Shown here: one piece after another, positions 1 through 64,000 of the stretch | Layout of the letters: every line of letters begins with the position of its first letter | How positions within the stretch are numbered: the stretch's first letter is position 1 | Assembly: GCA_023396365.1 (NCBI GenBank) | Contig: JAEWWL010000007.1 | Location: 1,288 to 65,287 of the forward strand | DNA: 64,000 nucleotides | Reading direction: 5' to 3' | Source of the DNA: Methanobacteriota archaeon | GTDB lineage: Archaea; Halobacteriota; Methanomicrobia; Methanomicrobiales; Methanomicrobiaceae | Program-made: the position numbers and the translations under genes | Notes under the pieces: generated by a model | The model's input: only the letters and a program-made list of their open reading frames with translations | Database searches by the model: none | Told to the model about the DNA's origin: nothing

Positions 1-779
1 GCATTGAGGAGATTAATCACCAGATCTCCGACCTGTCAGCATCAAATGAAGAGATTGCAAGCACTTCACATGAAGTTTATAATGCTGCAAATCAGGTAGT
101 GGAAATAGGAAAGAAGGCCCAGACACTTGGAAACGATGCAAACAAAAAGATGAACAATGTCGAGAAAATTGCAAGCAGCAGTGTTGAGAGCATAAAAGAG
201 CTTACTGAAAAGATTAAGGAAGTAAGCAATGTTGTAAAATTAATCAACTCAATTGCAGGACAGATTAACCTTCTTGCTCTTAATGCGGCAATTGAAGCAG
301 CCCGTGCAGGTGAGCACGGACGCGGATTTGCAGTTGTTGCAGGAGAAGTCAAGAATCTTGCCGCAGAAGCAAGGGCTGCAACAGAATCAATTGATAATGT
401 TGTATCAATGGTTCAGGTCAGCAGCGAAAAGACGGCAGCTGCAATAACAACAGCAAATAACGAGATAGTTGATGGAGTGGAGAGCGTAAACAAAACAATT
501 GATGCCCTGAATACTATTATTCAGAATGCCGGCCAGGTCTCAAATGATATCGGTGAAATAACAAAGGCAATTGAGGACCAGGCAAATATTTCAAACAATG
601 TTGTAAACTCAACTGAGACCGGCACACAAAAGACACGTGAGGTTCAGAGAGAGACAGAAGAGCTTGCAGCACTCGCAGAAGAGGCAAGTGCATCTGTTGA
701 AGAGATTGGAAGTGCAATTCATGAAGTTGGAGAGCTTGTAAAGAAACTCGAAAAAGCCAACTCCAAATTCACTTACTAA
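1..779 (+). CDS. methyl-accepting chemotaxis protein, C-terminal cytoplasmic signalling domain (5' part lies outside the window)
   Basis: Frame is open from base 3 ([20 protein letters not shown]...) to the TAA at 777-779. It contains the near-invariant MCP hairpin-tip motif [30 protein letters not shown], flanked by heptad-like helical sequence. Confidence 0.9.
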
Positions 780-875
780 TTTTTTTAATTCAGATTTTTT
801 TCTCTTCTTCAATTTTTAAAACAATATGCAGGAATATACAGACTAATATGTTAAAAAGAGTAAAACTATTCTCCA

Positions 876-2672
876 ATGCTGCCGATGGTTGAGAACGCGT
901 CTTCTTTTAAGAAGACGATGCTTATAGGAATTGTAGTTGGAATAATATCCGGAATCGGAGCACTTTTATTCTTCTGGGGTCTTGAATACGGCACCCGCTT
1001 TGTAATGGATTTTATTATCGGCTATAATTATCCGGTTGAAGGCCAGACGGCTGATGAAATCTCTATGTGGACACCGCCGCCGCAAATCTGGCTGATTCTT
1101 CCGGTTATCTGTATCGGAGCACTTCTTTCCGGAATCATTGTCAATAAGTTTGCTCCTGAAGCAGAAGGTCATGGGACAGATGCCGCAATCAGGGCTTTTC
1201 ATGGCGATGCAAAAATTAGGTGGAGAGTTCCTGTTGTAAAGGCAGTTACAACGATTCTTACAATCTCAACAGGCGGAAGTGCGGGAAGGGAAGGTCCGAC
1301 TGCCCAGATTTCTGCAGCATTTGGATCAATTGCCGCTGACGCCCTGAAACTGTCGCAGCGTGAGAGAAGAATTGCGCTTGCAACAGGTATAGGCGCCGGT
1401 ATCGGAACAATTTTTAAGGCTCCTCTTGGCGGCGCAATTCTTGCAGCTGAAATATTATACAGCCGCGATATTGAAGCTGATGTTATAATGCCTTCATTTC
1501 TGGCTTCAATTATAGGCTATTCAATTTTTGGATATTTTGAAGGTTATACTCCCATATTCGGAACCGCCGGGATACACTGGGAGATTGGGCAGATTCCTCT
1601 GTTTCTTATACTCGGATTTATATGTGCTCTTGTCGGGCTTTTGTATATCCATGTTTTTTACAATACAAAAACAGCTTTTGCGGATTTTTTTAAGAAGCAT
1701 AATGTGCCTTTATATTTAAAACCGGTGGCAGGCGCTTTTATCCTTGGAATTTTTGTAATCGGCCTTGCGCACATATCTCCTGATACAATGACCGCGGCTC
1801 TTGCAAGTCTTGGAACAGGTTACGGCTTCATTCAGCTTGCAATATACAATATGCTGCCGCTAAGTGTTCTGATACTTCTTCCGTTTACAAAAATTTTAAC
1901 AACATCCCTTACAATAGGCTCAGGCGGAAGCGGCGGCATCTTTGCTCCCGGACTTGCTATCGGCGGAGCTGCCGGAGGTGCATTTGGAATGATTCTTCAT
2001 ATTCTTATCCCGCAGTTAGTGCCGCTGTCATCTGTTCCGGCGTTTGTAATTGTCGGGATGATTGCACTTTTTGGAGGGATTGCAAATGCGCCTATCGCTG
2101 TTCTGATAATGGTTGTAGAGATGACAAATGACTTTTCTTTACTTGTGCCGGCGATGGGTGCGGTTGCAGTCTCAACTGTTCTTACAGGAGATAAGACAAT
2201 TTTTAAGGAGCAGGTGAAGACAAAAGCCCAGTCTCCGGCCCACAGGGGCGAATACCAGATCGAAATTATGGAAAATATCAGTGCAGAGAGTGCAATGACA
2301 AAAAAAGAGGAACTAATACTTCTGCAAACCGGTGATTCATGGAAAAAGATGGTCGTGATAATGGATTCAACAAAACATACCGGCTTTCCTGTCTTAAAGG
2401 ACAATAAACTTGCAGGCATAGTTACTTACAGGGATGTAAACCCTGATGATTTAAAAGGAGCAACTATCGGAGATATCATGCACTCACCTGTAATCTCCAT
2501 ATATCCGGATACAAACCTTGAAACAGCACTTATCACAATGATGGAGAAAAACATCCACCACCTGGCTGTCGTTGATAAAAATGATCCAGATGAGATTGTC
2601 GGCTTTCTGACATCAACTGATATAATGCAGTCCTACACAAAAAAGATATCAGAGATTTCAAAAAATGACTGA
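876..2672 (+). CDS. ClC-family voltage-gated chloride channel / H+-Cl- antiporter with C-terminal CBS pair
   Basis: 598 aa polytopic protein with ClC selectivity motifs GGSAGREGP and GSGGSGGIFAP. The C-terminal ~130 aa looks like two CBS repeats (FPVLKDNKLAGIVTYRD, HHLAVVDKNDPDEIVGFLTSTD). Confidence 0.9.
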   Translation: MLPMVENASSFKKTMLIGIVVGIISGIGALLFFWGLEYGTRFVMDFIIGYNYPVEGQTADEISMWTPPPQIWLILPVICIGALLSGIIVNKFAPEAEGHGTDAAIRAFHGDAKIRWRVPVVKAVTTILTISTGGSAGREGPTAQISAAFGSIAADALKLSQRERRIALATGIGAGIGTIFKAPLGGAILAAEILYSRDIEADVIMPSFLASIIGYSIFGYFEGYTPIFGTAGIHWEIGQIPLFLILGFICALVGLLYIHVFYNTKTAFADFFKKHNVPLYLKPVAGAFILGIFVIGLAHISPDTMTAALASLGTGYGFIQLAIYNMLPLSVLILLPFTKILTTSLTIGSGGSGGIFAPGLAIGGAAGGAFGMILHILIPQLVPLSSVPAFVIVGMIALFGGIANAPIAVLIMVVEMTNDFSLLVPAMGAVAVSTVLTGDKTIFKEQVKTKAQSPAHRGEYQIEIMENISAESAMTKKEELILLQTGDSWKKMVVIMDSTKHTGFPVLKDNKLAGIVTYRDVNPDDLKGATIGDIMHSPVISIYPDTNLETALITMMEKNIHHLAVVDKNDPDEIVGFLTSTDIMQSYTKKISEISKND

Positions 2673-2759
2673 AAAAATATTCTCTTTTTCATTTCCGGCG
2701 GTGATGCAGGGAATTAATTTTATTTTTTCTTTTGCAATTTATATCAGGAAGGTGCTTTT

Positions 2760-3206
2760 ATGAAAGAAGCAGAAAAAGGAGACAGGGTTATTGTTCATTT
2801 TACAAGCAGAACATCACATGGCAAAATATTTGAAGAGTCAGACAAAAAAGAGCCTTTAGAGATAATAATCGGAGACGGCAGTGTAAACCCTGCCTTTGAG
2901 GAGGCTTTAATCAAAATGAAGCCCGGCGATAAAAAAGAGATACTGCTTTGTGCAAAAAAAGCATATGGCGAATATAAAAAGCGCCTTGTTTTTAAACTGC
3001 GAAAGTCCGGTCTGAATCTTTTGTGCGATCCAAAGCCGGGGGATATGGTTTTAATAAAACTTCCAACAGGGCAAAAATCACTTGTAAGTGTTGTTGAGGT
3101 TACGGCAAAATCAATAAAAGTTGATGCAAATCATCCGATGGCCGGAGAAGATATGATATATGAGATTGAACTCGTGGATATTCTGCCTGCAAAAGACACT
3201 GTATGA
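2760..3206 (+). CDS. FKBP-type peptidyl-prolyl cis-trans isomerase (SlyD-like, with insert-in-flap)
   Basis: 148 aa. The N-terminal GDRVIVHFTSRTSHGKIFEES...PLEIIIGDGSVNPAFEEALIKMKPGDKK and C-terminal DANHPMAGEDMIYEIELVDI are typical of short archaeal/bacterial FKBPs. Confidence 0.8.
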   Translation: MKEAEKGDRVIVHFTSRTSHGKIFEESDKKEPLEIIIGDGSVNPAFEEALIKMKPGDKKEILLCAKKAYGEYKKRLVFKLRKSGLNLLCDPKPGDMVLIKLPTGQKSLVSVVEVTAKSIKVDANHPMAGEDMIYEIELVDILPAKDTV

Positions 3207-3278
3207 AAATTAATGAATTTTTTTTTGAATTATCCCTGTTAAAAATTTAGGAGACCAATTTTTTTTAATTAAAAAAAA

Positions 3279-5219
3279 TTAAATTCCTGCCTCTTTTTTT
3301 ATCTTTTTTATCTGATCCCGCAATTTTATTGCCCTCTCAAAGTCAAGTGAATCGGCAGCCTCCTGCATTCCTGTCTCAAGCTCAATAATAAGATTTGGAA
3401 TTTCGCTTTTTGGAAGATGTTTGATATCTGAGATGTCAGCCTCTTTTTCCCTGACAGGTTTTACAATGGTTTTGGGAATGATGCCGTTTTTTGCATTGAA
3501 ATCCATCTGGATTTCGCGGCGTCTTTTAGTCTCCTTCATTGCGGTTTTCATAGAGTCTGTTAATTTGTCAGCGTATAAAACGACATAAGAATCAGCATTT
3601 CTTGCAGCACGGCCTATAATCTGTATGAGGCTTTTTGCATCCCTTAAAAATCCCTCTTTGTCTGCATCAAGAATTCCAATAAATCCAACCTCGGGAATGT
3701 CAAGACCTTCTCTTAGCAGATTGATTCCGACAAGCACATCAAATTTTCCAAGGCGAAGCTGTCTGATAATCTCGGTCCTTTCTATTGTATCAATATCAGA
3801 GTGAAGATAGCGTGTTTTAATCTTCTTTCCTGCAAGAAATTCAGTCAGCTCTTCAGCAAGCTTTTTAGTAAGCGTTGTAACCAGAACACGGTTCTTCTTA
3901 TCTGTCGTCTTTTTAATCTCTTTTAAGAGATCCTCCATCTGTCCTTCAACAGGCCTTACAAAAACCTCAGGGTCAACAAGGCCTGTCGGCCTGATTATCT
4001 GCTCAATAATATTTTCTGAATGCTCCTTTTCATAAACACCCGGTGTTGCGGAGACAAAAATTACATTATGCATGTATTTTTCAAACTCCTCAAAAACAAG
4101 CGGGCGGTTGTCAAAGGCAGACGGCAGGCGGAACCCGTAATTTACAAGAGGCTCTTTTCTTGACCTGTCGCCGTTATACATTCCCCTGACCTGCGGAAGG
4201 GTCTGGTGGCTTTCATCAATAACCAAAAGGAAATCGTCAGGAAAATAATCTATAAGACAAAATGGTTTTTCCCCTTTTTTTCTGTGATCAAAAAAACGGG
4301 AGTAATTTTCAATCCCCTTGCATGATCCTGTCTCCTCAATCATGTCAATATCATAAAGAGTCCTCTGCCTGAGTCTGTGAGCCTCAAATGGCCCGAGCTC
4401 TTTTAATCTCTCCTCAAGCTCTGCCTTTATCTCTGAAATCGCACCGGCTTTCTCCTCATCAGGTATAACATAATGCCTTGCGGGATATACAAAGAAGTAA
4501 TCCATTGACTCAAGCTTTTTTCCGGTTAATTTATCAATCTCAAAAATATTTTCAATCTCATCTCCAAACATTTCTATCCGGATGATATTGTTGAAATATC
4601 CGGGAATAAAATCAATGATGTCGCCTTTCACACGGAATCTTCCGGGCATAAGCTCGAGATCATTTCTTTCAAAAAGTATATCCACCAGTTTTTTTAAGAT
4701 CTCGGTTCTTCGGATTCTGTCGCCCTTTTTTATTTCAAAACCCATCTTCTCGAAGTTGTCAGGATTTCCAAGACCATATATCGCCGATACCGAGGCTACA
4801 ACTATGACGTCACTTCCTGAAAGGAGTGATGCGGTTGCAGAAAGCCGCATCTGCTCAATTTTGGGATTTATCTGTGAGTCTTTTTCAATATATTGATCTT
4901 TTGACGGAATATAAGATTCAGGCTGGTAGTAGTCATAATATGAAACAAAATACTCCACCCTGTTCTCAGGGAAAAAATCCTTAAATTCATTGTAAAGCTG
5001 GGCTGCAAGTGTTTTGTTGTGAGCAAGAACAAGAGCCGGCTTATTGCATCTTTCAATTACATTTGCTATTGTAAATGTCTTTCCCGAGCCAGTCACACCA
5101 AGGAGTGTCTGATATTTCTCTTTGTTTTCTATCCCCCTGGTTAATTTTTTTATTGCCTGCGGCTGTGAGCCCTTTGGACTGAAATCACTTTTGAGCTTAA
5201 ATTTATGAATTTCCCTCAT
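3279..5219 (-). CDS. uvrB: excinuclease ABC subunit B
   Basis: 646 aa. Walker A GVTGSGKTFT, helicase motif II VIDESH, and a C-terminal UVR motif (LDFERAIKLRDQIKKIKK). Collinear with bacterial UvrB over its full length. Confidence 0.97.
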   Translation of the reverse strand: MREIHKFKLKSDFSPKGSQPQAIKKLTRGIENKEKYQTLLGVTGSGKTFTIANVIERCNKPALVLAHNKTLAAQLYNEFKDFFPENRVEYFVSYYDYYQPESYIPSKDQYIEKDSQINPKIEQMRLSATASLLSGSDVIVVASVSAIYGLGNPDNFEKMGFEIKKGDRIRRTEILKKLVDILFERNDLELMPGRFRVKGDIIDFIPGYFNNIIRIEMFGDEIENIFEIDKLTGKKLESMDYFFVYPARHYVIPDEEKAGAISEIKAELEERLKELGPFEAHRLRQRTLYDIDMIEETGSCKGIENYSRFFDHRKKGEKPFCLIDYFPDDFLLVIDESHQTLPQVRGMYNGDRSRKEPLVNYGFRLPSAFDNRPLVFEEFEKYMHNVIFVSATPGVYEKEHSENIIEQIIRPTGLVDPEVFVRPVEGQMEDLLKEIKKTTDKKNRVLVTTLTKKLAEELTEFLAGKKIKTRYLHSDIDTIERTEIIRQLRLGKFDVLVGINLLREGLDIPEVGFIGILDADKEGFLRDAKSLIQIIGRAARNADSYVVLYADKLTDSMKTAMKETKRRREIQMDFNAKNGIIPKTIVKPVREKEADISDIKHLPKSEIPNLIIELETGMQEAADSLDFERAIKLRDQIKKIKKEAGI

Positions 5220-5249
5220 ATCAGGTTCTCCTTTTGAATCTGCTTTTTT

Positions 5250-6803
5250 TTAATTGTCTAAAATCTCCTTAGATCTTAACAGACGGTTATATGAAATTGC
5301 AAACCTGTGCGCCTCGTCACGTATCTCCTGTATGAAAAGCGATGCTTTCTCATTCTTCTTTAAGGGGAGCGGATGCGAAAATCCCGGGACAAAGATCTCC
5401 TCCTCTTTTTTGGCGATAGAGATTATCGGAATCCTTACAGGGATACTGTCAAGGGCATTTTTGGCAGCTGAAAGCTGTCCCTTCCCGCCGTCAATAATAA
5501 TAAGATCAGGAAAATCTCCGCCCTCATTTTTAAGTCTTGTATATCGCCTTTTTACAACCTCGGCTATTGATGCAAAATCATCAATTTTGTCGACGGTCTT
5601 AATTTTAAATCTTCTGTAATTTCGTTTGTCAGGTTTTCCGTACCTGAACTGAACCATTGAGCCTGTCATATTAGTGCCCTGAAGATGTGAAATATCAAAG
5701 CATTCGATAACATCAGGATTTTCCGGCAGATGAAGCCTTTTTCCAAGCTCTTTTACTTTTATCTCCCCGCCAAAAAATACATTCTCAACATTGTGCAGAA
5801 CAAGCTCAAGCAGAATTTTTTTATCTCCTTTCTGCGGAGATGTTACTGACACCTTTTTACCTTTCCTGTCTGTTAAAAATTCAGCAAGAGCACTGCCTGT
5901 CTCAACTGGCAGGATTAATTCAGAAGGCGGTTCGTTTTCAGAATAATACTGCACCAGAAATTCTTCAAGTGAATCCTCACCGTCTTCAAAGACAAATTCC
6001 TGCTTGTCTGCAAGACAGCCTTTGTATACTGAAAAAAGCATCAGATATACTGTTCCGTCTCTTACTGAGAAGTTTATCACATCCTCATCAGTAATTTTTT
6101 TCCTGTCGACGTGCTGTCTTTCTGCAAGTTTTTTAAGTGCCTCAGTCTGGTCGCGAAGAACAAGAGCTTTTTCAAAATCAAGAGATCGTGAACTCTCCTT
6201 CATCTCATTTTCAAGAGAGCTGATTATCTCTTTTGTATTTCCGCGAAGAACAAGTGAGGCTTTTTTAACATGTGCCTTATATTCCTCTTCAGAAATTTTA
6301 TTCAGGCACGGAGCGCTGCATGTCCCGATGTGTGCACGAAGGCATCCTCTTTTGTTAAGCTTCTTACATGATCGTAAACAAAATGTTTTTTTGACGACTG
6401 AAAGGATATAGTCCCTTTCCTTTGCTGAGACGAAAGGGCCGAAGAATTCCCCGGAGCTTTCTTTTTTTCTGGCAATATTTATTGCAGGAAATTTATCGCC
6501 TGAAATTTTTATGTAGGCATAATTCTTAGAGTCCTTTAAATCAATATTGTATTTTGGCTGGTATCTTTTAATCAGGTTGTTTTCAAGAATGAGTGCTCCG
6601 ACTTCGTTGTCTGTTATAATATAGTCAACAGAGTCAATTGAATTTACAAGAGCCTTTGTCTTTGAATCAGTAAGTGTTCTGTTAAAGTAGCTTGAAACTC
6701 TTTTTTTAAGATTTTTGGCCTTTCCGACATAGATGATTCTTCCTTTATTGTCCCTGTAAAGATAACAGCCGGGCTCGTTTGGAATCAGCGAAATATCTGG
6801 CAT
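5250..6803 (-). CDS. uvrC: excinuclease ABC subunit C (ends right after the endonuclease domain; no C-terminal (HhH)2 region)
   Basis: GIY-YIG motif GCYLYRDNKGRIIYVGKAKNLKKRVSSY, UVR motif LDFEKALVLRDQTEALKK, IIDGGKGQL and DEAHRFAISY. I start the gene at the internal ATG 6803 (MPDISLIPNEPGCYLY), because the ORF-track start at 6857 would overlap the uvrA 3' end. Confidence 0.93.
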   Translation of the reverse strand: MPDISLIPNEPGCYLYRDNKGRIIYVGKAKNLKKRVSSYFNRTLTDSKTKALVNSIDSVDYIITDNEVGALILENNLIKRYQPKYNIDLKDSKNYAYIKISGDKFPAINIARKKESSGEFFGPFVSAKERDYILSVVKKTFCLRSCKKLNKRGCLRAHIGTCSAPCLNKISEEEYKAHVKKASLVLRGNTKEIISSLENEMKESSRSLDFEKALVLRDQTEALKKLAERQHVDRKKITDEDVINFSVRDGTVYLMLFSVYKGCLADKQEFVFEDGEDSLEEFLVQYYSENEPPSELILPVETGSALAEFLTDRKGKKVSVTSPQKGDKKILLELVLHNVENVFFGGEIKVKELGKRLHLPENPDVIECFDISHLQGTNMTGSMVQFRYGKPDKRNYRRFKIKTVDKIDDFASIAEVVKRRYTRLKNEGGDFPDLIIIDGGKGQLSAAKNALDSIPVRIPIISIAKKEEEIFVPGFSHPLPLKKNEKASLFIQEIRDEAHRFAISYNRLLRSKEILDN

Positions 6804-6826
6804 AAACAAAGTAAATTTTTTATTGA

Positions 6827-9634
6827 TTATTTTTTCAGGAGGGGTGCAAGGAAGCATCCGGTATAGCTTTTTTTAATTTTTGCAATCTTCTCAGGTGTTC
6901 CTGCTGCGATAATCTCTCCTCCGTTCTCACCGCCCTCAGGTCCCAGGTCAATTATATAATCAGCTGATTTTATTACATCAAGATTGTGTTCAATTACAAC
7001 TACAGTGTTTTCCCTGTCAACTAGAGAATTTAAAACTCCTATAAGTTTTTTGACATCATGGAAATGAAGACCTGTTGTCGGCTCATCCAGAAGATATATT
7101 GTCTTTCCTGTTGATCTTTTGGAGAGTTCACGTGTTATCTTGATTCTTTGAGCCTCGCCGCCGGAGAGAGTTGTTGAACTCTGTCCAAGCTTTAGGTATC
7201 CAAGCCCTACCCTGCACAGTGTTTCGAGTTTGCCGCTTATTGACGGGATATTTTTAAATATTTCATATGCCTCTTCAACTGTCATATCAAGAACATCTGC
7301 GATGGATTTTCCCTTGTACTTGACCTCAAGTGTTTCAGCGTTGTATCTTGTTCCCCTGCATTCCTCGCATTCGACATAAACATCAGGCAGGAAATTCATC
7401 TCAATTTTTATCAGCCCGTCACCGCTGCATGCCTCACAGCGGCCCCCCTTTACATTAAACGAAAATCTTCCGGGTTTATAGCCTCGTATTTTTGCCTCTT
7501 TTGTCTCTGCAAAGATATTTCTAATCTCATCAAAGACTTTTGTGTAGGTTGCCGGATTGGAGCGGGGCGTTCTTCCAATCGGGCTTTGATCGATTACAAT
7601 TACCTTGTCAACAGGCTTGTCAAAGGAGAGCTCTTTGTATTTCCCCGGTTGTGTCTGCGATTTGTTTATCTCCTTCATTAAGGCGCGGTAGAGTGTATCA
7701 TAGATAAGAGTTGATTTTCCGCTTCCTGAAACTCCGGTTACAACAGTGAACAGTCCAAGGGGAATGTCCGCATCAACTGATTTTAAATTATTTTCAGAGC
7801 AGCCCTTAAGATGAATATAAGAATTTGGTTTTCGCCTTTCTTTTGGAATATCTATTTTTTCCTTTCCTGAGATGTATAATCCGGTTAAGGATTTTGAATC
7901 CTTTTCAATCTCTGCCGGAGTTCCTGATGATACAATATGCCCGCCATGAACACCGGCGCCCGGACCCATATCAATAACATAATCAGCCTGCCTTATGGTA
8001 TCCTCGTCATGCTCAACAACAACGAGCGTGTTTCCAAGATCACGAAGCTTCTTTAAATTTTCAATAAGCTTATGATTGTCCCGCTGGTGAAGACCGATTG
8101 AAGGCTCATCAAGGACATACAAAACGCCCATAAGATTTGAGCCAATCTGTGTTGCAAGACGAATTCTCTGGGCTTCTCCTCCTGAAAGAGTGCCCGAATT
8201 TCTTGAAAGCGTAAGATATCCAAGACCAACTTCATTTAAAAATTTCAGGCGTGAATTGATCTCTTTTATAATCTGCTTTGCAATCTCAGTGTCTTTTTCA
8301 TTAAGATTTATGCTGCTGAAAAAATCAATGCATGATGAAACAGAGAGATCAGTAATATCAATTATTGACCTGTCAGCTATTTTTACCGAGATTGCCTTTG
8401 CGTTGAGCCTTTTTCCGCCGCACTTCTGGCAGGGGGAGATTTTCATGAATTTTTCAAGCTCTTTTCTCCTGTATTCGGATTTGGTCTGGCTGTACAGGCG
8501 TGAGGCCTGCGGCAAAAGCCCTTCCCATTTTCCATTGTGCGACCATGACACATCCCCTCCCTTCATGCTCATGTTGAATTTGATTTTATCATCTGAGCCG
8601 AACATAAGGGCATTGTACTGCTCTTTTGATAGTTTGTCGATGGGAGTGAAGATATCAAATTTGAAATGCTTGGCAACCGCCGCAAGATACTGGACACGGT
8701 ATCCGTCAAGAAAATTCCTGTATGTTGCAACCGCCCCTTCTGATAATGATCTGCTCATGTCAGGAATTATCAGCGAGGGGTCAAACTCCATCTTTATTCC
8801 AAGGCCGTTGCATTCCGGGCATGCTCCAAACGGACTGTTGAATGAGAACATTCTCGGCTGAAGCTCATCAAAGGAAAATCCGCAGACAGGGCATGCCATC
8901 CTTGATGAATAAATCTTTTCTGTACCGTCATCTGATAAGGCGATTACAAGACCCTCGGAATTTTTAAGAGATGATTCCACACCTTCAACAAGCCTGAACC
9001 TGTCGTCCTTAGGGTCAAGTCTGTCTGTTACAATGTCTATATCATGCTTAACATACCGCTCAAGATTAATTTCCTCATCAGTTCTGATTATTTTCCCGTC
9101 AACCCTTGCCCTTGCATAGCCCTGCTGGTTTAAATCCTTAAGAACATGCTGGTGTGTTCCTTTTTTCTGCCTGATTACAGGAGAGAGAAGTGTTACACTG
9201 CCGACAAAGTCTGACTGAATGCTGTCTGATATTTTTTCCGGAGAGCGTGATTCAATTTTTATATTGTGTTCAGGACAGAACGGAACACCGATACGGGCAT
9301 ATAAAAGACGCAGGTAATCATAAATTTCTGTTACGGTGCCCACAGTGCTTCGCGGATTTTTGGATGTTGTCTTCTGCTCAATTGATATTGCAGGAGATAA
9401 TCCGTCAATTGAATCAACGTCGGGCTTGTTCATCAGACCCAGAAACTGCCTCGCATATGCAGACAGCGATTCAACATATCTTCTCTGGCCTTCGGCATAT
9501 ATTGTATCAAAAGCAAGTGTTGATTTGCCTGATCCTGAAACGCCTGTAATTACAATTAGTTTGTCTCTTGGAAGTTCAAGGGAAATATTCTGCAGATTGT
9601 GCTCCCTTGCTCCCCGTATTATTATTGAGTCCAT
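6827..9634 (-). CDS. uvrA: excinuclease ABC subunit A
   Basis: 935 aa. Two ABC modules ([14 protein letters not shown] / [14 protein letters not shown]; signatures [12 protein letters not shown] / [12 protein letters not shown]) and Zn-finger Cys pairs (CPVCGFSF...CPECNG; CEACSGDG...CEECRG). Confidence 0.98.
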
Positions 9635-9765
9635 TGTTTGCTATCAGAAATCTATCTGACTCTTCATATAAATGAGTATACAGGCATGCGGTGTGAAAGT
9701 GAAATGGCATTTTTTTTTATTTTGCCGGTGCATTTTTTTTAATAAGCAGGCAAATTATCAGTGCA

Positions 9766-10275
9766 ATGGATGAGTTTAATTGCGGTCTTATGCCGGTCTG
9801 CGGGGAAAATCCAAAAATACTGATACTTGGAAGTTTTCCCTCCCTAAAATCCCTTGAAAAAAATGAATATTATGGAAATCCAAAAAACCATTTCTGGAAG
9901 ATAATGGAGGCGGTTTTTGGAACAGACACAAGTCTTTCATATGACAAAAGAATTGAATCCTTAAAAAATGCCGGTATTGCCTTATGGGATGCGGCATCAG
10001 AGTGCAGAAGAGAGAAAAGCAGTGATGCTACACTTAAGGATGTAAAGCCAAATGACATTGCCCGAATTTTAATAAAAAATAAACCGGTGAGGGTAATTGC
10101 ACTGAATGGAAAAACCGGTGCTGAAAAGTATTTTAAAAAATTTCATCCCGATTTTTCAAAAAAGTTTCCTGATGTTAAAGTAATTACCCTTCCCTCATCA
10201 AGCCCTGCAAATGCACGCCAAAGCCTGGATGACAAGATAAAAGAATGGAGTGCTCTAAAAGAGTATATTTTATGA
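9766..10275 (+). CDS. DNA-deoxyinosine (hypoxanthine) glycosylase, uracil-DNA glycosylase superfamily family 6
   Basis: 169 aa. The N-terminal ILILGSFPSLKSLEKNEYYGNPKNHFW and C-terminal LPSSSPANA match the short HDG/UDG-family-6 pattern as I remember it. Divergent from uvrA. Confidence 0.7.
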   Translation: MDEFNCGLMPVCGENPKILILGSFPSLKSLEKNEYYGNPKNHFWKIMEAVFGTDTSLSYDKRIESLKNAGIALWDAASECRREKSSDATLKDVKPNDIARILIKNKPVRVIALNGKTGAEKYFKKFHPDFSKKFPDVKVITLPSSSPANARQSLDDKIKEWSALKEYIL

Positions 10276-10287
10276 ATCTGGTTTTTT

Positions 10288-11748
10288 TCAGCTGAACTGA
10301 TAGTGCTTTCTTAAAAAATCCCGTATTTTTTCTGACTCAAGCCACCGCTTATCAAGCCTGTTTACAAGTTTATCTATAACTGCTGCCTGCTCTATTATTT
10401 TATCCGTGTAGGAAAACTCCTCAAGCATCACATAGCCTATGATTGCCTGGAGAGGATTTCTGATTTCATCATTTAAAATGGCAAGCTGCTCAAAATTTTT
10501 CTCTATCTGCTCAAGAGATCTTTTCTGATCTTTTCTAAGATTGATTAAATCTGTAATGTCAGTAAATATCGATGCAAACCGGCCCACTGACGGGCTGTAT
10601 GAGTAGATATTGTAATATCTGTCAAAGAGCCTGTTGTAGTCTGTGAATTCAGCCGGCTCTCCTGACAATGCAACACCTGCATATATTTTGAGAATGTCCT
10701 TATTTTCATAAGGAAATATTTCAAAAAAAGTTCTTCCCTTAATAACAGATGCATCAAGGCCGGTCATCTTTTCAAATGCGGGATTAATCTCTAAAAATCT
10801 GAAATCGCATGGTTTTCCACTGCTGTCTGTTATTAACTCATGAAGCACAAATCCGCTGCTCATCGTTGAGAACAACTCCCTGTACTGTTTTTCACTAATC
10901 TCAAGCGCCTTTTCTGCTTTTTTTCTTCTTGATATATCAAGTACTGATTCCACAGCGCCTGTCAGATTTTTATTTTCGTCAAACACAGGATATGCAGATA
11001 CTTTTATACACCGGCCGTCTTTTCTTGTTTTCTCTTCTGTCACCGGAGTTTTGGCAGTCATTGCTTTTTTTATTGTGCAGTCCTCACACGGAGATGCCCT
11101 GTTATACCAGAGTTCATAGCATGTCTTTCCTGTAAGCTCTTCCGGCCTTAAATTAACAGATTCGGCAGGCTCTTTATTCGCCCAGATTATTTTGAAATCA
11201 AGATCATAATATACTAAATTTTCATGAACAGAGTTGAGGATTAATGTTTTTTCCTCCTCTGATCTTTTTATCCTTTCTTCATGGCTTTTATTTACAGAGA
11301 TGTCGCGTGAATATATGCATGCAATCTTAAGACTGCCAAAATTCACCGGCTTTGCACAGGACTCGACCGGATATACTGTTCCGTCGCTTCTTTTATGATA
11401 TGTCTCATATGAAAAACCGCTTTTTTCTTTGAAAAGTGTTTTCAACTGTTTTAGAATGTCTCTTCCTGATGATTCAGGACGCAGGTCTTCAATTTTCCTT
11501 GATAAAATTTCTTCAGATGAGTATCCGAGATTTCTGCATGCACTTTCATTTGCATAAAGAATATCCCCATCTTCATTAACCCAGTATATTTCATCAACAG
11601 AATTTTCAAGTGAAATACTAATAAGAGAAAAAAGAATATCCTCTGAATTTTCTTTCAGTACTTCTGAAACTTTGCTGATAACAGGATTAATTTCAGATGC
11701 ATCACAGTGCATATTCCGGCCGGATTTTTTATATTTTTTTTCAGACAT
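10288..11748 (-). CDS. multi-PAS/PAC sensor protein with C-terminal DHp-like helix pair but no ATPase domain
   Basis: 486 aa with three PAS/PAC-like modules (for example ISLENSVDEIYWVNEDGDILYANESACRNLGYS and SGFVLHELITDSSGKPCDFRFLEINPAFEKMTG). The C-terminus LAILNDEIRNPLQAIIGY resembles a HisKA H-box with Asp in place of His, and the protein ends ~60 aa later. Confidence 0.8.
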   Translation of the reverse strand: MSEKKYKKSGRNMHCDASEINPVISKVSEVLKENSEDILFSLISISLENSVDEIYWVNEDGDILYANESACRNLGYSSEEILSRKIEDLRPESSGRDILKQLKTLFKEKSGFSYETYHKRSDGTVYPVESCAKPVNFGSLKIACIYSRDISVNKSHEERIKRSEEEKTLILNSVHENLVYYDLDFKIIWANKEPAESVNLRPEELTGKTCYELWYNRASPCEDCTIKKAMTAKTPVTEEKTRKDGRCIKVSAYPVFDENKNLTGAVESVLDISRRKKAEKALEISEKQYRELFSTMSSGFVLHELITDSSGKPCDFRFLEINPAFEKMTGLDASVIKGRTFFEIFPYENKDILKIYAGVALSGEPAEFTDYNRLFDRYYNIYSYSPSVGRFASIFTDITDLINLRKDQKRSLEQIEKNFEQLAILNDEIRNPLQAIIGYVMLEEFSYTDKIIEQAAVIDKLVNRLDKRWLESEKIRDFLRKHYQFS

Positions 11749-11944
11749 CTCTCATCTCTGATATTGAAATAAGTCTATTTCTGCCTTTCACAATATCACT
11801 CTATATAATATTGTGAAATTTTTACTGAGTGAAGAACACTTTTTTTAATTAAATAATGAATTTTTTTTTTATTCATTTCAAAATGATATATGGCGGATAT
11901 ATAATGTTTTAATTTCAATATTAGGGGCAGCCGGCCTGAGAAAT

Positions 11945-13021
11945 ATGGTTTCAAAAAAAGAATTAGCCTATCTTTATGCTGTCCTTTCAGCAGCTCTTTT
12001 TGGAGGATGCGCTCCTGTCGGCAAATATATGCTTGGCAGCATTGAGCCTGTAATTCTTGCAGGTCTTTTCTATCTTGGAAGCGGCTTTGGCCTTTTGATT
12101 TACATTCTTCTGCAGTCTCATAAAAAAGAGAGTCGAAATAAAACTGAAGCTTCACTGCAAAAATCAGATTTGCCATGGCTTATTGGTGTTGTAACCTTCG
12201 GGGGATTTTTAGCTCCGGTAATACTAATGTACAGTCTTGTTATAACACCGGCTGCCACAGCATCTCTTCTTCTGAATTTTGAGGCTGTTGCAACCTCAGT
12301 AATCGCATTTTTCATATTCAGGGAGGCTGTGGGGAGACAAATATGGACCGGACTTTTATTAATAACAATATCCTGTATTATTCTGACCTTTGATCCCTCT
12401 GAAAACTCAGGGTTTTCACCTGGTGCAATAGGAATTTTAGTGGCCTGTTTATTCTGGGCACTGGACAATAATTTCAGCAGAAATATTTCTGGAAAAGATC
12501 CTGTACCGATTGTCTGCATAAAAGGTATTGCGGCAGGACTTTTATCAGTAATATTTGGTATTATAACAGGGCAGCAGCTTCCCGCTCTTAGTGTTTCATT
12601 GCTTGCAATGCTTATTGGATTTCTCTCATACGGCGGTCTTACAAGCGTTTTGTTCCTGTTGTCCCTGCGTGAGATTGGAACTTCACGCACGGGATCTCTT
12701 CTTGCAGTCTCCCCTTTTTTTGGAGTTGTAATCTCATTTGCATTGTTTAACAATCCGCCGGAGACTGTATTTTATATCTCGTTTCCGCTCATGGCAGCCG
12801 GAGTCATTCTTCTAATCTTTGAAAAGCATTCCCATCAGCACTCGCATAAAAGACAGACTCATGAGCACAGACACAGCCATGATATCCATCATAATCACAG
12901 TCATGATGCCACTTCTCTGCCGCTGTCTGAAACATGTGAGCATTCCCATATTCATTCACATGAGGAATTAACTCATGATCATCCCCATACTCCTGATATT
13001 CACCACAGGCATGAGCATTAA
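11945..13021 (+). CDS. EamA/DMT-superfamily transporter with histidine-rich C-terminal tail
   Basis: 358 aa with about 10 predicted TM helices in two EamA-like halves. 23 of the last 66 residues are His (HSHQHSHKRQTHEHRHSHDIHHNHSHD...HSHIHSHEELTHDHPHTPDIHHRHEH). Confidence 0.8.
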   Translation: MVSKKELAYLYAVLSAALFGGCAPVGKYMLGSIEPVILAGLFYLGSGFGLLIYILLQSHKKESRNKTEASLQKSDLPWLIGVVTFGGFLAPVILMYSLVITPAATASLLLNFEAVATSVIAFFIFREAVGRQIWTGLLLITISCIILTFDPSENSGFSPGAIGILVACLFWALDNNFSRNISGKDPVPIVCIKGIAAGLLSVIFGIITGQQLPALSVSLLAMLIGFLSYGGLTSVLFLLSLREIGTSRTGSLLAVSPFFGVVISFALFNNPPETVFYISFPLMAAGVILLIFEKHSHQHSHKRQTHEHRHSHDIHHNHSHDATSLPLSETCEHSHIHSHEELTHDHPHTPDIHHRHEH

Positions 13022-13068
13022 AATAAAAATTTCCTATAAAAAAGAAGAAAAGGAAACAGGACAATATA

Positions 13069-14160
13069 TTGCATCAAGGTGAAGAAGTGGATTTGACAGC
13101 AAAGCCTGATGTTAATGTCAGGCGTCTTTTGATAGCAGCCCTCATTTTTATAATTCTTATCGGAATGAATCAGGCGGCTTATCTGATAAATATGATTGTA
13201 ATTTCGATTATTCTTGCAATGATTGGAACACCGCTTTTTTATTTTTTTAAAAGAAGAGGTTTTTCTGATATATCATCTGTTGCGGCAATAATGGTTATTT
13301 ATGGAATAACAGTTCTGGCATTCATATTTTTAATATTTGAATCTGTAAATATGCTGGCTGCAAATCTTCCCAAATATCAGGAGCTGTTTTCATATCGTCT
13401 CTATGATTTAATGGAAATTCTGAAACCTTTTGGAATTTCAGCAGATACTGCTTATAATTTTGCCCCTGACTGGAGCACAATTTCAAAGATTACAATACAG
13501 GTTGCAGGCGGAGTATCATCACTTATTATGGACTGTTTTTTCATTGTTGTGATAACATGCTTCATGCTTCTTGAAATCCCCGCACTCCCCGGGCGTATGA
13601 AAATATTATCAGACGGAGATGACAGGCTGATAAACGAATACCAGGAGATGTGCAGCAGCATGATAGGCTGGATTGTTGCAAAGACAAAGACAAATATTGT
13701 TCTTGGCGGATCTTTTGGTGCGATGCTCTTTGCCTTTGGAATAGACTTTGCATTGTTCTGGGGTGTTCTTGCAATAATTCTAAGCTATATTCCATATATC
13801 GGCCTGTTAATTGTTGCAGTGCCGGCTGTTATTCTTGCATGGCTTTTGCATGGCATTACCGGTGCTCTGCTGGTTATTGCCGGAATATGCATAATCAATG
13901 CTGTTGTTGAAAATATTGTTTTTTCAAAGTTTGCCGAGAAAGAGATGAACATGCCGCCGCTGGTTGTTATCTTATCACTTGTTCTGTGGACATGGGTTTT
14001 GGGTCCTGTGGGAATGCTTATTTCAGTGCCTCTTACAATAATGATTCTGATTGCTTTTCGTTATATTGAAAGCACAAAATGGATACTTGTTCTTCTTGGA
14101 ATGGATAAAGAAAATCCGGGGAAAAATGATCGCATAAAATCCACCCGGCCTTTGTCATGA
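13069..14160 (+). CDS. AI-2E family transporter (PerM/UPF0118)
   Basis: 363 aa polytopic membrane protein. ...ILSYIPYIGLLIVAVPAVILAWL... is typical of the AI-2E family. The start is uncertain: TTG 13069, or in-frame GTG 13087 / TTG 13093 just behind an AAGGTGA SD-like sequence. Confidence 0.8.
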   Translation: MHQGEEVDLTAKPDVNVRRLLIAALIFIILIGMNQAAYLINMIVISIILAMIGTPLFYFFKRRGFSDISSVAAIMVIYGITVLAFIFLIFESVNMLAANLPKYQELFSYRLYDLMEILKPFGISADTAYNFAPDWSTISKITIQVAGGVSSLIMDCFFIVVITCFMLLEIPALPGRMKILSDGDDRLINEYQEMCSSMIGWIVAKTKTNIVLGGSFGAMLFAFGIDFALFWGVLAIILSYIPYIGLLIVAVPAVILAWLLHGITGALLVIAGICIINAVVENIVFSKFAEKEMNMPPLVVILSLVLWTWVLGPVGMLISVPLTIMILIAFRYIESTKWILVLLGMDKENPGKNDRIKSTRPLS

Positions 14161-14393
14161 AAGGCAAAACAAAATAAAAAATTACAATTTTTAAATTTCA
14201 AAAAATTAAAAATTTAAAAATTTAATCTCAGGATTTAAAAAAAAATCCTTTCCTGACATTTAAAAAATAATCTGTTCTTTAATTAGAAAAAAATTAACCT
14301 GTTCTTCAATTAAAAAAATTTTTGATCTGAAAGATTATGTGATACAGCAGGATTACTGCCATTAAAAATATTAAAAAGAATCTAAAAAATAGG

Positions 14394-14423
14394 ATTTAAA
14401 TGAGATTTATTTAAATGAGATTT
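14394..14423. repeat. perfect tandem duplication, 15 nt x 2 (atttaaatgagattt)
   Basis: Read directly: atttaaatgagattt occurs twice, head to tail, in an A/T-rich convergent spacer. Confidence 0.95.
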
Positions 14424-14482
14424 TTTTGAATAATTTTTTTAAATGTGGAGGTCTTTTTGGATTTTAGTATATTGAATTTTTA

Positions 14483-14581
14483 AACTGTGCCTGTATAAGG
14501 GCAGCCTGAAAAAATTATATTGCGTGTCGGACACGCTTTTTTTTACAGGGTATTATTGGCTTGCCCTTTACTGACACAGTT
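14483..14581. other. ~99-nt nested inverted-repeat element (candidate structured RNA or bidirectional terminator)
   Basis: Outer stem aactgtg (14483-89) / cacagtt (14575-81). Second stem aagggcagcc (14497-506) / ggcttgccctt (14558-68, one bulged t). Central hairpin gcgtg-tcgga-cacgc (14522-36), flanked by A6 upstream and T8 downstream. It is the only GC-rich island in a 445-nt A/T spacer. Confidence 0.4.
14522..14544 (+). terminator. hairpin followed by T8 tract (possible terminator between convergent genes)
   Basis: gcgtgtcggacacgc followed by tttttttt. The complementary strand has the same hairpin followed by aatataatttttt, so it could act in both directions. Confidence 0.35.
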
Positions 14582-14605
14582 AAAGATTGAATTATTATGT
14601 ATTTA

Positions 14606-15604
14606 TTATTCAGGCGTGCGCTGTGAAAGTGAATATTTTTCTTCCTGATACCTAACAAGACTGCAGATGCAGGAGTTGTATGGTGTATTTATTTTATGCA
14701 TCTCTCCAAGCCTTACCACTGCACCGTTGATAAAATCTATCTCTGTTTTTCTTTTCAGTTTCATATCCTGCTGCATTGAAGTAAATACATCTGAAAAGGA
14801 AGGAATCAGATATCCAAAGAGATATTCAAGATACTCTTTAGGATCTGACCATTTTGTTTTTATGCTCTCAGCAGACATTACCGAAAAAGTCTCATTAACA
14901 AGTCCGATGACTAAAGGCTTTAAATTTTCATTAAGAGTTTCACCGACAGGAACTGACAGCAAACCAGTCAGAGGATTAACAGCAATATTCAAAAGCGATT
15001 TCTCCCAGATTGCCGATCGGATATTTTTTGATTTTTCAGCTTTTATTTTAGAGCTTTTAAATATTTCAAGCAGGCTGTCCGTTTCGGACTGATAATGCAA
15101 ATTATCAGGTGATTCATATGGATAAATTCCAAGCCGCAAAGGCTCGCTTTCACTCATTACTTTAACACAACCATCACTTAATGAGCGAAAATTTGTTGTA
15201 ATTGTTGCACCAATTATTTTTTCTGCATATTTTTTAATAATCTCCTCATTTCCTATTCCGTTCTGGATGCTTACAACAACACTGCCTTTTAAAAATACCC
15301 TGTAATCTTCACAGATTTTTTCAGTATCACTGCTCTTTGAGGTTATGAGGATAAAATCAAATTTTTTTGTCTTACTATCAGTGTTTTTTTTCAAAAGCTC
15401 ATCAGGTCTGAAATAGCACTTAATATCCCGGATTGTCTCTTCACCCCAGACTCCTGATAGAAAAAGGCCATCTTTTGAAACTGCATCGGCGTGCTTTTTT
15501 CTGCATACAACAGAGACCACACATTTTTTTGAGAGCATTCCTGCAATTGAAAGGCCTACTGCACCGGCGCCAAGAATTAATATTTCTGGTTTTTTTAAAG
15601 GCAT
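14606..15604 (-). CDS. panE: 2-dehydropantoate 2-reductase (ketopantoate reductase, ApbA/PanE family)
   Basis: 332 aa. N-terminal Rossmann motif ILILGAGAVGLSIAGMLS. Overall length and the C-terminal helical domain are typical of PanE/ApbA. Confidence 0.75.
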   Translation of the reverse strand: MPLKKPEILILGAGAVGLSIAGMLSKKCVVSVVCRKKHADAVSKDGLFLSGVWGEETIRDIKCYFRPDELLKKNTDSKTKKFDFILITSKSSDTEKICEDYRVFLKGSVVVSIQNGIGNEEIIKKYAEKIIGATITTNFRSLSDGCVKVMSESEPLRLGIYPYESPDNLHYQSETDSLLEIFKSSKIKAEKSKNIRSAIWEKSLLNIAVNPLTGLLSVPVGETLNENLKPLVIGLVNETFSVMSAESIKTKWSDPKEYLEYLFGYLIPSFSDVFTSMQQDMKLKRKTEIDFINGAVVRLGEMHKINTPYNSCICSLVRYQEEKYSLSQRTPE

Positions 15605-15749
15605 TTATTGTAAATAGTTACCCCGCACAATAAGATTAGTTTTGGGATGCAGGGATAATTTTTTTCTCATGGACTGCAGAAAAAAATCAAAATAAAAACA
15701 AAAAAATTAAGAAAAGATGAAATAATAATAAAAAGGATTTTATTTGCTG

Positions 15750-16091
15750 TTAATTATCAGGATTAAATAATAGCGCTTCTCTTTCAAGGAAATAACCAAG
15801 AATTGTTCTTATAAGCACTGTAACTGCAAGAATGATAAGCTCTTCCTGTGTCGGGGATATAACTGTCATCAATATATCAGATATTATCAAAAATTCAAGG
15901 CCAAGCACTATTTTTGTTGTCAGATCAAGACGTATCTTCCCGTATGAGCTGCTGCTTTTTTTAATCTCACGCAGAATAATTCCTGCCACTGCAATTACTC
16001 CGCCATATACTATAATTGCAGCGCCGGCAATCTCAAAAAAAAGAACAATTATCTGTATTGCATTAAATACCGGCACCATATCAGTATTCAT
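15750..16091 (-). CDS. small membrane protein, DUF1622-like
   Basis: 113 aa with 3-4 TM segments. IRLDLTTKIVLGLEFLIISDILMTV resembles the conserved core of the DUF1622 family (from memory). Confidence 0.6.
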   Translation of the reverse strand: MNTDMVPVFNAIQIIVLFFEIAGAAIIVYGGVIAVAGIILREIKKSSSSYGKIRLDLTTKIVLGLEFLIISDILMTVISPTQEELIILAVTVLIRTILGYFLEREALLFNPDN

Positions 16092-16129
16092 AATATCAAA
16101 TCTGCCTGTTATCTAAATAAAGAAAGTGT

Positions 16130-17500
16130 TCAGGCTTTTAAAAAGCCTGCATTTTTATATCCCGTTATTCCGCCGGAGGCGTTGTAGACATGCTTAAAGC
16201 CCTTCTGCTTTAATATGGCGCAGGCGATGCTTGAGCGGTGGCCTGAACCGCACATTGCAATAACCGGTTTTTCCGGGTCCAGTTTTGTATACTCTGTTCT
16301 AAGATCCATTCCAAGAATATTAATTGCGCCTTTAACATGGCCTGCCTTAAATTCATCCTTTGAGCGGACATCAACAAGAGTAAAGCCTTCATTTGTAATT
16401 TTTTCATGCACTTCCGCAGGGGATAACTGATAGATGTGTTCGGTTTCAAATCCTGCCATAACCCATGCATGCGTCCCGCCCCTTAAGAATCCAAACGCCC
16501 TGTCAAGACCTACTCTTCTAAGCATGACAGTTGCCTTCTCCGCCTTTTCGGGATTGTTTGTTACAAGCAGTATGTCCTTGTCAGGCGGCAGAATCCAGCC
16601 GGCAAACGTAGAGAAATTTCCACTGACGTCTATATGATAGCTGCCCGGAATGTGCTGGCCGCCAAATGTTGCATAGTCCCTTAAGCTTACAACAATTGTA
16701 TTGCCGTCCTGCATCTTTTCCCTGAATTTTTTCGGGTTCATCGGTTTTGGATGGGAAAGTTTTCTTACAAGGACAGGACCTTTTCTGTTAATATCGCTGC
16801 ATCTTGCAAAATGATCCGGTGCCGGCGGCATATCGACTGTTAAGGATTTTACAAATTCGTCGATATTGTCAATTAAAAGAGCAGGATTGTGAGCCTTCTC
16901 ATAACCAATTGTTGAAAATCTCATCGAACCCATTGCCTTTCCGCATAATGAGCCTGCACCGTGTGCCGGAAGAACAAGGCAGCTGTCAGGAAGCTTCATC
17001 ACTTTGTCATGGAGATTGTGGTAAAGCTTCTCTGCAAGTTCTTTAGCCCTGCCCGGAAAGAGATCCGGCCTTCCGACATCATTTACAAAGAGGGTGTCTC
17101 CGGTAAATGCGACGGCAGGCTCTTCTCCTCTAAAGAGATCAGACACAGCATATACCAGACAGTCGGGAGTATGGCCGGGTGTTTCAAGAACATGAAATTT
17201 CATATCCTCAATTGTGATTTCATCACCTTCCTTTACTGCGACATGATCAAATTCGCAGTTTCCTGCTTTTGGCGCATATATTTTTGCCCCTGTTGCATCC
17301 GCAAGGTCAAGATGGCCGGAGACAAAATCGGCATGCAGATGTGTTTCAATAATATGTGTTATCTGCAGACCTTCCTCTTCTGCAGCTTTTAGGTAACAGT
17401 CAATGTCCCTTGCAGGATCAACTATTGCACAGACTGTATTTCCCCCTATGAGATAGGAGCTGTGTGCAATTTTATCTATAAAAAATTGTTTCAGCAGCAT
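16130..17500 (-). CDS. MBL-fold metallo-hydrolase fused to two rhodanese-like domains (CstB/persulfide-dioxygenase-like architecture)
   Basis: 456 aa. Metallo-beta-lactamase motif ETHLHADFVSGH and later TPGHTPD. The C-terminal rhodanese has the active-site loop CGSGHRSS, and a middle rhodanese-like module lacks an obvious Cys loop. Confidence 0.8.
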   Translation of the reverse strand: MLLKQFFIDKIAHSSYLIGGNTVCAIVDPARDIDCYLKAAEEEGLQITHIIETHLHADFVSGHLDLADATGAKIYAPKAGNCEFDHVAVKEGDEITIEDMKFHVLETPGHTPDCLVYAVSDLFRGEEPAVAFTGDTLFVNDVGRPDLFPGRAKELAEKLYHNLHDKVMKLPDSCLVLPAHGAGSLCGKAMGSMRFSTIGYEKAHNPALLIDNIDEFVKSLTVDMPPAPDHFARCSDINRKGPVLVRKLSHPKPMNPKKFREKMQDGNTIVVSLRDYATFGGQHIPGSYHIDVSGNFSTFAGWILPPDKDILLVTNNPEKAEKATVMLRRVGLDRAFGFLRGGTHAWVMAGFETEHIYQLSPAEVHEKITNEGFTLVDVRSKDEFKAGHVKGAINILGMDLRTEYTKLDPEKPVIAMCGSGHRSSIACAILKQKGFKHVYNASGGITGYKNAGFLKA

Positions 17501-17535
17501 TGTTATTCTCCTGTTTCTCCTTAAGGACAGTAATT

Positions 17536-19323
17536 TTATACAAATAATATATAAATCAATCCCACCGAGATTGAGATAAAAAGCACAGTCATAATACTGC
17601 CCGCTTTTATGAAATCAGAGTTGTGATATCCCCCCTGCCCCATTAAAAATGCATTTACCTGATGTGTTGGCAGAATAAATGAATTTGAGGCGCATACAGC
17701 GGTTAAAAGTGCAAGGCCGCGCGGATCAATTCCTGTATCTATTCCGATGAGTATTACAAGCGGAACAAGAATTACCGTTGCAGCAACATTAGACATAAAC
17801 AGACTGAAAAATGTTGCAAGAACAGCAACTGCAATGAGGATCAAAAGGGGGTTTTCTCCTGCGGCAAAAGCTGTAATGGTTTGTGCGATTAATGCAGCAG
17901 TGCCTGTATTCTCCATTGCTATTCCAAAAGGAATCAGACCTGCTATTAAAAAAACGGTCCGCCAGTCAACAGCCCCGTAAGCCTCGTCAATGTCAAGCAC
18001 TCCGAAAAGAATCATTAAGACAGCTCCGGTAAGTAAAGAGAGGGATAATGACACTCCTGCAAAGGAAAGAGCAATTCCGCCTGCAAAACATGCAACTGCA
18101 ATGAGAGATTTGGATTTTTTCAGCTCTTTTTCTTCAGGATTATGAAGGAGCAAAAATTCACCACTGTTGCCTGCTTTTATAATGCTCTTCCATGACCCGT
18201 ATACAACAAAGGAGTCTCCGGCATTCAATTTAATATCTGAGAATTCATGCCTGTAATCGCCCTCTCTTCCTGAGAATACGATAATCTCAAGCCCGTATGT
18301 ATGTCGAAATGCAATCTCCCTTATTGTTTTTCCAATAAGTTTTGAACGCGGCTTTAAAATAATCTCAGAAAAGCCTGCATTCTCTTCTCCTGTTAATTCA
18401 TCAAGATATGGTGCGGTAAGAGCAGTTTCAAGCCCGTAATCTTCTCTGAAAGTTTCTGCATTTTCAAATGTTCCAAGTATTGTAAGAATCTGGCCGGGGG
18501 CAAAAACAGTATGTCTCCAGGGTGCATATGTGATATTTTTTCCTTCCTTTAAGGCTATAAGAACAAGAGAATATTCTCCTAGATTTAAATTTTCACGTTT
18601 AAGACCTGATATTGGCGATTTTTCAGGAATGAAGAAATGATGCTTCTGTTTTGGAAGATTCCATATATCAAGAAAATTTTCTTTTGCGGATTGTGCATCT
18701 GATTCTGAATCATTCTTTGGAAGAACATATTTTCCAAAAAATGCGAAATAGATGACTGCTGTTAATAAAAGGCAGACACCTATCGGAGTTACTGAAAAGA
18801 AATTAAAAGGCTCAAGGTCTCCCTGTGCAAGAAGATCATTTAGCAGAATCAGCGGTGATGAGCCTATCATTGTAAGTGTCCCGCCTATTATTGCCGAATA
18901 TCCCATTGGAAGAAGAAGCCTTTTTTTAGGTATCTTTGTTTTTTTGGAAATTCTTAAAATTGCCGGCAGAAAAAGTGCTGCCGATCCGATATTCTGAATA
19001 AATGCCGATAAAAATCCCACACAGCCTGAAATGATTCCTGTAATTCTCCTCTCATCATCTCCTCCGATGCTGACAATTTTTCTTGAAAATTTTATCATTA
19101 TGCCTGTTCTGTCAATACCATATCCCAAAATCATGACAGAAATTATTGAAATAACAGCATTGCTTGCAAAGCCCGAAAATGTCTCGGCAGGTGTGATAAG
19201 CCCAAGCCATCCAAGCGTAAGCATAATAATTATTGCAATTACATCAACTCTTAACGCCTCGGTTACAAAAAGAGCAACCATTATCAAAAGAATTAAGCAG
19301 ATAAGAATTATTTCCGGAGTCAT
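17536..19323 (-). CDS. SLC13/DASS-family permease with two central TrkA-C (RCK C-terminal) domains
   Basis: 595 aa. It has N- and C-terminal multi-TM halves separated by ~180 aa of soluble sequence with two repeats (GLKRENLNLGEYSLVLIALKEG..., IGKTIREIAFRHTYGLEIIVFSGREG...) typical of TrkA-C inserts. Confidence 0.8.
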   Translation of the reverse strand: MTPEIILICLILLIMVALFVTEALRVDVIAIIIMLTLGWLGLITPAETFSGFASNAVISIISVMILGYGIDRTGIMIKFSRKIVSIGGDDERRITGIISGCVGFLSAFIQNIGSAALFLPAILRISKKTKIPKKRLLLPMGYSAIIGGTLTMIGSSPLILLNDLLAQGDLEPFNFFSVTPIGVCLLLTAVIYFAFFGKYVLPKNDSESDAQSAKENFLDIWNLPKQKHHFFIPEKSPISGLKRENLNLGEYSLVLIALKEGKNITYAPWRHTVFAPGQILTILGTFENAETFREDYGLETALTAPYLDELTGEENAGFSEIILKPRSKLIGKTIREIAFRHTYGLEIIVFSGREGDYRHEFSDIKLNAGDSFVVYGSWKSIIKAGNSGEFLLLHNPEEKELKKSKSLIAVACFAGGIALSFAGVSLSLSLLTGAVLMILFGVLDIDEAYGAVDWRTVFLIAGLIPFGIAMENTGTAALIAQTITAFAAGENPLLILIAVAVLATFFSLFMSNVAATVILVPLVILIGIDTGIDPRGLALLTAVCASNSFILPTHQVNAFLMGQGGYHNSDFIKAGSIMTVLFISISVGLIYILFV

Positions 19324-19580
19324 GATGCATCACATTTTTTTTTTCGTGGCAAATCTGGCTGCATTTAAGTGAATCTTAGTTGCAGATTATATGAAGCATC
19401 TGCATTCATGGTATTATATTCAAAATAAAGTCTTTAATCATTATAATTGTTTACAATGAACCGCGGTCTATAATAAAATCAGTTTAAAATTTTAAAAAGA
19501 AAAAAGAAAATTACAGGAAAAAAATGAAAAAAATAAAAAAAATAAAAAATTTTAAAAATTAAAAACGATTTGAAAAAATA

Positions 19581-19616
19581 AAAAAAATTGAAAAGATGAA
19601 AAAAATTGAAAAGATT
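19581..19616. repeat. tandem duplication, ~18 nt x 2 (aaaaaaattgaaaagatg / aaaaaaattgaaaagatt)
   Basis: Read directly. It is embedded in a ~150-nt poly-A/T low-complexity spacer upstream of the hem cluster. Confidence 0.9.
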
Positions 19617-19749
19617 AAAAAAAAGGCTGAAAAAAATTCAATAATTAAATTTTTTTATTTTTATTCACAGGCAAATGAAATACAGGTAATACGATAACCC
19701 CATATTATTCAGACAAAGTTTTATTTTAGGAGCTTCAAATCATAATTCA

Positions 19750-20373
19750 ATGATTCCTCTTTTCCATGATATGAATGGGAAAAAAGTTGTGATTTTTGGC
19801 GGAGGAGAAGTGGGATTTAGAAAGGCGTCTTTTTTTTATCCCGAAGCAGATGTATCTGTTGTAAGCAGAACATTTGCTAAAGATTTTAACAGAATTAATG
19901 TAACACTAATAAAAAAAGATCTTAATGAAGCTGATGACAGTTATTTAAATGAGATAATCAAAGGCAGCATGATTGTTGTTGCTGCAACATCAGACCGGGA
20001 TTTAAATGACAAAATCGGCATTCTTGCAAAAAATGCAGGTGCCTTTTTCAACAATGCGGATGGAAAAGCCAAAGATGTAATCATACCCTCAGTAGTTTCC
20101 GGTAAAAATTTTTTAATTGCAGTCTCGACCTGCGGCAAAAGCCCGGCAATGTCAAGATACATCAGGAAAAATATTGAAGAGAATTTACCAAATCCTGATG
20201 AGATGATTGCACTTCAAAATGAAGTCCGCGAACTCTTAAAAGAAAAAGTGCCAGTCCAAAAAGACAGGAATGAAATCCTGCAAAATATAATATATGATGA
20301 AAAAGTCTGGGAAAAATTAAAGGAAGGCCATTATTTTGCTTTTAATTACGTCCGGGAGAAATATCTTCAATGA
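19750..20373 (+). CDS. sirC: precorrin-2 dehydrogenase / sirohydrochlorin ferrochelatase (siroheme synthase N-terminal domain type)
   Basis: 207 aa. NAD motif KVVIFGGGEVGFRKA. The size and the ...TCGKSPAMSRYIRKNIE... segment are typical of CysG-N/SirC/Met8-like proteins. First gene of the hem cluster. Confidence 0.8.
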   Translation: MIPLFHDMNGKKVVIFGGGEVGFRKASFFYPEADVSVVSRTFAKDFNRINVTLIKKDLNEADDSYLNEIIKGSMIVVAATSDRDLNDKIGILAKNAGAFFNNADGKAKDVIIPSVVSGKNFLIAVSTCGKSPAMSRYIRKNIEENLPNPDEMIALQNEVRELLKEKVPVQKDRNEILQNIIYDEKVWEKLKEGHYFAFNYVREKYLQ

Positions 20374-21653
20374 AATATAATCTTCTTACCTCCTTTGCAT
20401 GTGCAGGCATCACTCACCATGAGGCTGATATAGAGAAACTGGAAGAGTTTCGATTTCCGGATGAAACAGAATTTCTTCAGGAAGCAAGAGAGCATTTCAA
20501 AGGAGTTGTTCTGCTCCAGACCTGCAACCGTGTGGAAATATTTGTCCAGGGTGAATCGGAAGCACTTGAAAGTTTTTTAAAACTAAAAGGCCGGGAGGGA
20601 TTCTGGACACTTGAAGGATGCAGGGCGCTCACACATTTATTAAGGCTTGCATCCGGCATGGATTCAATGATTGTTGGCGAAGACCAGATTATCGGACAAT
20701 TAAAAAAAGCGCTCTCTGAATCACAGGAGGCCGGTGTATGCAGTTCTGTACTAAATTTATGCATCAACAAGGCGGTTCATACAGGTGTTGAAGTCCGCAG
20801 ACGGACCAATATCAACAACGGCGCGGTATCTATTGGTTCTGCCGCTGTCCAGCTTGCAGAAGAGCTTCTAGGAAGCTTAAAGGGAAAGCATATCCTTGTT
20901 GTCGGCGGCGGCGAGATGGGAAAGCTCGTTGCACAGGCGCTTGCCGCAAAAAACCTGACTGCAATATATGTAACCAACAGGACTTTTGCAACTGCAAAAC
21001 GTCTTGCAGAAGAAATTGGCGGAAAAGCGGTTATGATGGATGAGTTATACCACTACATTTCGCTCTCAGACGTCGTTATCTCCTGCACTGCCGCACCGCA
21101 CCCTGTCATTCATTATGATCCACTGAGTGAGATTCTTCAAAGACAGAGATGGCCGATAGGGCAGGTAAAAAAACCTTTGATTTTAATTGATATAGCACAG
21201 CCACGTGATATTGATGAGAAAGTATCTGAAATAGAAGGTATCAAACTCTTTACAATCGATGATTTAAGAAATGTCAGTGAGAAGAATATGGACTCACGCC
21301 GCCATGAGGCAGAGATGGCAGAGGCTTTCATCATTGATGAGCTAAAGCAGTTTGTATCCCTCTTAAACAGGGCAGCTGCAAACGAAAGTTTAGGCGACCT
21401 TCACACATGGGCAGAATCAATAAGAATCCGCGAACGCGACAAAGCCCTTGCCCGTGTAAACAGCCCTGATGAAAGGACAAAAGAAATCTTTGATGACTTT
21501 TCAAGAGTCCTTGTAAAAAAAATTCTTGCTGATGCCACATTTGCTGTCAGAAGCTGTGCAGAATGCGGTGATCTTGCAACCGCCGATAAGCTTGTTCTTG
21601 CAATAACAAGAGGAAAAAGACCATGTTCCCGCAAAGAAGACTTAGAAGATTGA
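20370..21653 (+). CDS. hemA: glutamyl-tRNA reductase
   Basis: 427 aa. Catalytic-Cys motif LQTCNRVEIF, NADPH motif VVGGGEMGKLVAQAL. ATGA overlap with sirC. Confidence 0.95.
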   Translation: MKYNLLTSFACAGITHHEADIEKLEEFRFPDETEFLQEAREHFKGVVLLQTCNRVEIFVQGESEALESFLKLKGREGFWTLEGCRALTHLLRLASGMDSMIVGEDQIIGQLKKALSESQEAGVCSSVLNLCINKAVHTGVEVRRRTNINNGAVSIGSAAVQLAEELLGSLKGKHILVVGGGEMGKLVAQALAAKNLTAIYVTNRTFATAKRLAEEIGGKAVMMDELYHYISLSDVVISCTAAPHPVIHYDPLSEILQRQRWPIGQVKKPLILIDIAQPRDIDEKVSEIEGIKLFTIDDLRNVSEKNMDSRRHEAEMAEAFIIDELKQFVSLLNRAAANESLGDLHTWAESIRIRERDKALARVNSPDERTKEIFDDFSRVLVKKILADATFAVRSCAECGDLATADKLVLAITRGKRPCSRKEDLED

Positions 21654-22615
21654 GAAAAAGAAATCTCCAGCCGCTTTTCAAAGAGACAGTGCTGACAAAA
21701 GACAGTCTCATAGCTCCTTATTTTTTTGATGAGACAATAACAAATAAAAGACCGATTGAGTCAATGCCCGGACAGTTCAGGCATCCGGTATCACATGCAG
21801 GTGAGATTGCCAAAAGACTGCAGTCGCTTGGAATCAGGGCAATGCTTTTGTTTGGAATTCCAAAGGACAAGGATTCGAACGGAACATCTGCGTGGATTGA
21901 GGACGGAGTAATTCAAAAGACAATAGCTGAAATAAAATCAAAAGCTCCGGAGATGGTTGTAATAACAGATGTCTGCGCATGCGAATATACAGATCACGGA
22001 CACTGCGGAATAACAGGAAGCGTCTGTGGTGAGCCTGATCTTTTAAACGATGAGTCTCTTGAGGTTATGGCAAAAATTGCTGTGTCGCATGCAAGGGCAG
22101 GCTGTGATATTGTTGCACCATCATGCATGCTTGACGGCATGGTGATGGCAATCAGGGAGGCTCTTGACGATGAAGGGTTTGAAAACACACCGATAATGTC
22201 ATACTCCACAAAATTTGCAAGCGCTCTCTACGGACCATTTCGGGATGCCGCGGATTCAAAAATGTCCTTTGGTGACCGCTCAACATACCAGATGGCATAT
22301 GAGAATCCAAAAGAAGCATTTTTAGAGTCAGAACTTGATTTAAGGGAGGGCGCCGATATTTTAATGGTAAAGCCTGCCGGGTTTTATCATGATATTATCG
22401 CCTCTGTTGCGACACTGGGCCTTCCGGTTGCCGCTTACCAGGTGAGCGGTGAGTACTCAATGATAAAGGCCGCCTCTGAAAAAGGCTGGCTTGATGAGAA
22501 GAAAGTTGCAATGGAGAGTCTTATTGCAATAAAACGTGCAGGAGCAGATCTAATTATAACATATTTTGCAGAGGATGCTGCGGGGTGGATAGATGAGAAG
22601 CCGGGAATTATTTGA
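21623..22615 (+). CDS. hemB: porphobilinogen synthase (delta-aminolevulinate dehydratase)
   Basis: 330 aa. N-terminal [11 protein letters not shown], a Cys-rich Zn site ([14 protein letters not shown]) and the Schiff-base Lys in ILMVKPAG. Overlaps hemA by 31 nt. Confidence 0.95.
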
Positions 22616-23834
22616 AGAGGCAAAAAATTTAATGCCGGGCGGCGTCAGCAGTCCGGTAAGGGCTATTAAGCCGTATCCTTTCTATGTCAAAAAAGCACAG
22701 GGATCAAAAATAATAACAGAAGATAATGTTTCCTTAACAGACTGCTGCATGGCTTACGGGCCGCTGCTTTTGGGCCACAGGCCGCAGGCTGTATATGATG
22801 CAATAAAAAAACAGACTGAGGAGGGCTGGTTATACGGAACACCTTCCGAGAGTGAGATAAAACTTGCAAAAATCATCATACGTGATCATCCGTCAGTTGA
22901 TATGTGCAGATTTGTGTCAAGCGGCTCTGAAGCAACAATGGCTGCAATAAGGCTTGCCCGCGGCTATACAGGTAAAAAGGACATCATAAAGGTTGAAGGC
23001 GGGTTTCACGGCGCTCATGACGGAGTTTTAATCCAGGCAGGATCAGGTGCAACAACAATGGGTGTTCCCGACTCTGCGGGAGTAATACCTGAGATTGTTT
23101 CACACACCGCCCAGGTTCCTTATAATGATGCCGAATCACTTGAAAGCATAATCTCAAAGAGCGATGATATTGCAGCATTCATCATTGAGCCTGTTATGGG
23201 AAATGTCGGTCCTGTTCTTCCTGAGGAAGGCTATCTTTCCGAGGTCAGGAAGATTACTAAGGAGAATGATGTTCTTTTAATCTGCGATGAGGTGATCTGC
23301 GGATACAGGGTCGGGATCGGCGGTGCACAGGCAAAATACAGGATAGTTCCGGATCTTACAACTCTTGGAAAGATTGTCGGCGGCGGCCTTCCAATCGGAG
23401 TTTTTGGAGGAAGACGCGATATAATGGAGCTTGTCGCCCCTTCAGGTCCGGTTTACCAGGCCGGAACATTCAGCGGAAATCCCCTTTCAATGTCAGCCGG
23501 AATTGCAATGCTTGAATATATTCACAAGAACAGCTCTCTTTATCAGAAACTTGATGAAAATTCAAAAGTCATACAGGAATCACTGCCTGAAAAATACAGG
23601 GATTCTTTTGTAAGGCTTGGCTCAATGTTTAAACTTTTTTTTAAGGACACTCCGCCAAAAAATTATATGGAGGCAAAGAAAAGCGATACCGAAAAATTTG
23701 CGGATTTCTGGAAGAAGATGCTAAAAGAGGGAATATTTCTGCCCCCGTCACAGTTTGAGACCAACTTCATCTCGGCTGCACACAGCAGCGAGGATATAGA
23801 AAAAATAGCCGGGGCTTACTGCAGATGTCTTTGA
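22593..23834 (+). CDS. hemL: glutamate-1-semialdehyde 2,1-aminomutase
   Basis: 413 aa. [11 protein letters not shown]-terminal motif and PLP-Lys region [20 protein letters not shown]. Overlaps hemB by 23 nt. Confidence 0.95.
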
Positions 23835-24721
23835 AAGTCGGAACACGCGGTTCACGTCTTGCCATGGCACAGACAAACCGTGTCTGCAGTATGCTTAAAA
23901 AACTGGGGATCGAAACAGAGATTGTCACTATAAAAACAATCGGCGATGACAAAACAAATGTTCCGCTTCACAGGGTTGGCGGACAGGGAATATTTGTAAG
24001 GGCTCTTGATGATGCAATAATAAACGGCGAGGTTGACTTTGCTGTTCACAGCATGAAGGACATTCCTGCTAAAAGACCGGATGGTGTTGTTACCTGTGCT
24101 GTTTTAAAAAGAGATTCACCCTGCGATTTTTTGGTTCACAACTGCCCTCTTGAGGAGATTAAGGTCGTTGGCACATCAAGCACAAGAAGAAAGGCGCAGC
24201 TTCTTCGCGGCAACTTAAATCCTGAGATTAAAGAGCTTAGGGGGAATGTTGATACAAGGCTTCGCAGGCTTGAGAATAATGAGTTTGATGCAATAGTTCT
24301 TGCAGAGGCAGGAATGGAGCGCCTCGGTCTGAAGCTTGCCGGAACAAGGCTTATACCGCAGTGGTATGTGCCGTCGCCAAACCAGGGCATAATTGCTGTT
24401 GTATGCAGAGATGATCCAAAACTTTCATCAGAACTTTCAGTCCTTGATGATCCGATAACAAGACGTGATGCAGAAGTTGAGCGTGCTGTAATGGAGGAGA
24501 TTGGCGGCGGCTGCTTCACACCGCAGGGTGTCTACTGCAAAGACGGATTTTTAATAGCCGAAGTCCTCTCCCTTGACGGCAAAAGATACCAGAGAATTGA
24601 GGATAACGGAGACTCTATTGAAGAGGGAAGGCTTGTCGGTAAAAAACTCCGTGAAATAGCAGGTGATCTTATTGAAGAAGCCCGCCAAAGTCTTGGAATC
24701 AGCGGGGAGCAGAACGGATAA
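23825..24721 (+). CDS. hemC: hydroxymethylbilane synthase (porphobilinogen deaminase)
   Basis: 298 aa. [14 protein letters not shown]-terminus, [17 protein letters not shown], and the cofactor Cys in GGGCFTP. Confidence 0.95.
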
Positions 24722-24740
24722 AATTAAAGGAGATTTGCAA

Positions 24741-25466
24741 ATGACAGGTAAGGTATATCTTGTCGGTTCCGGTCCGGGAGGACTTGGACTGATGACATTT
24801 CGTGCAAGAGAAGTTATTGACAGCGCTGATGTAATTTTATATGACCAGCTTCCGGGAGAAGAGATTTTATCATCGCTTCCTGATGTTGAAAAGATTGATG
24901 TCGGAAAATACGGCGGGAAGCATACAAAAGAGCAGGATGAGATTGAAAAGCTGATGGTTAAGTATGCACAGGAGGAAAAGACTGTCGTACGCTTAAAAGG
25001 TGGAGATCCATTCCTGTTTGGTCGCGGCGGAGAGGAGATGGAGACTCTTAGAAATTACGGCATCCGTGTTGAGATGGTTCCGGGAGTTACAAGCGCAATC
25101 GCCGTTCCTGAATGTGTCGGAATTCCTGTAACTCACAGGAAGTTTGCATCGCAGGTTACATTTCTGACAGGCCATGAAGACCCAAAAAAAGAGGAGTCTG
25201 CAATAAACTGGAAATGGCTGGCCGGCTCTCCCGGAACAATAGTTGTTTTAATGGGTGTTAAAAATCTTTTCAATATTACAAAGGCTTTGATGGAAAACGG
25301 GATGGATAAGAAAAAGCCGGTTGCAATAATTGAGCGCGGCCTTCGTCCTGACCAGAGAGTAACCATTGGAACTCTTGAAACAATATCTGAAACTGCCGCA
25401 CAAAGAAATGTAAAACCTCCTGCAATAATTGTAATAGGTGAGGTTGTAACACTATTTGAGGAATAA
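24741..25466 (+). CDS. cobA: uroporphyrinogen-III C-methyltransferase (SUMT)
   Basis: MTGKVYLVGSGPGG... and GGDPFLFGRGGEE motifs. I use ATG 24741, preceded by AAAGGAG. The ORF-track start at 24663 would overlap hemC and add non-conserved residues. Confidence 0.92.
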   Translation: MTGKVYLVGSGPGGLGLMTFRAREVIDSADVILYDQLPGEEILSSLPDVEKIDVGKYGGKHTKEQDEIEKLMVKYAQEEKTVVRLKGGDPFLFGRGGEEMETLRNYGIRVEMVPGVTSAIAVPECVGIPVTHRKFASQVTFLTGHEDPKKEESAINWKWLAGSPGTIVVLMGVKNLFNITKALMENGMDKKKPVAIIERGLRPDQRVTIGTLETISETAAQRNVKPPAIIVIGEVVTLFEE

Positions 25467-25490
25467 TAATTTTCTTAAAAATTTTAGAAA

Positions 25491-26390
25491 TCAGGCAAAA
25501 TCCTTAAGGATTTTGTGGAGGTGGAAGTTGTTTGTTCCAAGTTTTCCCTCATAATTGCCTGCACTTATGAAGAGAACGCCCTTTTCTTTTACAGCAGCCA
25601 AAATACCCTTTCGCATCGCCTGTGCAATAGCATCCTCATTAAGGCCATTTATTACAATTTCATATATCGAGCTGACACCTTTTGGAACTAAAGAGTCGCT
25701 GATTTTGTCTTTTAGTGTCGGGCAGAACCTGTGGTTTGTGCTTGCAGGCATGGGAAATTTGTAATTTTTGCTTGCAACCTTTGAGCCGCCTGCAACTATT
25801 CCGCCCGGAAAACCTGCCATTATATCACTGCTGTTTTCAAATGCCTTCACTGCCGCCTTTGCACCAAGAAGTGCAGATTTCTGGGAACTTCCCATGATGA
25901 AAAAGTTGCCGCCTGCAATTCCTTTTACAGCCCCGAAATTCTCCTCACCGATAAAGTCGCCCTGCATTATCGGAATCTTCCAGCATTTTCTTCCGCCCAC
26001 AATGCAGCGTGATTCATAAGAGTCGCCAAAATAATGCATCCTTGTTGAAAAACGGGTAGTTGCCTGCGGAAGTCCGTCAAATACAGAGGCTGTTGCAGCC
26101 GTTAAAATGCACTGGCCTATTCTCGATGCAACATTTTCACGCATGTTTTTTCTTGCGGCACAGATAAAAACCGAGATGCCCGGCCTTTTGTCAGGTGTTT
26201 CATCAGGAGAATAAACCCTTTCAATTCCTGCCTCGCAAGGACATCCTATTGCTGATGTCGCAAACCCTGTTGCCTCAACAGCAGCAGTTTTTGCAAGTTC
26301 ATAATCATCAGCAGTTATGATTAATCTTGAAAACCATATCGGAAAGGCCTCTGCGTATGTATCGACAATCTCAACACCGTTTATTTTCAT
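25491..26390 (-). CDS. ftr: formylmethanofuran--tetrahydromethanopterin N-formyltransferase
   Basis: 299 aa. MKINGVEIVDTYAEAFPIWFSRLIITA... and the overall length are typical of Ftr. This enzyme is diagnostic of the H4MPT-linked C1 pathway. Confidence 0.93.
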   Translation of the reverse strand: MKINGVEIVDTYAEAFPIWFSRLIITADDYELAKTAAVEATGFATSAIGCPCEAGIERVYSPDETPDKRPGISVFICAARKNMRENVASRIGQCILTAATASVFDGLPQATTRFSTRMHYFGDSYESRCIVGGRKCWKIPIMQGDFIGEENFGAVKGIAGGNFFIMGSSQKSALLGAKAAVKAFENSSDIMAGFPGGIVAGGSKVASKNYKFPMPASTNHRFCPTLKDKISDSLVPKGVSSIYEIVINGLNEDAIAQAMRKGILAAVKEKGVLFISAGNYEGKLGTNNFHLHKILKDFA

Positions 26391-26395
26391 AAACT

Positions 26396-26968
26396 CTACT
26401 CCTTTTTTCTTTTGAATGCAATGCCGTTTTCTGTTATGACATAGTCCATTAAGACATCATTGTCCTCAACCGGGACTTCTTCTGCCTCCTGGCAGGCAAA
26501 GGCTAAGGCAATTTTTATAACGTCAGGATATTTTTCTAAGAATCTGTCGTAGTACCCTGAGCCGTATCCAAGCCTTCCGCCTTTCTGGTCAAATGCAAGC
26601 ATTGGAAGAATAACGGCATCAACAGCACCGTCTGGAACAGGTATTTCATTTCCGATTGGTTCGGGCACACCAAATGTGCTTGGGACAAGGTGCTCCAGTT
26701 TTTTTACATATGAGAGGCGAAGGCTGACATCTTCTTTAACAATGACTGGAACAACAAGAGGATTATTATTTTCAAGAAGCATCCTTAAAAGAGGTTTTGT
26801 GTCAACTTCAATCTCTTTTGATGCAAAGCCCATTACAGTCTGGCCCGGCTTTATGATTGAAAAGACATTTCTGCATATGATTTCGCTCTTTTCCGCACGC
26901 TCTTTGAAAGTTAACTTTTCTCTTTTCTCGCGCATTATATTTCGAAGCCTGTTTTTCTGTTCCCGCAT
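26396..26968 (-). CDS. 5-formyltetrahydrofolate cyclo-ligase family protein (MTHFS-like)
   Basis: About 190 aa. MREQKNRLRNIMREKREKL... N-terminus and C-terminal GGRLGYGSGYYDRFL motif. I prefer ATG 26968 (GGAGA 8-12 nt upstream) over the ORF-track start at 27001. Only 5 nt separate it from ftr. Confidence 0.8.
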   Translation of the reverse strand: MREQKNRLRNIMREKREKLTFKERAEKSEIICRNVFSIIKPGQTVMGFASKEIEVDTKPLLRMLLENNNPLVVPVIVKEDVSLRLSYVKKLEHLVPSTFGVPEPIGNEIPVPDGAVDAVILPMLAFDQKGGRLGYGSGYYDRFLEKYPDVIKIALAFACQEAEEVPVEDNDVLMDYVITENGIAFKRKKE

Positions 26969-27050
26969 GTGAATTCTATCTCCTATTTTAATATATAGCA
27001 TTAATTGTTGAGGCTATATTATTGGGCGTTTGGGAGTAAAAAAGATTGAG

Positions 27051-27407
27051 TTATTCATACCCTATCGGGTTTTCTTCCAGATTTTCCTCAATATAATCCT
27101 CTTCATCAAGAAGCAGAACTTCAAGTCCGCCAAAATATGCAGATAAAAGATTATAGAAAAATGAGACAGCAAGACCACAAAGGCATCCTGTCAATGTGAT
27201 TAAAAAAGTAAGAAGTGCAATGTCTGATAAAGCCGGGATAAAAACATCTCCTCCGGATAGCATTGAGTAATCTGACATTACTGTATTAAGCCCGTATACT
27301 GCTGCCGGAACGGTAATCATAACTGATATGATAAATCCGGCGATTAAAGAGATCCCTGAGCATATTCTGGCCGCTGATATAACATTGATATAAATTATTT
27401 CAGTCAT
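27051..27407 (-). CDS. small hypothetical membrane protein (3 TM) with acidic C-terminus
   Basis: Starts at the internal ATG 27407 (MTEIIYINVISAARICSG...), which overlaps the ROK gene stop (aATGACTGA) and is preceded by GGAGAA. I recognise no family. Confidence 0.5.
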   Translation of the reverse strand: MTEIIYINVISAARICSGISLIAGFIISVMITVPAAVYGLNTVMSDYSMLSGGDVFIPALSDIALLTFLITLTGCLCGLAVSFFYNLLSAYFGGLEVLLLDEEDYIEENLEENPIGYE

Positions 27408-28368
27408 TTTCTCCTCTTTTATTCTGCATATTAAGAGCATAAAATGCGGCGCCATGCAATGGTGCAAGACCTTTAAGTCTGCCCGGCCTTATCTGTGGCA
27501 TATCTAAGTACCTGTCAGTATATCTGTTTATTCCTTTAATGATAACATCAGTGTTGTTTAAAACAACAGGGCCGTCGAGAATAATTACATCAGGAGAGTA
27601 TGCACATACAACAGTTGATATTCCGCGTGAATTAATTTTTCCAAGCTCTTCTGCAAATTCAGAATAAATCCTGCTTTTGTTTTTTATACCCAAAAAAATT
27701 GTTTCTGCTGATGCATCGGGGGCAATATCGCATTTATAATTATTCTGCCTGCAAAATTCCCTGAAAAATACCGGAATTTTTGTGCCTGAGGAATAAGCTT
27801 CCCAGTGGCCCACTCCGCCGCAGCTGCATGAAAGATTGTATCTGCTGTCCACAAAAAAATGACCTGCCTCTCCTGCATTGCCTGATTTTCCCAAAATCAG
27901 ATTTCCGTCAATAAATGCACCCGCACCAATACCTGTTGAAAATGTTATATAGACTACATTTTTATCAGCAAGACTTTCATCAGATGCAATCTCTCCCAAA
28001 ACACCCGAGCGGCAGTCATTTATCAGGTATACATCCTTTGAAAATTCATCTCTGAGAGCTTTTTTAATCTCTATCCTGGTAAAAGCCATATTTGGTGAGT
28101 TGATAATCTCGCCTTTTTTTGTGTCAAGCGGCCCTGCTGATGCAGCTCCTATAGATGATGCTGACTTTATTTCTTCTTCTGACAGCCGGTCGTATATTAA
28201 AGAGATAATCTTATCAGTAACACAGCTTTTTGAATTTCCTGTCCGCGGAGTATCATCAGTTCCAAATTTTGAGAACCGGCCATCAGAATAATATGATACT
28301 CTTATATGCGTTGCTCCAATATCCAAAGCTATTATTTTGGGTCTGCCGTTTTTCATCTTAACTCTCAT
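27400..28368 (-). CDS. ROK-family sugar kinase (glucokinase-like)
   Basis: 322 aa. ATP-binding N-terminus IIALDIGATHIRV, ROK Zn motif GHFFVDSRYNLSCSCGGVGHWEAYSSG. Confidence 0.85.
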   Translation of the reverse strand: MRVKMKNGRPKIIALDIGATHIRVSYYSDGRFSKFGTDDTPRTGNSKSCVTDKIISLIYDRLSEEEIKSASSIGAASAGPLDTKKGEIINSPNMAFTRIEIKKALRDEFSKDVYLINDCRSGVLGEIASDESLADKNVVYITFSTGIGAGAFIDGNLILGKSGNAGEAGHFFVDSRYNLSCSCGGVGHWEAYSSGTKIPVFFREFCRQNNYKCDIAPDASAETIFLGIKNKSRIYSEFAEELGKINSRGISTVVCAYSPDVIILDGPVVLNNTDVIIKGINRYTDRYLDMPQIRPGRLKGLAPLHGAAFYALNMQNKRGEND

Positions 28369-28399
28369 CCGGATTTGGATTTCAAAGATACTCTCTTAA

Positions 28400-28521
28400 A
28401 AATTAATTAAAATTTTAATTTTTCAACTGCTTAAATGCCTCTGATTGAAGAAATTTGAAAATGCCAAAAAAATTAAGAGCTTCTTTTTTAATCATGGAAG
28501 AAATTAATTAAAATTTTAATT
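28400..28521. repeat. two perfect 21-nt direct repeats (aaattaattaaaattttaatt) at 28400-28420 and 28501-28521
   Basis: Read directly. The copies bracket the spacer between the ROK gene start and the stop codon of the 28520-28858 gene, and the second copy covers that stop codon. Confidence 0.95.
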
Positions 28522-28858
28522 ACAGATTTTTGTCTATCTCATTTCGAATCATGGGAAGTGATATTCTTCCAATGGGAGTTTTATTTCCATTTATGAGAAT
28601 AAGAGGGATTGGCGGGTGATCCTTTTCAATAATTTCTATCACATGCGCCGGGACTTCATCATCAATAAGTGTGAGTGTGCATTCAACATTATCCCCGTAG
28701 ATATGAAAGAGACGCTCTTTTAATGCATCAAATGCTTTTACAAGCTCCTCTGAAGGTGCGCATTTTTCAAGTTCGCATGTCCTGTCGCCGTCACATGGAA
28801 AAGGGCCGCAGAAAGAGTCGGTAAAACCCACAACCTCCACTGTTACCTTGCTGTTCAT
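28520..28858 (-). CDS. small Cys-rich protein, possibly thioredoxin-fold (YuzD/ArsD-like?)
   Basis: 112 aa. N-terminal beta-strand followed by CGPFPCDGDRTCELEKC, and a C-terminal PLILINGNKTPIG reminiscent of thioredoxin-fold small proteins. The assignment is weak. Confidence 0.35.
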   Translation of the reverse strand: MNSKVTVEVVGFTDSFCGPFPCDGDRTCELEKCAPSEELVKAFDALKERLFHIYGDNVECTLTLIDDEVPAHVIEIIEKDHPPIPLILINGNKTPIGRISLPMIRNEIDKNL

Positions 28859-28976
28859 ACACTATCTTGTAATTATTAGTATATTGAATTTCCAATTGTG
28901 CTGTCCTGAAATTTTTTAATTATAATTTTCTTTGCAATCAGAGAGAGGAATTAATAGGGATTACTTCTAAATAATA

Positions 28977-30044
28977 ATGGTTATTTTAATGAAAGCAGTT
29001 CTGGGTCTAGAAAACGGTGAATATGTAATCGGAGAAGGATTTGGAGTAGAAGGCTCCTGTTATGGAGAACTTGTGTTTACAACCCAGATGAGCGGCTATA
29101 TGGAAGCACTAACTGATCCAAGTTATGCAGGTCAGATTTTGATGTTTACTTATCCTCTTATCGGAAATTATGGTGTTGACACACAAAATTTCCAAAGTCC
29201 AAAAGTAAATGCCATGGGCTGTGTTGTCCATGAAATCTGTAAAAACCCTTCTTTTAAAACTACTTTGCAATCTTTTTTTGAGGAAAACAATTTATCAGGT
29301 ATTTCAGGTGTTGACACCCGAAAATTAACCATTGATACAAGAATCGCAGGAACACTTCGTGCAGCACTTATCGCCGGTGATGACAACGGCGAATACGCTG
29401 TGGAATGTGCAAAAGCAGTAAAACCAATCTCTGAGATTGATCTGTTAGCCCGGGTCTCCTGCAGGGAGCCTTTCAGGATACCTGGAAAGGGAAAGCGGAT
29501 TGCTGTGATTGATCTTGGAATAAAGAAGAACATTGCAGTCTCGCTTAGAAAACGCGGCGCAGATCTATATATATATCCATACAATTCAAAGCCCTCTGAT
29601 ATTGAGGCATGCGAGCCTGAGGCAATTTTTATTACAAACGGACCCGGCGATCCGGCGCTTGCAGCAGATGCAATTGAATGCACCAGGCATTTTATCGGAG
29701 AGCTTCCGATATTTGGAATCTGCATGGGAAACCAGATTATCGGAAGAGCATTTGGTGCAGAGACATACAAAATGAAATTCGGCCACAGGGGCTCAAACCA
29801 GCCGGTACGCCACTCGGACGGATCAATATACATAACAACCCAGAATCACGGATTTGCTGTTGACGGCGACACTCTGCCTTCAGAGTGCAGCATTTCATTT
29901 ACAAACGTAAATGACGGCTCACTTGAAGGATTCTGCTCTGAGGATTTGAATATATCCTGCGTTCAGTTCCATCCCGAAGCGCACGGGGGTCCTCTTGACA
30001 CTGAAATTCCGATATTTGATACAATGTACAGGAGGATTCCATAA
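28977..30044 (+). CDS. carA: carbamoyl-phosphate synthase small (glutaminase) subunit
   Basis: 355 aa. Catalytic triad context PIFGICMGNQIIG and VQFHPEA. The start may instead be ATG 28989 (MKAVLGLENGEY...). Confidence 0.95.
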   Translation: MVILMKAVLGLENGEYVIGEGFGVEGSCYGELVFTTQMSGYMEALTDPSYAGQILMFTYPLIGNYGVDTQNFQSPKVNAMGCVVHEICKNPSFKTTLQSFFEENNLSGISGVDTRKLTIDTRIAGTLRAALIAGDDNGEYAVECAKAVKPISEIDLLARVSCREPFRIPGKGKRIAVIDLGIKKNIAVSLRKRGADLYIYPYNSKPSDIEACEPEAIFITNGPGDPALAADAIECTRHFIGELPIFGICMGNQIIGRAFGAETYKMKFGHRGSNQPVRHSDGSIYITTQNHGFAVDGDTLPSECSISFTNVNDGSLEGFCSEDLNISCVQFHPEAHGGPLDTEIPIFDTMYRRIP

Positions 30045-33000
30045 TGCCGCTAAGAGAGGATATAAAAAAGGTAATAATCATCGGCTCAGGTCCTATCCAG
30101 ATAGGACAGGCAGCCGAATTTGATTTTTCAGGAACTCAGGCATGCAAATCACTTCGTGAAGAGGGAATTGAAGTTGTTCTTGTAAATTCAAACCCTGCAA
30201 CAATACAGACTGATCCCGACACTGCCGACATAATCTATGTTGAGCCGCTAAAGGCTCCGATTATTGCAAAAATTATTGAAAAGGAAAAACCTGACGGCAT
30301 TTTAAGCGGCATGGGAGGCCAGACCGGACTTAACCTTACAGCAGAACTTGCTGAAATGGGAGCATTAAAGGATGTGGAAATATTAGGTACACCTCTTGAT
30401 GCAATCTACAAGGGAGAAGACAGGGAGAAATTTAAGGACCTGATGAACGAAATAGGAGAGCCTGTCCCAAGAAGTCTGATTCTTCAGTCATTAAGCCAGA
30501 TTGATGACGTCTATGAAAAAGTCGGACTTCCTGCAATTATTCGTCCTGCATACACACTCGGAGGTGCAGGCGGAGGAGTTGCGCACAATCCCGAAGAGCT
30601 TAAAAGAATAGTTGAGATGGGGCTTCAGCGCTCAAGAATTCATCAGGTTTTAATTGAGGAAAGCGTTATCGGCTGGAAAGAGATTGAATTTGAGGTAATG
30701 CGAGACTCTGCCGATACCTGCATAATTATCTGCGGCATGGAAAACGTCGACCCTATGGGAATTCACACCGGTGAAAGCGTTGTTGTTGCACCGATTCTTA
30801 CACTTCGCGATGACGAGTTCCAGATGCTTCGTGCAGCAGCGATTAAAATTATCCGTGCACTTGGCGTCGAGGGCGGATGCAATATCCAGATGGCTTTTAA
30901 AGACGGCGATTACAGGATAATTGAAGTAAACCCGCGTGTGTCACGCTCATCTGCTCTTGCATCAAAGGCTACCGGATATCCGATTGCAAGGGTTGCGGCA
31001 AAAATAGCCATAGGGCTTCATCTTGATGAGATAATAAATACCGTTACCGGATGCACCCCTGCCTCTTTTGAGCCTGCAATTGATTATGTTGTTGTAAAAA
31101 TCCCAAGATGGCCGTTTGACAAATTCAAAAATGCCGACAGGACACTTACAACATCAATGAAGAGCACCGGAGAAGTAATGGCAATAGGCCGCACTCTTGA
31201 AGAGGCTTTCATGAAAGCGCTCAGATCACTTGATACTGACGTGAATGTGCATGCAACAAGAAAAGAAATTTCAATGCTTCTGCAAAATCCTACTGACGAA
31301 CGCTTTGGATGCCTTTTCGATGCTTTCAGGCAGGATTTCTCAGTTGAAGAAGTCTCAGCGCTGACAGATATTGATTCATTCTTCATCCAGAAAATCGCAA
31401 ATATTGTTGAAGTTGAAAGAAAACTTAAAAACAAGCCTTCCAATGAAGATATCAGGCTTGCAGGACGTTATGGATTCACATCCACAGAAATTTCTGAAAT
31501 TGCAGGTATTGATGAAAAAAATATAGAAAAACTGATTGGTACGCCTTCATACAAGCTTGTTGATACATGTGCGGCTGAATTCCCTGCAAAAACACCCTAC
31601 TTTTACTCAACATTTGATTCACAGTGCGAGATTGAAAAAGACGGAAAAAAGAAGGTCTTAATTATCGGTTCAGGGCCTATCCGCATAGGACAGGGAATAG
31701 AATTTGATTACTGCACTGTCCATGCAGTAATGGCTCTTCGTGAACAGGGAATCCAGGTTCATATCATAAACAACAATCCTGAAACTGTCTCAACCGACTT
31801 TGATACATCTGACAGGCTCTTCTTTGAGCCGATGAAGCTTGAGGACATAATAAGCATCCTCAAAAAAGATGACTATGCAGGAGTCATGGTTCAGTTTGGA
31901 GGGCAGAACTCCGTAAACCTCGCACTTCCTATTGAAAAGAAGATTGCAGAGCTCGGCCTGAATACAAAAATTCTGGGAACGTCTCCTGATTCAATGGACA
32001 TGGCAGAGGACAGGGACAGGTTCAGCCAGCTTCTGGACAGGCTAACAATCCCGTCGCCTGCAAACGGCTCTGCATATTCCGAGGCTGAGGCATTTAAGAT
32101 TGCCAAAAAAATCGGTTATCCGCTTCTTGTCCGCCCGTCGTATGTTCTCGGAGGCAGGGCAATGGAGCTTGTGCATGATGACATCGAGCTTAGAAACTAT
32201 ATCAAGGAAGCTGTCCGTGTAAGCAAAAAGCATCCTGTTCTGCTCGACTCATTCCTGCAAAACGCAATTGAGCTTGATGTCGATGCCGTATGCGACGGCA
32301 GTGATGTCCTTATCGGAGGCATCATGGAGCATATCGAAGAAGCCGGTGTCCACAGCGGTGATTCTGCATGTGTTATTCCAACACAGTCACTCTCAGAGGA
32401 TATTCTTCAGAATGTCAGGGACTATACAAAAAAGATTGCTCTTGGACTTGGAGTAATCGGTCTTATAAACATCCAGTATGCCATAAAAGACGGGGTTGTC
32501 TATATAATTGAAGCAAACCCGCGTGCAAGCAGGACCGTTCCTTTTGTTTCAAAAGCAACAGGCATCCCCCTTGCAAAAATTGCAGCCCGCGTAATGTGCG
32601 GCGGCAGACTAAAGGACATGGACTATAAGGAGCGCCCGCTAAAGCATGTCGCTGTAAAAGAGGTATTACTGCCATTTAATAAACTTCCGGGCGTAGACAC
32701 AGTCCTTGGACCTGAAATGAAGAGCACCGGAGAAGTCATGGGTATTGACTATGACTTTGGAAGAGCTTACTTTAAGGCCAGCACCTCTGCCGACAACCAG
32801 CTTCCTTTGGAGGGAACTGTTTTTATTTCAATAGGGGATGAAAACAAATCCGAAATTCTTCCTGTCGCAAAAAAATTATGCGAAATGGGACTTTCACTTC
32901 TTGGAACAAGCGGAACTGTTGAATTCCTTGAAGGGCATGGAATTGATGCAAAGCTTGTAAGAAAAGTTCAGGAAGGATCTCCCAATGTTATCGATATGAT

Positions 33001-33211
33001 GAGAAGGGGAGAGGCAAGCCTTATCATAAATACCCCGTCAGGAAAATATTCAAGGCAGGATCATCTTCAGATAATGCGTGCCGCTCTTGACTACGGAATA
33101 CCTTACATTACAACAATGCAGGCGGCAAGGGCTGCTGCGATGGCGATTGACGCAATGAAAAAACAGGATATAACACTTGAGCCGTTAAGCCATTACCACA
33201 ATCAGATATAA
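30044..33211 (+). CDS. carB: carbamoyl-phosphate synthase large subunit
   Basis: 1055 aa. Duplicated ATP-grasp halves (IIEVNPRVSRSSALASKATGYPIA / IIEANPRASRTVPFVSKATGIPLA) and a C-terminal MGS-like allosteric domain. 1-nt overlap with carA. Confidence 0.98.
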   Translation: MPLREDIKKVIIIGSGPIQIGQAAEFDFSGTQACKSLREEGIEVVLVNSNPATIQTDPDTADIIYVEPLKAPIIAKIIEKEKPDGILSGMGGQTGLNLTAELAEMGALKDVEILGTPLDAIYKGEDREKFKDLMNEIGEPVPRSLILQSLSQIDDVYEKVGLPAIIRPAYTLGGAGGGVAHNPEELKRIVEMGLQRSRIHQVLIEESVIGWKEIEFEVMRDSADTCIIICGMENVDPMGIHTGESVVVAPILTLRDDEFQMLRAAAIKIIRALGVEGGCNIQMAFKDGDYRIIEVNPRVSRSSALASKATGYPIARVAAKIAIGLHLDEIINTVTGCTPASFEPAIDYVVVKIPRWPFDKFKNADRTLTTSMKSTGEVMAIGRTLEEAFMKALRSLDTDVNVHATRKEISMLLQNPTDERFGCLFDAFRQDFSVEEVSALTDIDSFFIQKIANIVEVERKLKNKPSNEDIRLAGRYGFTSTEISEIAGIDEKNIEKLIGTPSYKLVDTCAAEFPAKTPYFYSTFDSQCEIEKDGKKKVLIIGSGPIRIGQGIEFDYCTVHAVMALREQGIQVHIINNNPETVSTDFDTSDRLFFEPMKLEDIISILKKDDYAGVMVQFGGQNSVNLALPIEKKIAELGLNTKILGTSPDSMDMAEDRDRFSQLLDRLTIPSPANGSAYSEAEAFKIAKKIGYPLLVRPSYVLGGRAMELVHDDIELRNYIKEAVRVSKKHPVLLDSFLQNAIELDVDAVCDGSDVLIGGIMEHIEEAGVHSGDSACVIPTQSLSEDILQNVRDYTKKIALGLGVIGLINIQYAIKDGVVYIIEANPRASRTVPFVSKATGIPLAKIAARVMCGGRLKDMDYKERPLKHVAVKEVLLPFNKLPGVDTVLGPEMKSTGEVMGIDYDFGRAYFKASTSADNQLPLEGTVFISIGDENKSEILPVAKKLCEMGLSLLGTSGTVEFLEGHGIDAKLVRKVQEGSPNVIDMMRRGEASLIINTPSGKYSRQDHLQIMRAALDYGIPYITTMQAARAAAMAIDAMKKQDITLEPLSHYHNQI

Positions 33212-33332
33212 AAATAAAAATTTCATTTTTTCAAACGCTTATAATAAGCCTTTTTTTCTGATCTTTTAAGACTTCCGGTTAAGGAAAAGAGGGATTCTTT
33301 ATAAATCTCCTGACATCTATATTCTCTTTGCT

Positions 33333-34628
33333 ATGACAACTACAGGTACCGGTATAAGAACAGGGATTTTACTTGGCTCAGCAATTTTTTTACTTCTGCT
33401 TCTCGCCCCAAATGCAGTTTTGGCAGGAGATGAAACAGCTCTTCTCTGGAAATATACACAGAACACAAATTTTGCAGACACGGAAATTTCTCCTGACGGC
33501 GGATATGTATTTTGCGGAGGAACAAATTCACGTGTATATCTTTTAAAAAATGACGGAAGCTTAGTCTGGGAAAAAGCCGTTGATGCATCAGTAAGCGGCC
33601 TTTCTGTATCTCAAAACGCCAGATACTCTGTTGCGGGAACTAAAAAAGGAACACTATATCTTTTTGATTCATATGGAAACATACTCTGGGAAAAAAGCCT
33701 TGGTCAAACTGTTTATGATGCATCAGTATCATCCGCGGGAACATTTATTGCAGCCGGTTCTAATGACGGCTATCTTTATCTGTTCCAAAACGGCGGGGAG
33801 CTTGTCTGGAAGCAAAAGCTCGGCGGTGATATCTACTGTGTGTCGGTAAACTCAGACGGCAGCAGGATTGCAGCCGGCAAAAAATTGTTTTCTGTCTATT
33901 TATACAGCCTTGAGGGAGACAAACTCTGGACATATACAACAGATGAGCAGGTTTTTGATGTTGACATCTCTCCTGACGGCAGTGCTGTTGCAGCAGGGTG
34001 TGCTGACGGAAGGGTGATAATACTTGATAAAAACGGCAGCAGATTATGGTCAACAAATCTTCTTTCTGCGGTAAACGCAGTATCATCTTCAAATTACGGT
34101 AATTATATCGCGGCAGGCTCTGAGACCAATTATGCCTATCTTTATGATGACACCAGAAGCAGTATTTTTAAATATGCCACTTTTGCAACTGTCAGAGGTG
34201 TATCACTCTCAGAGTCCGGCACTCATATGTCAGTTGCCTCAGATGACGGAAACGTGTATTATCTTGCACTGCCGGTGAGTGTTCCACCAGCTCCTGAACC
34301 ATCATCTGAAATACCGGCTGTTTTGGAGACAGGAACTCTTATCATAAATTCTGATCCTTCCTGTGCAGGAGTCTATATAGACAATGTCTATTCCGGGCAG
34401 ACTCCGTTAACCATTGAAAAATTAAAATCCGGAACGCATACAGTGTCTCTAATCCTGACAGGATATGATCACTGGAATACTGAAATTTTTTTATCATCAG
34501 GTGTTATTGAGACAGTTTCTGCAAACCTGTCTCCTGTTAAGACACAAAATACAATGCCTTTGAATCTTCTCACAGTTATAGCAGGAATTTTCGCAGCTGC
34601 TGCTGTAATAACCAAAAAAAGAGAATAA
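33333..34628 (+). CDS. secreted/anchored beta-propeller repeat protein with PEGA domain and C-terminal TM anchor
   Basis: 431 aa. Signal-like N-terminus, then ~7 repeats of the type DG..V.AG...G.LYLFD..G..LW (PQQ/WD40-like). A PEGA-like module follows (GTLIINSDPSCAGVYIDNVYSGQTPLTIEKLKSGTHTVSL), then the final TM plus KKRE. Confidence 0.7.
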   Translation: MTTTGTGIRTGILLGSAIFLLLLLAPNAVLAGDETALLWKYTQNTNFADTEISPDGGYVFCGGTNSRVYLLKNDGSLVWEKAVDASVSGLSVSQNARYSVAGTKKGTLYLFDSYGNILWEKSLGQTVYDASVSSAGTFIAAGSNDGYLYLFQNGGELVWKQKLGGDIYCVSVNSDGSRIAAGKKLFSVYLYSLEGDKLWTYTTDEQVFDVDISPDGSAVAAGCADGRVIILDKNGSRLWSTNLLSAVNAVSSSNYGNYIAAGSETNYAYLYDDTRSSIFKYATFATVRGVSLSESGTHMSVASDDGNVYYLALPVSVPPAPEPSSEIPAVLETGTLIINSDPSCAGVYIDNVYSGQTPLTIEKLKSGTHTVSLILTGYDHWNTEIFLSSGVIETVSANLSPVKTQNTMPLNLLTVIAGIFAAAAVITKKRE

Positions 34629-34658
34629 TTTTTTTTGCTTTCTTGCTGACTTTTTTTT

Positions 34659-36275
34659 TTAATTATCTTTTAAGATCTGTCCAAACCATGGAAGAAAATC
34701 ATTTTTTCTTGACATCATGCCTTCTTTTCTGATAGGCTGTGATTTGCATCCGCTTTTGGTTAAAACTGCATTGTCTGCATCGATATAAATTTCACTTCCG
34801 TTTTCAAAGACACTTGTTAAAAGGGCGGCAAAAATATCAACACCATTCGCTTTTTTAAGCTCTCTTATGTATACAGGGATTTTCTCTTTGTTTTCTGATG
34901 AAAATTCATATGTCGGAATCATTATCTGAGAGATAATTACTTTTCTTCCAAACAAATTGTACTCCTTAATGTCTCTCATCAAAAGATCCTTTAAATCAAG
35001 ACCATCTAAATCCATCCCTTTTTTAATTAATTCCGCACCAAATTCGTTATAGTCAACACCTGCAATTTCAGACAAATATTCAACCATTCTTTTATCCTTC
35101 TGCGTTGTTGTTGAAAGACGAAGAACAAGGGTGTCTGAGAGTATCCCTGACAATAAAAGGCCTGCTGTTGTTTTATCAGGAGTTATCTTCTCATCGGCAA
35201 ATTTACCGGCAATAATTGTTGATGTTGAGCCTACCGGCTCATTTAAAAAGCTGATAGGTCTTAGTGTTGTGATTGCGCCGAGCCTGTGGTGATCGATAAT
35301 CTCTAAAATTTCAGCAGTTTCAATTCCATCCACAGCCTGTGTAAACTCATTGTGATCAAGCAATATGACCTTTTTCTGAACATTATCCAAAAAAGTATTT
35401 CTTGAGATCATTCCTATGAATCTGCGGCTGTTGTCTACTACACAGGCTGTTCGGTATTTTGAACTTGAAACAAGCTGTTTTGCATATTCAATTGTATCCT
35501 CTTTTGTTACTGTCGGAACATCCTTTGCCATTACCTTGCTTGCCGGAAGAGAGAGATTTATCATTTTGCCAACGCCAAATGCATCAAGATTCGTTGATAA
35601 AAGAGCGATGCCCTTTTCAGCAGCAGCTTTTATTACTCTTTCACCAACAGGAGCGCCGTCTGCAATGACAAGGGCCGCTATCCCTGCTGAGATGAGCGAA
35701 AGCTGTGCAGGCTCGTTGTCGCCTACGATTGCAATGTCATTTTTGTTTAATTTGGATAATGTAACATGGAGTGCGTCAATTACAATATACACCTTTCCTT
35801 CAAGCAGATCTCCTGATGAAACCAGAATATTTGCATTCAGAATTCTGGTAAGTGTATCAAGACTGATTGGAGTAATTGAAAGCTGCTCAATTTTCTGGCG
35901 TCTTACATATGCCTGAGCAAGTCCGTGCTCACTGATAAGGCCTGTTAAAATTCCGTCTGAATTTCTTATCGGGATATTTCTGACATTGTGCTCATCCATC
36001 ATTGAGATGATATCAATTGTCGGAACATTCTCTTCTGCACTGAAAGTATATGTGAAAGGCAAATCAGAAATATTGGGCTCCAGAGTTTCAATAAATTCAG
36101 GAGCGCCCGCACTAAATGATTCAAGAGCGAACCTGGTTTCTGCATTTATATCCCCGCAAACCGCCGGTATGTATCTGCCCGGCTCTTTTTCATTCAAAAG
36201 CTTTGCATATCCCATAACGCTGCAGACAGAGTCAGTATCCGGGTTTTTATGACCCAGTATGTAGATTTCATTCAT
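34659..36275 (-). CDS. CBS-domain-containing family II (DHH/DHHA2) inorganic pyrophosphatase
   Basis: 538 aa. DHH motifs ILGHKNPDTDSVCS, LLDHNEF and IIDHHRLG, with a CBS-DRTGG-CBS insert between them and a C-terminal DHHA2-like region. Confidence 0.85.
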   Translation of the reverse strand: MNEIYILGHKNPDTDSVCSVMGYAKLLNEKEPGRYIPAVCGDINAETRFALESFSAGAPEFIETLEPNISDLPFTYTFSAEENVPTIDIISMMDEHNVRNIPIRNSDGILTGLISEHGLAQAYVRRQKIEQLSITPISLDTLTRILNANILVSSGDLLEGKVYIVIDALHVTLSKLNKNDIAIVGDNEPAQLSLISAGIAALVIADGAPVGERVIKAAAEKGIALLSTNLDAFGVGKMINLSLPASKVMAKDVPTVTKEDTIEYAKQLVSSSKYRTACVVDNSRRFIGMISRNTFLDNVQKKVILLDHNEFTQAVDGIETAEILEIIDHHRLGAITTLRPISFLNEPVGSTSTIIAGKFADEKITPDKTTAGLLLSGILSDTLVLRLSTTTQKDKRMVEYLSEIAGVDYNEFGAELIKKGMDLDGLDLKDLLMRDIKEYNLFGRKVIISQIMIPTYEFSSENKEKIPVYIRELKKANGVDIFAALLTSVFENGSEIYIDADNAVLTKSGCKSQPIRKEGMMSRKNDFLPWFGQILKDN

Positions 36276-36441
36276 TTTAGAGCGCCCATATTTTTACTCT
36301 GAGAGTGGTTTTTTTAATTGATGTTTTAAAATTATTAAATTAGTCCTGTAAATTATATGCAGATTATCTGTTTAATAATAATCCATAGAAGCTAAAAGGT
36401 TTCAAATTCTTAAAAAAAATTGAATTAACACGAAAAAAACC

Positions 36442-36472
36442 TGGAATTTGAATAAAATAATTGGAATTTGAA
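36442..36472. repeat. 11-nt motif tggaatttgaa repeated with 20-nt period
   Basis: Read directly at 36442-36452 and 36462-36472, in an A/T-rich spacer. Confidence 0.9.
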
Positions 36473-36540
36473 CGAAAAAATTAAGTTCTGATTAATTTTA
36501 ATTTTTTTTTCCAGGATTTGTTTTATTTTCCGGATTTATT

Positions 36541-38262
36541 TTATGTACTGCACCTGCCAAGAATTAATTTAAATGAAAGACCCTTGTACCTGTCGCCTGC
36601 AATCCGGTCTGCAACAGATATTCTGCCGCCATATTTTTTAATAAGGATATATGCAGTATAAAGCCCGATTGACCCGGAATCAAGATGAATATTCTCTTCA
36701 TCAAAATCAGAGAACAAAAGCATCTTCTCCTCATCAGAAAGACCAGGACCTGTATTTTGAATTGTCACAATTGCAGTGTCACCGGATTGTTCGGAATAAA
36801 TTGCAATATCGGATTTTGCTGCTCCAAGGTTTGCCATGAATTGTATGATGCTTGCAAAAACCTCTGATAAATTTTCATCCGAATATACAATATGACCGGA
36901 ATCGGTATATCTTATCCTGATTCCGGGGTATCTGTCAGCAGCTTTTTTAATCTCATCATCAAGAGAAACCTCTGAGAGCTCACGGTTCATATTTTCGTTG
37001 ATTTCATTGATAATTCTTAAATTATTGATAATATATCTGTTTTTGCGGATATCACCGCTCATCTTTTCTGCAAGCTCGTCAAGTGATTTTTCAGGTTCGG
37101 TTATGCTTTCAACAGAACGAAGAAGCTCCTCATTTAAGTCATTTATGTCATCAAGAATCAGTCCGAAGCACTGCTTTGCCTCACTGCATTCTTTCTCAAG
37201 CCTCTCCTGAAGCATGCCCCTTAAAATAAGATTGCTTATCTCCTTTCCAATAAGCAAAAGTGTCTCTTTTTCAAAATCTGAAAATAATCCCTCATCAGCT
37301 TTTGCAGTATACAAAGCTCCTATTACAGTATTGTCTGATATCAAAGGTATGGCAGAGTATGAAAGTGCGCCAAGGTTTTCAAGAATTTTCAGGTCATGCT
37401 TTCCGATATCAATTTCAGGCAGATTTTCTATAAATTTCGGCTGACCTGCATAAAAAACAAGGTTGTTGGGCCAGCTCCTTACATCGATTTTCTTCTCTGT
37501 TTCAAGAAAATATCTTGGCACTTCACGTGCAGAGATGATTTCTGCGGATTTTCCGTCGGCATTTTTTAAATAGATAAAACAAATCTCAAAACCAAGACCA
37601 CCTGAAATCAGGTCAAGGATATTGTCAAGCATTTCATTTAAATTAAATGCTGAATTGACTGATATCAGAATCTGATTTAAAAGCTCAAGCTGACGGGGTC
37701 TTTGCTTTACCTCATCATCAATAATTGCGGCTGAATTTTCACCTGCATATGCATTTTTATAATTGTCATTATAAATATCGCTTTTAAAAGAATTGTATGA
37801 AAATAATTTTTTGGCCCCTGAATCATTTCTGCTCTGATAATTTGCTTTTTCGCTTTGAATAACTGATTCGGGCTTTGCCGCCGATACTAAAATATTGTCT
37901 GTTCCAGGAATTTTTATTGCAGTAAGTATAAGAGAAGTTTCTTTTTTAGAAAAAAAGTCCGAACTAAAAACAGCAGTTTTTGGGGAGTTGTATGGATCGC
38001 TTATTCGTTCATTTAAAAAAAATTTCAGGTTTTCTGATTCATCCTCTGAAAAAAAATCCTCAAGATAAAGATTATTTGAAAGAGTTTTGTATTCTATCAA
38101 AAACAATTCGAAGAAATTTGAATTTGCTATAATTATCCTGCCTGACGTTGTAATAATAAAATTTGCACCGTTTGAGACATCAAAAAGAAATGAGGCTGAG
38201 TCATAGGTCTGATCCAGAATCTTTGACAAAAGATTTTCTTTTTGTTCTGAATTATATACCAT
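36541..38262 (-). CDS. GAF-domain sensor with C-terminal HATPase_c-like domain (histidine-kinase-like, no His in DHp region)
   Basis: 573 aa with a central GAF-like region (LDNILDLISGGLGFEICFIYLKN...). The C-terminal ATPase has a G1-like box (IQNTGPGLSDEE) and a G2-like box (GSIGLYTAYILIKKYGG). The intervening helical region has LILDDINDL where an H-box would be expected. Confidence 0.75.
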   Translation of the reverse strand: MVYNSEQKENLLSKILDQTYDSASFLFDVSNGANFIITTSGRIIIANSNFFELFLIEYKTLSNNLYLEDFFSEDESENLKFFLNERISDPYNSPKTAVFSSDFFSKKETSLILTAIKIPGTDNILVSAAKPESVIQSEKANYQSRNDSGAKKLFSYNSFKSDIYNDNYKNAYAGENSAAIIDDEVKQRPRQLELLNQILISVNSAFNLNEMLDNILDLISGGLGFEICFIYLKNADGKSAEIISAREVPRYFLETEKKIDVRSWPNNLVFYAGQPKFIENLPEIDIGKHDLKILENLGALSYSAIPLISDNTVIGALYTAKADEGLFSDFEKETLLLIGKEISNLILRGMLQERLEKECSEAKQCFGLILDDINDLNEELLRSVESITEPEKSLDELAEKMSGDIRKNRYIINNLRIINEINENMNRELSEVSLDDEIKKAADRYPGIRIRYTDSGHIVYSDENLSEVFASIIQFMANLGAAKSDIAIYSEQSGDTAIVTIQNTGPGLSDEEKMLLFSDFDEENIHLDSGSIGLYTAYILIKKYGGRISVADRIAGDRYKGLSFKLILGRCST

Positions 38263-38464
38263 AATAAATCAGCCCCTGAACATTTAATCAAAATTTGAAT
38301 AATTATGTCCTGCTGTGATTAATAAAAAAGTTCAGCCGAAGAGATATATAGATGCCGTTTTTATCCGGACGGTTTTTTTCTGGTCTTTTAGAGAAAGAAC
38401 CGGGGAATTTCATTTAGTTGCATCAGTCACTGGTTTTATGAAATACTCTTTCCAATATTATACC

Positions 38465-39148
38465 ATGCATCTAAATCCTTTTGTGAGCGAAAGGCCAAAA
38501 GCAATTTTATTTGATATGGATAATACCCTGTTTGATTTTTCTGACGCCAAAATAAAAGCCTGCTCATCTGTTGCGGAGATGCTTGAATCAGGCACTGGTG
38601 AAGAGCTGCTAAGATATTTTCTCTATGGAAATTTTGGATTTGAGAATCATGGAAATATCAGAAAATACATGGAGGATTATAAAATCTGGGATGAAGACAA
38701 CTACAAATCAGCCATTGACATTTACGAATCCGTAAAGCTTGAATCAATTGAGGCATACCCCGGCGTATATGAAACTCTTCCGATAATAGAGGCAGCCGGA
38801 ATTAAAATGTCAATTGTAACCGATGCCGAAAGCACCCAGGCAAAGAAGAGAATAGCAAAAATTGGTCTGCACAAATATTTTCAGGACATTATCACACCTG
38901 ATCTTTCAGGGAAAAGAAAGCCCGAGCCGGATACATTTTTAATGGCGCTTGAGAAGCTTTCAGCTCTTCCATGCAATTCAATGGTTGTCGGCGACAGCCC
39001 CAGAAGAGAGATAGAGCCATGCAATAAGCTCGGGATTGCAACAGTATATGCAAGATACGGTGACTGGCTGAAAATACCGACACCCGGCGCAAAACCGGAT
39101 TATACAATAGATAATTTTTTTGAACTTACAGATATTTTAAAAATTTAA
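38465..39148 (+). CDS. HAD-superfamily hydrolase (subfamily IA-like phosphatase)
   Basis: Motif I ILFDMDNTLFDF, motif IV VVGDSPRREIE. I start at ATG 38465, because the GTG-initiated ORF-track extension (38315) adds ~50 non-conserved residues. ATG 38438 is also possible. Confidence 0.8.
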   Translation: MHLNPFVSERPKAILFDMDNTLFDFSDAKIKACSSVAEMLESGTGEELLRYFLYGNFGFENHGNIRKYMEDYKIWDEDNYKSAIDIYESVKLESIEAYPGVYETLPIIEAAGIKMSIVTDAESTQAKKRIAKIGLHKYFQDIITPDLSGKRKPEPDTFLMALEKLSALPCNSMVVGDSPRREIEPCNKLGIATVYARYGDWLKIPTPGAKPDYTIDNFFELTDILKI

Positions 39149-39150
39149 AC

Positions 39151-39207
39151 TCAGCTTTTTACATGCCAAAATTTAAAATCAGCTTTTTTACATTTCAAAA
39201 TTCAAAA
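39151..39207. repeat. imperfect tandem duplication, 28/29 nt x 2 (tcagctttttacatgccaaaatttaaaa / tcagcttttttacatttcaaaattcaaaa)
   Basis: Read directly, in the convergent spacer between the HAD gene and aIF5A. Confidence 0.9.
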
Positions 39208-39272
39208 TTTAAAATTTAAGATAAACTTGTGTTTTAATTTCAGATAAAAAAATATTTTTTTAATATTTTATA

Positions 39273-39656
39273 TCATTCATTGTCAAGCTTTCTTTTACCC
39301 ATTGATGAGATATACGGAACTTCTGTTCCTGCCTGAAGTTTTGAGGCTTCTTCTTCTGTGAGAGTCTGTTCAAACATATCAAAATCCTTTACATCCATAA
39401 ACTGAACTGTTGCTCCTGATATGGATATGACCTGCGCGGACCTGCGCTCTACAACCGGTACATATGTTTTTGCTGTAACTGGCTGGACAATTGAGCGTTT
39501 GACTCCGTCAAAAATACCGACAACATCTATCCTTGATTTGGCTGCGCCATGCTTTCCGGGCTTTGAGATAGCAATTCCAAGTATTTTGCATGGTTCTTCA
39601 TCGACGACTACATATCGTCCTTCCTTTAATTTTCCAACTTCAGTCTGTTCTTTCAT
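39273..39656 (-). CDS. eif5a: translation initiation factor 5A (aIF5A)
   Basis: MKEQTEVGKLKEGRYVVVDEEPCKI..., with the hypusination loop SKPGKHGAAKSRI. ATG 39656 is chosen over the upstream TTG of the ORF track. Confidence 0.95.
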   Translation of the reverse strand: MKEQTEVGKLKEGRYVVVDEEPCKILGIAISKPGKHGAAKSRIDVVGIFDGVKRSIVQPVTAKTYVPVVERRSAQVISISGATVQFMDVKDFDMFEQTLTEEEASKLQAGTEVPYISSMGKRKLDNE

Positions 39657-39737
39657 AATGATCAAACTCCATTATGTATATTACAATCAACTTAAATAAA
39701 TTCAGCGAAGAATCATGAAATATACAGGTGCAAAAGT

Positions 39738-40514
39738 ATGAATTTTCTGGATTGTTGTGAAGAGATCGCAAAAGAGGTGACTGATGCAATCTCCCCTCTC
39801 ATCGGAACAGATGAGGCTGCTCTTTTTATCAAAGAGGGCGCAGACAAAACACCCACAAAAAAAATTGACCAGGTTGCAGAGGATATTGTAATAGACTATC
39901 TTAAGAAAAATTCACTATGCAGGACTTTAATCAGTGAGGAGGCCGGCTGCGAGGAAATCGGAGGAAAAAAAGGTACAATATACCTTGATCCTGTTGACGG
40001 AACACATAACGCAATCACAGGAAACCCGTTTTATGCACTGTCAATTGCCTATGCAGAGGATGGAATAATCAAAAATGCGTATGTAAAAGACCTTGCCCAC
40101 GGAGAATTCTTTTACGCAGAAAAGGATAAGGGAGCATTTAACAACGGCAAAAAAGTGAAGGTCTCAACAACAGATCTTTTGGAGAAAAGCACAATCAGTG
40201 TTTACGGAAAGAAATTTGATCCTGAAACAATAGTTAAAATCGGAGAAAAAATAAGGAGATGGAGGCTTTACGGTGCATCCGCTCTTGAGCTCTGCTACGT
40301 CGGATGCGGCAGGCTTGACGGTTTTATAGATCTTAGAAACACTCTTCGCGTAACTGATGCTGCGGCAGGAATGCTTTTTTGCAGGGAGGCCGGAGGTATT
40401 GTTACAGACAAAAACGGCAGCCCCATAAGATTTTCAGATGATGTAAGCCAGGGCCAGTGCCTTGTAGCAACAAACGGCCTTATTCACAAAAAAACAATCG
40501 AATACCTGAGGTGA
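39738..40514 (+). CDS. inositol-monophosphatase/FBPase-family phosphatase (likely NADP phosphatase partner of NAD kinase)
   Basis: 258 aa. IMPase motifs ISEEAG, YLDPVDGTHNA and WRLYGASALELCYVGCGRLDGF. Lies immediately upstream of NAD kinase, in the same order as the fused bifunctional enzyme of Methanocaldococcus (from memory). Confidence 0.85.
   Translation: MNFLDCCEEIAKEVTDAISPLIGTDEAALFIKEGADKTPTKKIDQVAEDIVIDYLKKNSLCRTLISEEAGCEEIGGKKGTIYLDPVDGTHNAITGNPFYALSIAYAEDGIIKNAYVKDLAHGEFFYAEKDKGAFNNGKKVKVSTTDLLEKSTISVYGKKFDPETIVKIGEKIRRWRLYGASALELCYVGCGRLDGFIDLRNTLRVTDAAAGMLFCREAGGIVTDKNGSPIRFSDDVSQGQCLVATNGLIHKKTIEYLR
40508..40514 (+). promoter_or_regulatory. Shine-Dalgarno-like GAGGTGA upstream of an in-frame ATT in the NAD kinase frame
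   Basis: GAGGTGA matches the complement of the archaeal 16S 3' end. It overlaps the IMPase stop codon and ends 4 nt before ATT 40519. Confidence 0.5.
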
Positions 40515-40518
40515 AATT

Positions 40519-41337
40519 ATTAAGTTTGTTCTGGTTGCAAGACCTGATGACGAAAGCGCTCTTATGCTTGCAAAAGATATTTCCGGTTTTTTAAAAGATA
40601 ACGGCCAGGAGATTATCTGTGAAAACAAAACCTCACTTGCACTTAATCTTGGGGAGGGAGTGGATTTTAAGAATCTCTTTGGAGATATCGCACTTGTAAT
40701 CGGCGGCGACGGAACAGTGCTTCATACAGTACGTCAGTTAAATAAACAGATTCCGATTATAGGAATCAATCGCGGCCGTGTCGGTTTTTTAACAGATCTT
40801 GAGCCTGAGGAGGCGGAGGAATATCTCAAAAAAATAATCGCAGGCGATTATAAAATTGAGAAAAGGATGCGCCTTTATCTTAGTGTTGACGGAGAGTACG
40901 CAGGAGAAGCATTAAACGAGGCAGTAATTGTCTCCTCACGTCCGGCAAAAATCCTTCAGCTCACAATTAATATCGATCATGTCCCTGCCGAAAGATTCCG
41001 TGCAGACGGAGTTATAATCAGCACGCCGACCGGTTCAACAGGCTATGCCATGAGTGCCGGCGGGCCGATTGTCGATCCCTGGACAGACGGATTTTTGATT
41101 GTTCCGCTTGCGCCTTACTATCTTTCTTCAAGGCCGCATATTGTGAGCAGCAAGAGAAGACTCTTAATTGAGCTTGACAGCACAAAGCCTGCAGATCTTG
41201 TAATAGACGGCCAGCACATAACAGAGCTTTACAACGGAAATGTTCTGTCAATTGAAAAATCCTCAGAGCCCGCCCTGTTCATCAATGCCGGCAAAAATTT
41301 CTTCGCAAAGGTTGACAGAAAGCTAAAAAACCTCTGA
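40519..41337 (+). CDS. nadK: NAD(+) kinase (probable non-ATG start; first ATG is at 40564)
   Basis: GGDGTVL, NRGRVGFL and STPTGSTGYAMSAGGP motifs. The frame is open from 40510, and the residues before the first ATG (I-KFVLVARPDDESAL-M) look like the conserved first beta-strand/helix of archaeal NAD kinases (MKFGIVAR..-type N-termini). Confidence 0.85.
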   Translation: MKFVLVARPDDESALMLAKDISGFLKDNGQEIICENKTSLALNLGEGVDFKNLFGDIALVIGGDGTVLHTVRQLNKQIPIIGINRGRVGFLTDLEPEEAEEYLKKIIAGDYKIEKRMRLYLSVDGEYAGEALNEAVIVSSRPAKILQLTINIDHVPAERFRADGVIISTPTGSTGYAMSAGGPIVDPWTDGFLIVPLAPYYLSSRPHIVSSKRRLLIELDSTKPADLVIDGQHITELYNGNVLSIEKSSEPALFINAGKNFFAKVDRKLKNL

Positions 41338-41511
41338 TGAATCAAAAAGAACCTAAAATAATATTTCTGATCTTTAAAAAACTTTTCAGAAATCAGAAAA
41401 AAATCTTTTTTTAAAAGACCATTTTTAATTGTAAAAAGCAATTTCATTTAATTTGTAAAAGGCTTATCTTCTTTTGAGTTTAAACTCTATCCAGCAGGTG
41501 TTACTGAATAT

Positions 41512-42012
41512 ATGCAGGTATCAATGAAGCTTGAAATACAGGACTTGCCGGGCCAGCTGGTTAATGCATTAAAACCGGTATCTGAAGTCGGGGGAAATAT
41601 AAAATCAGTTATTCATGTAAGGGATCCTCTATCGGATGCAAAAACACTTGATGTGGAGATTGCACTTGAGCTTCCCGAAGGAAAACTCGACACTCTAAAA
41701 GAGATGCTTAAAAAAAGCGGGGTTTCAATCTTAAGAATCGGCGAAGAGCGTTTTCTTGTAAGAAAATCAGTGATTCTCGTCGGTCATCTGATGCATACAG
41801 ACTTAAGCGACACCGTAGACAAAATCGATGAAACAGGATATGCAGAAGTAGGGGAGCTTTCGATGATAATGCCTGCAATAAATGAGCCGACATCTGCCAA
41901 AATGACAATAAAGTCAGAGAGCTTTGAGGATATCAGCCGTGCAATGGAGATATTAAGGCAGGTTGCAAAGCAAAAGGAGATTTTAATTGTCGAACCTCTG
42001 GAGGGAATCTGA
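41512..42012 (+). CDS. ACT-domain protein (amino-acid-binding regulatory type)
   Basis: 166 aa. N-terminal ACT-like LEIQDLPGQLVNALKPVSEVGGNIKSVIH. Its stop overlaps the hom start (TGATG). This pairing is typical in methanogens. Confidence 0.65.
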   Translation: MQVSMKLEIQDLPGQLVNALKPVSEVGGNIKSVIHVRDPLSDAKTLDVEIALELPEGKLDTLKEMLKKSGVSILRIGEERFLVRKSVILVGHLMHTDLSDTVDKIDETGYAEVGELSMIMPAINEPTSAKMTIKSESFEDISRAMEILRQVAKQKEILIVEPLEGI

Positions 42013-42998
42013 TGAGAATCGCTATTCTTGGATTTGGATCTGTTGGAAGAGGTATTGCAGAAATAATAAGCAAAAAAGAATTGGGAATCACAATTACTGC
42101 CATTGCCGATTCAAGGAGCGGAGTAATTGACAAAAACGGTGTTGATATCTCAGAAGTTTCTGCAAGAAAAGATAATACAGGTTTTGTCGGAGACACCGGC
42201 ATAAAGCCTGAGGATATTTTAAATTCAGATGTTTATGATGTGCTTGTCGAGGTAACTCCGACAAATGCACAGACAGGGCAGCCGGCGCTTGACTACATCA
42301 GATGCGCTCTTTTGAAGGGAAAAAGTGTAGTCACATCAAACAAAGGGCCTGTTGCTCTTGAATATAAAAAACTTAAGGCAGCTGCTGAAGAAAACGGCTG
42401 TGTTTTAAAATACGAGGCAACCGTCTGCGGTGCAATCCCGATAATTCATGCACTTGAGCACGGACTTGCAGGAAACAGGATAAAAAGAATTTACGGAGTA
42501 TTCAACGGAACATGCAATTATATCCTTACGAGAATGTCTGATGAAAAACTAACCTATCAGCAGGCTCTTTTGGAGGCGCGTGAGCTCGGATATGCCGAAG
42601 CAGACCCGACATATGACATAAAAGGCATTGATGCGGCAATAAAGCTTGTAATTCTTGCCAACACAATATTCGGATTTGATAAAAAATTAAGTGATGTTGA
42701 AATAACAGGAATTGACAGAATTCCTTTTGAGGCGCTTGAGCTTGCACTTTTGGATGAAAAAACAATACGCCTGATAGGAGAGATTGACGCTGATAAGGAA
42801 ATACTTAAGGTGTCTCCTAAAATTCTTCCAAAAAACCACACTCTTGTTGTCCGCGACACCCTCAACGCAGTTACAGCAGAAACCGATCTTGCCGGTGATG
42901 TTACATTCATTGGAAAAGGCGCAGGCTCCACAGAAACCGCAAGTGCGGTAATCTCAGATCTGCTTTTTATAAGTGAGTGCAATGGCAGGCGTAATTGA
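42012..42998 (+). CDS. hom: homoserine dehydrogenase
   Basis: 328 aa. NAD motif IAILGFGSVGRG, VVTSNKGPVA, and GTCNYILT / AEADPTYDIKGIDAA motifs. Confidence 0.9.
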   Translation: MRIAILGFGSVGRGIAEIISKKELGITITAIADSRSGVIDKNGVDISEVSARKDNTGFVGDTGIKPEDILNSDVYDVLVEVTPTNAQTGQPALDYIRCALLKGKSVVTSNKGPVALEYKKLKAAAEENGCVLKYEATVCGAIPIIHALEHGLAGNRIKRIYGVFNGTCNYILTRMSDEKLTYQQALLEARELGYAEADPTYDIKGIDAAIKLVILANTIFGFDKKLSDVEITGIDRIPFEALELALLDEKTIRLIGEIDADKEILKVSPKILPKNHTLVVRDTLNAVTAETDLAGDVTFIGKGAGSTETASAVISDLLFISECNGRRN

Positions 42999-44106
42999 AA
43001 AGAGACGTGAACTGCTGGAATTAATGAGAGAGTGCACTCTCAAAAACGGCTTTTTTACTGTTCATGATATCGAGGAGCAGACAAATATTGCACGAAGCAC
43101 AATTCAGGACTGGATTAACCGTTTATCTGAAGAGAACTGCATATTGCTAAAAGAGGAGAAGCGCGGACGCTATCCTGCAAAGTATATTTCAAAAAGCACA
43201 ATGCTTCAGACTGCATGCAAACGGATTTTTACAACAGTTGATAAAAACAATGTTGCAATTTTTCATGAATGCAGAAGCTATGGCTGTGCATCATTCTGCC
43301 ACCACCATCATCTTCTTGCAGGCGGCTGTATCTTAAAAGCGCAGAGAGAAGGAAATCTTCTTGTTGAATATGCCTGCCTTGATGGCAAATTTAAAGAACC
43401 CGTCAAGATCGGACTCTACCCAGATTCTGCTGTCGGAGTTTTGGATGTTCGTTGTGATGACGGATTTATAGTCCAGAGGATTCGGTGCATTGGCGGACCT
43501 GCCTATTCTCTTACTGACATGATGGGAATGGCGCAGGGCGTTTGTGATATTCAAATTGACATTAAGGGAAAGATTGTTGAAGGCAATGTATATACAAAAT
43601 CACTCACTCACATGGTTATTGGCGTCGATGACACAGATACAAAAGAGGGTGGTGCAACATTTGCCCTTGCTCTTGGCCTTTTGCAGTATCTTGGAAACTT
43701 AAAAGGAGTAATCCCGATATCGCACAGGGTTGTGATGCTAAACCCAAAACTTTCAGACTGCACTGCGGGAAATTCATGCAGCTATATTGAGCTTGCAGTA
43801 CTTCCTGAAAATGCCGAACAGATAAAGGAAATTGCCGCAAGATTTGTTGAGGATGAATCACTGTCACAAAACTGGGGCATTGCTGTAAAAACAGGATTTA
43901 TTATATCAAAAAATTTAAGAAATTACGGAATGCAGGCCAGAAATTCAGTACTGACTGATGAGTCTGCAAAAAAAACTGCGGCTGATGAGGATATATTCAT
44001 AAAAGGAAAAAGGGGAATAATCGGTGCACTTGCAGCTGTATCTTTCCGTGGGCTTGAAAATGATACTTTGCTTAATTTTTCGGCAAAACCGGATGCATTA
44101 TTATGA
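42982..44106 (+). CDS. wHTH + Cys/His-rich domain + TiaS-kinase-domain-like (DUF1743-like) protein, function unknown
   Basis: About 374 aa from ATG 42982 (GTG 42973 in the ORF track). N-terminal HTH-like FTVHDIEEQTNIARSTIQDWINRLSEE, then the middle segment CRSYGCASFCHHHH. The C-terminal half IGVDDTDTKEGGATFALA...RVVMLNPKL..TAGN...GKRGIIGALAAV parallels the DDTDS...RLNP...GLIGALAA pattern of the TiaS N-terminal domain (from memory). Confidence 0.55.
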   Translation: MAGVIEKRRELLELMRECTLKNGFFTVHDIEEQTNIARSTIQDWINRLSEENCILLKEEKRGRYPAKYISKSTMLQTACKRIFTTVDKNNVAIFHECRSYGCASFCHHHHLLAGGCILKAQREGNLLVEYACLDGKFKEPVKIGLYPDSAVGVLDVRCDDGFIVQRIRCIGGPAYSLTDMMGMAQGVCDIQIDIKGKIVEGNVYTKSLTHMVIGVDDTDTKEGGATFALALGLLQYLGNLKGVIPISHRVVMLNPKLSDCTAGNSCSYIELAVLPENAEQIKEIAARFVEDESLSQNWGIAVKTGFIISKNLRNYGMQARNSVLTDESAKKTAADEDIFIKGKRGIIGALAAVSFRGLENDTLLNFSAKPDALL

Positions 44107-45422
44107 TTAATTCTAAAGATGAAAAGCAGGCTGCCCCTGTCTTTGATGTATTCAATGTATTTTTTGATCGGATATATGAGCCCTCAATGCATATCGTCTT
44201 TTGTTCTGATGGCATAATTGACGATATAATCCTTAAAAAAGCAGTCACTCAGTATTTAAAATCCGATCCATATCTTTCATCACGCTTTGAAATAAAAGAC
44301 GGCATGTATTTCTGGCATCATGAGTCAGGCTATAAAACAGAGGATTATTTTTATCTTAAAAAAATTGCGGGATCTGCAGAATACATTCTAAACAATCCCC
44401 CGCCGCCTGTGAATGTATACAAAGGGCCGCAGATAAGAGCCGGAATTTACAGAAATGAAAGCTCTGATTTTTTGGTTTTTTCATGTCATCACGGATTTTG
44501 CGATGCCGGCGGCCTTAAATTCATGGCAAAAGAGATCTTTTCCATTTACCGCGAATTAAAAAAGAATCCTCTCTATATTCCGGAGTACAAAGGCTGGTAT
44601 TACAGAGGGACTAAGGATATTTTAGATAAATTCTCCCCTGAATACATAAAATCCGTTCTTGCAGACGAAACTCCTTTCTCTGACAGATGGGCTTTTCCTT
44701 TTGAATATATAGGACGCGGAACACCTCAGTTTTCAATGAGAAAATTATCGCCTGTCCGGATGAAAAAAATAAAGGAATTTGGAAAAAAATATAATGCGAC
44801 TGTAAATGATATTTTAATCGGGGCTTTTTTCCTTGCTCTTTTAAAGATTAATTCCTGCGATTCCGATGAGGAAAGTGAAAAATCAATCCTTACATCTGCC
44901 GATATCAGGAAGTATTATGGAAGGGATTTTGACAATCATCCGCAAAACTTATCTGTTGCTTTTCAGATTTCTCTTAAGGCAAAAAGAGATTATGAATTAA
45001 AAGATATCATCGAAGAGACTGCAAAAATAACCCGGCGGAAAAAATCAAAAGACCTCGGCCTTGGCTGCATTGCATTTTATGAAAAGATTTTTTCAGAGGG
45101 GGAATTTTTTATAAACGGCTTTTTTGACAATATGATGCAGTCTTATGAGAAGACAAATTTTAAAAATCCGGTTTTTTCAAACATAGGAATCATTGATGAA
45201 AATTATTTTTTAAACCTCAAAGCCAAAAATAATACAGATTTGAATGTTACTGATGCATTTTTCCTGCCTGTTGTCTGCCATCCGCCCGGATTTTTAATGA
45301 CTGCATCTACATTTAAAGACTCTATTTTTATTGTCTGCGGATATGAAGAGGGGCCTTACTCTAAGGAAACTGTTGAGAGATTTTTAGAATATACTGATTT
45401 TCTCATCTTAGGCAATGACTGA
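44103..45422 (+). CDS. condensation-domain-like / CoA-dependent acyltransferase superfamily protein (HHxxxDG)
   Basis: 439 aa. Catalytic motif FSCHHGFCDAGG at about residue 128, a mid-protein NATVNDILIGAFFLAL, and a late FSNIGI, in the order expected for C-domain/PapA5/WS-DGAT-type enzymes. ATGA overlap with the upstream gene. Confidence 0.7.
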   Translation: MINSKDEKQAAPVFDVFNVFFDRIYEPSMHIVFCSDGIIDDIILKKAVTQYLKSDPYLSSRFEIKDGMYFWHHESGYKTEDYFYLKKIAGSAEYILNNPPPPVNVYKGPQIRAGIYRNESSDFLVFSCHHGFCDAGGLKFMAKEIFSIYRELKKNPLYIPEYKGWYYRGTKDILDKFSPEYIKSVLADETPFSDRWAFPFEYIGRGTPQFSMRKLSPVRMKKIKEFGKKYNATVNDILIGAFFLALLKINSCDSDEESEKSILTSADIRKYYGRDFDNHPQNLSVAFQISLKAKRDYELKDIIEETAKITRRKKSKDLGLGCIAFYEKIFSEGEFFINGFFDNMMQSYEKTNFKNPVFSNIGIIDENYFLNLKAKNNTDLNVTDAFFLPVVCHPPGFLMTASTFKDSIFIVCGYEEGPYSKETVERFLEYTDFLILGND

Positions 45423-45463
45423 ATATTATATCTTAAATAATACAAACGAAAAATCAGATACTA

Positions 45464-45952
45464 ATGTGTGAAGATGCAAAAATAAAAAATTATATCACTC
45501 TGCTGTCCAGTCCGGATAAACAGGTGCGTGAAAGCGCCACTCATTCTCTTGCAAACTGCGGCAGCAGAGCGGTATTAAGTCTTATAAATGTTCTTGACAG
45601 TCCTGACTGGATAGTAAGATACAGGGCGGCTGAAGCGCTTGGACAGATAAAGGATGAAAGGGCAGTAAATTCCCTTACACAAAAATTAAGGGATCAAAAA
45701 GACCATGTCCGCTATATGGCAGCAAAAGGTCTTGGTTTTTCCGGGAAAAAAGAGCTTTCGTTATCTCTTGTGCCGCTTCTAAGAGATGAAAATGAGTACG
45801 TGCGAAGAATAACCGCACAGTCTCTTGGAATGCTTGGAGGAGACACTGCATACAAATCACTTTTAAAAGCAAAAGATATAGAGACAGATTCAAAGGCAAA
45901 AGAAGCGATGACTGCTGCAATAATCAGAATAAAGCCTGATGCAGATATTTAA
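45464..45952 (+). CDS. HEAT-repeat (PBS-lyase type) protein
   Basis: 162 aa. Four to five repeats of the type D..VR..A..ALG.....AV..L...L.D (for example SPDWIVRYRAAEALGQIKDERAV and DQKDHVRYMAAKGLG). Confidence 0.8.
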   Translation: MCEDAKIKNYITLLSSPDKQVRESATHSLANCGSRAVLSLINVLDSPDWIVRYRAAEALGQIKDERAVNSLTQKLRDQKDHVRYMAAKGLGFSGKKELSLSLVPLLRDENEYVRRITAQSLGMLGGDTAYKSLLKAKDIETDSKAKEAMTAAIIRIKPDADI

Positions 45953-46067
45953 AAGGAAAAAATTAAATTTTTTTTTATTTTTTAAAAATTTAAAGATTGC
46001 AGGCTTTCTTTGAAACGTCCAAAAAATTTTAAATTAAATAAAATTAAAAAAAATACAGCAGGAAAAA

Positions 46068-46850
46068 TTAAATCTCTAATAGCTCTGCTGCCTCTTTTAG
46101 TCCGGAATATGATGTTGAATCAAGAATAATTGGTGTTATTGAAATATTTCCGTTTGCAACAGAATGCACATCTGTTCCTTTTGGTGCGTCTTCATAAAGA
46201 GGGCCGTTGATCCAGAAATACGGCCTTCCGCGTGGATCAAGCCTTTTTTCAACACCGGTATCAAACAATTTTTCAGCAAGATGTGTAACTTCATATTTTC
46301 CGGTGAATTTTTGGGGAATATTTACATTTATGACATCACTTTTTTTGGGAAAGCCGTTCTTTAACAGATTTTTGCATATTTTTACAATTGCATCCTTTGC
46401 ATCGGTGAAATCAAGGCGTGAGTATTTCGGATCATCAAATTTTTCACCCTGATCTTCGACCTGAAGAGAAAAAGCAACAGAATTATAGCCGTGATTTGCG
46501 GCTTCAAGTGCAGCACCAATTGTTCCTGAAGTCATTACAGATTCAAACGATAAATTTTCACCAATATTTATGCCTGATACAACAAGATCTGGTTTTATCT
46601 TAAGGGCAAAGAGTCCGATTATGACAGAATCCGTCGGTTTTCCTCCGACAGAGTATGCCTCTTTTCCGTTCATTATGATTTTACTGGCTCTTATCGGTTC
46701 AAATATAGATATAGATCTTCCAACAGCACTCTGCTGTGTTGAAGGTGCAACAACAGTTACATCTGCAAAACCTGAAAGGGCATCATATGCAGCCCAAAGA
46801 CCCTCGGATGTTACGCCGTCATCATTTGTTAAGAGAATTTTTGGTCTCAT
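46068..46850 (-). CDS. surE: 5'/3'-nucleotidase SurE
   Basis: MRPKILLTNDDGVTSEGL... with GINIGEN and SGTIGAALEA motifs. ATG 46850 is preferred to the ORF-track start at 46871. Confidence 0.92.
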   Translation of the reverse strand: MRPKILLTNDDGVTSEGLWAAYDALSGFADVTVVAPSTQQSAVGRSISIFEPIRASKIIMNGKEAYSVGGKPTDSVIIGLFALKIKPDLVVSGINIGENLSFESVMTSGTIGAALEAANHGYNSVAFSLQVEDQGEKFDDPKYSRLDFTDAKDAIVKICKNLLKNGFPKKSDVINVNIPQKFTGKYEVTHLAEKLFDTGVEKRLDPRGRPYFWINGPLYEDAPKGTDVHSVANGNISITPIILDSTSYSGLKEAAELLEI

Positions 46851-46987
46851 AATTAATTCCTTTATTAACATGCTCTTTAATAAATAAGATGTTTTGCTGT
46901 AAAGTTTAAAATAAAAATGCCAAAACGGGATTTAGACAAGTATAATAACTTTTGTTTCTAAACAAAAATATTAATTGTGTGATTTTC

Positions 46988-48325
46988 ATGTCAGATAAAA
47001 ATTATATCCATGCCGGTTTTGCCATTTTAATCCTTGCTCTTCTAACAGCAGTCGCACCTGCCCTTGCAGGCACAATATATTACTACCAGGACACTCCGGT
47101 AGCATCCCCCGAATATTTAACGCTTAAAGGTTTTTCAGTATCAGGAGAAACTGCCGAAATTTATCCGGGTGATGAAGTCACTGCAAAATACATGATTCAC
47201 TATGAACCCCAATCATACAATCAGCTTGTAATCGATCAGCCGGGTGGTCTTTATTTTGATCTTACCGATCCTGACGGGACTACAACAAGGCTTGGAACAA
47301 ATTACATAGGAAAAACAATAGAGCCTGATGCATATATCAGCATAACCGAATCATTCACCCCGGACAAGCCGGGAACATGGAAGATATCTCCTGCCTATAC
47401 TGTCGTCCAGGGAAACCTGATGTCAAAAAAATCAAATCCAAAGAACTGGCAGACAGCTGAAATTCATGTTAAAGGTATAAGCAAGCCCAGGCCTGATCTT
47501 ATAATCAGTGATGCCAAAGCCGAGTTTGATGCTGAATTGGGAATTATCTCCAGAATATCATACACAATAAAAAATACAGGCGATGCCGACTCACAGCCAA
47601 GCTCATCCATAATTTATATTGACGGATATGAAAACAGCATGATAAGCAGCACAGGGTATCTTCCATCCGGTGAGAGTGCAACAATTTTTGAGCCGGCAGG
47701 GGTAAAATACTCAGGAAGCAGCACTCTTTTAAAAATAGAGGCCGACTATGCCAAACTGATAAATGAATCTGACAAAGAAAACAACAAATTCGAGATAGTT
47801 GTTCAAAATCCGGGATATATACTCCCGAATAAGGATACCAAAAACGAAGCACCCGCATATGAAAGCCTGCCGGTTTTGGAGAGCAAACCTGTTGCAGCTA
47901 CTGAGTATAATGTCTGCCCCGTTCAGGGGGGATGCTTTGACATCTGCTTTTTATGCGCTGTTGCTGGTGTTTTGTCAATTCTGGTCTCAGTTCTTTCATT
48001 TGCACTTGGCTACTATTATGGATTAAATAAAAACTGTGAGCGTGAAGTCCTGTGGATGAGATCAAAATTAGAGATTTTAAGGACAGGAAGTAAAAATTCA
48101 TACTCTGCAAAGGAGATGAAAAAAGAAAATGTTGCAAAAGTAATGGAAGAAAACCTGGATAAGGCAGTAAAAAATCTTGATAAAAAAGATGAGAATAAAA
48201 AAGATAAAACTGCTGATAAAAATCCTGATAAACAGGATGAGAATAAAAAAGACAGTAGTGATGACAAAAAAGACAATAAAGATGAGATAAATAAAGAGAA
48301 TAAAGATAACAAAAAAACTGATTAG
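46988..48325 (+). CDS. secreted CARDB-like domain protein with single TM anchor and Lys/Asp/Asn-rich cytoplasmic tail
   Basis: Signal-like MSDKNYIHAGFAILILALLTAVAPALA. CARDB-like segment PDLIISDAKAEFD...YTIKNTGDADS...ESDKENNKFEI. TM segment FLCAVAGVLSILVSVLSFALGYYYGL, then the tail DKKDENKKDKTADKNPDKQDENKKDSSDDKKDNKDEINKENKDNKKTD. Confidence 0.7.
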   Translation: MSDKNYIHAGFAILILALLTAVAPALAGTIYYYQDTPVASPEYLTLKGFSVSGETAEIYPGDEVTAKYMIHYEPQSYNQLVIDQPGGLYFDLTDPDGTTTRLGTNYIGKTIEPDAYISITESFTPDKPGTWKISPAYTVVQGNLMSKKSNPKNWQTAEIHVKGISKPRPDLIISDAKAEFDAELGIISRISYTIKNTGDADSQPSSSIIYIDGYENSMISSTGYLPSGESATIFEPAGVKYSGSSTLLKIEADYAKLINESDKENNKFEIVVQNPGYILPNKDTKNEAPAYESLPVLESKPVAATEYNVCPVQGGCFDICFLCAVAGVLSILVSVLSFALGYYYGLNKNCEREVLWMRSKLEILRTGSKNSYSAKEMKKENVAKVMEENLDKAVKNLDKKDENKKDKTADKNPDKQDENKKDSSDDKKDNKDEINKENKDNKKTD

Positions 48326-48419
48326 CAAAGATGTGAATAAAAAAGAAAATAAGGAATAATAAAAAGACTCTTTTTTTAATCGTTATCCTCATGTGCATTA
48401 AAGTTCAAAATTAATATTG

Positions 48420-49310
48420 ATGAAGGCACTTATCGCCGAATATACAGTTTTCAATGATCCAAAACTGGCGCCTGAAGGCGGTGCCATGCTAAATATTCTA
48501 AAAAGCAGTTTCATACGCTGCGGATATGAAGTACTTACACCACAGGCCGGAGACTTCGCACAGGAGCTTAAAAGACTCTCGCCAAAGTGCGACGTAGGTC
48601 TTGTCATAGCACCCGATGACATTCTCTCAAAATTTACAAAAATAATAGAGGACAATACAAGAAATATCGGCTGCGGAAGTTTGAATATCGCAATATGCTC
48701 CAACAAGCGCCGCACTGGATCAATTCTCTCTGCTAACGGAATTGATGTTCCAAAAGAGATTGACAAAGGATACAGGCTTATTAAAAAAATTGACGGCGTT
48801 GACGCACAGAACATGCGTTTATCAGACGGGCCCTGCAAAGAAGGCGAGTTTGGCCAGGAGTTTGTAAAAGGCGACAACATCAGTGTAAGCCTTGTCGGCG
48901 GAAGAGTGACCGGGGATACATGCCTTTCATACAGTGGAAAAAAACCTCTGGTTCTATCTTTAAACAGACAGTACATAGAAAAAGAAGGAGATAAATTTTT
49001 TTACAGGGGCGGAGAGACGCCGGTTTTTCATCCGCGTGAGGATGAAATAATAAAGACTGCTGAAAAATGCATCAACGTTCTTGGCTGCCAGGGATATACA
49101 GGCATAGATATGATTGTATCGGATGAGAGAATCTGTGTCGTTGATGTAAACCCGCGTCCGACAACAAGCCTTGTCGGAATATGCAGCATCATGAAAGAGG
49201 AGATTGCCGATATTTTAGTTGAGTCCTCAAAAGGAAATGTCCCGGACAGTGTTCACCTGACCGGCAGGGTATCTTTTAATACAAAAGGGGAGGTTTTTAA
49301 AATTGAGTGA
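48420..49310 (+). CDS. ATP-grasp ligase, MfnD (tyramine--L-glutamate ligase)-like
   Basis: About 296 aa. ATP-grasp C-terminal core GYTGIDMIVSDERICVVDVNPRPTTS. The size and the pairing with the next gene fit the methanofuran/H4MPT-linked ATP-grasp family (from memory). Confidence 0.6.
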   Translation: MKALIAEYTVFNDPKLAPEGGAMLNILKSSFIRCGYEVLTPQAGDFAQELKRLSPKCDVGLVIAPDDILSKFTKIIEDNTRNIGCGSLNIAICSNKRRTGSILSANGIDVPKEIDKGYRLIKKIDGVDAQNMRLSDGPCKEGEFGQEFVKGDNISVSLVGGRVTGDTCLSYSGKKPLVLSLNRQYIEKEGDKFFYRGGETPVFHPREDEIIKTAEKCINVLGCQGYTGIDMIVSDERICVVDVNPRPTTSLVGICSIMKEEIADILVESSKGNVPDSVHLTGRVSFNTKGEVFKIE

Positions 49311-50238
49311 TATTATCGGAATAGATGTGGGCGGCGCCAACCTTAAGATATATGACAGCGGCTCTGTTGAAATTTATTATTGCCCGATGTGGAAGAAAGC
49401 TCCCTTAAAAAAACTTCTTGAATCATATTCGGATAAAAAAGCGGCTGTTGTTATGAGCGGTGAGCTTGCCGACGGATTTTCCTGTAAAGATGAAGGCATC
49501 AAGTTTATCTTCGGTTCAGTTAAAGAGGCAGTGCCTGACTCATTATTTTACGGAACAGACGGCGTGTTTCATGATGAGCCGTTGTCTTCACTTGCAGCGG
49601 CAAACTGGGTTGCATCCGCAGATTTTTTAAGAGAGAGATATAAAAACAGCGTCCTAATTGATTTTGGAAGCACAACAGCAGACATTATTCCTCTCAACTC
49701 ATTTGATTCACTTAAAGGAATGACTGATTTGGACCGTCTCAGAAGAGGCTATCTGGTCTATACAGGAACACTTAGGAGTACAATTCCGTCACTTCTAAGG
49801 ACTGTGAGTGTTTGCGGTTATGAAACACTTGTAAGCAGCGAGTACTTTGCACAGAGTGCCGATGCACATCTTGTTCTTGGGAATATAAGCCCTGATGATT
49901 ACACAACACCAACTCCTGACGGGGCAGAGGTTTCCTGCAGGGCATCGCTTCAGAGACTTTCAAGAGTAGTATGCTCTGATTTGGATGAGATTGGAAAGCT
50001 GGGAGCACTTGAGATTGCGGATGCATTTTATTATGAGCAGATGAATCTGATAAAAAAATATGCAGATCTGACTCTTGAAAAAACACATTCAGAAGATATA
50101 ATCGCGGCAGGCATCGGATCGCATATAATATCAGAATTTTTTGGCTGCACTGATCTTGGACGTGAAGAGGGTATTTTTTCGGATGCTCTTCCTGCCTTTG
50201 CTGTAAGTGAGGTGGCAAAACGGACAGGTATCTTTTAA
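49303..50238 (+). CDS. hydantoinase/oxoprolinase-family protein, H4MPT-linked C1-transfer / MfnF-like
   Basis: 311 aa. N-terminal ASKHA-type phosphate loop IIGIDVGGANLKI and later IDFGSTTADIIP. TTG start at 49303, preceded by GGGGAGG (49287-49293). Overlaps the ATP-grasp gene by 8 nt. Confidence 0.6.
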   Translation: MSDIIGIDVGGANLKIYDSGSVEIYYCPMWKKAPLKKLLESYSDKKAAVVMSGELADGFSCKDEGIKFIFGSVKEAVPDSLFYGTDGVFHDEPLSSLAAANWVASADFLRERYKNSVLIDFGSTTADIIPLNSFDSLKGMTDLDRLRRGYLVYTGTLRSTIPSLLRTVSVCGYETLVSSEYFAQSADAHLVLGNISPDDYTTPTPDGAEVSCRASLQRLSRVVCSDLDEIGKLGALEIADAFYYEQMNLIKKYADLTLEKTHSEDIIAAGIGSHIISEFFGCTDLGREEGIFSDALPAFAVSEVAKRTGIF

Positions 50239-50252
50239 GCCTCATCCTTCTA

Positions 50253-50453
50253 TTGGGATCTCTTGCAGTATCTGCCGGACTCTGTCTTGCAGGTCTTCCC
50301 ATATTTTTTATGCTCTTCTTAATCCCGTTAATTCCCTTCCTGGCAAAAAAGCAAAAACAAAAGTATTGCCCTTTGTGCGGCTGGTCAGCATCAGGAGATG
50401 AAATATACTGCCCCTATGACAAGACTCTTCTTGTTGTTAAGGACGAGAATTAA
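50253..50453 (+). CDS. possible small membrane protein with C-terminal Zn-ribbon-like CxxC...C motif
   Basis: 66 aa from a TTG start. It has one or two hydrophobic segments, then KYCPLCGWSASGDEIYCPYD. No homology recognised, so it may not be expressed. Confidence 0.3.
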   Translation: MGSLAVSAGLCLAGLPIFFMLFLIPLIPFLAKKQKQKYCPLCGWSASGDEIYCPYDKTLLVVKDEN

Positions 50454-50503
50454 TGTAAAAAAAAAATTAAAAAAGAAAAAAGCCTGAAAAAATTATTTCT
50501 TAT

Positions 50504-51724
50504 TCACTGAACCGGTTTTCCGCAGTTTGCACAGAATTTTACACCCGGCTCTAAATCAGCACCACAGTTTGAGCATTTCAAAGAGCCCATGGGATTTCCA
50601 CAGTTAGGGCAGAATTTTGCACCTTTTGGAACATCAAAACTGCACTTTGGGCATTTTACTGTATCGCCGGACTGGGGTGAGCCGCAATTCGGGCAGAACT
50701 TTGCTCCGGGACTTAACGGATGACCGCATTTGACACAGGGGTTACCTGCACCCTGCTGATTAGAACCCTGCTGTTGTGGCTGTCCTGAGCCGAATGCTCC
50801 GGGCGCTCCACCCATCCCTGCACCCATGGACTGGCCCATGACATTTGCCATTGAAAAACCAGCACCCATGCCTGCACCCATTGTCGCAAAGCCTGCTCCC
50901 TCGCCGGGGCCGCCTCCCTGTGCTGCTCCCTGTCCGATATCCTCAATGGCTTTTCCGGTCTGGTACTGCATGTAGTTTACACCAAGTGCTGACATCGCAC
51001 CACGCTTGTCAACAGCCTGCTGCACCTCTTCAGGAAGGTTGATGTTTAATCCGGAGAATTTTGTAATCTTAAGGCCGTACTGCTCGGTCTCGCCTGTAAG
51101 CTTTGAGATGCATATCTGCTCTATCTCAGAAAGATATGCAGGCATGTCCAAAACACCCATATTCTGTTTGGATTTTAACTCTCCTAAGGTGTCATTCAGA
51201 ATCATTACAATCTGATCCTTAAGCCAGCCGATAATCTCGTCTGACTTTGTCATGCCCTTTGTACCTACAAACTGGGTGATAAGAAGCATCGGGTCAGTTA
51301 CCCTGTATGCATACTGACCAAAGACACGAAGCCTGACAACACCAAAATCAACATCACGGAAGCTTAAAGGCTCTGACGTTCCAAAATTTGCACGGAATTC
51401 ACGCTTCTGAACCCAGTAAAACTCTCCGATTTGCGTTACGCCGACAAGAGCTTTTCCAATGCCCTGCAGACCTGTGATGTTCTGCGTTGTCATTGCATAC
51501 CTGTCAGGACGGTCAAAGACCTGCATGGCTTTTCCGTCACGGAAGAATACACCGTATTCATCCTCCCTGACCATCACATTGTCATTCCACTTTATATTTC
51601 TTGGAAGACGCCAGATGATATTGTCTCCTTTGCTCTCCTCAACCCAGTAAAAGCCCTTTCTTGAGTCAGCACCATCTATGTCGCTTCCACCGTGGTAATC
51701 CGGACGTTTGCCAAACAGAGCCAT
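50504..51724 (-). CDS. SPFH/Band-7-like protein with Gly/Ala/Met-rich linker and three C-terminal zinc ribbons (YdjI/COG4260 type)
   Basis: 406 aa. The N-terminal ~260 aa resemble the YdjI-type SPFH domain (VREDEYGVFFRDGKAMQVFDRPDRYAMTT...EFYWVQKREFRANFGTSEPL...). A 65-aa G/A/M/Q linker follows, then three CxxC-x8-11-KFCxNCG units. Confidence 0.8.
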   Translation of the reverse strand: MALFGKRPDYHGGSDIDGADSRKGFYWVEESKGDNIIWRLPRNIKWNDNVMVREDEYGVFFRDGKAMQVFDRPDRYAMTTQNITGLQGIGKALVGVTQIGEFYWVQKREFRANFGTSEPLSFRDVDFGVVRLRVFGQYAYRVTDPMLLITQFVGTKGMTKSDEIIGWLKDQIVMILNDTLGELKSKQNMGVLDMPAYLSEIEQICISKLTGETEQYGLKITKFSGLNINLPEEVQQAVDKRGAMSALGVNYMQYQTGKAIEDIGQGAAQGGGPGEGAGFATMGAGMGAGFSMANVMGQSMGAGMGGAPGAFGSGQPQQQGSNQQGAGNPCVKCGHPLSPGAKFCPNCGSPQSGDTVKCPKCSFDVPKGAKFCPNCGNPMGSLKCSNCGADLEPGVKFCANCGKPVQ

Positions 51725-52261
51725 CTAAAATGCCCCCAGATCTGCCATTGTATTGTGCCTTTCCATAAATACATTTAAAAATTCAACAGCATTCTTCTTT
51801 GCCTGTGCACAGGATTTTTTCATTGCCAAAAAATCACCTGATTCTGCATGAAGAAGAATGCTGTCCGCCTCTTCGCCCATGCTCTCAACAAGACTTATCA
51901 TGTTGAGGTCATAGTCATAGAGCATATCAAGCTGATCTTCACCAATCCTGTAATTTGGAGAAATTCCTGAATATCCCTGATCTGCATGCCTTACTTTTTT
52001 CTCTGCAACGCCTACCTTTGATATCAGCTCACCAATCTCATTCATTACATCAAGGTTCAGTGATTTTGCCGCAGCATCTCTTGCACTTTCAAGAGGAGCG
52101 GACACACCGGTTTTAATCCTGTCTGCTAGCTGGACTCTTAAGAGGCTGTCTGCAATCCTTAAGTCCTCTCTCTTACGATATCCGCGAAATCCGGGGATTG
52201 CAAGCTGGATATTCTTTAAAAGCCCCCTGTCTTCTGTAACTCTGTCTCTTAAATCAACCAT
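51725..52261 (-). CDS. hypothetical all-helical cytoplasmic protein
   Basis: 178 aa with no TM segment and helix-favouring composition (conserved-looking PGFRGYRKREDLRIADSLLR near the N-terminus). Its stop codon directly abuts the ATG of the SPFH gene. No family recognised. Confidence 0.6.
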   Translation of the reverse strand: MVDLRDRVTEDRGLLKNIQLAIPGFRGYRKREDLRIADSLLRVQLADRIKTGVSAPLESARDAAAKSLNLDVMNEIGELISKVGVAEKKVRHADQGYSGISPNYRIGEDQLDMLYDYDLNMISLVESMGEEADSILLHAESGDFLAMKKSCAQAKKNAVEFLNVFMERHNTMADLGAF

Positions 52262-52294
52262 TTAACTCATCCCCTGAAAAAATAAAAAAGGGGT

Positions 52295-52639
52295 TTACTT
52301 CTTTGAATAAGTGTAAACCATAAAAGCCAGTGCAGCACCGACAATTATTCCGCCAAGGAGCGGTACAACCGGAACATCAGGACCGGCAGGGCGTGTTAAT
52401 ATTGAAACTACACCGATAATTCCAAGAAGTCCTGCAAATCCTGCAAGATATGTATTCTTCTCGCCGACACCCATTGAAAGCACTCCAAGGATCATTGCAA
52501 GACCAATGAAGAATACTGCAACTGTGTAATTCATATCCCAGTTTGATATCCATCCGACAAGGAGAGATACTCCAAACATAAGCGCTACTGCTGTCCATCC
52601 CATCTGAAATCTTTTGTCATCTTCTTTCATGTAAATCAA
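52295..52639 (-). CDS. small hypothetical membrane protein (3-4 TM)
   Basis: 114 aa (or 111 aa from ATG 52630), Gly-rich TM segments. Lies 5 nt downstream of the preceding Zn-ribbon gene. Confidence 0.6.
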   Translation of the reverse strand: MIYMKEDDKRFQMGWTAVALMFGVSLLVGWISNWDMNYTVAVFFIGLAMILGVLSMGVGEKNTYLAGFAGLLGIIGVVSILTRPAGPDVPVVPLLGGIIVGAALAFMVYTYSKK

Positions 52640-52644
52640 ACCTC

Positions 52645-53232
52645 CTAAATTCCCGGAGTATATTTGTTCTTATTTCTATAGAACGGCATATAAATTATTC
52701 TATAGGAATTGATGTTAAAGTCATAGTCTATCTCCTGAAGTGTTCCGGAAATATCAGCCTCATGCCTTAAAAACATAAATTCAGAATGCTGCTTTGCAGC
52801 CTCATTGTCAATTGCCGCAGGAATTCTTGCAACTCCGTTGAAACTTTTCTGCTCTTCAATTACAGGCGGCTCAAGCGTGAAATCAACATTCCATTCTTTA
52901 ACAATATCAGGCGCAATGTCGGCCGCACATACAAAAAGATTCTGGTTTCCGGCCATCTTCTTCTCGCTTTTAATAAATCTCATGATTCTGCCGCCGACAA
53001 TCTTTTCCCTGTTTACTTTTATGTCAGTGTTTATAACCCAGAAGGGCATGTATACCTTATCAGAACTTTCGTCTTTTTTGAATGCGGCAATTGTGCTGTC
53101 GACTTTATGGACATCACCGTTAAGAAACTCCATAACATTTTCGCATTTGCTGCAGACAAAGATGTTGTCTCTTTCCTTAGAGGTTAAAGGTGTGCCGCAG
53201 TTTGTGCATTTAAGCGTCTTTAAAGAAACCAT
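52645..53232 (-). CDS. Zn-ribbon protein, soluble paralogue (operon member C)
   Basis: 195 aa. N-terminal CTNCG...CSKC ribbon and two copies of a hydrophobic-Y/F-x-P-F-W/Y strand (VYMPFWVINT, IIYMPFYRNK), as in the two upstream genes. No TM segment. Confidence 0.65.
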   Translation of the reverse strand: MVSLKTLKCTNCGTPLTSKERDNIFVCSKCENVMEFLNGDVHKVDSTIAAFKKDESSDKVYMPFWVINTDIKVNREKIVGGRIMRFIKSEKKMAGNQNLFVCAADIAPDIVKEWNVDFTLEPPVIEEQKSFNGVARIPAAIDNEAAKQHSEFMFLRHEADISGTLQEIDYDFNINSYRIIYMPFYRNKNKYTPGI

Positions 53233-53234
53233 GA

Positions 53235-54269
53235 TTACTTCCTCCTGAGCAGTATCTCAACATTGCCGGTTTTTGCCGCCTGTGCTGCATCCGCACCCTG
53301 TCCCTGTTTTTTAAAGGCTGCTGTCAGGTTAATTGAGGGTTTTTGAAGATCTCCGACAATAATTTCTGATTTGTATCTGAACTGATAATAAGACATATAC
53401 AAAACTGCAAGTCCGACAATGCTTGTTGCAACAACAAGGCCGCTCTCCTCAAGAATTGAAAATCCAAGACCAATACCTGTTATTGCACCGCCAATGCTTC
53501 CTCCCGCACCAATCGAAAGACTCTGGTAGAGAGGATCTCCTGGTGCTCTTCCGGATAAAATTTCGCCTGTTATTCCGTCTGTGACTGCAAAGTAATCCCT
53601 GTCTGAATAGTTGTACCTTACAACCCAGAATGGATAGAATATAAGCTCAAAAGCCTTGGGATCGACAAAAATCTTTGAGAACGTAACTTTTTCAATTCTG
53701 CCTCTTGCGTTTGAATAAGTCATGTCGGCAATTTTTTTCCTGCCCTCTTCTAATGCATCACTTTTGGATTCTGTTGCTTCAAAGGTTGGAATCTCCTCCT
53801 CTTCATAAGGAACAATATCACCTTTGATATTTCGAAGGTAGGAAACACCGATATCCCCTGCATCGCATGCGATTATTGTATAGAGATAATCAGAATCCCA
53901 GACATTATTGTAATAATTTTTTGTTGTCTTTCCATCGTCATCCTTGTCTTCGGAATATCCGCAGATAATTGCTTTTCCTCTTCCTAAAAGACGCCAGAAC
54001 GGGAGATACAGAGGATAGCTTTCAGTGATCTCGCCTTTTTGCGGCAGATCACGAGCTTTAAATCCGCCTTTAAACCAGCTTTTTACATTTGAAACTGCCT
54101 TGTCGCGGTCAAGGACCATTTTATACATATATTTTGCAGTTCCCTCTTTTGACTCAAGAGAATGCACACTGCTGCAGAACGGGCATAAAACTATCTGCTC
54201 TCCCTCAAAAACTTCAACTCTTCCTCCGCAGGAAGGGCAGTTCATTCCAAAAACAATTCTTTCTGCCAT
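53235..54269 (-). CDS. Zn-ribbon membrane protein (operon member B)
   Basis: 344 aa. N-terminal CPSCGG...CPFC ribbon, repeated strands LYLPFWRLLG and IFYPFWVVRY, and two Gly-rich TM helices near the C-terminus. Confidence 0.65.
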   Translation of the reverse strand: MAERIVFGMNCPSCGGRVEVFEGEQIVLCPFCSSVHSLESKEGTAKYMYKMVLDRDKAVSNVKSWFKGGFKARDLPQKGEITESYPLYLPFWRLLGRGKAIICGYSEDKDDDGKTTKNYYNNVWDSDYLYTIIACDAGDIGVSYLRNIKGDIVPYEEEEIPTFEATESKSDALEEGRKKIADMTYSNARGRIEKVTFSKIFVDPKAFELIFYPFWVVRYNYSDRDYFAVTDGITGEILSGRAPGDPLYQSLSIGAGGSIGGAITGIGLGFSILEESGLVVATSIVGLAVLYMSYYQFRYKSEIIVGDLQKPSINLTAAFKKQGQGADAAQAAKTGNVEILLRRK

Positions 54270-54272
54270 AAT

Positions 54273-55052
54273 TTAAGCCTCCGCAGGTGTCTGTGGCTCT
54301 CCAGGCATCTCAGGTGTTTTTGTAACCTTCATTGCAAAGTAGTAGCCGGTAAAAAAAGCTGCAGCAACAAGGACGTAAAAAACAAAGGAGACAAGTATTC
54401 CCAAAAGGCCGCCTATAAAGGCAAGTCCGAAACTTCCTAATGCAACAAGCCCGTAAGGAATAGATGATCTTGCAGGATAATTTGAAGAATATACTTTTCC
54501 TGATGAGCCGTCGATTACAACTTTGTAGGACTGGCCTTCAAATTCATAGTCAACTTCATATATCGGGAAATATACTAAAGCCTGCTCTTTTCCGACTCCT
54601 TCAAGATCATTTATGTACGCATCCATTCCAAAATCGACATCGAGAACTTTTGCATCTCCCGGTTTGAAGGATTCATCAAAAATCCTGATATCACCGGCAG
54701 GAATTAAAAGATTATTCATTCCCGGAAGAATTGTTCCCTTTGCAGGTTTTATATCAATTTTTTCCTTTCCGTTTACATCTCTTCTAAACTGGTAAACCGG
54801 GAAATACTGCTTGCTTATAGCAATTATTTTTGCTTTTGATTCAAGCTCCTTATCAGCGTGTGGATTTGCGGTCCACCTTTTGAATATTCCCTTTGCTTTC
54901 TCATCAGTTATGAAGAACGGAAGGACATAATAAAACATCACACCGCTTCTGTCCACAAAAACAGTAGTGCCGCAGTATTTGCAGCTTGTTAAGTGGATGC
55001 CTGTACTGACATTCACATCTCCGCCGCATTTGGGGCATGCAAAACTTGACAT
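54273..55052 (-). CDS. Zn-ribbon membrane protein (operon member A)
   Basis: 259 aa. N-terminal CPKCGG...CKYCG ribbon, repeated strands YFPVYQFRRD and VYFPIYEVDY, and two C-terminal TM helices followed by a Pro/Glu tail. Confidence 0.65.
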   Translation of the reverse strand: MSSFACPKCGGDVNVSTGIHLTSCKYCGTTVFVDRSGVMFYYVLPFFITDEKAKGIFKRWTANPHADKELESKAKIIAISKQYFPVYQFRRDVNGKEKIDIKPAKGTILPGMNNLLIPAGDIRIFDESFKPGDAKVLDVDFGMDAYINDLEGVGKEQALVYFPIYEVDYEFEGQSYKVVIDGSSGKVYSSNYPARSSIPYGLVALGSFGLAFIGGLLGILVSFVFYVLVAAAFFTGYYFAMKVTKTPEMPGEPQTPAEA

Positions 55053-55174
55053 CTAAATTAAATACCACATAACGGATTAATAATTCTTTCGAATAAAACA
55101 AAAGGATTCATAATCCAGAAAAAATACGCAGAGATAAATGAAAAAAAGAAGATTAAAAAAAAAATTATGTTTTT

Positions 55175-55528
55175 TCAGGCTGACGGATTTTTGATAATCT
55201 TTACCTGAACATTTGCATCAGAGCCAAGTCCGATTAGTGCCCAGTTCTTTACAGTCATTGTCGTATCAGCTGTAAGGACGATTACCTTATCAAAGCTCTT
55301 TTTGCCTTTCTGATCATAATCGGATGCTGAATCAAATAATACATCAATATCTGTATCTGATGTTAAAGCAACCCTGTATGTTCCTGCCGAAAGAGAATAT
55401 ATGTACTGATCATTGTCAGGCACATTAATTGCCTCATCATAAATCACTTCATTTTGAGATGTGCACCCTGATGACAGGACAGAAAGAATCAAAACTAAAA
55501 AACCCAGACCAAGAATTATCTTTTTCAT
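55175..55528 (-). CDS. small secreted lipobox protein
   Basis: 117 aa. Signal peptide plus lipobox MKKIILGLGFLVLILSVLSSGC, and a beta-rich mature part. No family recognised. Confidence 0.55.
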   Translation of the reverse strand: MKKIILGLGFLVLILSVLSSGCTSQNEVIYDEAINVPDNDQYIYSLSAGTYRVALTSDTDIDVLFDSASDYDQKGKKSFDKVIVLTADTTMTVKNWALIGLGSDANVQVKIIKNPSA

Positions 55529-55638
55529 GATTATAATCCCGCGTCTTTAATATTTTAATTTTTTGGGGTTTTAAAAAAAATTAAATCAGAACGCTTAAAA
55601 ATGTCAGATAATTTAAAATAAAAATTTTTTAAGAGAAA

Positions 55639-55983
55639 TCAGGCGACCTTTTCAAGAGTCAGACTGACTGTTTTTCCAAGTATAACATACTCAAATGAAA
55701 GCTTTTTGCCGTCATCGCTTATCCGTCCTGTTATCGGATTTCCAACGCCAAAATCAAGATCATATACTTTGTCACCTTTGGCTGTCCATTTGCCGTCTGT
55801 TCCGACACCATTTACTGATAAAATGAATGTTCCGTCTTCATGGAATGTCGATTCGATATTAATAAGAGGGATTGTGTACTCTTTCCAGTAACCTACAATG
55901 GGATCAGGCCCCATACATCCTGCAGCTGTTGATGCTGCAAGCAGACAAAAAACCAGACCAACCAGAAATCCAATCTGTTTCAT
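55639..55983 (-). CDS. small secreted lipobox protein (lipocalin-like beta-rich)
   Basis: 114 aa. MKQIGFLVGLVFCLLAASTAAGC, then a GYWKE...DGTF...DGKWTAKGDKVY pattern of short beta strands. Confidence 0.55.
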   Translation of the reverse strand: MKQIGFLVGLVFCLLAASTAAGCMGPDPIVGYWKEYTIPLINIESTFHEDGTFILSVNGVGTDGKWTAKGDKVYDLDFGVGNPITGRISDDGKKLSFEYVILGKTVSLTLEKVA

Positions 55984-56130
55984 ACTTTAATTAGATGTTA
56001 TGATTCATTAATATTAATTTCCAAATTCACATAACAAAAAGCAAATTGAAAGAAAAGTATTTTTGGAAAAAAAAAGCTGATAGAAAAATAAATGAATTGT
56101 ATTTTTACACTATTAAAATTCTGGAAAAAG

Positions 56131-56164
56131 TTAAAAATCAAACAAAATTAAAAATCAAACAAAA
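56131..56164. repeat. perfect tandem duplication, 17 nt x 2 (ttaaaaatcaaacaaaa) with a partial third copy
   Basis: Read directly at 56131-56147 and 56148-56164. ttaaaa follows at 56165. Confidence 0.95.
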
Positions 56165-56194
56165 TTAAAATAAAAAAAGGGAAATTAGTTAAAG

Positions 56195-56644
56195 TTACTC
56201 TCCCTTTAACACTGAAATTTCAAGAACGCCGTTTTTGCATTTGTATTTCATCGTATCTTTTTTAACGGCAGGAATTTTTACCTCTGCAAAATGCTTTACT
56301 CCGTCTGCAAAAGAGGAGATGTATAAAGTATTCTGATTTACAGATATCGCGGTGTTTGACATATCCGAGCCGGGAATATTTGCATATATAATTACATAGT
56401 CTCCGTCCTGGTGAACCTCGGTGTGCGGATTGTTTAAAACAAAGCCTTCATCAGAACTGTTTGCCACATTATTTTTCAGGCCTTCAATATTTGAGGGAAT
56501 TAGATCAACAGGAATTCTTCCGCCGGCTATAGTTATTGAAAAATTCTCATTGAAAGGGAATTTTCCGCTATGAATAGCCTGCTCAAATATTTTTCTGATT
56601 ATCTCGTTGAAATCCTTATCTGCATCCTTTTTATCTTCAGGCAT
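56195..56644 (-). CDS. Hsp20/alpha-crystallin-family small heat-shock protein
   Basis: 149 aa. The C-terminal alpha-crystallin pattern DGDYVIIYANIPGSDMSNTAISVNQNTLYISS...AEVKIPAVKKDTMKYKCKNGVLEISVLK matches the archaeal sHsp consensus (...PG...i.v....L.I......y...i.LP......a.y.NGVLei...K). Confidence 0.8.
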   Translation of the reverse strand: MPEDKKDADKDFNEIIRKIFEQAIHSGKFPFNENFSITIAGGRIPVDLIPSNIEGLKNNVANSSDEGFVLNNPHTEVHQDGDYVIIYANIPGSDMSNTAISVNQNTLYISSFADGVKHFAEVKIPAVKKDTMKYKCKNGVLEISVLKGE

Positions 56645-56658
56645 TATCTTCTCCAGAT

Positions 56659-59151
56659 TTATTCCAATTTTAATGAATCTTCAAGCTCTTTTGTCAGTGT
56701 TTTTATAAGTTTTATATCTTTGACCCTTGAATATACTGCACTGTTTAATTTTTCAGAGGCTGTTTTGGTATTCTCTTTTTCTTCTGCATAATCACAGCGC
56801 TTCAGCACCATTGCCGCTTTTTCAAGAACCTGCCTTTCCTCTGCCGGGTAAAGAACAGGCCAGGCCTTTCTTTCATATTCTTCAATTGCTGATTTATCCA
56901 GAGAGCTTTTAATTTTTTTCATTGCGGCATTGAAGTGAGCCTTTGTTACCTTAACATTGGCAAGTATTTCAAGCCTTTCAGCTTCTGATCTATTCTCCAT
57001 TATAGTGATAAATTCACGCATCGCCTGAAGTTTTGCCTCACGCACAACAAGTTCAATATCAGCACCGACATATCCTTCGCTTTTTTTTACAAGTTCATCG
57101 ATACTGATATCTTCAGAAAGAATACTCTTTGAATTTTTAAGGTAAACCTCAAATATTTTCTTTCTTCCTTCTGCATCAGGCGGAGGCACATAGATAATTC
57201 TGTCAAGACGGCCCGGCCTCATCAGAGCTTCATCAAGCATATCTGGCCGGTTTGTCGCTCCAAGCACTGTCACATTTGTAAGCTCCTCAAGTCCGTCAAG
57301 CTCGGTCAGAATCTGGCTTACAACACTCTCTGTTACATGTGATGAATCATTGTATGCTCCTCTTTTTGGAAGCAGAGCGTCAATTTCATCAAAGAATATT
57401 ATTGACGGTGATGCCTGCCGTGCTTTTCTGAATATATCACGGACTCCTTTTTCAGATTCGCCAACCCACTTTGAGAGAAGTTCAGGGCCTTTTACAGATA
57501 TGAAATTGCATTCGCTTTTATTTGCAACCGCTTTTGCAAGAAGCGTCTTTCCTGTTCCCGGCGGTCCGAACAGGAGAATTCCTGACGGAGGCTTTGTGTC
57601 AAACTTATCAAATATCTCAGGATATTTAAGAGGCCATTCAACAGATTCGGTAAGCTCTTTTTTAATATCGTCAAGACCTCCGATATCATCCCATGAGACA
57701 TCAGGAATTTCGACAAGGACTTCACGCATTGCCGAAGGCTCAACATGCCTTAAAGCCTCTTCGAAATCACTCTTTGAAACCTTTATCTTCTCAATTATTT
57801 CTATTGGAATATCTTCTCCGGTCTTTATATCCTTTAACTCCTCGCGAAGGGCATGCATTGCAGCCTCCTTTACAAGAAGGGATATATCAGCACCAACAAA
57901 TCCATGGGTTACAGCAGCGAAAGGCTCAAGGAATTTTTTGCGCTTAATTGCATTTTCATGCTTTTTTCCTTCGTCTTCGCCCATCTCGGCAAACTTGCGG
58001 CTTAGTTCGACACTCTCTTCTGCGGTGATTTCGATATCGTCCAAATCAAGCGGAACACCGCGTGAGTGAACCTGGAATATTTCAAGACGGCCCTTTCTGT
58101 CCGGAATGCCAATCTCTATCTCCCTGTCAAAACGTCCGCCGCGGCGAAGTGCCGGATCGATATTGTCGGGAAGGTTTGTTGCGGCAATTACAATTACCTC
58201 ACCTCTTCCCTTAAGACCGTCCATTACAGCCAGAAGCTGGGCCACAATTCTTCTTTCAACCTCACCTTTTGTCTCCTCACGCTTTGGTGCAATTGAGTCA
58301 ATTTCATCGATGAATATGATTGTCGGGGCATTCTTCTGTGCTTCTTCAAAGACCTCCCTTAATTTTCCTTCACTTTCGCCATAGTATTTGCTTACAATTT
58401 CAGGTCCTGAAAGTGAGATGAAATGTGCATCAACCTCGTTTGCAACCGCCTTTGCAATCAGTGTCTTTCCGGTTCCCGGCGGACCATACAAAAGTACACC
58501 TTTTGGCGGCTCGATTCCAAGCTTTTCAAATATTTCGGGATGCCTCAACGGAAGCTCAATCATCTCCCTTACCTGGTCAAGCTCTCTTCCAAGACCTCCT
58601 ATATCCTCATAATGAACGTCCGGAACATCTTTTTTGCCCTCTTTGGGCTGATATGGTGTATCCTTTATCTCAATTTCGGTGTTGGGCCCGACAATTGCAA
58701 CACCTGAGGGTTTGACCTTTGATATAACAAATGTCAGGGCATTTCCCATAATATTTACACGAAATGCCTGGCCTTCACTGACAGGGCGTCCGCTTAAGAG
58801 CCTTCCAATATACTGCTCCCCGCCCTGAAGCGATATCGGCTGTGTCGGATGAATGACAAGCTTCTCGGCATATTTTGCATCAACTTTATGGATTGTTACT
58901 TTTTCATCAATGCCTGTCTGAATATTGCCGCGGGTGTTTCCGTCAATTCTGATAACTGCCCTTCCTGTATCCTGTGAATATCCCGTCCAGACAATTGCGG
59001 CAGCTTTGTTTTTTCCCGCAATTTCTATCACATCGCCGCTTCGAAGGCCAAGGGCATTCATCACATCAATACTTATTCTTGCAATTCCCCTTCCTGCGTC
59101 TTCGTGAAGCGCCTCTTTTACTGTTACTTCAAATGATTGTGAATTAGTCAT
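56659..59151 (-). CDS. cdc48: CDC48/VCP-type AAA+ ATPase (two AAA domains)
   Basis: 830 aa. CDC48 N-domain ([25 protein letters not shown]), Walker A GPPGTGKT twice, Walker [10 protein letters not shown] / IIFFDEIDA, and second-region-of-homology arginines. Confidence 0.97.
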
Positions 59152-59364
59152 AATGATATACCTCTTCTATGATATTTACCTATAGTAATCACCAATGTTA
59201 TTTAAAAATATGTTCTCTGACAATTATTATTTTCAATCTTTTTAAAAATTTAAAATTGCAGGATATTTTTTAATTGCACGAGTCAAAATGAAAAAAAATC
59301 AAATCCAAATGGATAATATTTTTAAAAATTTCCGCTGAGAAGGTTAAAAAAAACGTTAAAAAAA

Positions 59365-60012
59365 TTATCTTAAAATCTCAATTATTTTTTTTATATCCCT
59401 GATATGATACTGCCCTTTTGATGCCTCCTTTCCGCAGTGGCAGTAAATCAGCATTGAGCCCGTCAATAAAAGAGGAACTCTTGCAAATTTAAATTCTTCA
59501 CCCATAACACTTGTAATGACAGGCTTTTTTGACATTGCTGTAAATTTTATAAAATCTGCGACATCGCTTAGATTTTTTGGAGTCACAACAATTTTTGGAA
59601 TGTCGCAATACTCCCTCAGCTCCGATTCAATATCATATAATTCCCTTTTGTCTGGCATATAGCCAAGATGAACAGAGCCGATAACTGCCTTTTTGGATGC
59701 TTTTATTTCAGGTGCAAATAAACGAAAATCTCTTTCAATATCAACATAGTCTGTACAGCAAAGCCACGGCTCAATTAATTCTCTCCACTCTTTTTGACTT
59801 TTTGAAAATTTGCCGCCCTCTTTTATGCTTCTGATAGTTGCTATGATTGGTATGTCATCATTTTTTTCCCGGCACAGACTTAAGAGTTCATCCGCTGACT
59901 CTTTGCTGTCTATAAGATCAATTCTAATCTCCCTAAACCCGGCATTGTAATTTAGAGCTTCTTCCCATTCCTTTGGTGATGACAGTGAAAGAGCAGTCTT
60001 CATTTTTTCCAC
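59365..60012 (-). CDS. aroD: 3-dehydroquinate dehydratase, type I
   Basis: 215 aa. The pattern ...EIRIDLI...IIATIRSIKEGG...VDIE...IGSVH...PKIVV...ITSVMGEEFKFARV...GS...GQ follows the type I DHQase layout. Similarity is judged by eye only. Confidence 0.65.
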   Translation of the reverse strand: MEKMKTALSLSSPKEWEEALNYNAGFREIRIDLIDSKESADELLSLCREKNDDIPIIATIRSIKEGGKFSKSQKEWRELIEPWLCCTDYVDIERDFRLFAPEIKASKKAVIGSVHLGYMPDKRELYDIESELREYCDIPKIVVTPKNLSDVADFIKFTAMSKKPVITSVMGEEFKFARVPLLLTGSMLIYCHCGKEASKGQYHIRDIKKIIEILR

Positions 60013-60191
60013 ACAGATTTAGTAGGAGATATTTATGTAAATTGTTTCCTTTATTTTTGACATCTGCCTGCTGCCAGTGCCTTTTAATAAATGGTATTAA
60101 CCGGTCATGCTGACCGCACTTTAACCCATTTCATATCAAATTGTAAACCTTCAAGTCGGCTGAATGCAAATAAATAATATCCGGTGATTTT

Positions 60192-60953
60192 TTGAAGGTT
60201 AATTTTGGAGGTTTTGTTCCTTTAAGTACTGTTGACTGGCGGGGAAAAGCAGTATGTACAGTTTTTTTAAGAGGATGCCCCGTCCACTGCCATTACTGCC
60301 ACAACCGGGAAATCCAGTCAGGCCAGGACATAAGGGACACTGATGATATCTGCGAGATGATAAAAGAGTCAAGAATTGTTATATCAGGCGTAATTTTTTC
60401 CGGCGGAGAGCCCACGATGCAGAAAGATGCTCTTGTTGAACTGGCAACGCAGTGCAAAAAGATGAATCTTTTAGTAGGCATCCAGACAAACGGTGCGTTT
60501 CCGGATACTCTTGAATCATTATTAAAACAAAACCTTGTTGACCATGTTCATATGGATATCAAGACAAGATGGGAGCATTATCCTCAGCTTTTAAAGGTGA
60601 AACCTGAAACTGTTGAAAATATAAAGAAATCCCTGGCACTTTGCAAAGAGGCATACATGTCAGGAAAACTGCCTGAATTTCAGGTCGTCTGCACCCTGTT
60701 TCCAGGAAGAGAGGATGATGTGATGTATATATCAAAGGAAACACAGGGCCTTAATCTGGTTTTGCAGCAGGGTGTGGAGAATAACATAAGACCTCTTAAA
60801 TTTGATGACCTCAAAAAAATTGCAGATAAAATTCACAGAAAGGTTAGAATACGCACACGTGAAGACGGTGAAATAACATACGAGAATAACCAGATAATTA
60901 TTGCGGATTCAATAGTCCTTACAGATATTGCACAGGCAAGAAGAAATTATTAA
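60192..60953 (+). CDS. radical SAM activating enzyme (NrdG/PflA-activase-like, TIGR02495-like)
   Basis: 253 aa from a TTG start. The N-terminal GGFVPLSTVDWRGKAVCTVFLRGCPVHCHYCHN (CxxxCxxC cluster motif) and GVIFSGGEPT are typical of glycyl-radical-enzyme activases. No glycyl-radical enzyme gene is adjacent. Confidence 0.75.
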   Translation: MKVNFGGFVPLSTVDWRGKAVCTVFLRGCPVHCHYCHNREIQSGQDIRDTDDICEMIKESRIVISGVIFSGGEPTMQKDALVELATQCKKMNLLVGIQTNGAFPDTLESLLKQNLVDHVHMDIKTRWEHYPQLLKVKPETVENIKKSLALCKEAYMSGKLPEFQVVCTLFPGREDDVMYISKETQGLNLVLQQGVENNIRPLKFDDLKKIADKIHRKVRIRTREDGEITYENNQIIIADSIVLTDIAQARRNY

Positions 60954-60978
60954 ACCAAAAAGAAGGATTCTGATAAAA

Positions 60979-61527
60979 ATGCAGGTAATAGGTGTTGTTG
61001 GTCTTCCGGCAAGCGGCAAGGGAGAATTTTCACGTATTGCAAAAGAGATGAATATTCCTGTTGTGGTAATGGGCGATGTCGTAAGAAACGCAGTCGCTGA
61101 TGCAGGACTTAAATTAAATGACAAAAATATGGGCGAGATGTCCAGATGCCTGCGGCAGGGAATGGGAATGGATGCCCTTGCAAAATTATCAGTCCCGCTT
61201 ATTGAAGCCTTAAATTCCAAAGTGGCTCTTGTTGACGGAATAAGAGGTGATGCAGAGGTTGAATTTTTTATAAAACATTTTAAAAATTTCAATTTAATAG
61301 CAGTTGAATCTTCATTTGAGACAAGATTAAAGCGTTTATCACAGAGAGGGCGCTCAGATGATCAGGCTGATGAAAAAAGCCTTAAACAGCGTGATGAAAG
61401 AGAAGCCGGCTGGGGTCTTTTAAATGCCATGTCAATGGCGGATTATTTAATTGAAAATGAAGGGACAATTTCAGAATTTGAGGACAACGCCAGAAGAATT
61501 CTTGAAGAGATAAGGTTTAAAAAATGA
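60979..61527 (+). CDS. P-loop nucleotide/nucleoside kinase-like protein (archaeal UPF0200 / dephospho-CoA-kinase-like)
   Basis: 182 aa from ATG 60979 (MQVIGVVGLPASGKGEFS, Walker A) with a lid-like RLSQRGRSDD. The ORF-track start at 60928 overlaps the previous gene. Confidence 0.65.
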   Translation: MQVIGVVGLPASGKGEFSRIAKEMNIPVVVMGDVVRNAVADAGLKLNDKNMGEMSRCLRQGMGMDALAKLSVPLIEALNSKVALVDGIRGDAEVEFFIKHFKNFNLIAVESSFETRLKRLSQRGRSDDQADEKSLKQRDEREAGWGLLNAMSMADYLIENEGTISEFEDNARRILEEIRFKK

Positions 61528-62297
61528 GCATTGAATTTTTCTTCGCCTCATCTTCAAAGGTCTGGTCATCCATTGAATGGGTTTATGAAATTGAGGATGC
61601 CGGATACTCAGGCTGGGAAATCTCAGCCGACGGCAATTACAGGCTTGATAATCCCGCTCTTTACTCAAAGATAAAAGAAGTCCTTGAAACTACCGCTCTT
61701 AAAGCGAGTGTTCATGCACCCTTCGCTGATCTAAATCTTGCATCCCTAAACTATCCTATATACAAAGAGTCCGTCAGACAGCTTTCTGAATGTGTTCATC
61801 TGGCATCAGATATCACAGATAAGGTTACAATACATCCCGGGTATCTCTCCCCTTCGGCAAAGCTTGTTCCCGACAAAGTATGGTCTCTTCACAAAGAGGC
61901 TTTAAGAGAGATTGGAAAAGCAGCTCTTGATGCAGGAGTTACGGCATGCCTTGAAAATATGCCGCAGATTCCTGACTTTTTATGCATTGACCCTGAAGAA
62001 ATTTTCGGGATGACTGATGATGTCGAAGGCTTTGGCGTTACAATAGATTTGGGCCATGCAAACACAGCCGGAAAAACAGATGCATTTTTAAAAAAAGCAG
62101 GCATGGCAACACATTTTCATATCCACGACAACAACGGAAAAAAAGATGAGCACAGCGCTTTGGGAGAAGGAAACATCAACTGGGATAAAGCAGGCATGGC
62201 AATAAAGAAAAAATTTTCTGGAATATGTGTTGTTGAAGGAAGAAGTATTGAAGAGGCAAAAAGAAGTTATGAGATTATAAAGAGGTGCTTTTTATGA
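61524..62297 (+). CDS. sugar-phosphate isomerase/epimerase (xylose-isomerase-like TIM barrel)
   Basis: 257 aa. Typical segments VHAPFADLNLAS, VTIHPGY, CLENMP, DLGHAN and HIHDNNG. ATGA overlaps with both neighbours. Confidence 0.75.
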   Translation: MSIEFFFASSSKVWSSIEWVYEIEDAGYSGWEISADGNYRLDNPALYSKIKEVLETTALKASVHAPFADLNLASLNYPIYKESVRQLSECVHLASDITDKVTIHPGYLSPSAKLVPDKVWSLHKEALREIGKAALDAGVTACLENMPQIPDFLCIDPEEIFGMTDDVEGFGVTIDLGHANTAGKTDAFLKKAGMATHFHIHDNNGKKDEHSALGEGNINWDKAGMAIKKKFSGICVVEGRSIEEAKRSYEIIKRCFL

Positions 62298-63232
62298 GCG
62301 GTGAGACACTTCTGGTCTATTTTCTCGGGACTGCCGGAGCGCTTCCAACACCAAACAAGAATCCTTCATGCATAATGATAAGAAGAGGATCAGACACCCT
62401 GCTCTTTGACTGCGGTGAAGGCGCCCAGCAGCAGATGATGCGTGCAAGAACAGGATTTACTGTTGATGCAGTATTTATCACCCACTGGCATGCAGATCAC
62501 TACCTCGGCCTTCCGGGGCTTGTCCAGACAATGTCATTTATGGGAAGAAAAGAGCCTTTAATGATTTACGGTCCAAAATGGATAAATGAATTTGTTGCAA
62601 ATCTTGAAGGAATATCAAGGACAAAACTCGGATTTAAGATCATCGCAAATGAAATAAAAGATAATTCAGTAATTCCCTTCAACGGCTATACAGTCCGTGC
62701 ATTTTCATCAAAACACGGAATGCCCTGCCTTGGATATATTCTGGCAGAGGATGAAAGACCCGGCCGTTTCAACCGTGAGAGGGCAATAGAGCTTGGTGTA
62801 AAGCCGGGACCTTTATTTGGAAAACTCCAGCAGGGTCAGACAGTTACAGTAAAAATTGACGGGACTGATGCAACAATTAATCCATCTGATGTTATGGGCA
62901 TGCCACGCCCGGGCAGAAAGATTGTCTATACAGGCGATACCCGCCCGGACTGTGAAAACTGGAAGCAGTGGGGAGCTGATGCAGATCTTTTAATTCATGA
63001 TTCAACTTATGATGACTCTGAAAAAGAAAGAGCAGCAGAAGTTTTTCATTCAACAGCCGGTGAAGCAGGAGAGATTGCATCAGAGATTAATGCACAGCGT
63101 CTTGCACTTGTACACATAAGTTCACGATACACCAATATGACAAACCATATACAGGATGCAGAGCAAACATTCAAAGGCGAAATTCTTGCTCCTGATGATC
63201 TCAGTGTGCTTGAAATACCATTTCGGGGATGA
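62294..63232 (+). CDS. rnz: ribonuclease Z (tRNA 3' endonuclease)
   Basis: MSGETLLVYFLGTAGALPT..., MBL motif ITHWHADHYLGLPGL, and the C-terminal HIS..Y region. ATG 62294 is preferred to the upstream GTG. Confidence 0.92.
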   Translation: MSGETLLVYFLGTAGALPTPNKNPSCIMIRRGSDTLLFDCGEGAQQQMMRARTGFTVDAVFITHWHADHYLGLPGLVQTMSFMGRKEPLMIYGPKWINEFVANLEGISRTKLGFKIIANEIKDNSVIPFNGYTVRAFSSKHGMPCLGYILAEDERPGRFNRERAIELGVKPGPLFGKLQQGQTVTVKIDGTDATINPSDVMGMPRPGRKIVYTGDTRPDCENWKQWGADADLLIHDSTYDDSEKERAAEVFHSTAGEAGEIASEINAQRLALVHISSRYTNMTNHIQDAEQTFKGEILAPDDLSVLEIPFRG

Positions 63233-63245
63233 TTAAATATGGGTG

Positions 63246-64000
63246 ATGATGATGAAATATCCGGCAATAGACTTTTATCAGATTCACCTGTTTGCAATAG
63301 GATTTGCAGCTCTTTTGATAAGTGCTGCTGCCGCAACAGCTGCCGGAATATATCTTGGCTCAATTTCTGATATTTTGGCATACCTGCCCGGACTTTTAAT
63401 TCTTGTTCCTGCATCTATTAATATGCGGGGAAGCATCTCCGGGGTTTTGGCATCACGACTCTCCTCATCGATGCATCTTGGTGAATTTGAAATTGATTTT
63501 TCAAAAAGAAGTGTTCTTGGATTAAATACAAGAGTTTCACTTGCAATATCAATTCTTACAGCTTTTGCCCTGGGATTGTTTGCATATGCAATATCCTACA
63601 TATTTGGATTTAGGGAATTGTCATGCACAGACTATATTGCAATCTCAGTGCTTTCAGGTGTTATATCAGGCTTTATCGTGATGGGTTTTGCAATTCTTAT
63701 AATTATCTTAAGCTACAGAAGAGGAATTGATCTTGATATGATTGGATCACCGTCCATTACAACGGCAGCCGATCTAATCACAATACCTGTCCTTGTTGTA
63801 ACAGCTCTATTCATTCTTGATTTCCCGGAGCAGATGCGCAGTTTATTCATTATTCCTGTCACTGGTCTTTTAATTCTGAGTTTGTTTGCTGCATTCCGCT
63901 CAGGTGAGGAGGTAAAAATTATCTCATCAGAGATGCTTATTCTGTTAATTCCCCTCTCACTTATCTGCACATTTGCAGGAATTACATATGCATCAAATCT
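63246..64000 (+). CDS. MgtE-like divalent-cation transporter membrane domain protein (3' end outside window)
   Basis: I translated this frame by hand from ATG 63246 (MMMKYPAIDFYQIHLFAIGF...). It stays open to the window end and contains LLILVPASINMRGSISGVLASRLSSSMHLG and MIGSPSITTAADLITIPVLV, typical of the duplicated MgtE/SLC41 TM domain. It is absent from the ORF track because no stop is reached. Confidence 0.75.
   Translation, partial: MMMKYPAIDFYQIHLFAIGFAALLISAAAATAAGIYLGSISDILAYLPGLLILVPASINMRGSISGVLASRLSSSMHLGEFEIDFSKRSVLGLNTRVSLAISILTAFALGLFAYAISYIFGFRELSCTDYIAISVLSGVISGFIVMGFAILIIILSYRRGIDLDMIGSPSITTAADLITIPVLVVTALFILDFPEQMRSLFIIPVTGLLILSLFAAFRSGEEVKIISSEMLILLIPLSLICTFAGITYASN

Follow-up and report, generated by a model that had tools for sequence, protein, structure and literature searches.

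TiaS, the tRNA(Ile2) 2-agmatinylcytidine synthetase (PDB 3amt, 3amu and 3au7; NCBIfam NF040849), contains a kinase domain called TCKD together with FLD, OB fold and Zn ribbon elements, and its TCKD fold can phosphorylate a Thr hydroxyl, namely that of Thr18. A protein carrying the TCKD as a stand-alone unit is represented by PDB 3u02, a 252-amino-acid protein from Pyrococcus furiosus deposited as ‘TiaS’ / ‘TFIIS-like’. The same motif columns recur in methanogenesis marker protein 11 (Mmp11, TIGR03280; the MJ0921 family). We analyzed a 64-kb window of DNA (the whole stretch under study) from a Methanobacteriota archaeon of the Methanomicrobiaceae (contig JAEWWL010000007.1, assembly GCA_023396365.1) that encodes a protein combining a winged helix-turn-helix (wHTH) with a TCKD-like domain, directly followed by a gene for a condensation-fold protein, hereafter Cond. 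The relevant features, in coordinates of the window, are as follows.

41455 to 41469, + strand: conserved promoter block GTAAAAGGCTTATCT, BRE+TATA-sized and 43 nt ahead of the ACT start codon
41512 to 42012, + strand: gene for an ACT-like small protein, first cistron of the conserved operon (weak NCBIfam matches)
42012 to 42998, + strand: hom, homoserine dehydrogenase gene, second cistron (PF00742, NF004912)
42982 to 44106, + strand: wHTH, Cys/His middle and TCKD-like gene, third and last conserved cistron (TIGR03280, 119.2 bits)
42982 to 43206, + strand: N-terminal wHTH, residues 4-78 (weak Pfam HTH matches, structure model, Foldseek)
43207 to 43611, + strand: middle domain, residues 79-213, with two predicted beta-beta-alpha-beta-beta repeats (TIGR03280 alignment, structure model)
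43612 to 44052, + strand: TCKD-like kinase domain, residues 214-360 (Pfam and NCBIfam, PDB sequence and fold matches)
44103 to 45422, + strand: Cond, gene for a stand-alone condensation-fold acyltransferase, 439 amino acids (PF00668)
45464 to 45952, + strand: gene for a small HEAT-repeat protein (PF13646, 89 bits)
46068 to 46871, - strand: surE, end of a Cond-HEAT-SurE-CARDB block (NF001491, 370 bits versus a cutoff of 290; synteny with locus L082)

The ORFs, domains and gene junctions described in an initial annotation of this DNA were all recovered where it had placed them. ORF calls give hom, Cond and the HEAT gene as listed, and an open wHTH/TCKD frame of 377 amino acids at 42973-44106. 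Homologues begin at MAGVIEK, which places the true start at the ATG at 42982, in line with the earlier annotation, and yields a protein of 374 amino acids; residue numbers used here count from 42973. This ATG lies 17 nt inside hom, whose stop codon occupies 42996-42998. As read from the DNA, the wHTH/TCKD stop and the Cond start overlap in an ATGA at 44103-44106, and a gap of 41 nt separates Cond from the HEAT gene.

The architecture first proposed for the protein, consisting of a wHTH, a Cys/His region and a C-terminal half related to the TiaS TCKD but lacking the OB fold and Zn ribbon, is borne out by both sequence and predicted fold. The TiaS resemblance of the C-terminal domain is far above chance, as evident by matches to Pfam PF22641 (TiaS_TCKD; E 3.2e-8, 34.2 bits versus a gathering score of 27) and to the NCBIfam TiaS model (E 3.5e-12), in which residues 214-358 correspond to profile positions 3-152 of 422. 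Since the TiaS profile is matched only at its first 152 of 422 positions, and the protein ends 17 residues past the TCKD, the OB fold and Zn ribbon are absent. A family profile compared with PDB sequences retrieved 3u02 (1.4e-13) and Archaeoglobus fulgidus TiaS (3au7/3amt, about 2e-7), and Foldseek comparison of an AlphaFold model (pLDDT 81.7) with the PDB returned 3u02 and 3amt at E values of 2e-10 to 2e-8, with rmsd values of 2-3 Å over about 150 residues. 3u02, which itself has neither a wHTH nor an Mmp11-type middle domain, is the best match to the C-terminal domain in both sequence and fold (2.4e-10).

Within this domain, which shares the LNP...T.GN pattern with TiaS, the motifs D219-D220-T221-D222, T229 (aligned with TiaS Thr18), TAGNS (264-268) and G-x-I-G-A-L-A-A (348-355) fall in columns that are all kept in the wHTH family, Mmp11, stand-alone TCKD proteins and TiaS. 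Judged by sequence, the catalytic signature of DDTD plus the Thr aligned with Thr18 is intact. The protein nevertheless differs from TiaS in lacking the FLD, in scoring 45.6 bits against a TiaS cutoff of 600, in replacing the KTRGN loop with (C/K)TAGN (TiaS K52 becomes C or K, and R54 becomes A), in adding a wHTH and an Mmp11-type middle domain, and in being encoded within an amino-acid biosynthesis operon.

The family that best matches the protein is Mmp11, ahead of TiaS, with a TIGR03280 score of 119.2 bits versus a cutoff of 255.8 (E 1.8e-34). This match had been overlooked in the initial annotation. The middle domain and TCKD align with Mmp11 end to end (residues 83-360 with profile positions 3-284 of 292), whereas the wHTH is additional, a C82/H98/C100/C109 set is specific to the wHTH family, the AGAGVG motif of Mmp11 is replaced by GGPAYSLT, and the gene partner is hom rather than the radical SAM gene that accompanies true Mmp11. 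A related genome, assembly GCA_034659935, carries both an ACT-hom-wHTH/TCKD locus (L007) and, on another contig (L119), a true Mmp11 (325 bits versus the cutoff of 255.8) adjoined by an Mmp11-like gene (200 bits). With both in one genome, the wHTH/TCKD protein is an Mmp11 paralogue and not an orthologue. It falls in no characterized family, in agreement with the earlier statement that no characterized system of such architecture was known, and our literature search turned up no publication about Mmp11, MJ0921 or TCKD paralogues.

The middle domain, which is common only to Mmp11-type proteins and aligns with TIGR03280 from profile position 3, is predicted by its structure model (pLDDT 83.1) to be a novel duplicated beta-beta-alpha-beta-beta domain, the best match among PDB folds being no better than E 0.027. 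Along with GGPAYSLT, it holds C82, H98, C100, C105, C109, H112 and H113, all invariant among 12 Methanomicrobiales sequences and including the previously described Cys/His cluster, C100-x4-C105-x3-C109-HHHH113. The C82/H98/C100/C109 residues are kept throughout the wHTH family and are absent as a conserved set from true Mmp11; this family-specific set suggests a metal site.

The wHTH yields weak Pfam matches to HTH_29, TrmB and DnaD_N, each below its gathering threshold, but the AlphaFold model displays a helix-turn-helix plus a beta-wing, and Foldseek matches it to the wHTH domains of ROK repressors. Its recognition helix reads A/P-R-S-T-x-Q-D-W-x-N-R-L, and the pattern PRSTxQDWxxRL is nearly invariant from Asgard archaea to Euryarchaeota, extending to the Loki-like, Nezhaarchaeales and Methanomethylicia proteins. 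In databases the protein is named ‘TrmB regulator’, which reflects the wHTH only: PF01978 scores 18.6 bits versus a cutoff of 25.6, and there is no TrmB sugar-binding domain. The protein occurs throughout the Methanomicrobiales, with further members in some Asgard and TACK archaea, and is missing from most archaea. Its gene lies next to the mtr operon in Nezhaarchaeales, where it comes after mtrH and overlaps DUF2114, and it stands alone in Methanomethylicia and on one Loki-like contig.

The conserved partner of the wHTH/TCKD gene, missed previously, is the ACT-hom pair. The hom gene lies directly upstream, overlapping or abutting, in all 76 of 76 Methanomicrobiales loci, and ACT plus hom precede the gene in 71 of the 71 loci with enough upstream DNA; the gene is translationally coupled to hom. 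Downstream, no conserved neighbor was found among the related loci. The hom gene matches PF00742 (198.5 bits) and NF004912 (419 bits versus a cutoff of 373), and the ACT-like gene gives weak NCBIfam matches to the ACT regions of threonine ammonia-lyase and no match in a Pfam search. The 15-16-nt promoter block is found almost exclusively at this operon. Of 72 orthologous upstream regions, 42 agree with it at no fewer than 14 of its 15 positions. Its core 11-mer has 40 copies in 1.1 Mb of Methanomicrobiales DNA, 38 of which are at the ACT-hom promoter, whereas chance would give about 2; the window contains one exact copy of the block. Across 47 non-redundant loci, conservation stops sharply at the edges of a stretch of about 16 nt, which is asymmetric and has no dyad.

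The initial annotation had instead proposed a two-step ligation system, wherein the TCKD would phosphorylate a substrate and the coupled Cond would complete an amide or ester bond; as weighed here, the model also gives the HEAT protein the part of a scaffold. The assignment of Cond to the condensation family holds (PF00668, E 1.1e-11, 44.5 bits versus a cutoff of 30.6), although the reported HHxxxDG motif is in fact HHGFCDAGG (residues 129-137; H129, H130 and D134 invariant). Cond is predicted to be a catalytically competent, albeit uncharacterized, acyltransferase. The adjoining HEAT-repeat gene was likewise confirmed. The same-strand order with its ATGA overlap, the catalytic motifs kept in both proteins and the gene order shared by four close relatives all speak for such a system. 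However, the pair is not conserved as neighbors: of 67 related genome loci that extend at least 1.5 kb downstream, just 3, all from the closest relatives, have Cond after the wHTH/TCKD gene, and the wHTH/TCKD gene precedes Cond in only one of 33 Cond loci elsewhere (L088). Spacings are 62-132 nt in all four cases, such that no locus but the one in this window shows the ATGA overlap. In Methanolacinia petrolearia the two genes occupy different places on the same 2.84-Mb chromosome, where Cond belongs to a Cond-HEAT-HK-SurE locus with no wHTH/TCKD gene in the 8 kb upstream. Moreover, the phyletic ranges are very different, with Cond confined to the Methanomicrobiaceae, Methanoculleus, Methanofollis and Methanocalculus group, and no conserved partner gene was found at the 33 other Cond loci. 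Even HEAT follows Cond only in L001-L003, L082 and L088, a pairing limited to the Methanomicrobium and Methanolacinia lineages; about 30 further Cond loci lack it in that position. Because the pair is rarely adjacent and the ranges differ, ligation by TCKD and Cond as a conserved system is already refuted, the pairing is a local accident of gene order, and we give the two-enzyme model almost no credence.

Two other explanations grant the TCKD an enzymatic role by itself. It is possible, though on balance unlikely, that the protein is primarily a macromolecule-modifying enzyme acting on tRNA, rRNA, DNA or protein, with the winged helix serving as a docking module in place of the TiaS FLD, OB fold and Zn ribbon, the TCKD phosphorylating the bound target at a carbonyl oxygen or hydroxyl in the way that TiaS phosphorylates C34 and its own Thr18, and the hom linkage reflecting co-expression only. 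The DDTD, the Thr18 equivalent and G-IGALAA are invariant in all family tiers, the TCKD fold compares with TiaS-tRNA complex structures at an rmsd of 2.2 Å, the conservation of the recognition helix across Euryarchaeota, TACK and Asgard archaea suggests a universal target, and the promoter block presents no dyad operator. Yet K52 and R54 of TiaS are changed to C/K and A, the consistent union with hom is hard to explain for RNA modification, no tRNA gene or RNA family was found nearby, and a family missing from most archaea would imply a lineage-specific modification. It is quite improbable, in our estimation, that the protein serves threonine-related metabolism as a small-molecule kinase or ligase, perhaps with a regulatory function as well. 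It might then be a non-orthologous homoserine or threonine(-conjugate) kinase, or a paralogue of an Mmp11 enzyme that acts late in the synthesis of coenzyme B (7-mercaptoheptanoyl-threonine phosphate), at an ATP-dependent step. Such a role would suit an operon with hom, the committed step towards threonine, and a fold able to phosphorylate a Thr hydroxyl. Furthermore, the Mmp11 and Mmp11-like genes of L119 lead an operon with LipS2-like radical SAM, TPP enzyme and AksA/HacA/HacB/AksF-type genes. Mmp11-type genes are also partnered by radical SAM genes in L086 and L122, and in Methanobacteriales they are located close to an aconitase/Iso_dh cluster. However, the Aks-type genes score below equivalog cutoffs and are indistinguishable from Leu genes, the coenzyme B link comprises one operon plus loose neighborhoods, small-molecule catalysis does not need a winged helix, and the wHTH family also occurs on a Loki-like Asgard contig without methanogenesis context.

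The explanation we favor, while placing it somewhat short of an even chance, is that two unrelated modules abut here, and that the wHTH/TCKD protein is an ATP- or ligand-responsive regulator, and perhaps an enzyme too, of the homoserine/threonine branch. The first module is the order-wide operon of promoter block, ACT, hom and wHTH/TCKD genes. The enzyme-derived domain would bind ATP and a metabolite, probably turning them over or autophosphorylating on T229, and this event would set the nucleic-acid-binding state of the winged helix and thereby couple expression of the branch to the signal, while the Cys/His site may hold a metal with a structural or sensory role. As a target, the leading candidate would be the core promoter of the operon itself, which is unusually constrained. 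The second module is the independent Cond-HEAT(-SurE-CARDB) block, which is present in Methanolacinia without the hom operon and in which, in the window, the gene after surE carries a CARDB domain. Placement of this block directly downstream, where Cond probably became co-transcribed with the first module, would account for the ATGA overlap.

The genomic context of the wHTH/TCKD gene shifts with lineage, as is usual for regulators. Other observations sit less easily with the regulatory reading. The promoter block is the size of a BRE plus TATA and asymmetric, and may be just an unusually constrained core promoter used by another factor. Block and recognition helix do not co-vary, since in Methanomicrobium mobile the block is degenerate (9-10 of 15 matches) and the helix is unchanged. 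Local transcription factors do not typically have a near-invariant recognition helix, which suits an enzyme that docks on a universal macromolecule; the fact that every catalytic residue is kept favors a true enzyme over a pure sensor; and all Pfam scores for the wHTH are subthreshold.

Among known systems, Cond most resembles the C domains of nonribosomal peptide synthetases (NRPS) and PapA5, as evident by its above-cutoff PF00668 score, its invariant HHxxxD catalytic core, and its best PDB sequence matches, which are the C domains of bacitracin and tyrocidine synthetases and PapA5. Unlike NRPS domains, it is archaeal, stand-alone and limited to Methanomicrobiaceae and allies, with no adenylation, carrier or thioesterase genes nearby in any locus examined. 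For the wHTH/TCKD protein, the comparison that we favor is one of functional analogy only, as its effector domain is not homologous to those of BirA, NadR, ROK repressors or TrmB. Like these regulators, it places an N-terminal winged helix before an enzyme-like nucleotide- or ligand-binding body, its gene is embedded in a biosynthetic operon, and Foldseek pairs its putative DNA-binding wHTH with ROK repressors; it may act in the manner of BirA, NadR or ROK-type regulators.

The wHTH/TCKD gene, whose product joins a winged helix (wHTH) to a Cys/His middle domain and a domain resembling the N-terminal kinase domain (TCKD) of TiaS, the tRNA-Ile2 agmatidine synthetase, resides in the window amid the following features.

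41512-42012, same strand (+) as hom, wHTH/TCKD, Cond and HEAT: ACT-like gene (ORF call)
42012-42998, same strand as ACT: hom (PF00742, 198 bits; NF004912, 419 bits against a cutoff of 373)
42973-44106, same strand as hom: wHTH/TCKD open reading frame, 377 codons (ORF call)
44103-45422, same strand as hom: Cond, condensation-domain gene, 439 aa
45464-45952, same strand as hom: HEAT-repeat gene, 162 aa
directly after HEAT, opposite strand: surE

We place the true start of the wHTH/TCKD gene at the ATG at 42982 because its homologues begin with MAGVIEK; residue numbers used here count from 42973, and those counted from the ATG are lower by 3. Reading of the DNA confirms the junctions described in the initial annotation, in that the gene overlaps hom by 17 nt and Cond by an ATGA, and 41 nt separate Cond from HEAT.

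The initial annotation had also likened the C-terminal half of the protein to TiaS, a domain interpretation that proved right. The PF22641 TiaS_TCKD model matches with 34.2 bits against a gathering score of 27, and the NCBIfam TiaS model NF040849 aligns residues 214-358 with profile positions 3-152 of 422 (E 3.5e-12). When compared with PDB sequences, a profile built from 12 orthologues matches the stand-alone TCKD protein 3u02 of P. furiosus (1.4e-13) and TiaS of A. fulgidus (~2e-7). An AlphaFold model of the protein (pLDDT 81.7) superposes on 3u02 and 3amt with an rmsd of 2-3 A over ~150 residues (Foldseek, E 2e-10 to 2e-8), and the TCKD fold match to TiaS has an rmsd of 2.2 A; the Foldseek alignment to 3amt spans only ~154 columns. 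In the HMMER alignment, residues D219, D220, D222 and T229 correspond to D8, D9, D11 and T18 of A. fulgidus TiaS, which we take to be the metal/ATP aspartates and the autophosphorylated threonine for which the TCKD is named. The possibility that the protein is TiaS itself was rejected, given that the tRNA-binding domains are missing and that its whole-protein NF040849 score of 45.6 bits is far under the cutoff of 600. The tRNA-binding FLD, the OB fold and the C-terminal Zn ribbon have no Pfam or NCBIfam match in the protein, which terminates 17 residues past the TCKD. To our knowledge, agmatidine formation on tRNA-Ile2 is the single characterised job of the TCKD kinase fold.

A stronger and longer match than that to TiaS is obtained with TIGR03280, the model for methanogenesis marker protein 11 (Mmp11, the MJ0921 family), of which positions 3-284 of 292 align with residues 83-360 (E 1.8e-34). 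Because this alignment extends across residues 83-360, the Cys/His region and the TCKD together make up a body of Mmp11 type, and fused to its N terminus is a winged helix of ~78 residues (residues 4-78). Identity with Mmp11 was nonetheless rejected: the score of 119.2 bits is far under the curated cutoff of 255.8, there is an extra domain, and a true Mmp11 can be found in the same genome as a wHTH form. Members of the wHTH family score 91-178 bits with this model, and true Mmp11 proteins 318-444 bits. In assembly GCA_034659935, ACT-hom-wHTH/TCKD is located on one contig (locus L007), and on another (locus L119) a 319-aa Mmp11-like gene (200 bits) overlaps a 296-aa true Mmp11 gene (325 bits). 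Three family members thus coexist in one Methanomicrobiales genome, and the wHTH form is therefore an Mmp11 paralogue rather than the single orthologue of each genome.

Searched exhaustively, 1.84 billion representatives yielded only 144 matches, which fall into clear tiers.

Tiers among the database matches
Tier 1: full-length wHTH forms, 370-390 aa, identity down to 34%
Tier 2: Mmp11-type proteins, ~300-330 aa, alignment from residue ~80
Tier 3: stand-alone TCKD proteins, ~245 aa
Tier 4: TiaS, 410-460 aa

The wHTH tier includes all families of Methanomicrobiales, Methanocorpusculum among them, and outside this order is present in a Lokiarchaeon (CR_4 type), Nezhaarchaeales and Methanomethylicia. 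Alignment of the tiers reveals that DDTD, the Thr18 equivalent and G-x-IGALAA are kept in every one, and that only the wHTH family has the C82/H98/C100/C109 set and a GGPAYSLT motif; in this family the KTRGN loop of TiaS is replaced by (C/K)TAGN. Conservation of C105, H112 and H113 is limited to Methanomicrobiales. The family-specific set of four Cys/His ligands probably constitutes a metal site. Modelled separately (pLDDT 83.1), the middle domain displays duplicated beta-beta-alpha-beta-beta units, and no known fold was recovered for it by Foldseek, where the best PDB structural match has an E of 0.027 and the resemblances are ACT-like and confined to half of the domain.

Neither the window nor the 80 loci that we fetched contain a true Mmp11 or TiaS gene. 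The AsnC-type HTH gene that precedes Mmp11 in locus L086 was dismissed as the source from which the winged helix was fused, since the two show no similarity. We excluded from the evidence a 'Methanomicrobiales' Mmp11 protein (P0476) whose locus is syntenic with Methanobacterium. The literature covered by our searches holds nothing relevant on Mmp11, MJ0921, TCKD paralogues or late coenzyme B enzymes.

Databases name the homologues (P0002-P0118, P0244, P0275, P0528 and PDB 3u02) inconsistently or misleadingly. There the wHTH family is annotated as 'sugar-specific transcriptional regulator TrmB', Mmp11-like proteins as 'tRNA(Ile2) 2-agmatinylcytidine synthetase', and 3u02 (252 aa) carries both 'TFIIS' and 'TiaS' labels; one family member is assigned to the bacterial 'Candidatus Deferrimicrobium', probably through a binning error. 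The TrmB name was rejected beyond the winged helix: PF01978, the TrmB wHTH model, reaches 18.6 bits where its cutoff is 25.6, and the TrmB_EBD effector (sugar-binding) domain has no match in the protein, whose C-terminal body is Mmp11/TCKD-like. The label 'sugar-specific TrmB regulator' is thus not backed by the present evidence.

To evaluate gene order, the 80 loci were taken from species-representative genomes among 318 confirmed matches, and neighbourhoods were scored by tblastn with the proteins of the window. The hom gene lies directly upstream of the wHTH/TCKD gene, overlapping it or a few bases away, in 76 of the 76 loci with enough upstream DNA, and ACT plus hom precede it in 71 of 71, so that translational coupling to hom is obligatory. 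Outside Methanomicrobiales the genomic context varies by lineage, and the gene is solitary except in Nezhaarchaeales. In a MAG of the latter (L084:3563-8459) it overlaps the end of a DUF2114 gene located after mtrH. Next in order is an aminotransferase gene, and directly beside these genes lies the mtrEDCBAFG operon, a context wholly unlike the hom operon.

Downstream, the picture is different. The initial annotation had proposed that the TCKD protein and Cond, perhaps with HEAT, constitute a two-step ligation system, and this proposal is unsupported by synteny across related genomes, where the neighbourhood is not conserved. Cond follows the wHTH/TCKD gene in only three of the 67 loci with at least 1.5 kb of downstream DNA, these being the closest relatives, and no other gene is consistently found there. 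Viewed from the side of Cond, the arrangement of the window recurs only in L088 among 31 metagenome loci (1/33 Cond loci overall), and clustering of neighbours reveals no conserved partner. In the four relatives that share the gene order (L001-L003 and L088) the two genes are 62-132 nt apart, and therefore the ATGA overlap is peculiar to the window. All 146 database relatives of Cond belong to the Methanomicrobiaceae, Methanoculleus, Methanofollis, Methanogenium, Methanocalculus group. Cond is solitary in Methanofollis formosanus, and in Methanolacinia petrolearia it heads the order Cond-HEAT-histidine kinase-SurE(-)-CARDB, far from the wHTH/TCKD gene of that genome. Since SurE and a CARDB protein lie downstream in both the window and Methanolacinia, the hom operon appears to have been juxtaposed to a pre-existing Cond-HEAT-SurE-CARDB block. 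The CARDB-domain protein of the window (46952-48325) has a predicted membrane segment and a long Lys/Asp/Asn-rich low-complexity tail (KKDENKKDKTADKNPDKQDENKKD...), and in Methanolacinia, too, a CARDB gene comes at this position after surE. On the synteny evidence a conserved TCKD-Cond(-HEAT) system is rejected, and the 'kinase plus condensation enzyme' pairing is a gene-order accident that should not be propagated.

Cond itself is probably an active stand-alone acyltransferase, judging from its PF00668 score (44.5 bits against a cutoff of 30.6) and its HHGFCDAGG motif, in which H129, H130 and D134 are invariant in 12 homologues. Among solved structures, NRPS C domains and PapA5 are its closest relatives. 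Adenylation or carrier-protein partners are present neither in the window nor in the 33 Cond loci, and an NRPS system was rejected on the grounds that such partners are missing in cis and nearby. The TCKD and Cond proteins have no PHROG or PADLOC match, and an origin from phage or defence genes was rejected for both.

The ACT-hom promoter carries a conserved block, GTAAAAGGCTTATCT, at window positions 41455-41469, 51-60 nt before the ACT start. At least 14 of its 15 positions match in 42 of 72 loci despite widely differing GC contents, and across the 47 non-redundant promoters compared, conservation is sharply limited to ~16 nt. In 1.1 Mb of Methanomicrobiales DNA, where ~2 copies of the 11-mer core are expected by chance, there are 40, of which 38 are at the ACT-hom promoter; the 64-kb window holds exactly one copy of the block. 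In size and position the block corresponds to a BRE+TATA core promoter, and it has non-consensus G, G, C and C nucleotides inside the expected BRE/TATA. This pattern of sequence conservation shows an operon-specific constraint on the ACT-hom promoter, and says nothing on which protein reads the block.

Among the 47 promoters the block is asymmetric, BRE/TATA-sized and devoid of a dyad partner. A dyad or repeat operator around it was rejected, as an inverted TTTTAC partner is not enriched, being present in 11 of the 47 promoters against 7.0 expected, a count reached by 52 of 1000 shuffles. A second, upstream copy of GTAAAA is enriched over a mononucleotide shuffle, a result that we distrust in A-rich DNA. 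Nor does the block travel with the wHTH gene to the distant loci L083-L085, which hold only generic BRE/TATA-like near-matches. A structured RNA leader or riboswitch was rejected as well, there being no Rfam match between 39000 and 47000, and the window is devoid of tRNA genes.

Several neighbourhoods of Mmp11-type genes were recorded in the course of this analysis. Locus L119 (8001-16566; GCA_034659935.1, JAYEIC010000020.1, a Methanomicrobiales MAG) begins with the Mmp11-like and true Mmp11 genes, followed on the same strand by five genes plus a pair: these encode a LipS2-like radical SAM protein, an IOR-alpha-like TPP enzyme, a LEU1_arch/AksA-type synthase and HacA/HacB-type dehydratase subunits, and further an XcbA-like protein and an AksF-type dehydrogenase. 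By its gene content it looks like an Mmp11-headed operon for 2-oxoacid elongation and a cofactor, possibly coenzyme B. Mmp11-type genes repeatedly adjoin a radical SAM gene (L086:5168-7936; L122:7196-10372; L120 and L121:8001-15446), an AIRS/PurM-like gene is also found at such loci in L122 and Methanobacteriales, and Methanobacteriales have an aconitase/Aconitase_C/Iso_dh cluster 2-5 kb upstream. Such surroundings of Mmp11 hint at the biosynthesis of a cofactor, possibly coenzyme B.

Other genes of the window also merit mention. At 48417-50238, an MfnD-like ATP-grasp gene (127.8 bits against a cutoff of 400) shares 8 nt with a hydantoinase-like gene. The latter scores above the cutoff of TIGR03123, 'H4MPT-linked C1 transfer pathway protein' (284.8 against 244.1 bits), and is similar to MfnF (223.8 against 520 bits), so that the two may represent a methanofuran pair that has diverged, or else a related ligase/synthase pair. 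On the minus strand (52645-55052), three successive ORFs, of 195, 344 and 259 aa, have no Pfam match at E <=1e-5. A complete early tetrapyrrole operon of overlapping genes occupies 19750-25466 (+), encoding a siroheme-synthase-like NAD-binding protein, HemA, HemB, HemL, HemC and a CobA-type methylase.

By analogy, we tentatively favor a regulator in the style of BirA, NadR or ROK proteins, a reading to which we grant somewhat less than an even chance. It is founded on the fusion of a winged helix to an enzyme-derived ATP-using domain whose catalytic residues are intact. The modelled wHTH fold and the operon-specific promoter block argue, indirectly, for a putative DNA-binding transcription factor. 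Binding or turnover of ATP and a metabolite on the Mmp11/TCKD body would control the winged helix, perhaps with autophosphorylation of T229, and this control would tune the homoserine/threonine branch. The main rival, which we hold to be unlikely, is a macromolecule-modifying enzyme that uses its winged helix for docking. In its favor, the recognition helix (PRSTxQDWxxRL) hardly varies between Asgard archaea and Euryarchaeota, and helix and promoter block do not co-vary.

We regard as improbable a small-molecule kinase or ligase acting in threonine or coenzyme B metabolism. The L119 operon, headed by Mmp11 and its paralogue and including AksA/HacAB/AksF-type genes, is in keeping with such a role, as is the recurrent pairing of Mmp11 with radical SAM genes; however, the Aks-type genes of L119 fall under equivalog cutoffs and the sample is small. 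A longer shot still is that the Mmp11 superfamily supplies the long-missing ATP-dependent chemistry of late coenzyme B synthesis, with the wHTH paralogue as a BirA-like enzyme/regulator for a coenzyme B intermediate. The step concerned may be activation of 7-mercaptoheptanoate and its coupling to threonine, or else the hydroxyl of threonine may be phosphorylated, and the paralogue in the hom operon may sense or turn over a threonine-containing intermediate. If true, threonine supply would be tied to demand for a methanogenic cofactor.

Whether or not the favored regulator reading holds, the TCKD/Mmp11 superfamily is found here in a new and widely conserved architecture and operon context. This second widespread architecture on the TCKD fold, its catalytic residues intact, combines a probable metal site with a predicted nucleic-acid-binding head; it is fixed in the hom operon across one methanogen order, and Asgard and TACK archaea have it too. 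Its function, once solved, would inform that of Mmp11, a still unassigned methanogen signature gene. With the TrmB family the protein shares a wHTH resemblance only, the sugar-binding domain being a feature of TrmB. Its TCKD, with DDTD and the Thr18 equivalent, is held in common with TiaS, whereas the FLD, OB fold and Zn ribbon belong to TiaS. Mmp11 consists of a two-domain body (N-domain plus TCKD) of about 290-330 aa with no further domains, to which the wHTH/TCKD protein adds its winged helix.

Follow-up and report, generated by a model that had tools for sequence, protein, structure and literature searches.

The window, that is, the whole 64,000-nucleotide stretch of DNA that was analysed, contains six tightly packed minus-strand genes at 50504-55052, numbered g1 to g6 in the order of transcription, and all of the open reading frames were found where a preliminary description had put them. 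The intergenic spacers from g1 to g6 are 3, 2, 5, 33 and 0 nt long. The genes and the flanking elements are as follows.

54273..55052, minus strand: g1, 259 aa, predicted YdjG/SamG-family paralogue
53235..54269, minus strand: g2, 344 aa, predicted YdjG/SamG-family paralogue
52645..53232, minus strand: g3, 195 aa, predicted divergent, TM-less YdjG-family paralogue
52295..52639, minus strand: g4, 114 aa from a TTG start, predicted small 4-TM membrane protein
51725..52261, minus strand: g5 (H178), 178 aa, predicted soluble four-helix-bundle protein
50504..51724, minus strand: g6, 406 aa, predicted soluble YdjI/SamI-type SPFH protein
55076..55100, minus strand: candidate archaeal promoter region, read from the sequence
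55141..55164, minus strand: oligo-T tracts (T10, T7) just 3' of the stop codon of an upstream 117-aa gene
50457..50492, minus strand: oligo-T run (T6, T5, T4, T10) directly 3' of the g6 stop codon

TATA-like A/T-rich elements, TTTTATT and AATTATTAAT, are located 24-48 nt 5' of the g1 ATG. Oligo-T tracts lie on both sides of the operon, and transcription termination in archaea occurs at such tracts; the T10/T7 pair is probably the terminator of the 117-aa gene and would separate that gene from the operon, and the run behind g6 is likely the terminator of the operon itself. Public assemblies of this organism, for instance MAG GCA_023443645.1, show an identical gene order. These genes are found together again in dozens of genomes, which belong to several archaeal phyla, and the cluster is far beyond chance.

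Protein families encoded by the operon

A Pfam search placed Band_7_1 at residues 38-245 of g6 (126.7 bits against a cut-off of 24, 1.3e-36) and DZR at three stretches (7.6e-25), and six CxxC pairs form three C4 zinc ribbons at residues 330-401. The SPFH domain is directly followed by a low-complexity Gly/Ala/Gln/Met-rich linker (~250-326) with no coiled coil, and prediction of TM segments in g6 found none. BLASTP of g6 against B. subtilis YdjI gave 7e-17, the alignment being colinear through the low-complexity linker and the ribbons. Judging by these matches, g6 is a soluble YdjI/SamI-type SPFH protein, which bears out its earlier recognition as a COG4260/YdjI-type protein with three Zn ribbons.

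Each of g1, g2 and g3 has an N-terminal CxxC...CxxC ribbon. In g1, the C4 zinc ribbon (C6, C9, C24, C27) precedes an alpha/beta domain and a C-terminal TM region with a segment at approximately residues 216-234; in g2, the ribbon is followed by two modules consisting of a helix and a long beta-sheet, a TM hairpin and a short tail; in g3, the ribbon is formed by C9, C12, C27 and C30, and no TM segment was predicted. In the AF2 model of g2 (pLDDT 80.6, pTM 0.67), the helical hairpin comprises residues 246-273 and 278-298, the ribbon and both alpha/beta modules are N-terminal to it, and the model had no neighbour among solved structures. As predicted, g1 and g2 are anchored in the membrane by C-terminal TM segments (in g2, by the modelled hairpin), none of which precedes the Zn-ribbon and alpha/beta domains. 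The CxxC pairs and TM predictions thus agree with the initial description of three ribbon proteins, of which g1 and g2 have TM segments and g3 is soluble.

Against B. subtilis YdjG, BLASTP gave 4e-7 and two more colinear segments for g1, and 2e-5, colinear across 260 residues, for g2; the g2 family (alignment A2) matched YdjG in hhalign with 98.0% probability (E = 2.3e-13, 186 columns). The two proteins are also similar to each other (E = 2e-8 across 236 columns). The g3 family (alignment A5) matched the g2 family with 96.6% probability and E = 6.8e-10, over the ribbon and a Y.PFW motif only. By these comparisons, g1-g3 are YdjG/SamG-family paralogues, g3 being joined through the g2 family. 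Orthologues of g1 (42-50% identity) occupy the same position in other loci, the third place of the triplet is taken by the g3 family in at least 18 loci, and the g1-g2-g3 order is retained even where the three genes follow the SPFH gene (L041, L043, L044, L053). All five partners of g6 had earlier been left without a characterised family; this holds for g4 and g5, which have no Pfam family, and no longer for g1-g3.

Public gene callers start g4 at the ATG at 52630, yielding 111 aa. Four hydrophobic segments were predicted in it, as expected from its earlier listing as a multi-TM protein. Small proteins with 2-4 (mostly 3-4) predicted TM segments (clusters TM114, c10 and c25) fill the g4 slot in Methanomicrobiales, DHVE2 and some Thermoplasmata, and 0 of 18 members matched Pfam. 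Thus, from its sequence, g4 is a lineage-variable small 4-TM protein without a known family.

The product of g5, H178, is all-helical and soluble, as had been proposed: no TM segment was predicted, and the AF2 model (pLDDT 82.8, pTM 0.77) is a compact closed four-helix bundle with helices of ~22-36 residues. The Pfam search gave no family, neither fold nor sequence searches gave a significant PDB match beyond generic helical bundles, hhalign gave 0.2% against PspA and 0.8% against TelA, i.e. no similarity, and none to ESCRT-III was seen. The family has at least 1,374 clusters at 50% identity and is characterised by the invariant N-terminal motif DRGLLK..IPGFRGYRKREDLRIADSLLR and the loop motif RHAxQGYSG (alignment A1). 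On the model, the 27 invariant residues are confined to the N-terminal peptide and a single pole of the bundle, and this clustering suggests a single functional surface. Some members (7 representative clusters) carry a DZR-type ribbon like that in the SPFH tail, which may be a tethering module shared by the two proteins. H178 is a new, previously undescribed four-helix-bundle family.

Conservation of the gene neighbourhood

In 77 of 77 related archaeal loci, the SPFH gene immediately follows the H178 gene (median gap -1 nt); in the window, the g5 stop codon abuts the g6 start. Starting from H178, seven more independent contexts were sampled, some of them in Chloroflexota and Eremiobacterota, and all seven had a Band_7_1+DZR gene directly downstream. 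The linkage is near-absolute, the H178 gene keeping a fixed place 5' of the SPFH gene, with stop and start codons that abut or overlap. H178, which the preliminary description had listed but not singled out, has the most consistent linkage of all components of the operon and is the least understood of them.

A YdjG-like gene is adjacent in 66 of 80 archaeal loci, and L088 and L089 also have one. In the other 14, none was found beside the dyad; some of these are on truncated contigs, but L033, L034 and L042 are not, so the anchor may be dispensable or encoded elsewhere. In Paracoccus and Vibrio, the gene downstream of the SPFH gene is YdjG-like (hhalign 98%), and the SPFH-YdjG pairing spans prokaryotes. 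Conservation of the partners beside YdjI-type genes makes this a dedicated membrane-associated module, as had been suggested; that it is not specifically archaeal is shown by the g5-g6 dyad in Chloroflexota, Eremiobacterota and their relatives and by the SPFH-YdjG pair in Proteobacteria. Pfam, BLAST and hhalign confirmed that the operon has no PspA/Vipp1, BLAST of the window and of the fetched loci did not find PspA, the membrane-repair protein of the Bacillus operon, and the TPM protein YdjH is absent from the operon.

Proposed function and relation to known systems

By analogy, we consider it somewhat probable on balance that the operon is a PspA-independent relative of the B. subtilis PspA-YdjGHI (SamGHI) membrane-stress module, and the initial interpretation is partly supported. 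The Zn-ribbon and alpha/beta domains of g1-g3 would face the cytoplasm, because no TM segment lies ahead of them, and the three proteins would form a hetero-oligomeric membrane receptor recruiting the SPFH protein, which would itself assemble on the cytoplasmic face into a higher-order oligomer. H178 would be produced at a constant ratio to the SPFH protein, bind it through the single conserved bundle pole and the conserved N-terminal peptide and act as a helical adaptor or effector of the complex, and g4 may be an accessory membrane subunit in some lineages. In the SPFH loci of other lineages, the helical protein would be PspA (Firmicutes) or possibly TelA (Paracoccus); the sole ground for treating H178 as a PspA counterpart is that it is the operon's helical protein. 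The role is likely the sensing or buffering of membrane perturbation, a function assigned to the archaeal module entirely by analogy with Bacillus. In Bacillus, YdjI is soluble, needs both YdjG and YdjH to form membrane foci, and recruits PspA (PMC8581546). Against our reading, however, YdjI contacted YdjH directly in a Bacillus two-hybrid assay, and did not contact YdjG (PMC8581546); as YdjH is absent here, direct docking of the SPFH protein to YdjG-like proteins is an assumption.

H178 might instead be a structural subunit, its bundle supplying the wall or lid of an SPFH cage in trans, so that two genes would encode a cage that zinc ribbons and YdjG-like anchors hold at the membrane. The premise is that Band_7_1 proteins lack the long coiled coil with which canonical SPFH proteins (HflK/C, flotillin, stomatin, QmcA) build closed cages, and the linker that follows the g6 SPFH domain fits it, as do the long helices of H178 and the abutting or overlapping, strictly coupled genes expected of an obligate heteromer; SPFH cages depend on C-terminal helices, to judge from the studies cited in ref. 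47 of PMC11188069 and the discussion of bioRxiv 10.64898/2026.02.06.704340. We nevertheless find this rather unlikely: the function of B. subtilis YdjI, like its predicted oligomerisation, requires no H178 (bioRxiv 10.64898/2026.02.06.704340), and the H178 model is a closed bundle and not an extended coiled coil. It is similarly doubtful that the SPFH scaffold is a signalling brake that sequesters H178 at the membrane until stress frees it for a cytoplasmic target, which would make H178 the output of the system and not a membrane effector (cf. SamI on SamGH and PspA on PspF). Such logic has been described for SamI/SamGH (bioRxiv 10.64898/2026.02.06.704340), and H178, a soluble protein, has a single interaction surface that is charged and highly conserved; the operon has no transcription factor gene, so any output must be protein-protein. 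Profile and structure searches, however, gave H178 no DNA-binding or enzymatic domain signature, no conserved target gene was seen in the examined neighbourhoods, and the recurrent H178-DZR fusion suggests permanent tethering and not release.

We hold it to be quite improbable that the module is a quality-control scaffold for membrane proteins which, like HflK/C-FtsH or stomatin-NfeD, corrals a protease or unfoldase (Cdc48, HtpX-type M48), even though SPFH proteins are established as common regulators of membrane proteases (bioRxiv 10.64898/2026.02.06.704340, discussion). An M48 peptidase gene adjoins the module in about nine Thermoplasmatales loci, a link limited to one clade; Cdc48 is encoded 1.6 kb upstream in the window, but just 2 of 80 loci have cdc48 near the module, so that the cdc48 neighbourhood pointed out earlier is incidental, and the 'hsp20' ORF had no Pfam match at E <= 0.001. 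The window operon itself has no NfeD, FtsH or other protease. An anti-virus defence of the abortive-infection type, with an SPFH membrane scaffold as its base and zinc ribbons as its sensors, is hardly credible: the weak PADLOC match of g3 to candidate family PDC-M46A (E = 1.4e-4) and a TIR-domain gene near the Vibrio SPFH-YdjG pair are to be set against the lack of PADLOC matches among the remaining five proteins, retention of gene order within each lineage-specific arrangement, and a broad conservation over archaeal phyla in ordinary housekeeping neighbourhoods, unlike patchy defence islands.

Among the closest known systems is the B. subtilis reference operon pspA-ydjGHI (pspA-samGHI), confirmed by Pfam; the architectures of YdjG and YdjI were described by Ravi et al. 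(PMC11237479), and SamI, for which a higher-order oligomer has been predicted, keeps stress signalling by SamGH in check (bioRxiv 10.64898/2026.02.06.704340). Common to both are a soluble SPFH protein of the Band_7_1 type that has a low-complexity linker and a zinc ribbon at its C-terminus (YdjI/SamI and g6), a protein with zinc ribbon, alpha/beta and TM regions (YdjG/SamG and g1-g3), and a single operon including a soluble helical protein. With g6 of the YdjI type and g1-g3 of the YdjG family, two of the three non-PspA Bacillus components are present here. The window, in contrast, has neither a PspA_IM30 gene nor a TPM-domain YdjH, has three YdjG paralogues with one ribbon each instead of one YdjG with two, a modelled TM hairpin in g2 where one TM segment is described for YdjG (PMC11237479), three ribbons in the SPFH tail, and two extra families, H178 and the small 4-TM protein.

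With SPFH-NfeD operons (stomatin/PH1511-PH1510, QmcA-YbbJ, FloT-YuaF, YqiK-YqiJ), the operon shares an SPFH gene with a dedicated operon partner and, as proposed here, the principle of a complex assembling at the membrane; the partner, however, is a soluble four-helix bundle in place of the OB-fold-bearing membrane protein NfeD, a profile search of the operon proteins gave no NfeD match, and g6 has no membrane anchor of its own. As in HflK/C-FtsH and other SPFH cages, the scaffold is expected to oligomerise on the membrane surface, although g6 lacks a TM anchor and a long coiled-coil region and the operon lacks a protease. Archaeal 'Meth_adaptin' ESCRT loci, which contain an SPFH + coiled-coil + zinc-ribbon protein (Makarova et al. 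2024, PMC11188069), likewise combine an archaeal SPFH protein bearing a zinc ribbon with zinc-ribbon genes and a proposed part in membrane dynamics; their defining genes, those for Vps4, ESCRT-III, adaptin-appendage, GOLD and ProX (PMC11188069), were found neither in the window operon nor in the 80 related loci. Proteobacterial Band_7_1 loci have the same SPFH-YdjG-like core, alone in Vibrio and as TelA-DUF2927-SPFH-YdjG-like in Paracoccus pFER4, where a helical protein, TelA, is also present; these loci lack H178, which is unrelated to TelA, and a tblastn search of all plasmids with g5 gave no hit. For H178 itself, only a sub-threshold match to NCBIfam LIMLP_15305 was obtained, and its relatives match no curated model other than NF047596 ('LIMLP_15305 family', Leptospira), a narrow Leptospira equivalog to which no function is assigned. 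These relatives are of the same length and match end to end, but at 27-61 bits, far under the cut-off of 210, which places H178 in a much larger unnamed superfamily around LIMLP_15305.

The six-gene operon and its YdjI- and YdjG-type proteins

Six minus-strand open reading frames had been claimed in the preliminary description, and an ORF check matched their coordinates exactly. From g1 to g6, in transcription order, the intergenic spacers are 3, 2, 5, 33 and 0 nt.

Genes of the operon, in transcription order
54273-55052, minus strand: g1, zinc-ribbon YdjG-like protein, 259 aa
53235-54269, minus strand: g2, zinc-ribbon YdjG-like protein, 344 aa
52645-53232, minus strand: g3, zinc-ribbon YdjG-like protein, 195 aa
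52295-52639, minus strand: g4, small membrane protein, 114 aa from TTG, or 111 aa from the ATG used by public gene callers
51725-52261, minus strand: g5 (H178), helical protein, 178 aa
50504-51724, minus strand: g6, SPFH protein with zinc ribbons, 406 aa

T10 and T7 tracts lie behind the stop codon of the 117-aa gene upstream of the operon, and a series of oligo-T tracts lies behind that of g6; this spacing and these flanks fit a putative self-contained six-gene transcription unit. Identical proteins in the same gene order are present in public assemblies of the organism, e.g. the MAG GCA_023443645.1. Among named organisms, Methanoplanus sp. FWC-SCC4 and a Methanomicrobium sp. are the closest, which places the window in the Methanomicrobiales. 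Several other genes lie close by. Convergent on g6 is a 66-aa ORF (50253-50453, plus strand), for which Pfam gave no match; behind a hydrophobic segment at its N-terminus it carries a zinc-ribbon-like tail (CPLC...C.Y), and it may encode a further tiny membrane-anchored ribbon protein adjoining the module. Two small proteins between the cdc48 unit and the operon (55175-55528 and 55639-55983, minus strand) have signal-peptide/lipobox-like N-termini (...SSGC and ...AAGC); both are singletons in our census of 80 loci, and one shows a faint DUF5640 match. A CARDB-domain surface protein (46952-48325, plus strand; Pfam record), unrelated to the module, carries an extremely Lys/Asp/Glu/Asn-rich C-terminal tail behind a TM-like segment.

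The earlier assignment of g6 as a YdjI-type SPFH protein is borne out by two comparisons. The protein matches Pfam Band_7_1 (PF13421) over profile positions 2-210 of 211 with E = 1.3e-36 (126.7 bits against a gathering score of 24), and it aligns with B. subtilis-type YdjI (E = 7e-17) colinearly across the SPFH domain, the low-complexity linker and the ribbon. The Gly/Ala/Gln/Met-rich linker of g6 (residues 250-326) separates the SPFH domain from the ribbons, which Pfam recognises as DZR/Zn_Ribbon_1 in three stretches and which contain six CxxC pairs at residues 330-401. No hydrophobic segment or membrane anchor of its own was found in g6, as described for YdjI (PMC8581546) and unlike FloA/FloT. 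The reference pspA-ydjGHI operon, of B. subtilis type (locus L085), was recovered by an exact DNA pattern search with a primer sequence that Scholz et al. give (PMC8581546), and its Pfam content was verified: PspA_IM30, two TFIIB-type ribbons, TPM, and Band_7_1 with a ribbon.

The preliminary description could not place the five partners of g6 in any characterised family; this still stands for g4 and g5, which have no Pfam family, but not for g1-g3, which are homologues of YdjG (SamG) by BLASTP and hhalign. Against Pfam and NCBIfam these three proteins yielded only sub-threshold ribbon matches. Each has one N-terminal CxxC...CxxC ribbon, compared with two in YdjG of B. subtilis. The BLASTP match of g1 to YdjG (4e-7) is accompanied by two more colinear segments, and that of g2 (2e-5) extends over 260 colinear residues, with the motifs Y(I/L)PFW and P.W.V.Y.Y...G.TG common to both proteins; a g2-family profile of 30 sequences aligned with the central domain of YdjG, outside the ribbons, over 186 columns (hhalign 98.0%, E = 2.3e-13). 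As paralogues, g1 and g2 align with each other over 236 columns (E = 2e-8). The g3 family matches the g2 family (96.6%, E = 6.8e-10) over the ribbon and the first motif only, and the match of g3 to YdjG itself spans only 11 columns, so g3 is best regarded as a divergent member of the YdjG/SamG family. The C-terminal TM anchor of this family is present in g1 and g2 and absent from g3.

In the AF2 model of g2 (pLDDT 80.6, pTM 0.67), the ribbon is followed by two helix-plus-long-beta-sheet modules, then by a TM helical hairpin (246-273 and 278-298) and a short tail; with no TM segment ahead of the hairpin, a cytoplasmic location is expected for the ribbon and for both modules. A Foldseek search with the whole g2 model returned only noise (TM-scores of about 0.07) and no meaningful neighbour. 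According to Ravi et al. (PMC11237479), YdjG combines two ribbons with an NTF2-like domain related to YpeB and with a TM segment, and the sole echo of the YpeB-like domain in g1-g3 is a faint PepSY/YpeB match in g1 (Pfam, E = 0.06).

The least conserved component of the operon is g4, a protein with four hydrophobic segments whose recognisable homologues are found in Methanomicrobiales; in the DHVE2-group and some Thermoplasmata loci its slot is occupied by similar small proteins with 2-4, mostly 3-4, predicted TM segments. Membership of LiaI-LiaF-TM or another known small TM family was rejected, as none of 18 g4-slot proteins matched Pfam (E ≤ 0.01), and the comparison of g4 with YdjH was negative (E = 0.8).

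The H178 family

No Pfam family was matched by g5, which together with its family is referred to here as H178. Against the NCBIfam model NF047596 ("LIMLP_15305 family", Leptospira), the sole curated model with a relationship to H178, g5 scored 26.8 bits and its bacterial relatives 42-61 bits, all under the cut-off of 210; judging by these profile scores, H178 proteins are relatives of the LIMLP_15305 equivalog and not members of it. All H178 homologues are annotated as hypothetical. The literature on Band_7_1/COG4260 and on LIMLP_15305 yielded no description of the family: the sole mention of LIMLP_15305 that we found is a table row in a Leptospira peroxide transcriptome, where it is a neighbour of the peroxide-induced small RNA rh4345, which overlaps LIMLP_15310 (PMC7567364).

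H178 is a large, unnamed and very wide family, comprising at least 1,374 clusters at 50% identity in an exhaustive profile search (E ≤ 1e-3; 781 clusters at E ≤ 1e-10) and extending over several archaeal phyla and bacteria, with Leptospira-family relatives. When seeded with distant members only, the search returned at least 3,404 clusters at 90% identity, with named carriers in Chloroflexota, Anaerolineae, Abditibacteriales and Eremiobacterota. An N-terminal DZR/Zn_Ribbon_1 followed by a Pro-rich linker occurs in seven representative clusters (P0024, P0258, P0264, P0268, P0273, P0279 and P0300), and one member (P0340) has a C-terminal DUF4178. In a protein of 266 aa (P0357), H178 residues 1-85 are joined directly to Band_7_1 positions 68-210; this fusion was seen in one Logan contig only and could reflect a deletion or an assembly artefact.

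The alignment of the family contains 27 invariant residues, which cluster in two places, the N-terminal peptide DRGLLK..IPGFRGYRKREDLRIADSLLR and the loop motif RHAxQGYSG. The AF2 model of g5 (pLDDT 82.8, pTM 0.77, the N-terminal 24 residues being of low confidence) is a closed up-down four-helix bundle with helices 31-66, 70-91, 108-141 and 144-173. All 27 invariant residues map to the N-terminal peptide or to one pole of the bundle, and this confinement points to a single functional surface.

Known helical proteins were considered as relatives of g5, for which no significant PDB sequence or fold match was found. A hidden PspA/ESCRT-III protein was rejected: BLASTP against PspA gave no match, hhalign gave 0.2%, and the closed four-helix bundle is not the ESCRT-III fold, in which other helices pack against a long alpha1-alpha2 hairpin; ESCRT-III, PspA and Vipp1 were absent among the Foldseek PDB matches listed (none at E ≤ 0.001) and from the PDB profile search. 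LemA pairs with TPM and DUF2207 proteins, and because a DUF2207 protein occurs in one of the loci (L092), a LemA-like bundle was also considered; it gained no support, with no Pfam LemA match and no LemA noticed among the PDB sequence and Foldseek matches listed.

Conservation of the gene neighbourhood

Around g6 homologues of 39-75% identity, 80 loci were fetched, from Methanomicrobiales/Methanocorpusculum, the DHVE2 group, many Thermoplasmatota, Methanocellaceae and Nitrososphaerota. The preliminary description had proposed co-occurrence around YdjI-type genes as a check on the operon, and this co-occurrence was found: with the window proteins as tblastn queries, H178 lies directly upstream of the SPFH gene in 77/77 loci whose upstream sequence reaches 650 nt or more, with a gap from the H178 stop to the extrapolated SPFH start that has a median of -1 nt, and a YdjG-like gene adjoins the module in 66 of the 80 loci.

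Position of YdjG-like genes relative to the module
Upstream, as a triplet (the window arrangement) or a pair: 18 loci
Triplet downstream, in the same g1-g2-g3 order: 5 loci
Single copy downstream, same strand: 30 loci
Single copy downstream, opposite strand: 11 loci

Reverse sampling from distant H178 members (L086 from Chloroflexota, L087 from Eremiobacterota, L088, L089, L092, L093 and L094) gave a Band_7_1+DZR gene immediately downstream in all seven contexts and a YdjG-like gene directly upstream in two of them. These comparisons show a conserved gene module that combines H178 with an SPFH protein of the soluble YdjI type and with YdjG-type proteins anchored in the membrane, and in which the H178 and SPFH genes have near-zero spacing.

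Some loci have distinctive surroundings. In L092 (1348-3852), a DUF2207 membrane protein of about 620 aa and a protein of about 172 aa with a C-terminal zinc ribbon stand ahead of H178-SPFH, and in L086 (1-2451) a 620-aa protein and a 173-aa ribbon protein occupy the same positions; no YdjG-like gene is recognisable in either locus. An extended neighbourhood is shared by Thermoplasmatales loci (L027-L031, L038 and L052, some contigs being partial), with the order SAM-methyltransferase, H178, SPFH, opposite-strand YdjG-like gene, M48 (HtpX-type) membrane metalloprotease and a GH18+PKD protein of about 900 aa.

The proximity of a cdc48-hsp20 stress unit, pointed out in the preliminary description, is incidental by the census. 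A functional link of the module to this unit was rejected as not conserved, cdc48 lying near the module in only 2 of the 80 loci. The "hsp20" ORF (56195-56644, minus strand) yielded no Pfam match at E ≤ 0.001, and public annotation lists no Pfam record for it. The C-terminal half of this ORF is alpha-crystallin-like by eye, and it may encode a very divergent small heat-shock protein.

On Paracoccus and Vibrio replicons lacking H178, a Band_7_1 gene is followed by a YdjG-family gene (hhalign 98% each), and a tblastn search of plasmids with g5 found nothing.

Replicons with the SPFH-YdjG pair and no H178
L090 (Paracoccus ferrooxidans pFER4), 1764-6482: TelA and DUF2927 upstream in place of H178
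L091 (Vibrio coralliilyticus plasmid), 3953-6106: Band_7_1 then YdjG-family gene, with a TIR-domain gene nearby

A relationship of g5 to TelA, the helical protein of the Paracoccus locus, was rejected (hhalign 0.8%).

Proposed mechanism and comparison with known systems

In B. subtilis, YdjI is soluble, reaches membrane foci only together with YdjG and YdjH, and recruits PspA (PMC8581546); under the name SamI, it restrains SamGH stress signalling and is predicted to form a higher-order oligomer (bioRxiv 10.64898/2026.02.06.704340). For the function of the window module we infer the following mechanism: g1 and g2 would form a membrane receptor, with g3 as a soluble paralogue; the SPFH protein would oligomerise beneath the membrane, tethered via its linker and ribbons; and H178 would bind the SPFH protein in fixed proportion, via its conserved pole and N-terminal peptide, and serve as adaptor or effector of the complex. 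The main weakness of this proposal is that the contact of YdjI in the Bacillus two-hybrid assay is with YdjH (PMC8581546), and this partner is missing from the window operon.

Other roles can be envisaged for the same components. H178 might stand in, in trans, for the coiled coil missing from Band_7_1 proteins, or else be a released signalling output. The SPFH module could also be a scaffold that organises proteases; an M48 protease adjoins it in one Thermoplasmatales clade, and this neighbour hints at membrane-protein quality control there. That the module is a defence system has almost no support: in PADLOC, only g3 matches, weakly, a candidate family (PDC-M46A, E = 1.4e-4), none of the other five proteins does, and no support is lent to a known anti-phage system. 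Beyond the adaptor or effector role that we propose, H178 could be an obligate partner of YdjI-type SPFH proteins and a new membrane-maintenance effector, taking with an unrelated fold the role that PspA/ESCRT-III has in Firmicutes, although we consider this stronger version unlikely. If it were true, the SPFH-YdjG pair would be an ancient core machine to which different helical effectors (PspA, TelA, H178) have been recruited by lineage.

To our knowledge, work on the YdjI/SamI branch of SPFH proteins is limited to Bacillus subtilis, where this branch is viewed through its link to PspA. Our results make two layers separable: the SPFH-YdjG pair is widespread in bacteria and archaea, and PspA is only one companion among several alternatives. 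Its place is taken, in archaea and in several little-studied phyla of bacteria, by an undescribed family of four-helix bundles whose conserved motif is unusually sharp, a sizeable family still without a Pfam model or a name. The association of YdjG with YdjI has already been noted for Firmicutes (PMC11237479); in the literature we found no description of the H178 family, of the near-absolute linkage between its gene and Band_7_1 genes in archaea and several phyla of bacteria, or of the triplicated YdjG set. The module is a well-supported comparative-genomics lead with a function that we infer, and it offers a testable entry both into the role of soluble SPFH scaffolds at membranes where no ESCRT-III-like protein is encoded alongside and into membrane-stress handling in archaea of these lineages.

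With respect to known systems, the window operon differs from SPFH-NfeD pairs, no operon protein having an NfeD match in Pfam or NCBIfam, from HflK/C-type cages, and from the Meth_adaptin ESCRT loci of archaea, where an SPFH-ribbon protein is likewise encoded (PMC11188069). Two defining features of the Bacillus PspA-YdjGHI/SamGHI operon, PspA and the TPM protein, are missing here. Pfam found neither PspA_IM30 nor TPM_phosphatase among the six proteins, and a tblastn search of the window and the 80+ loci found no match to either B. subtilis PspA or YdjH; as to PspA/Vipp1, which the preliminary description could not recognise either, Pfam, tblastn and the BLASTP and hhalign comparisons of g5 with PspA all agree. 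The window operon is thus not a PSP operon in the strict sense, but it shares two homologous components, the SPFH protein and YdjG, with the Bacillus system and resembles it in outline.
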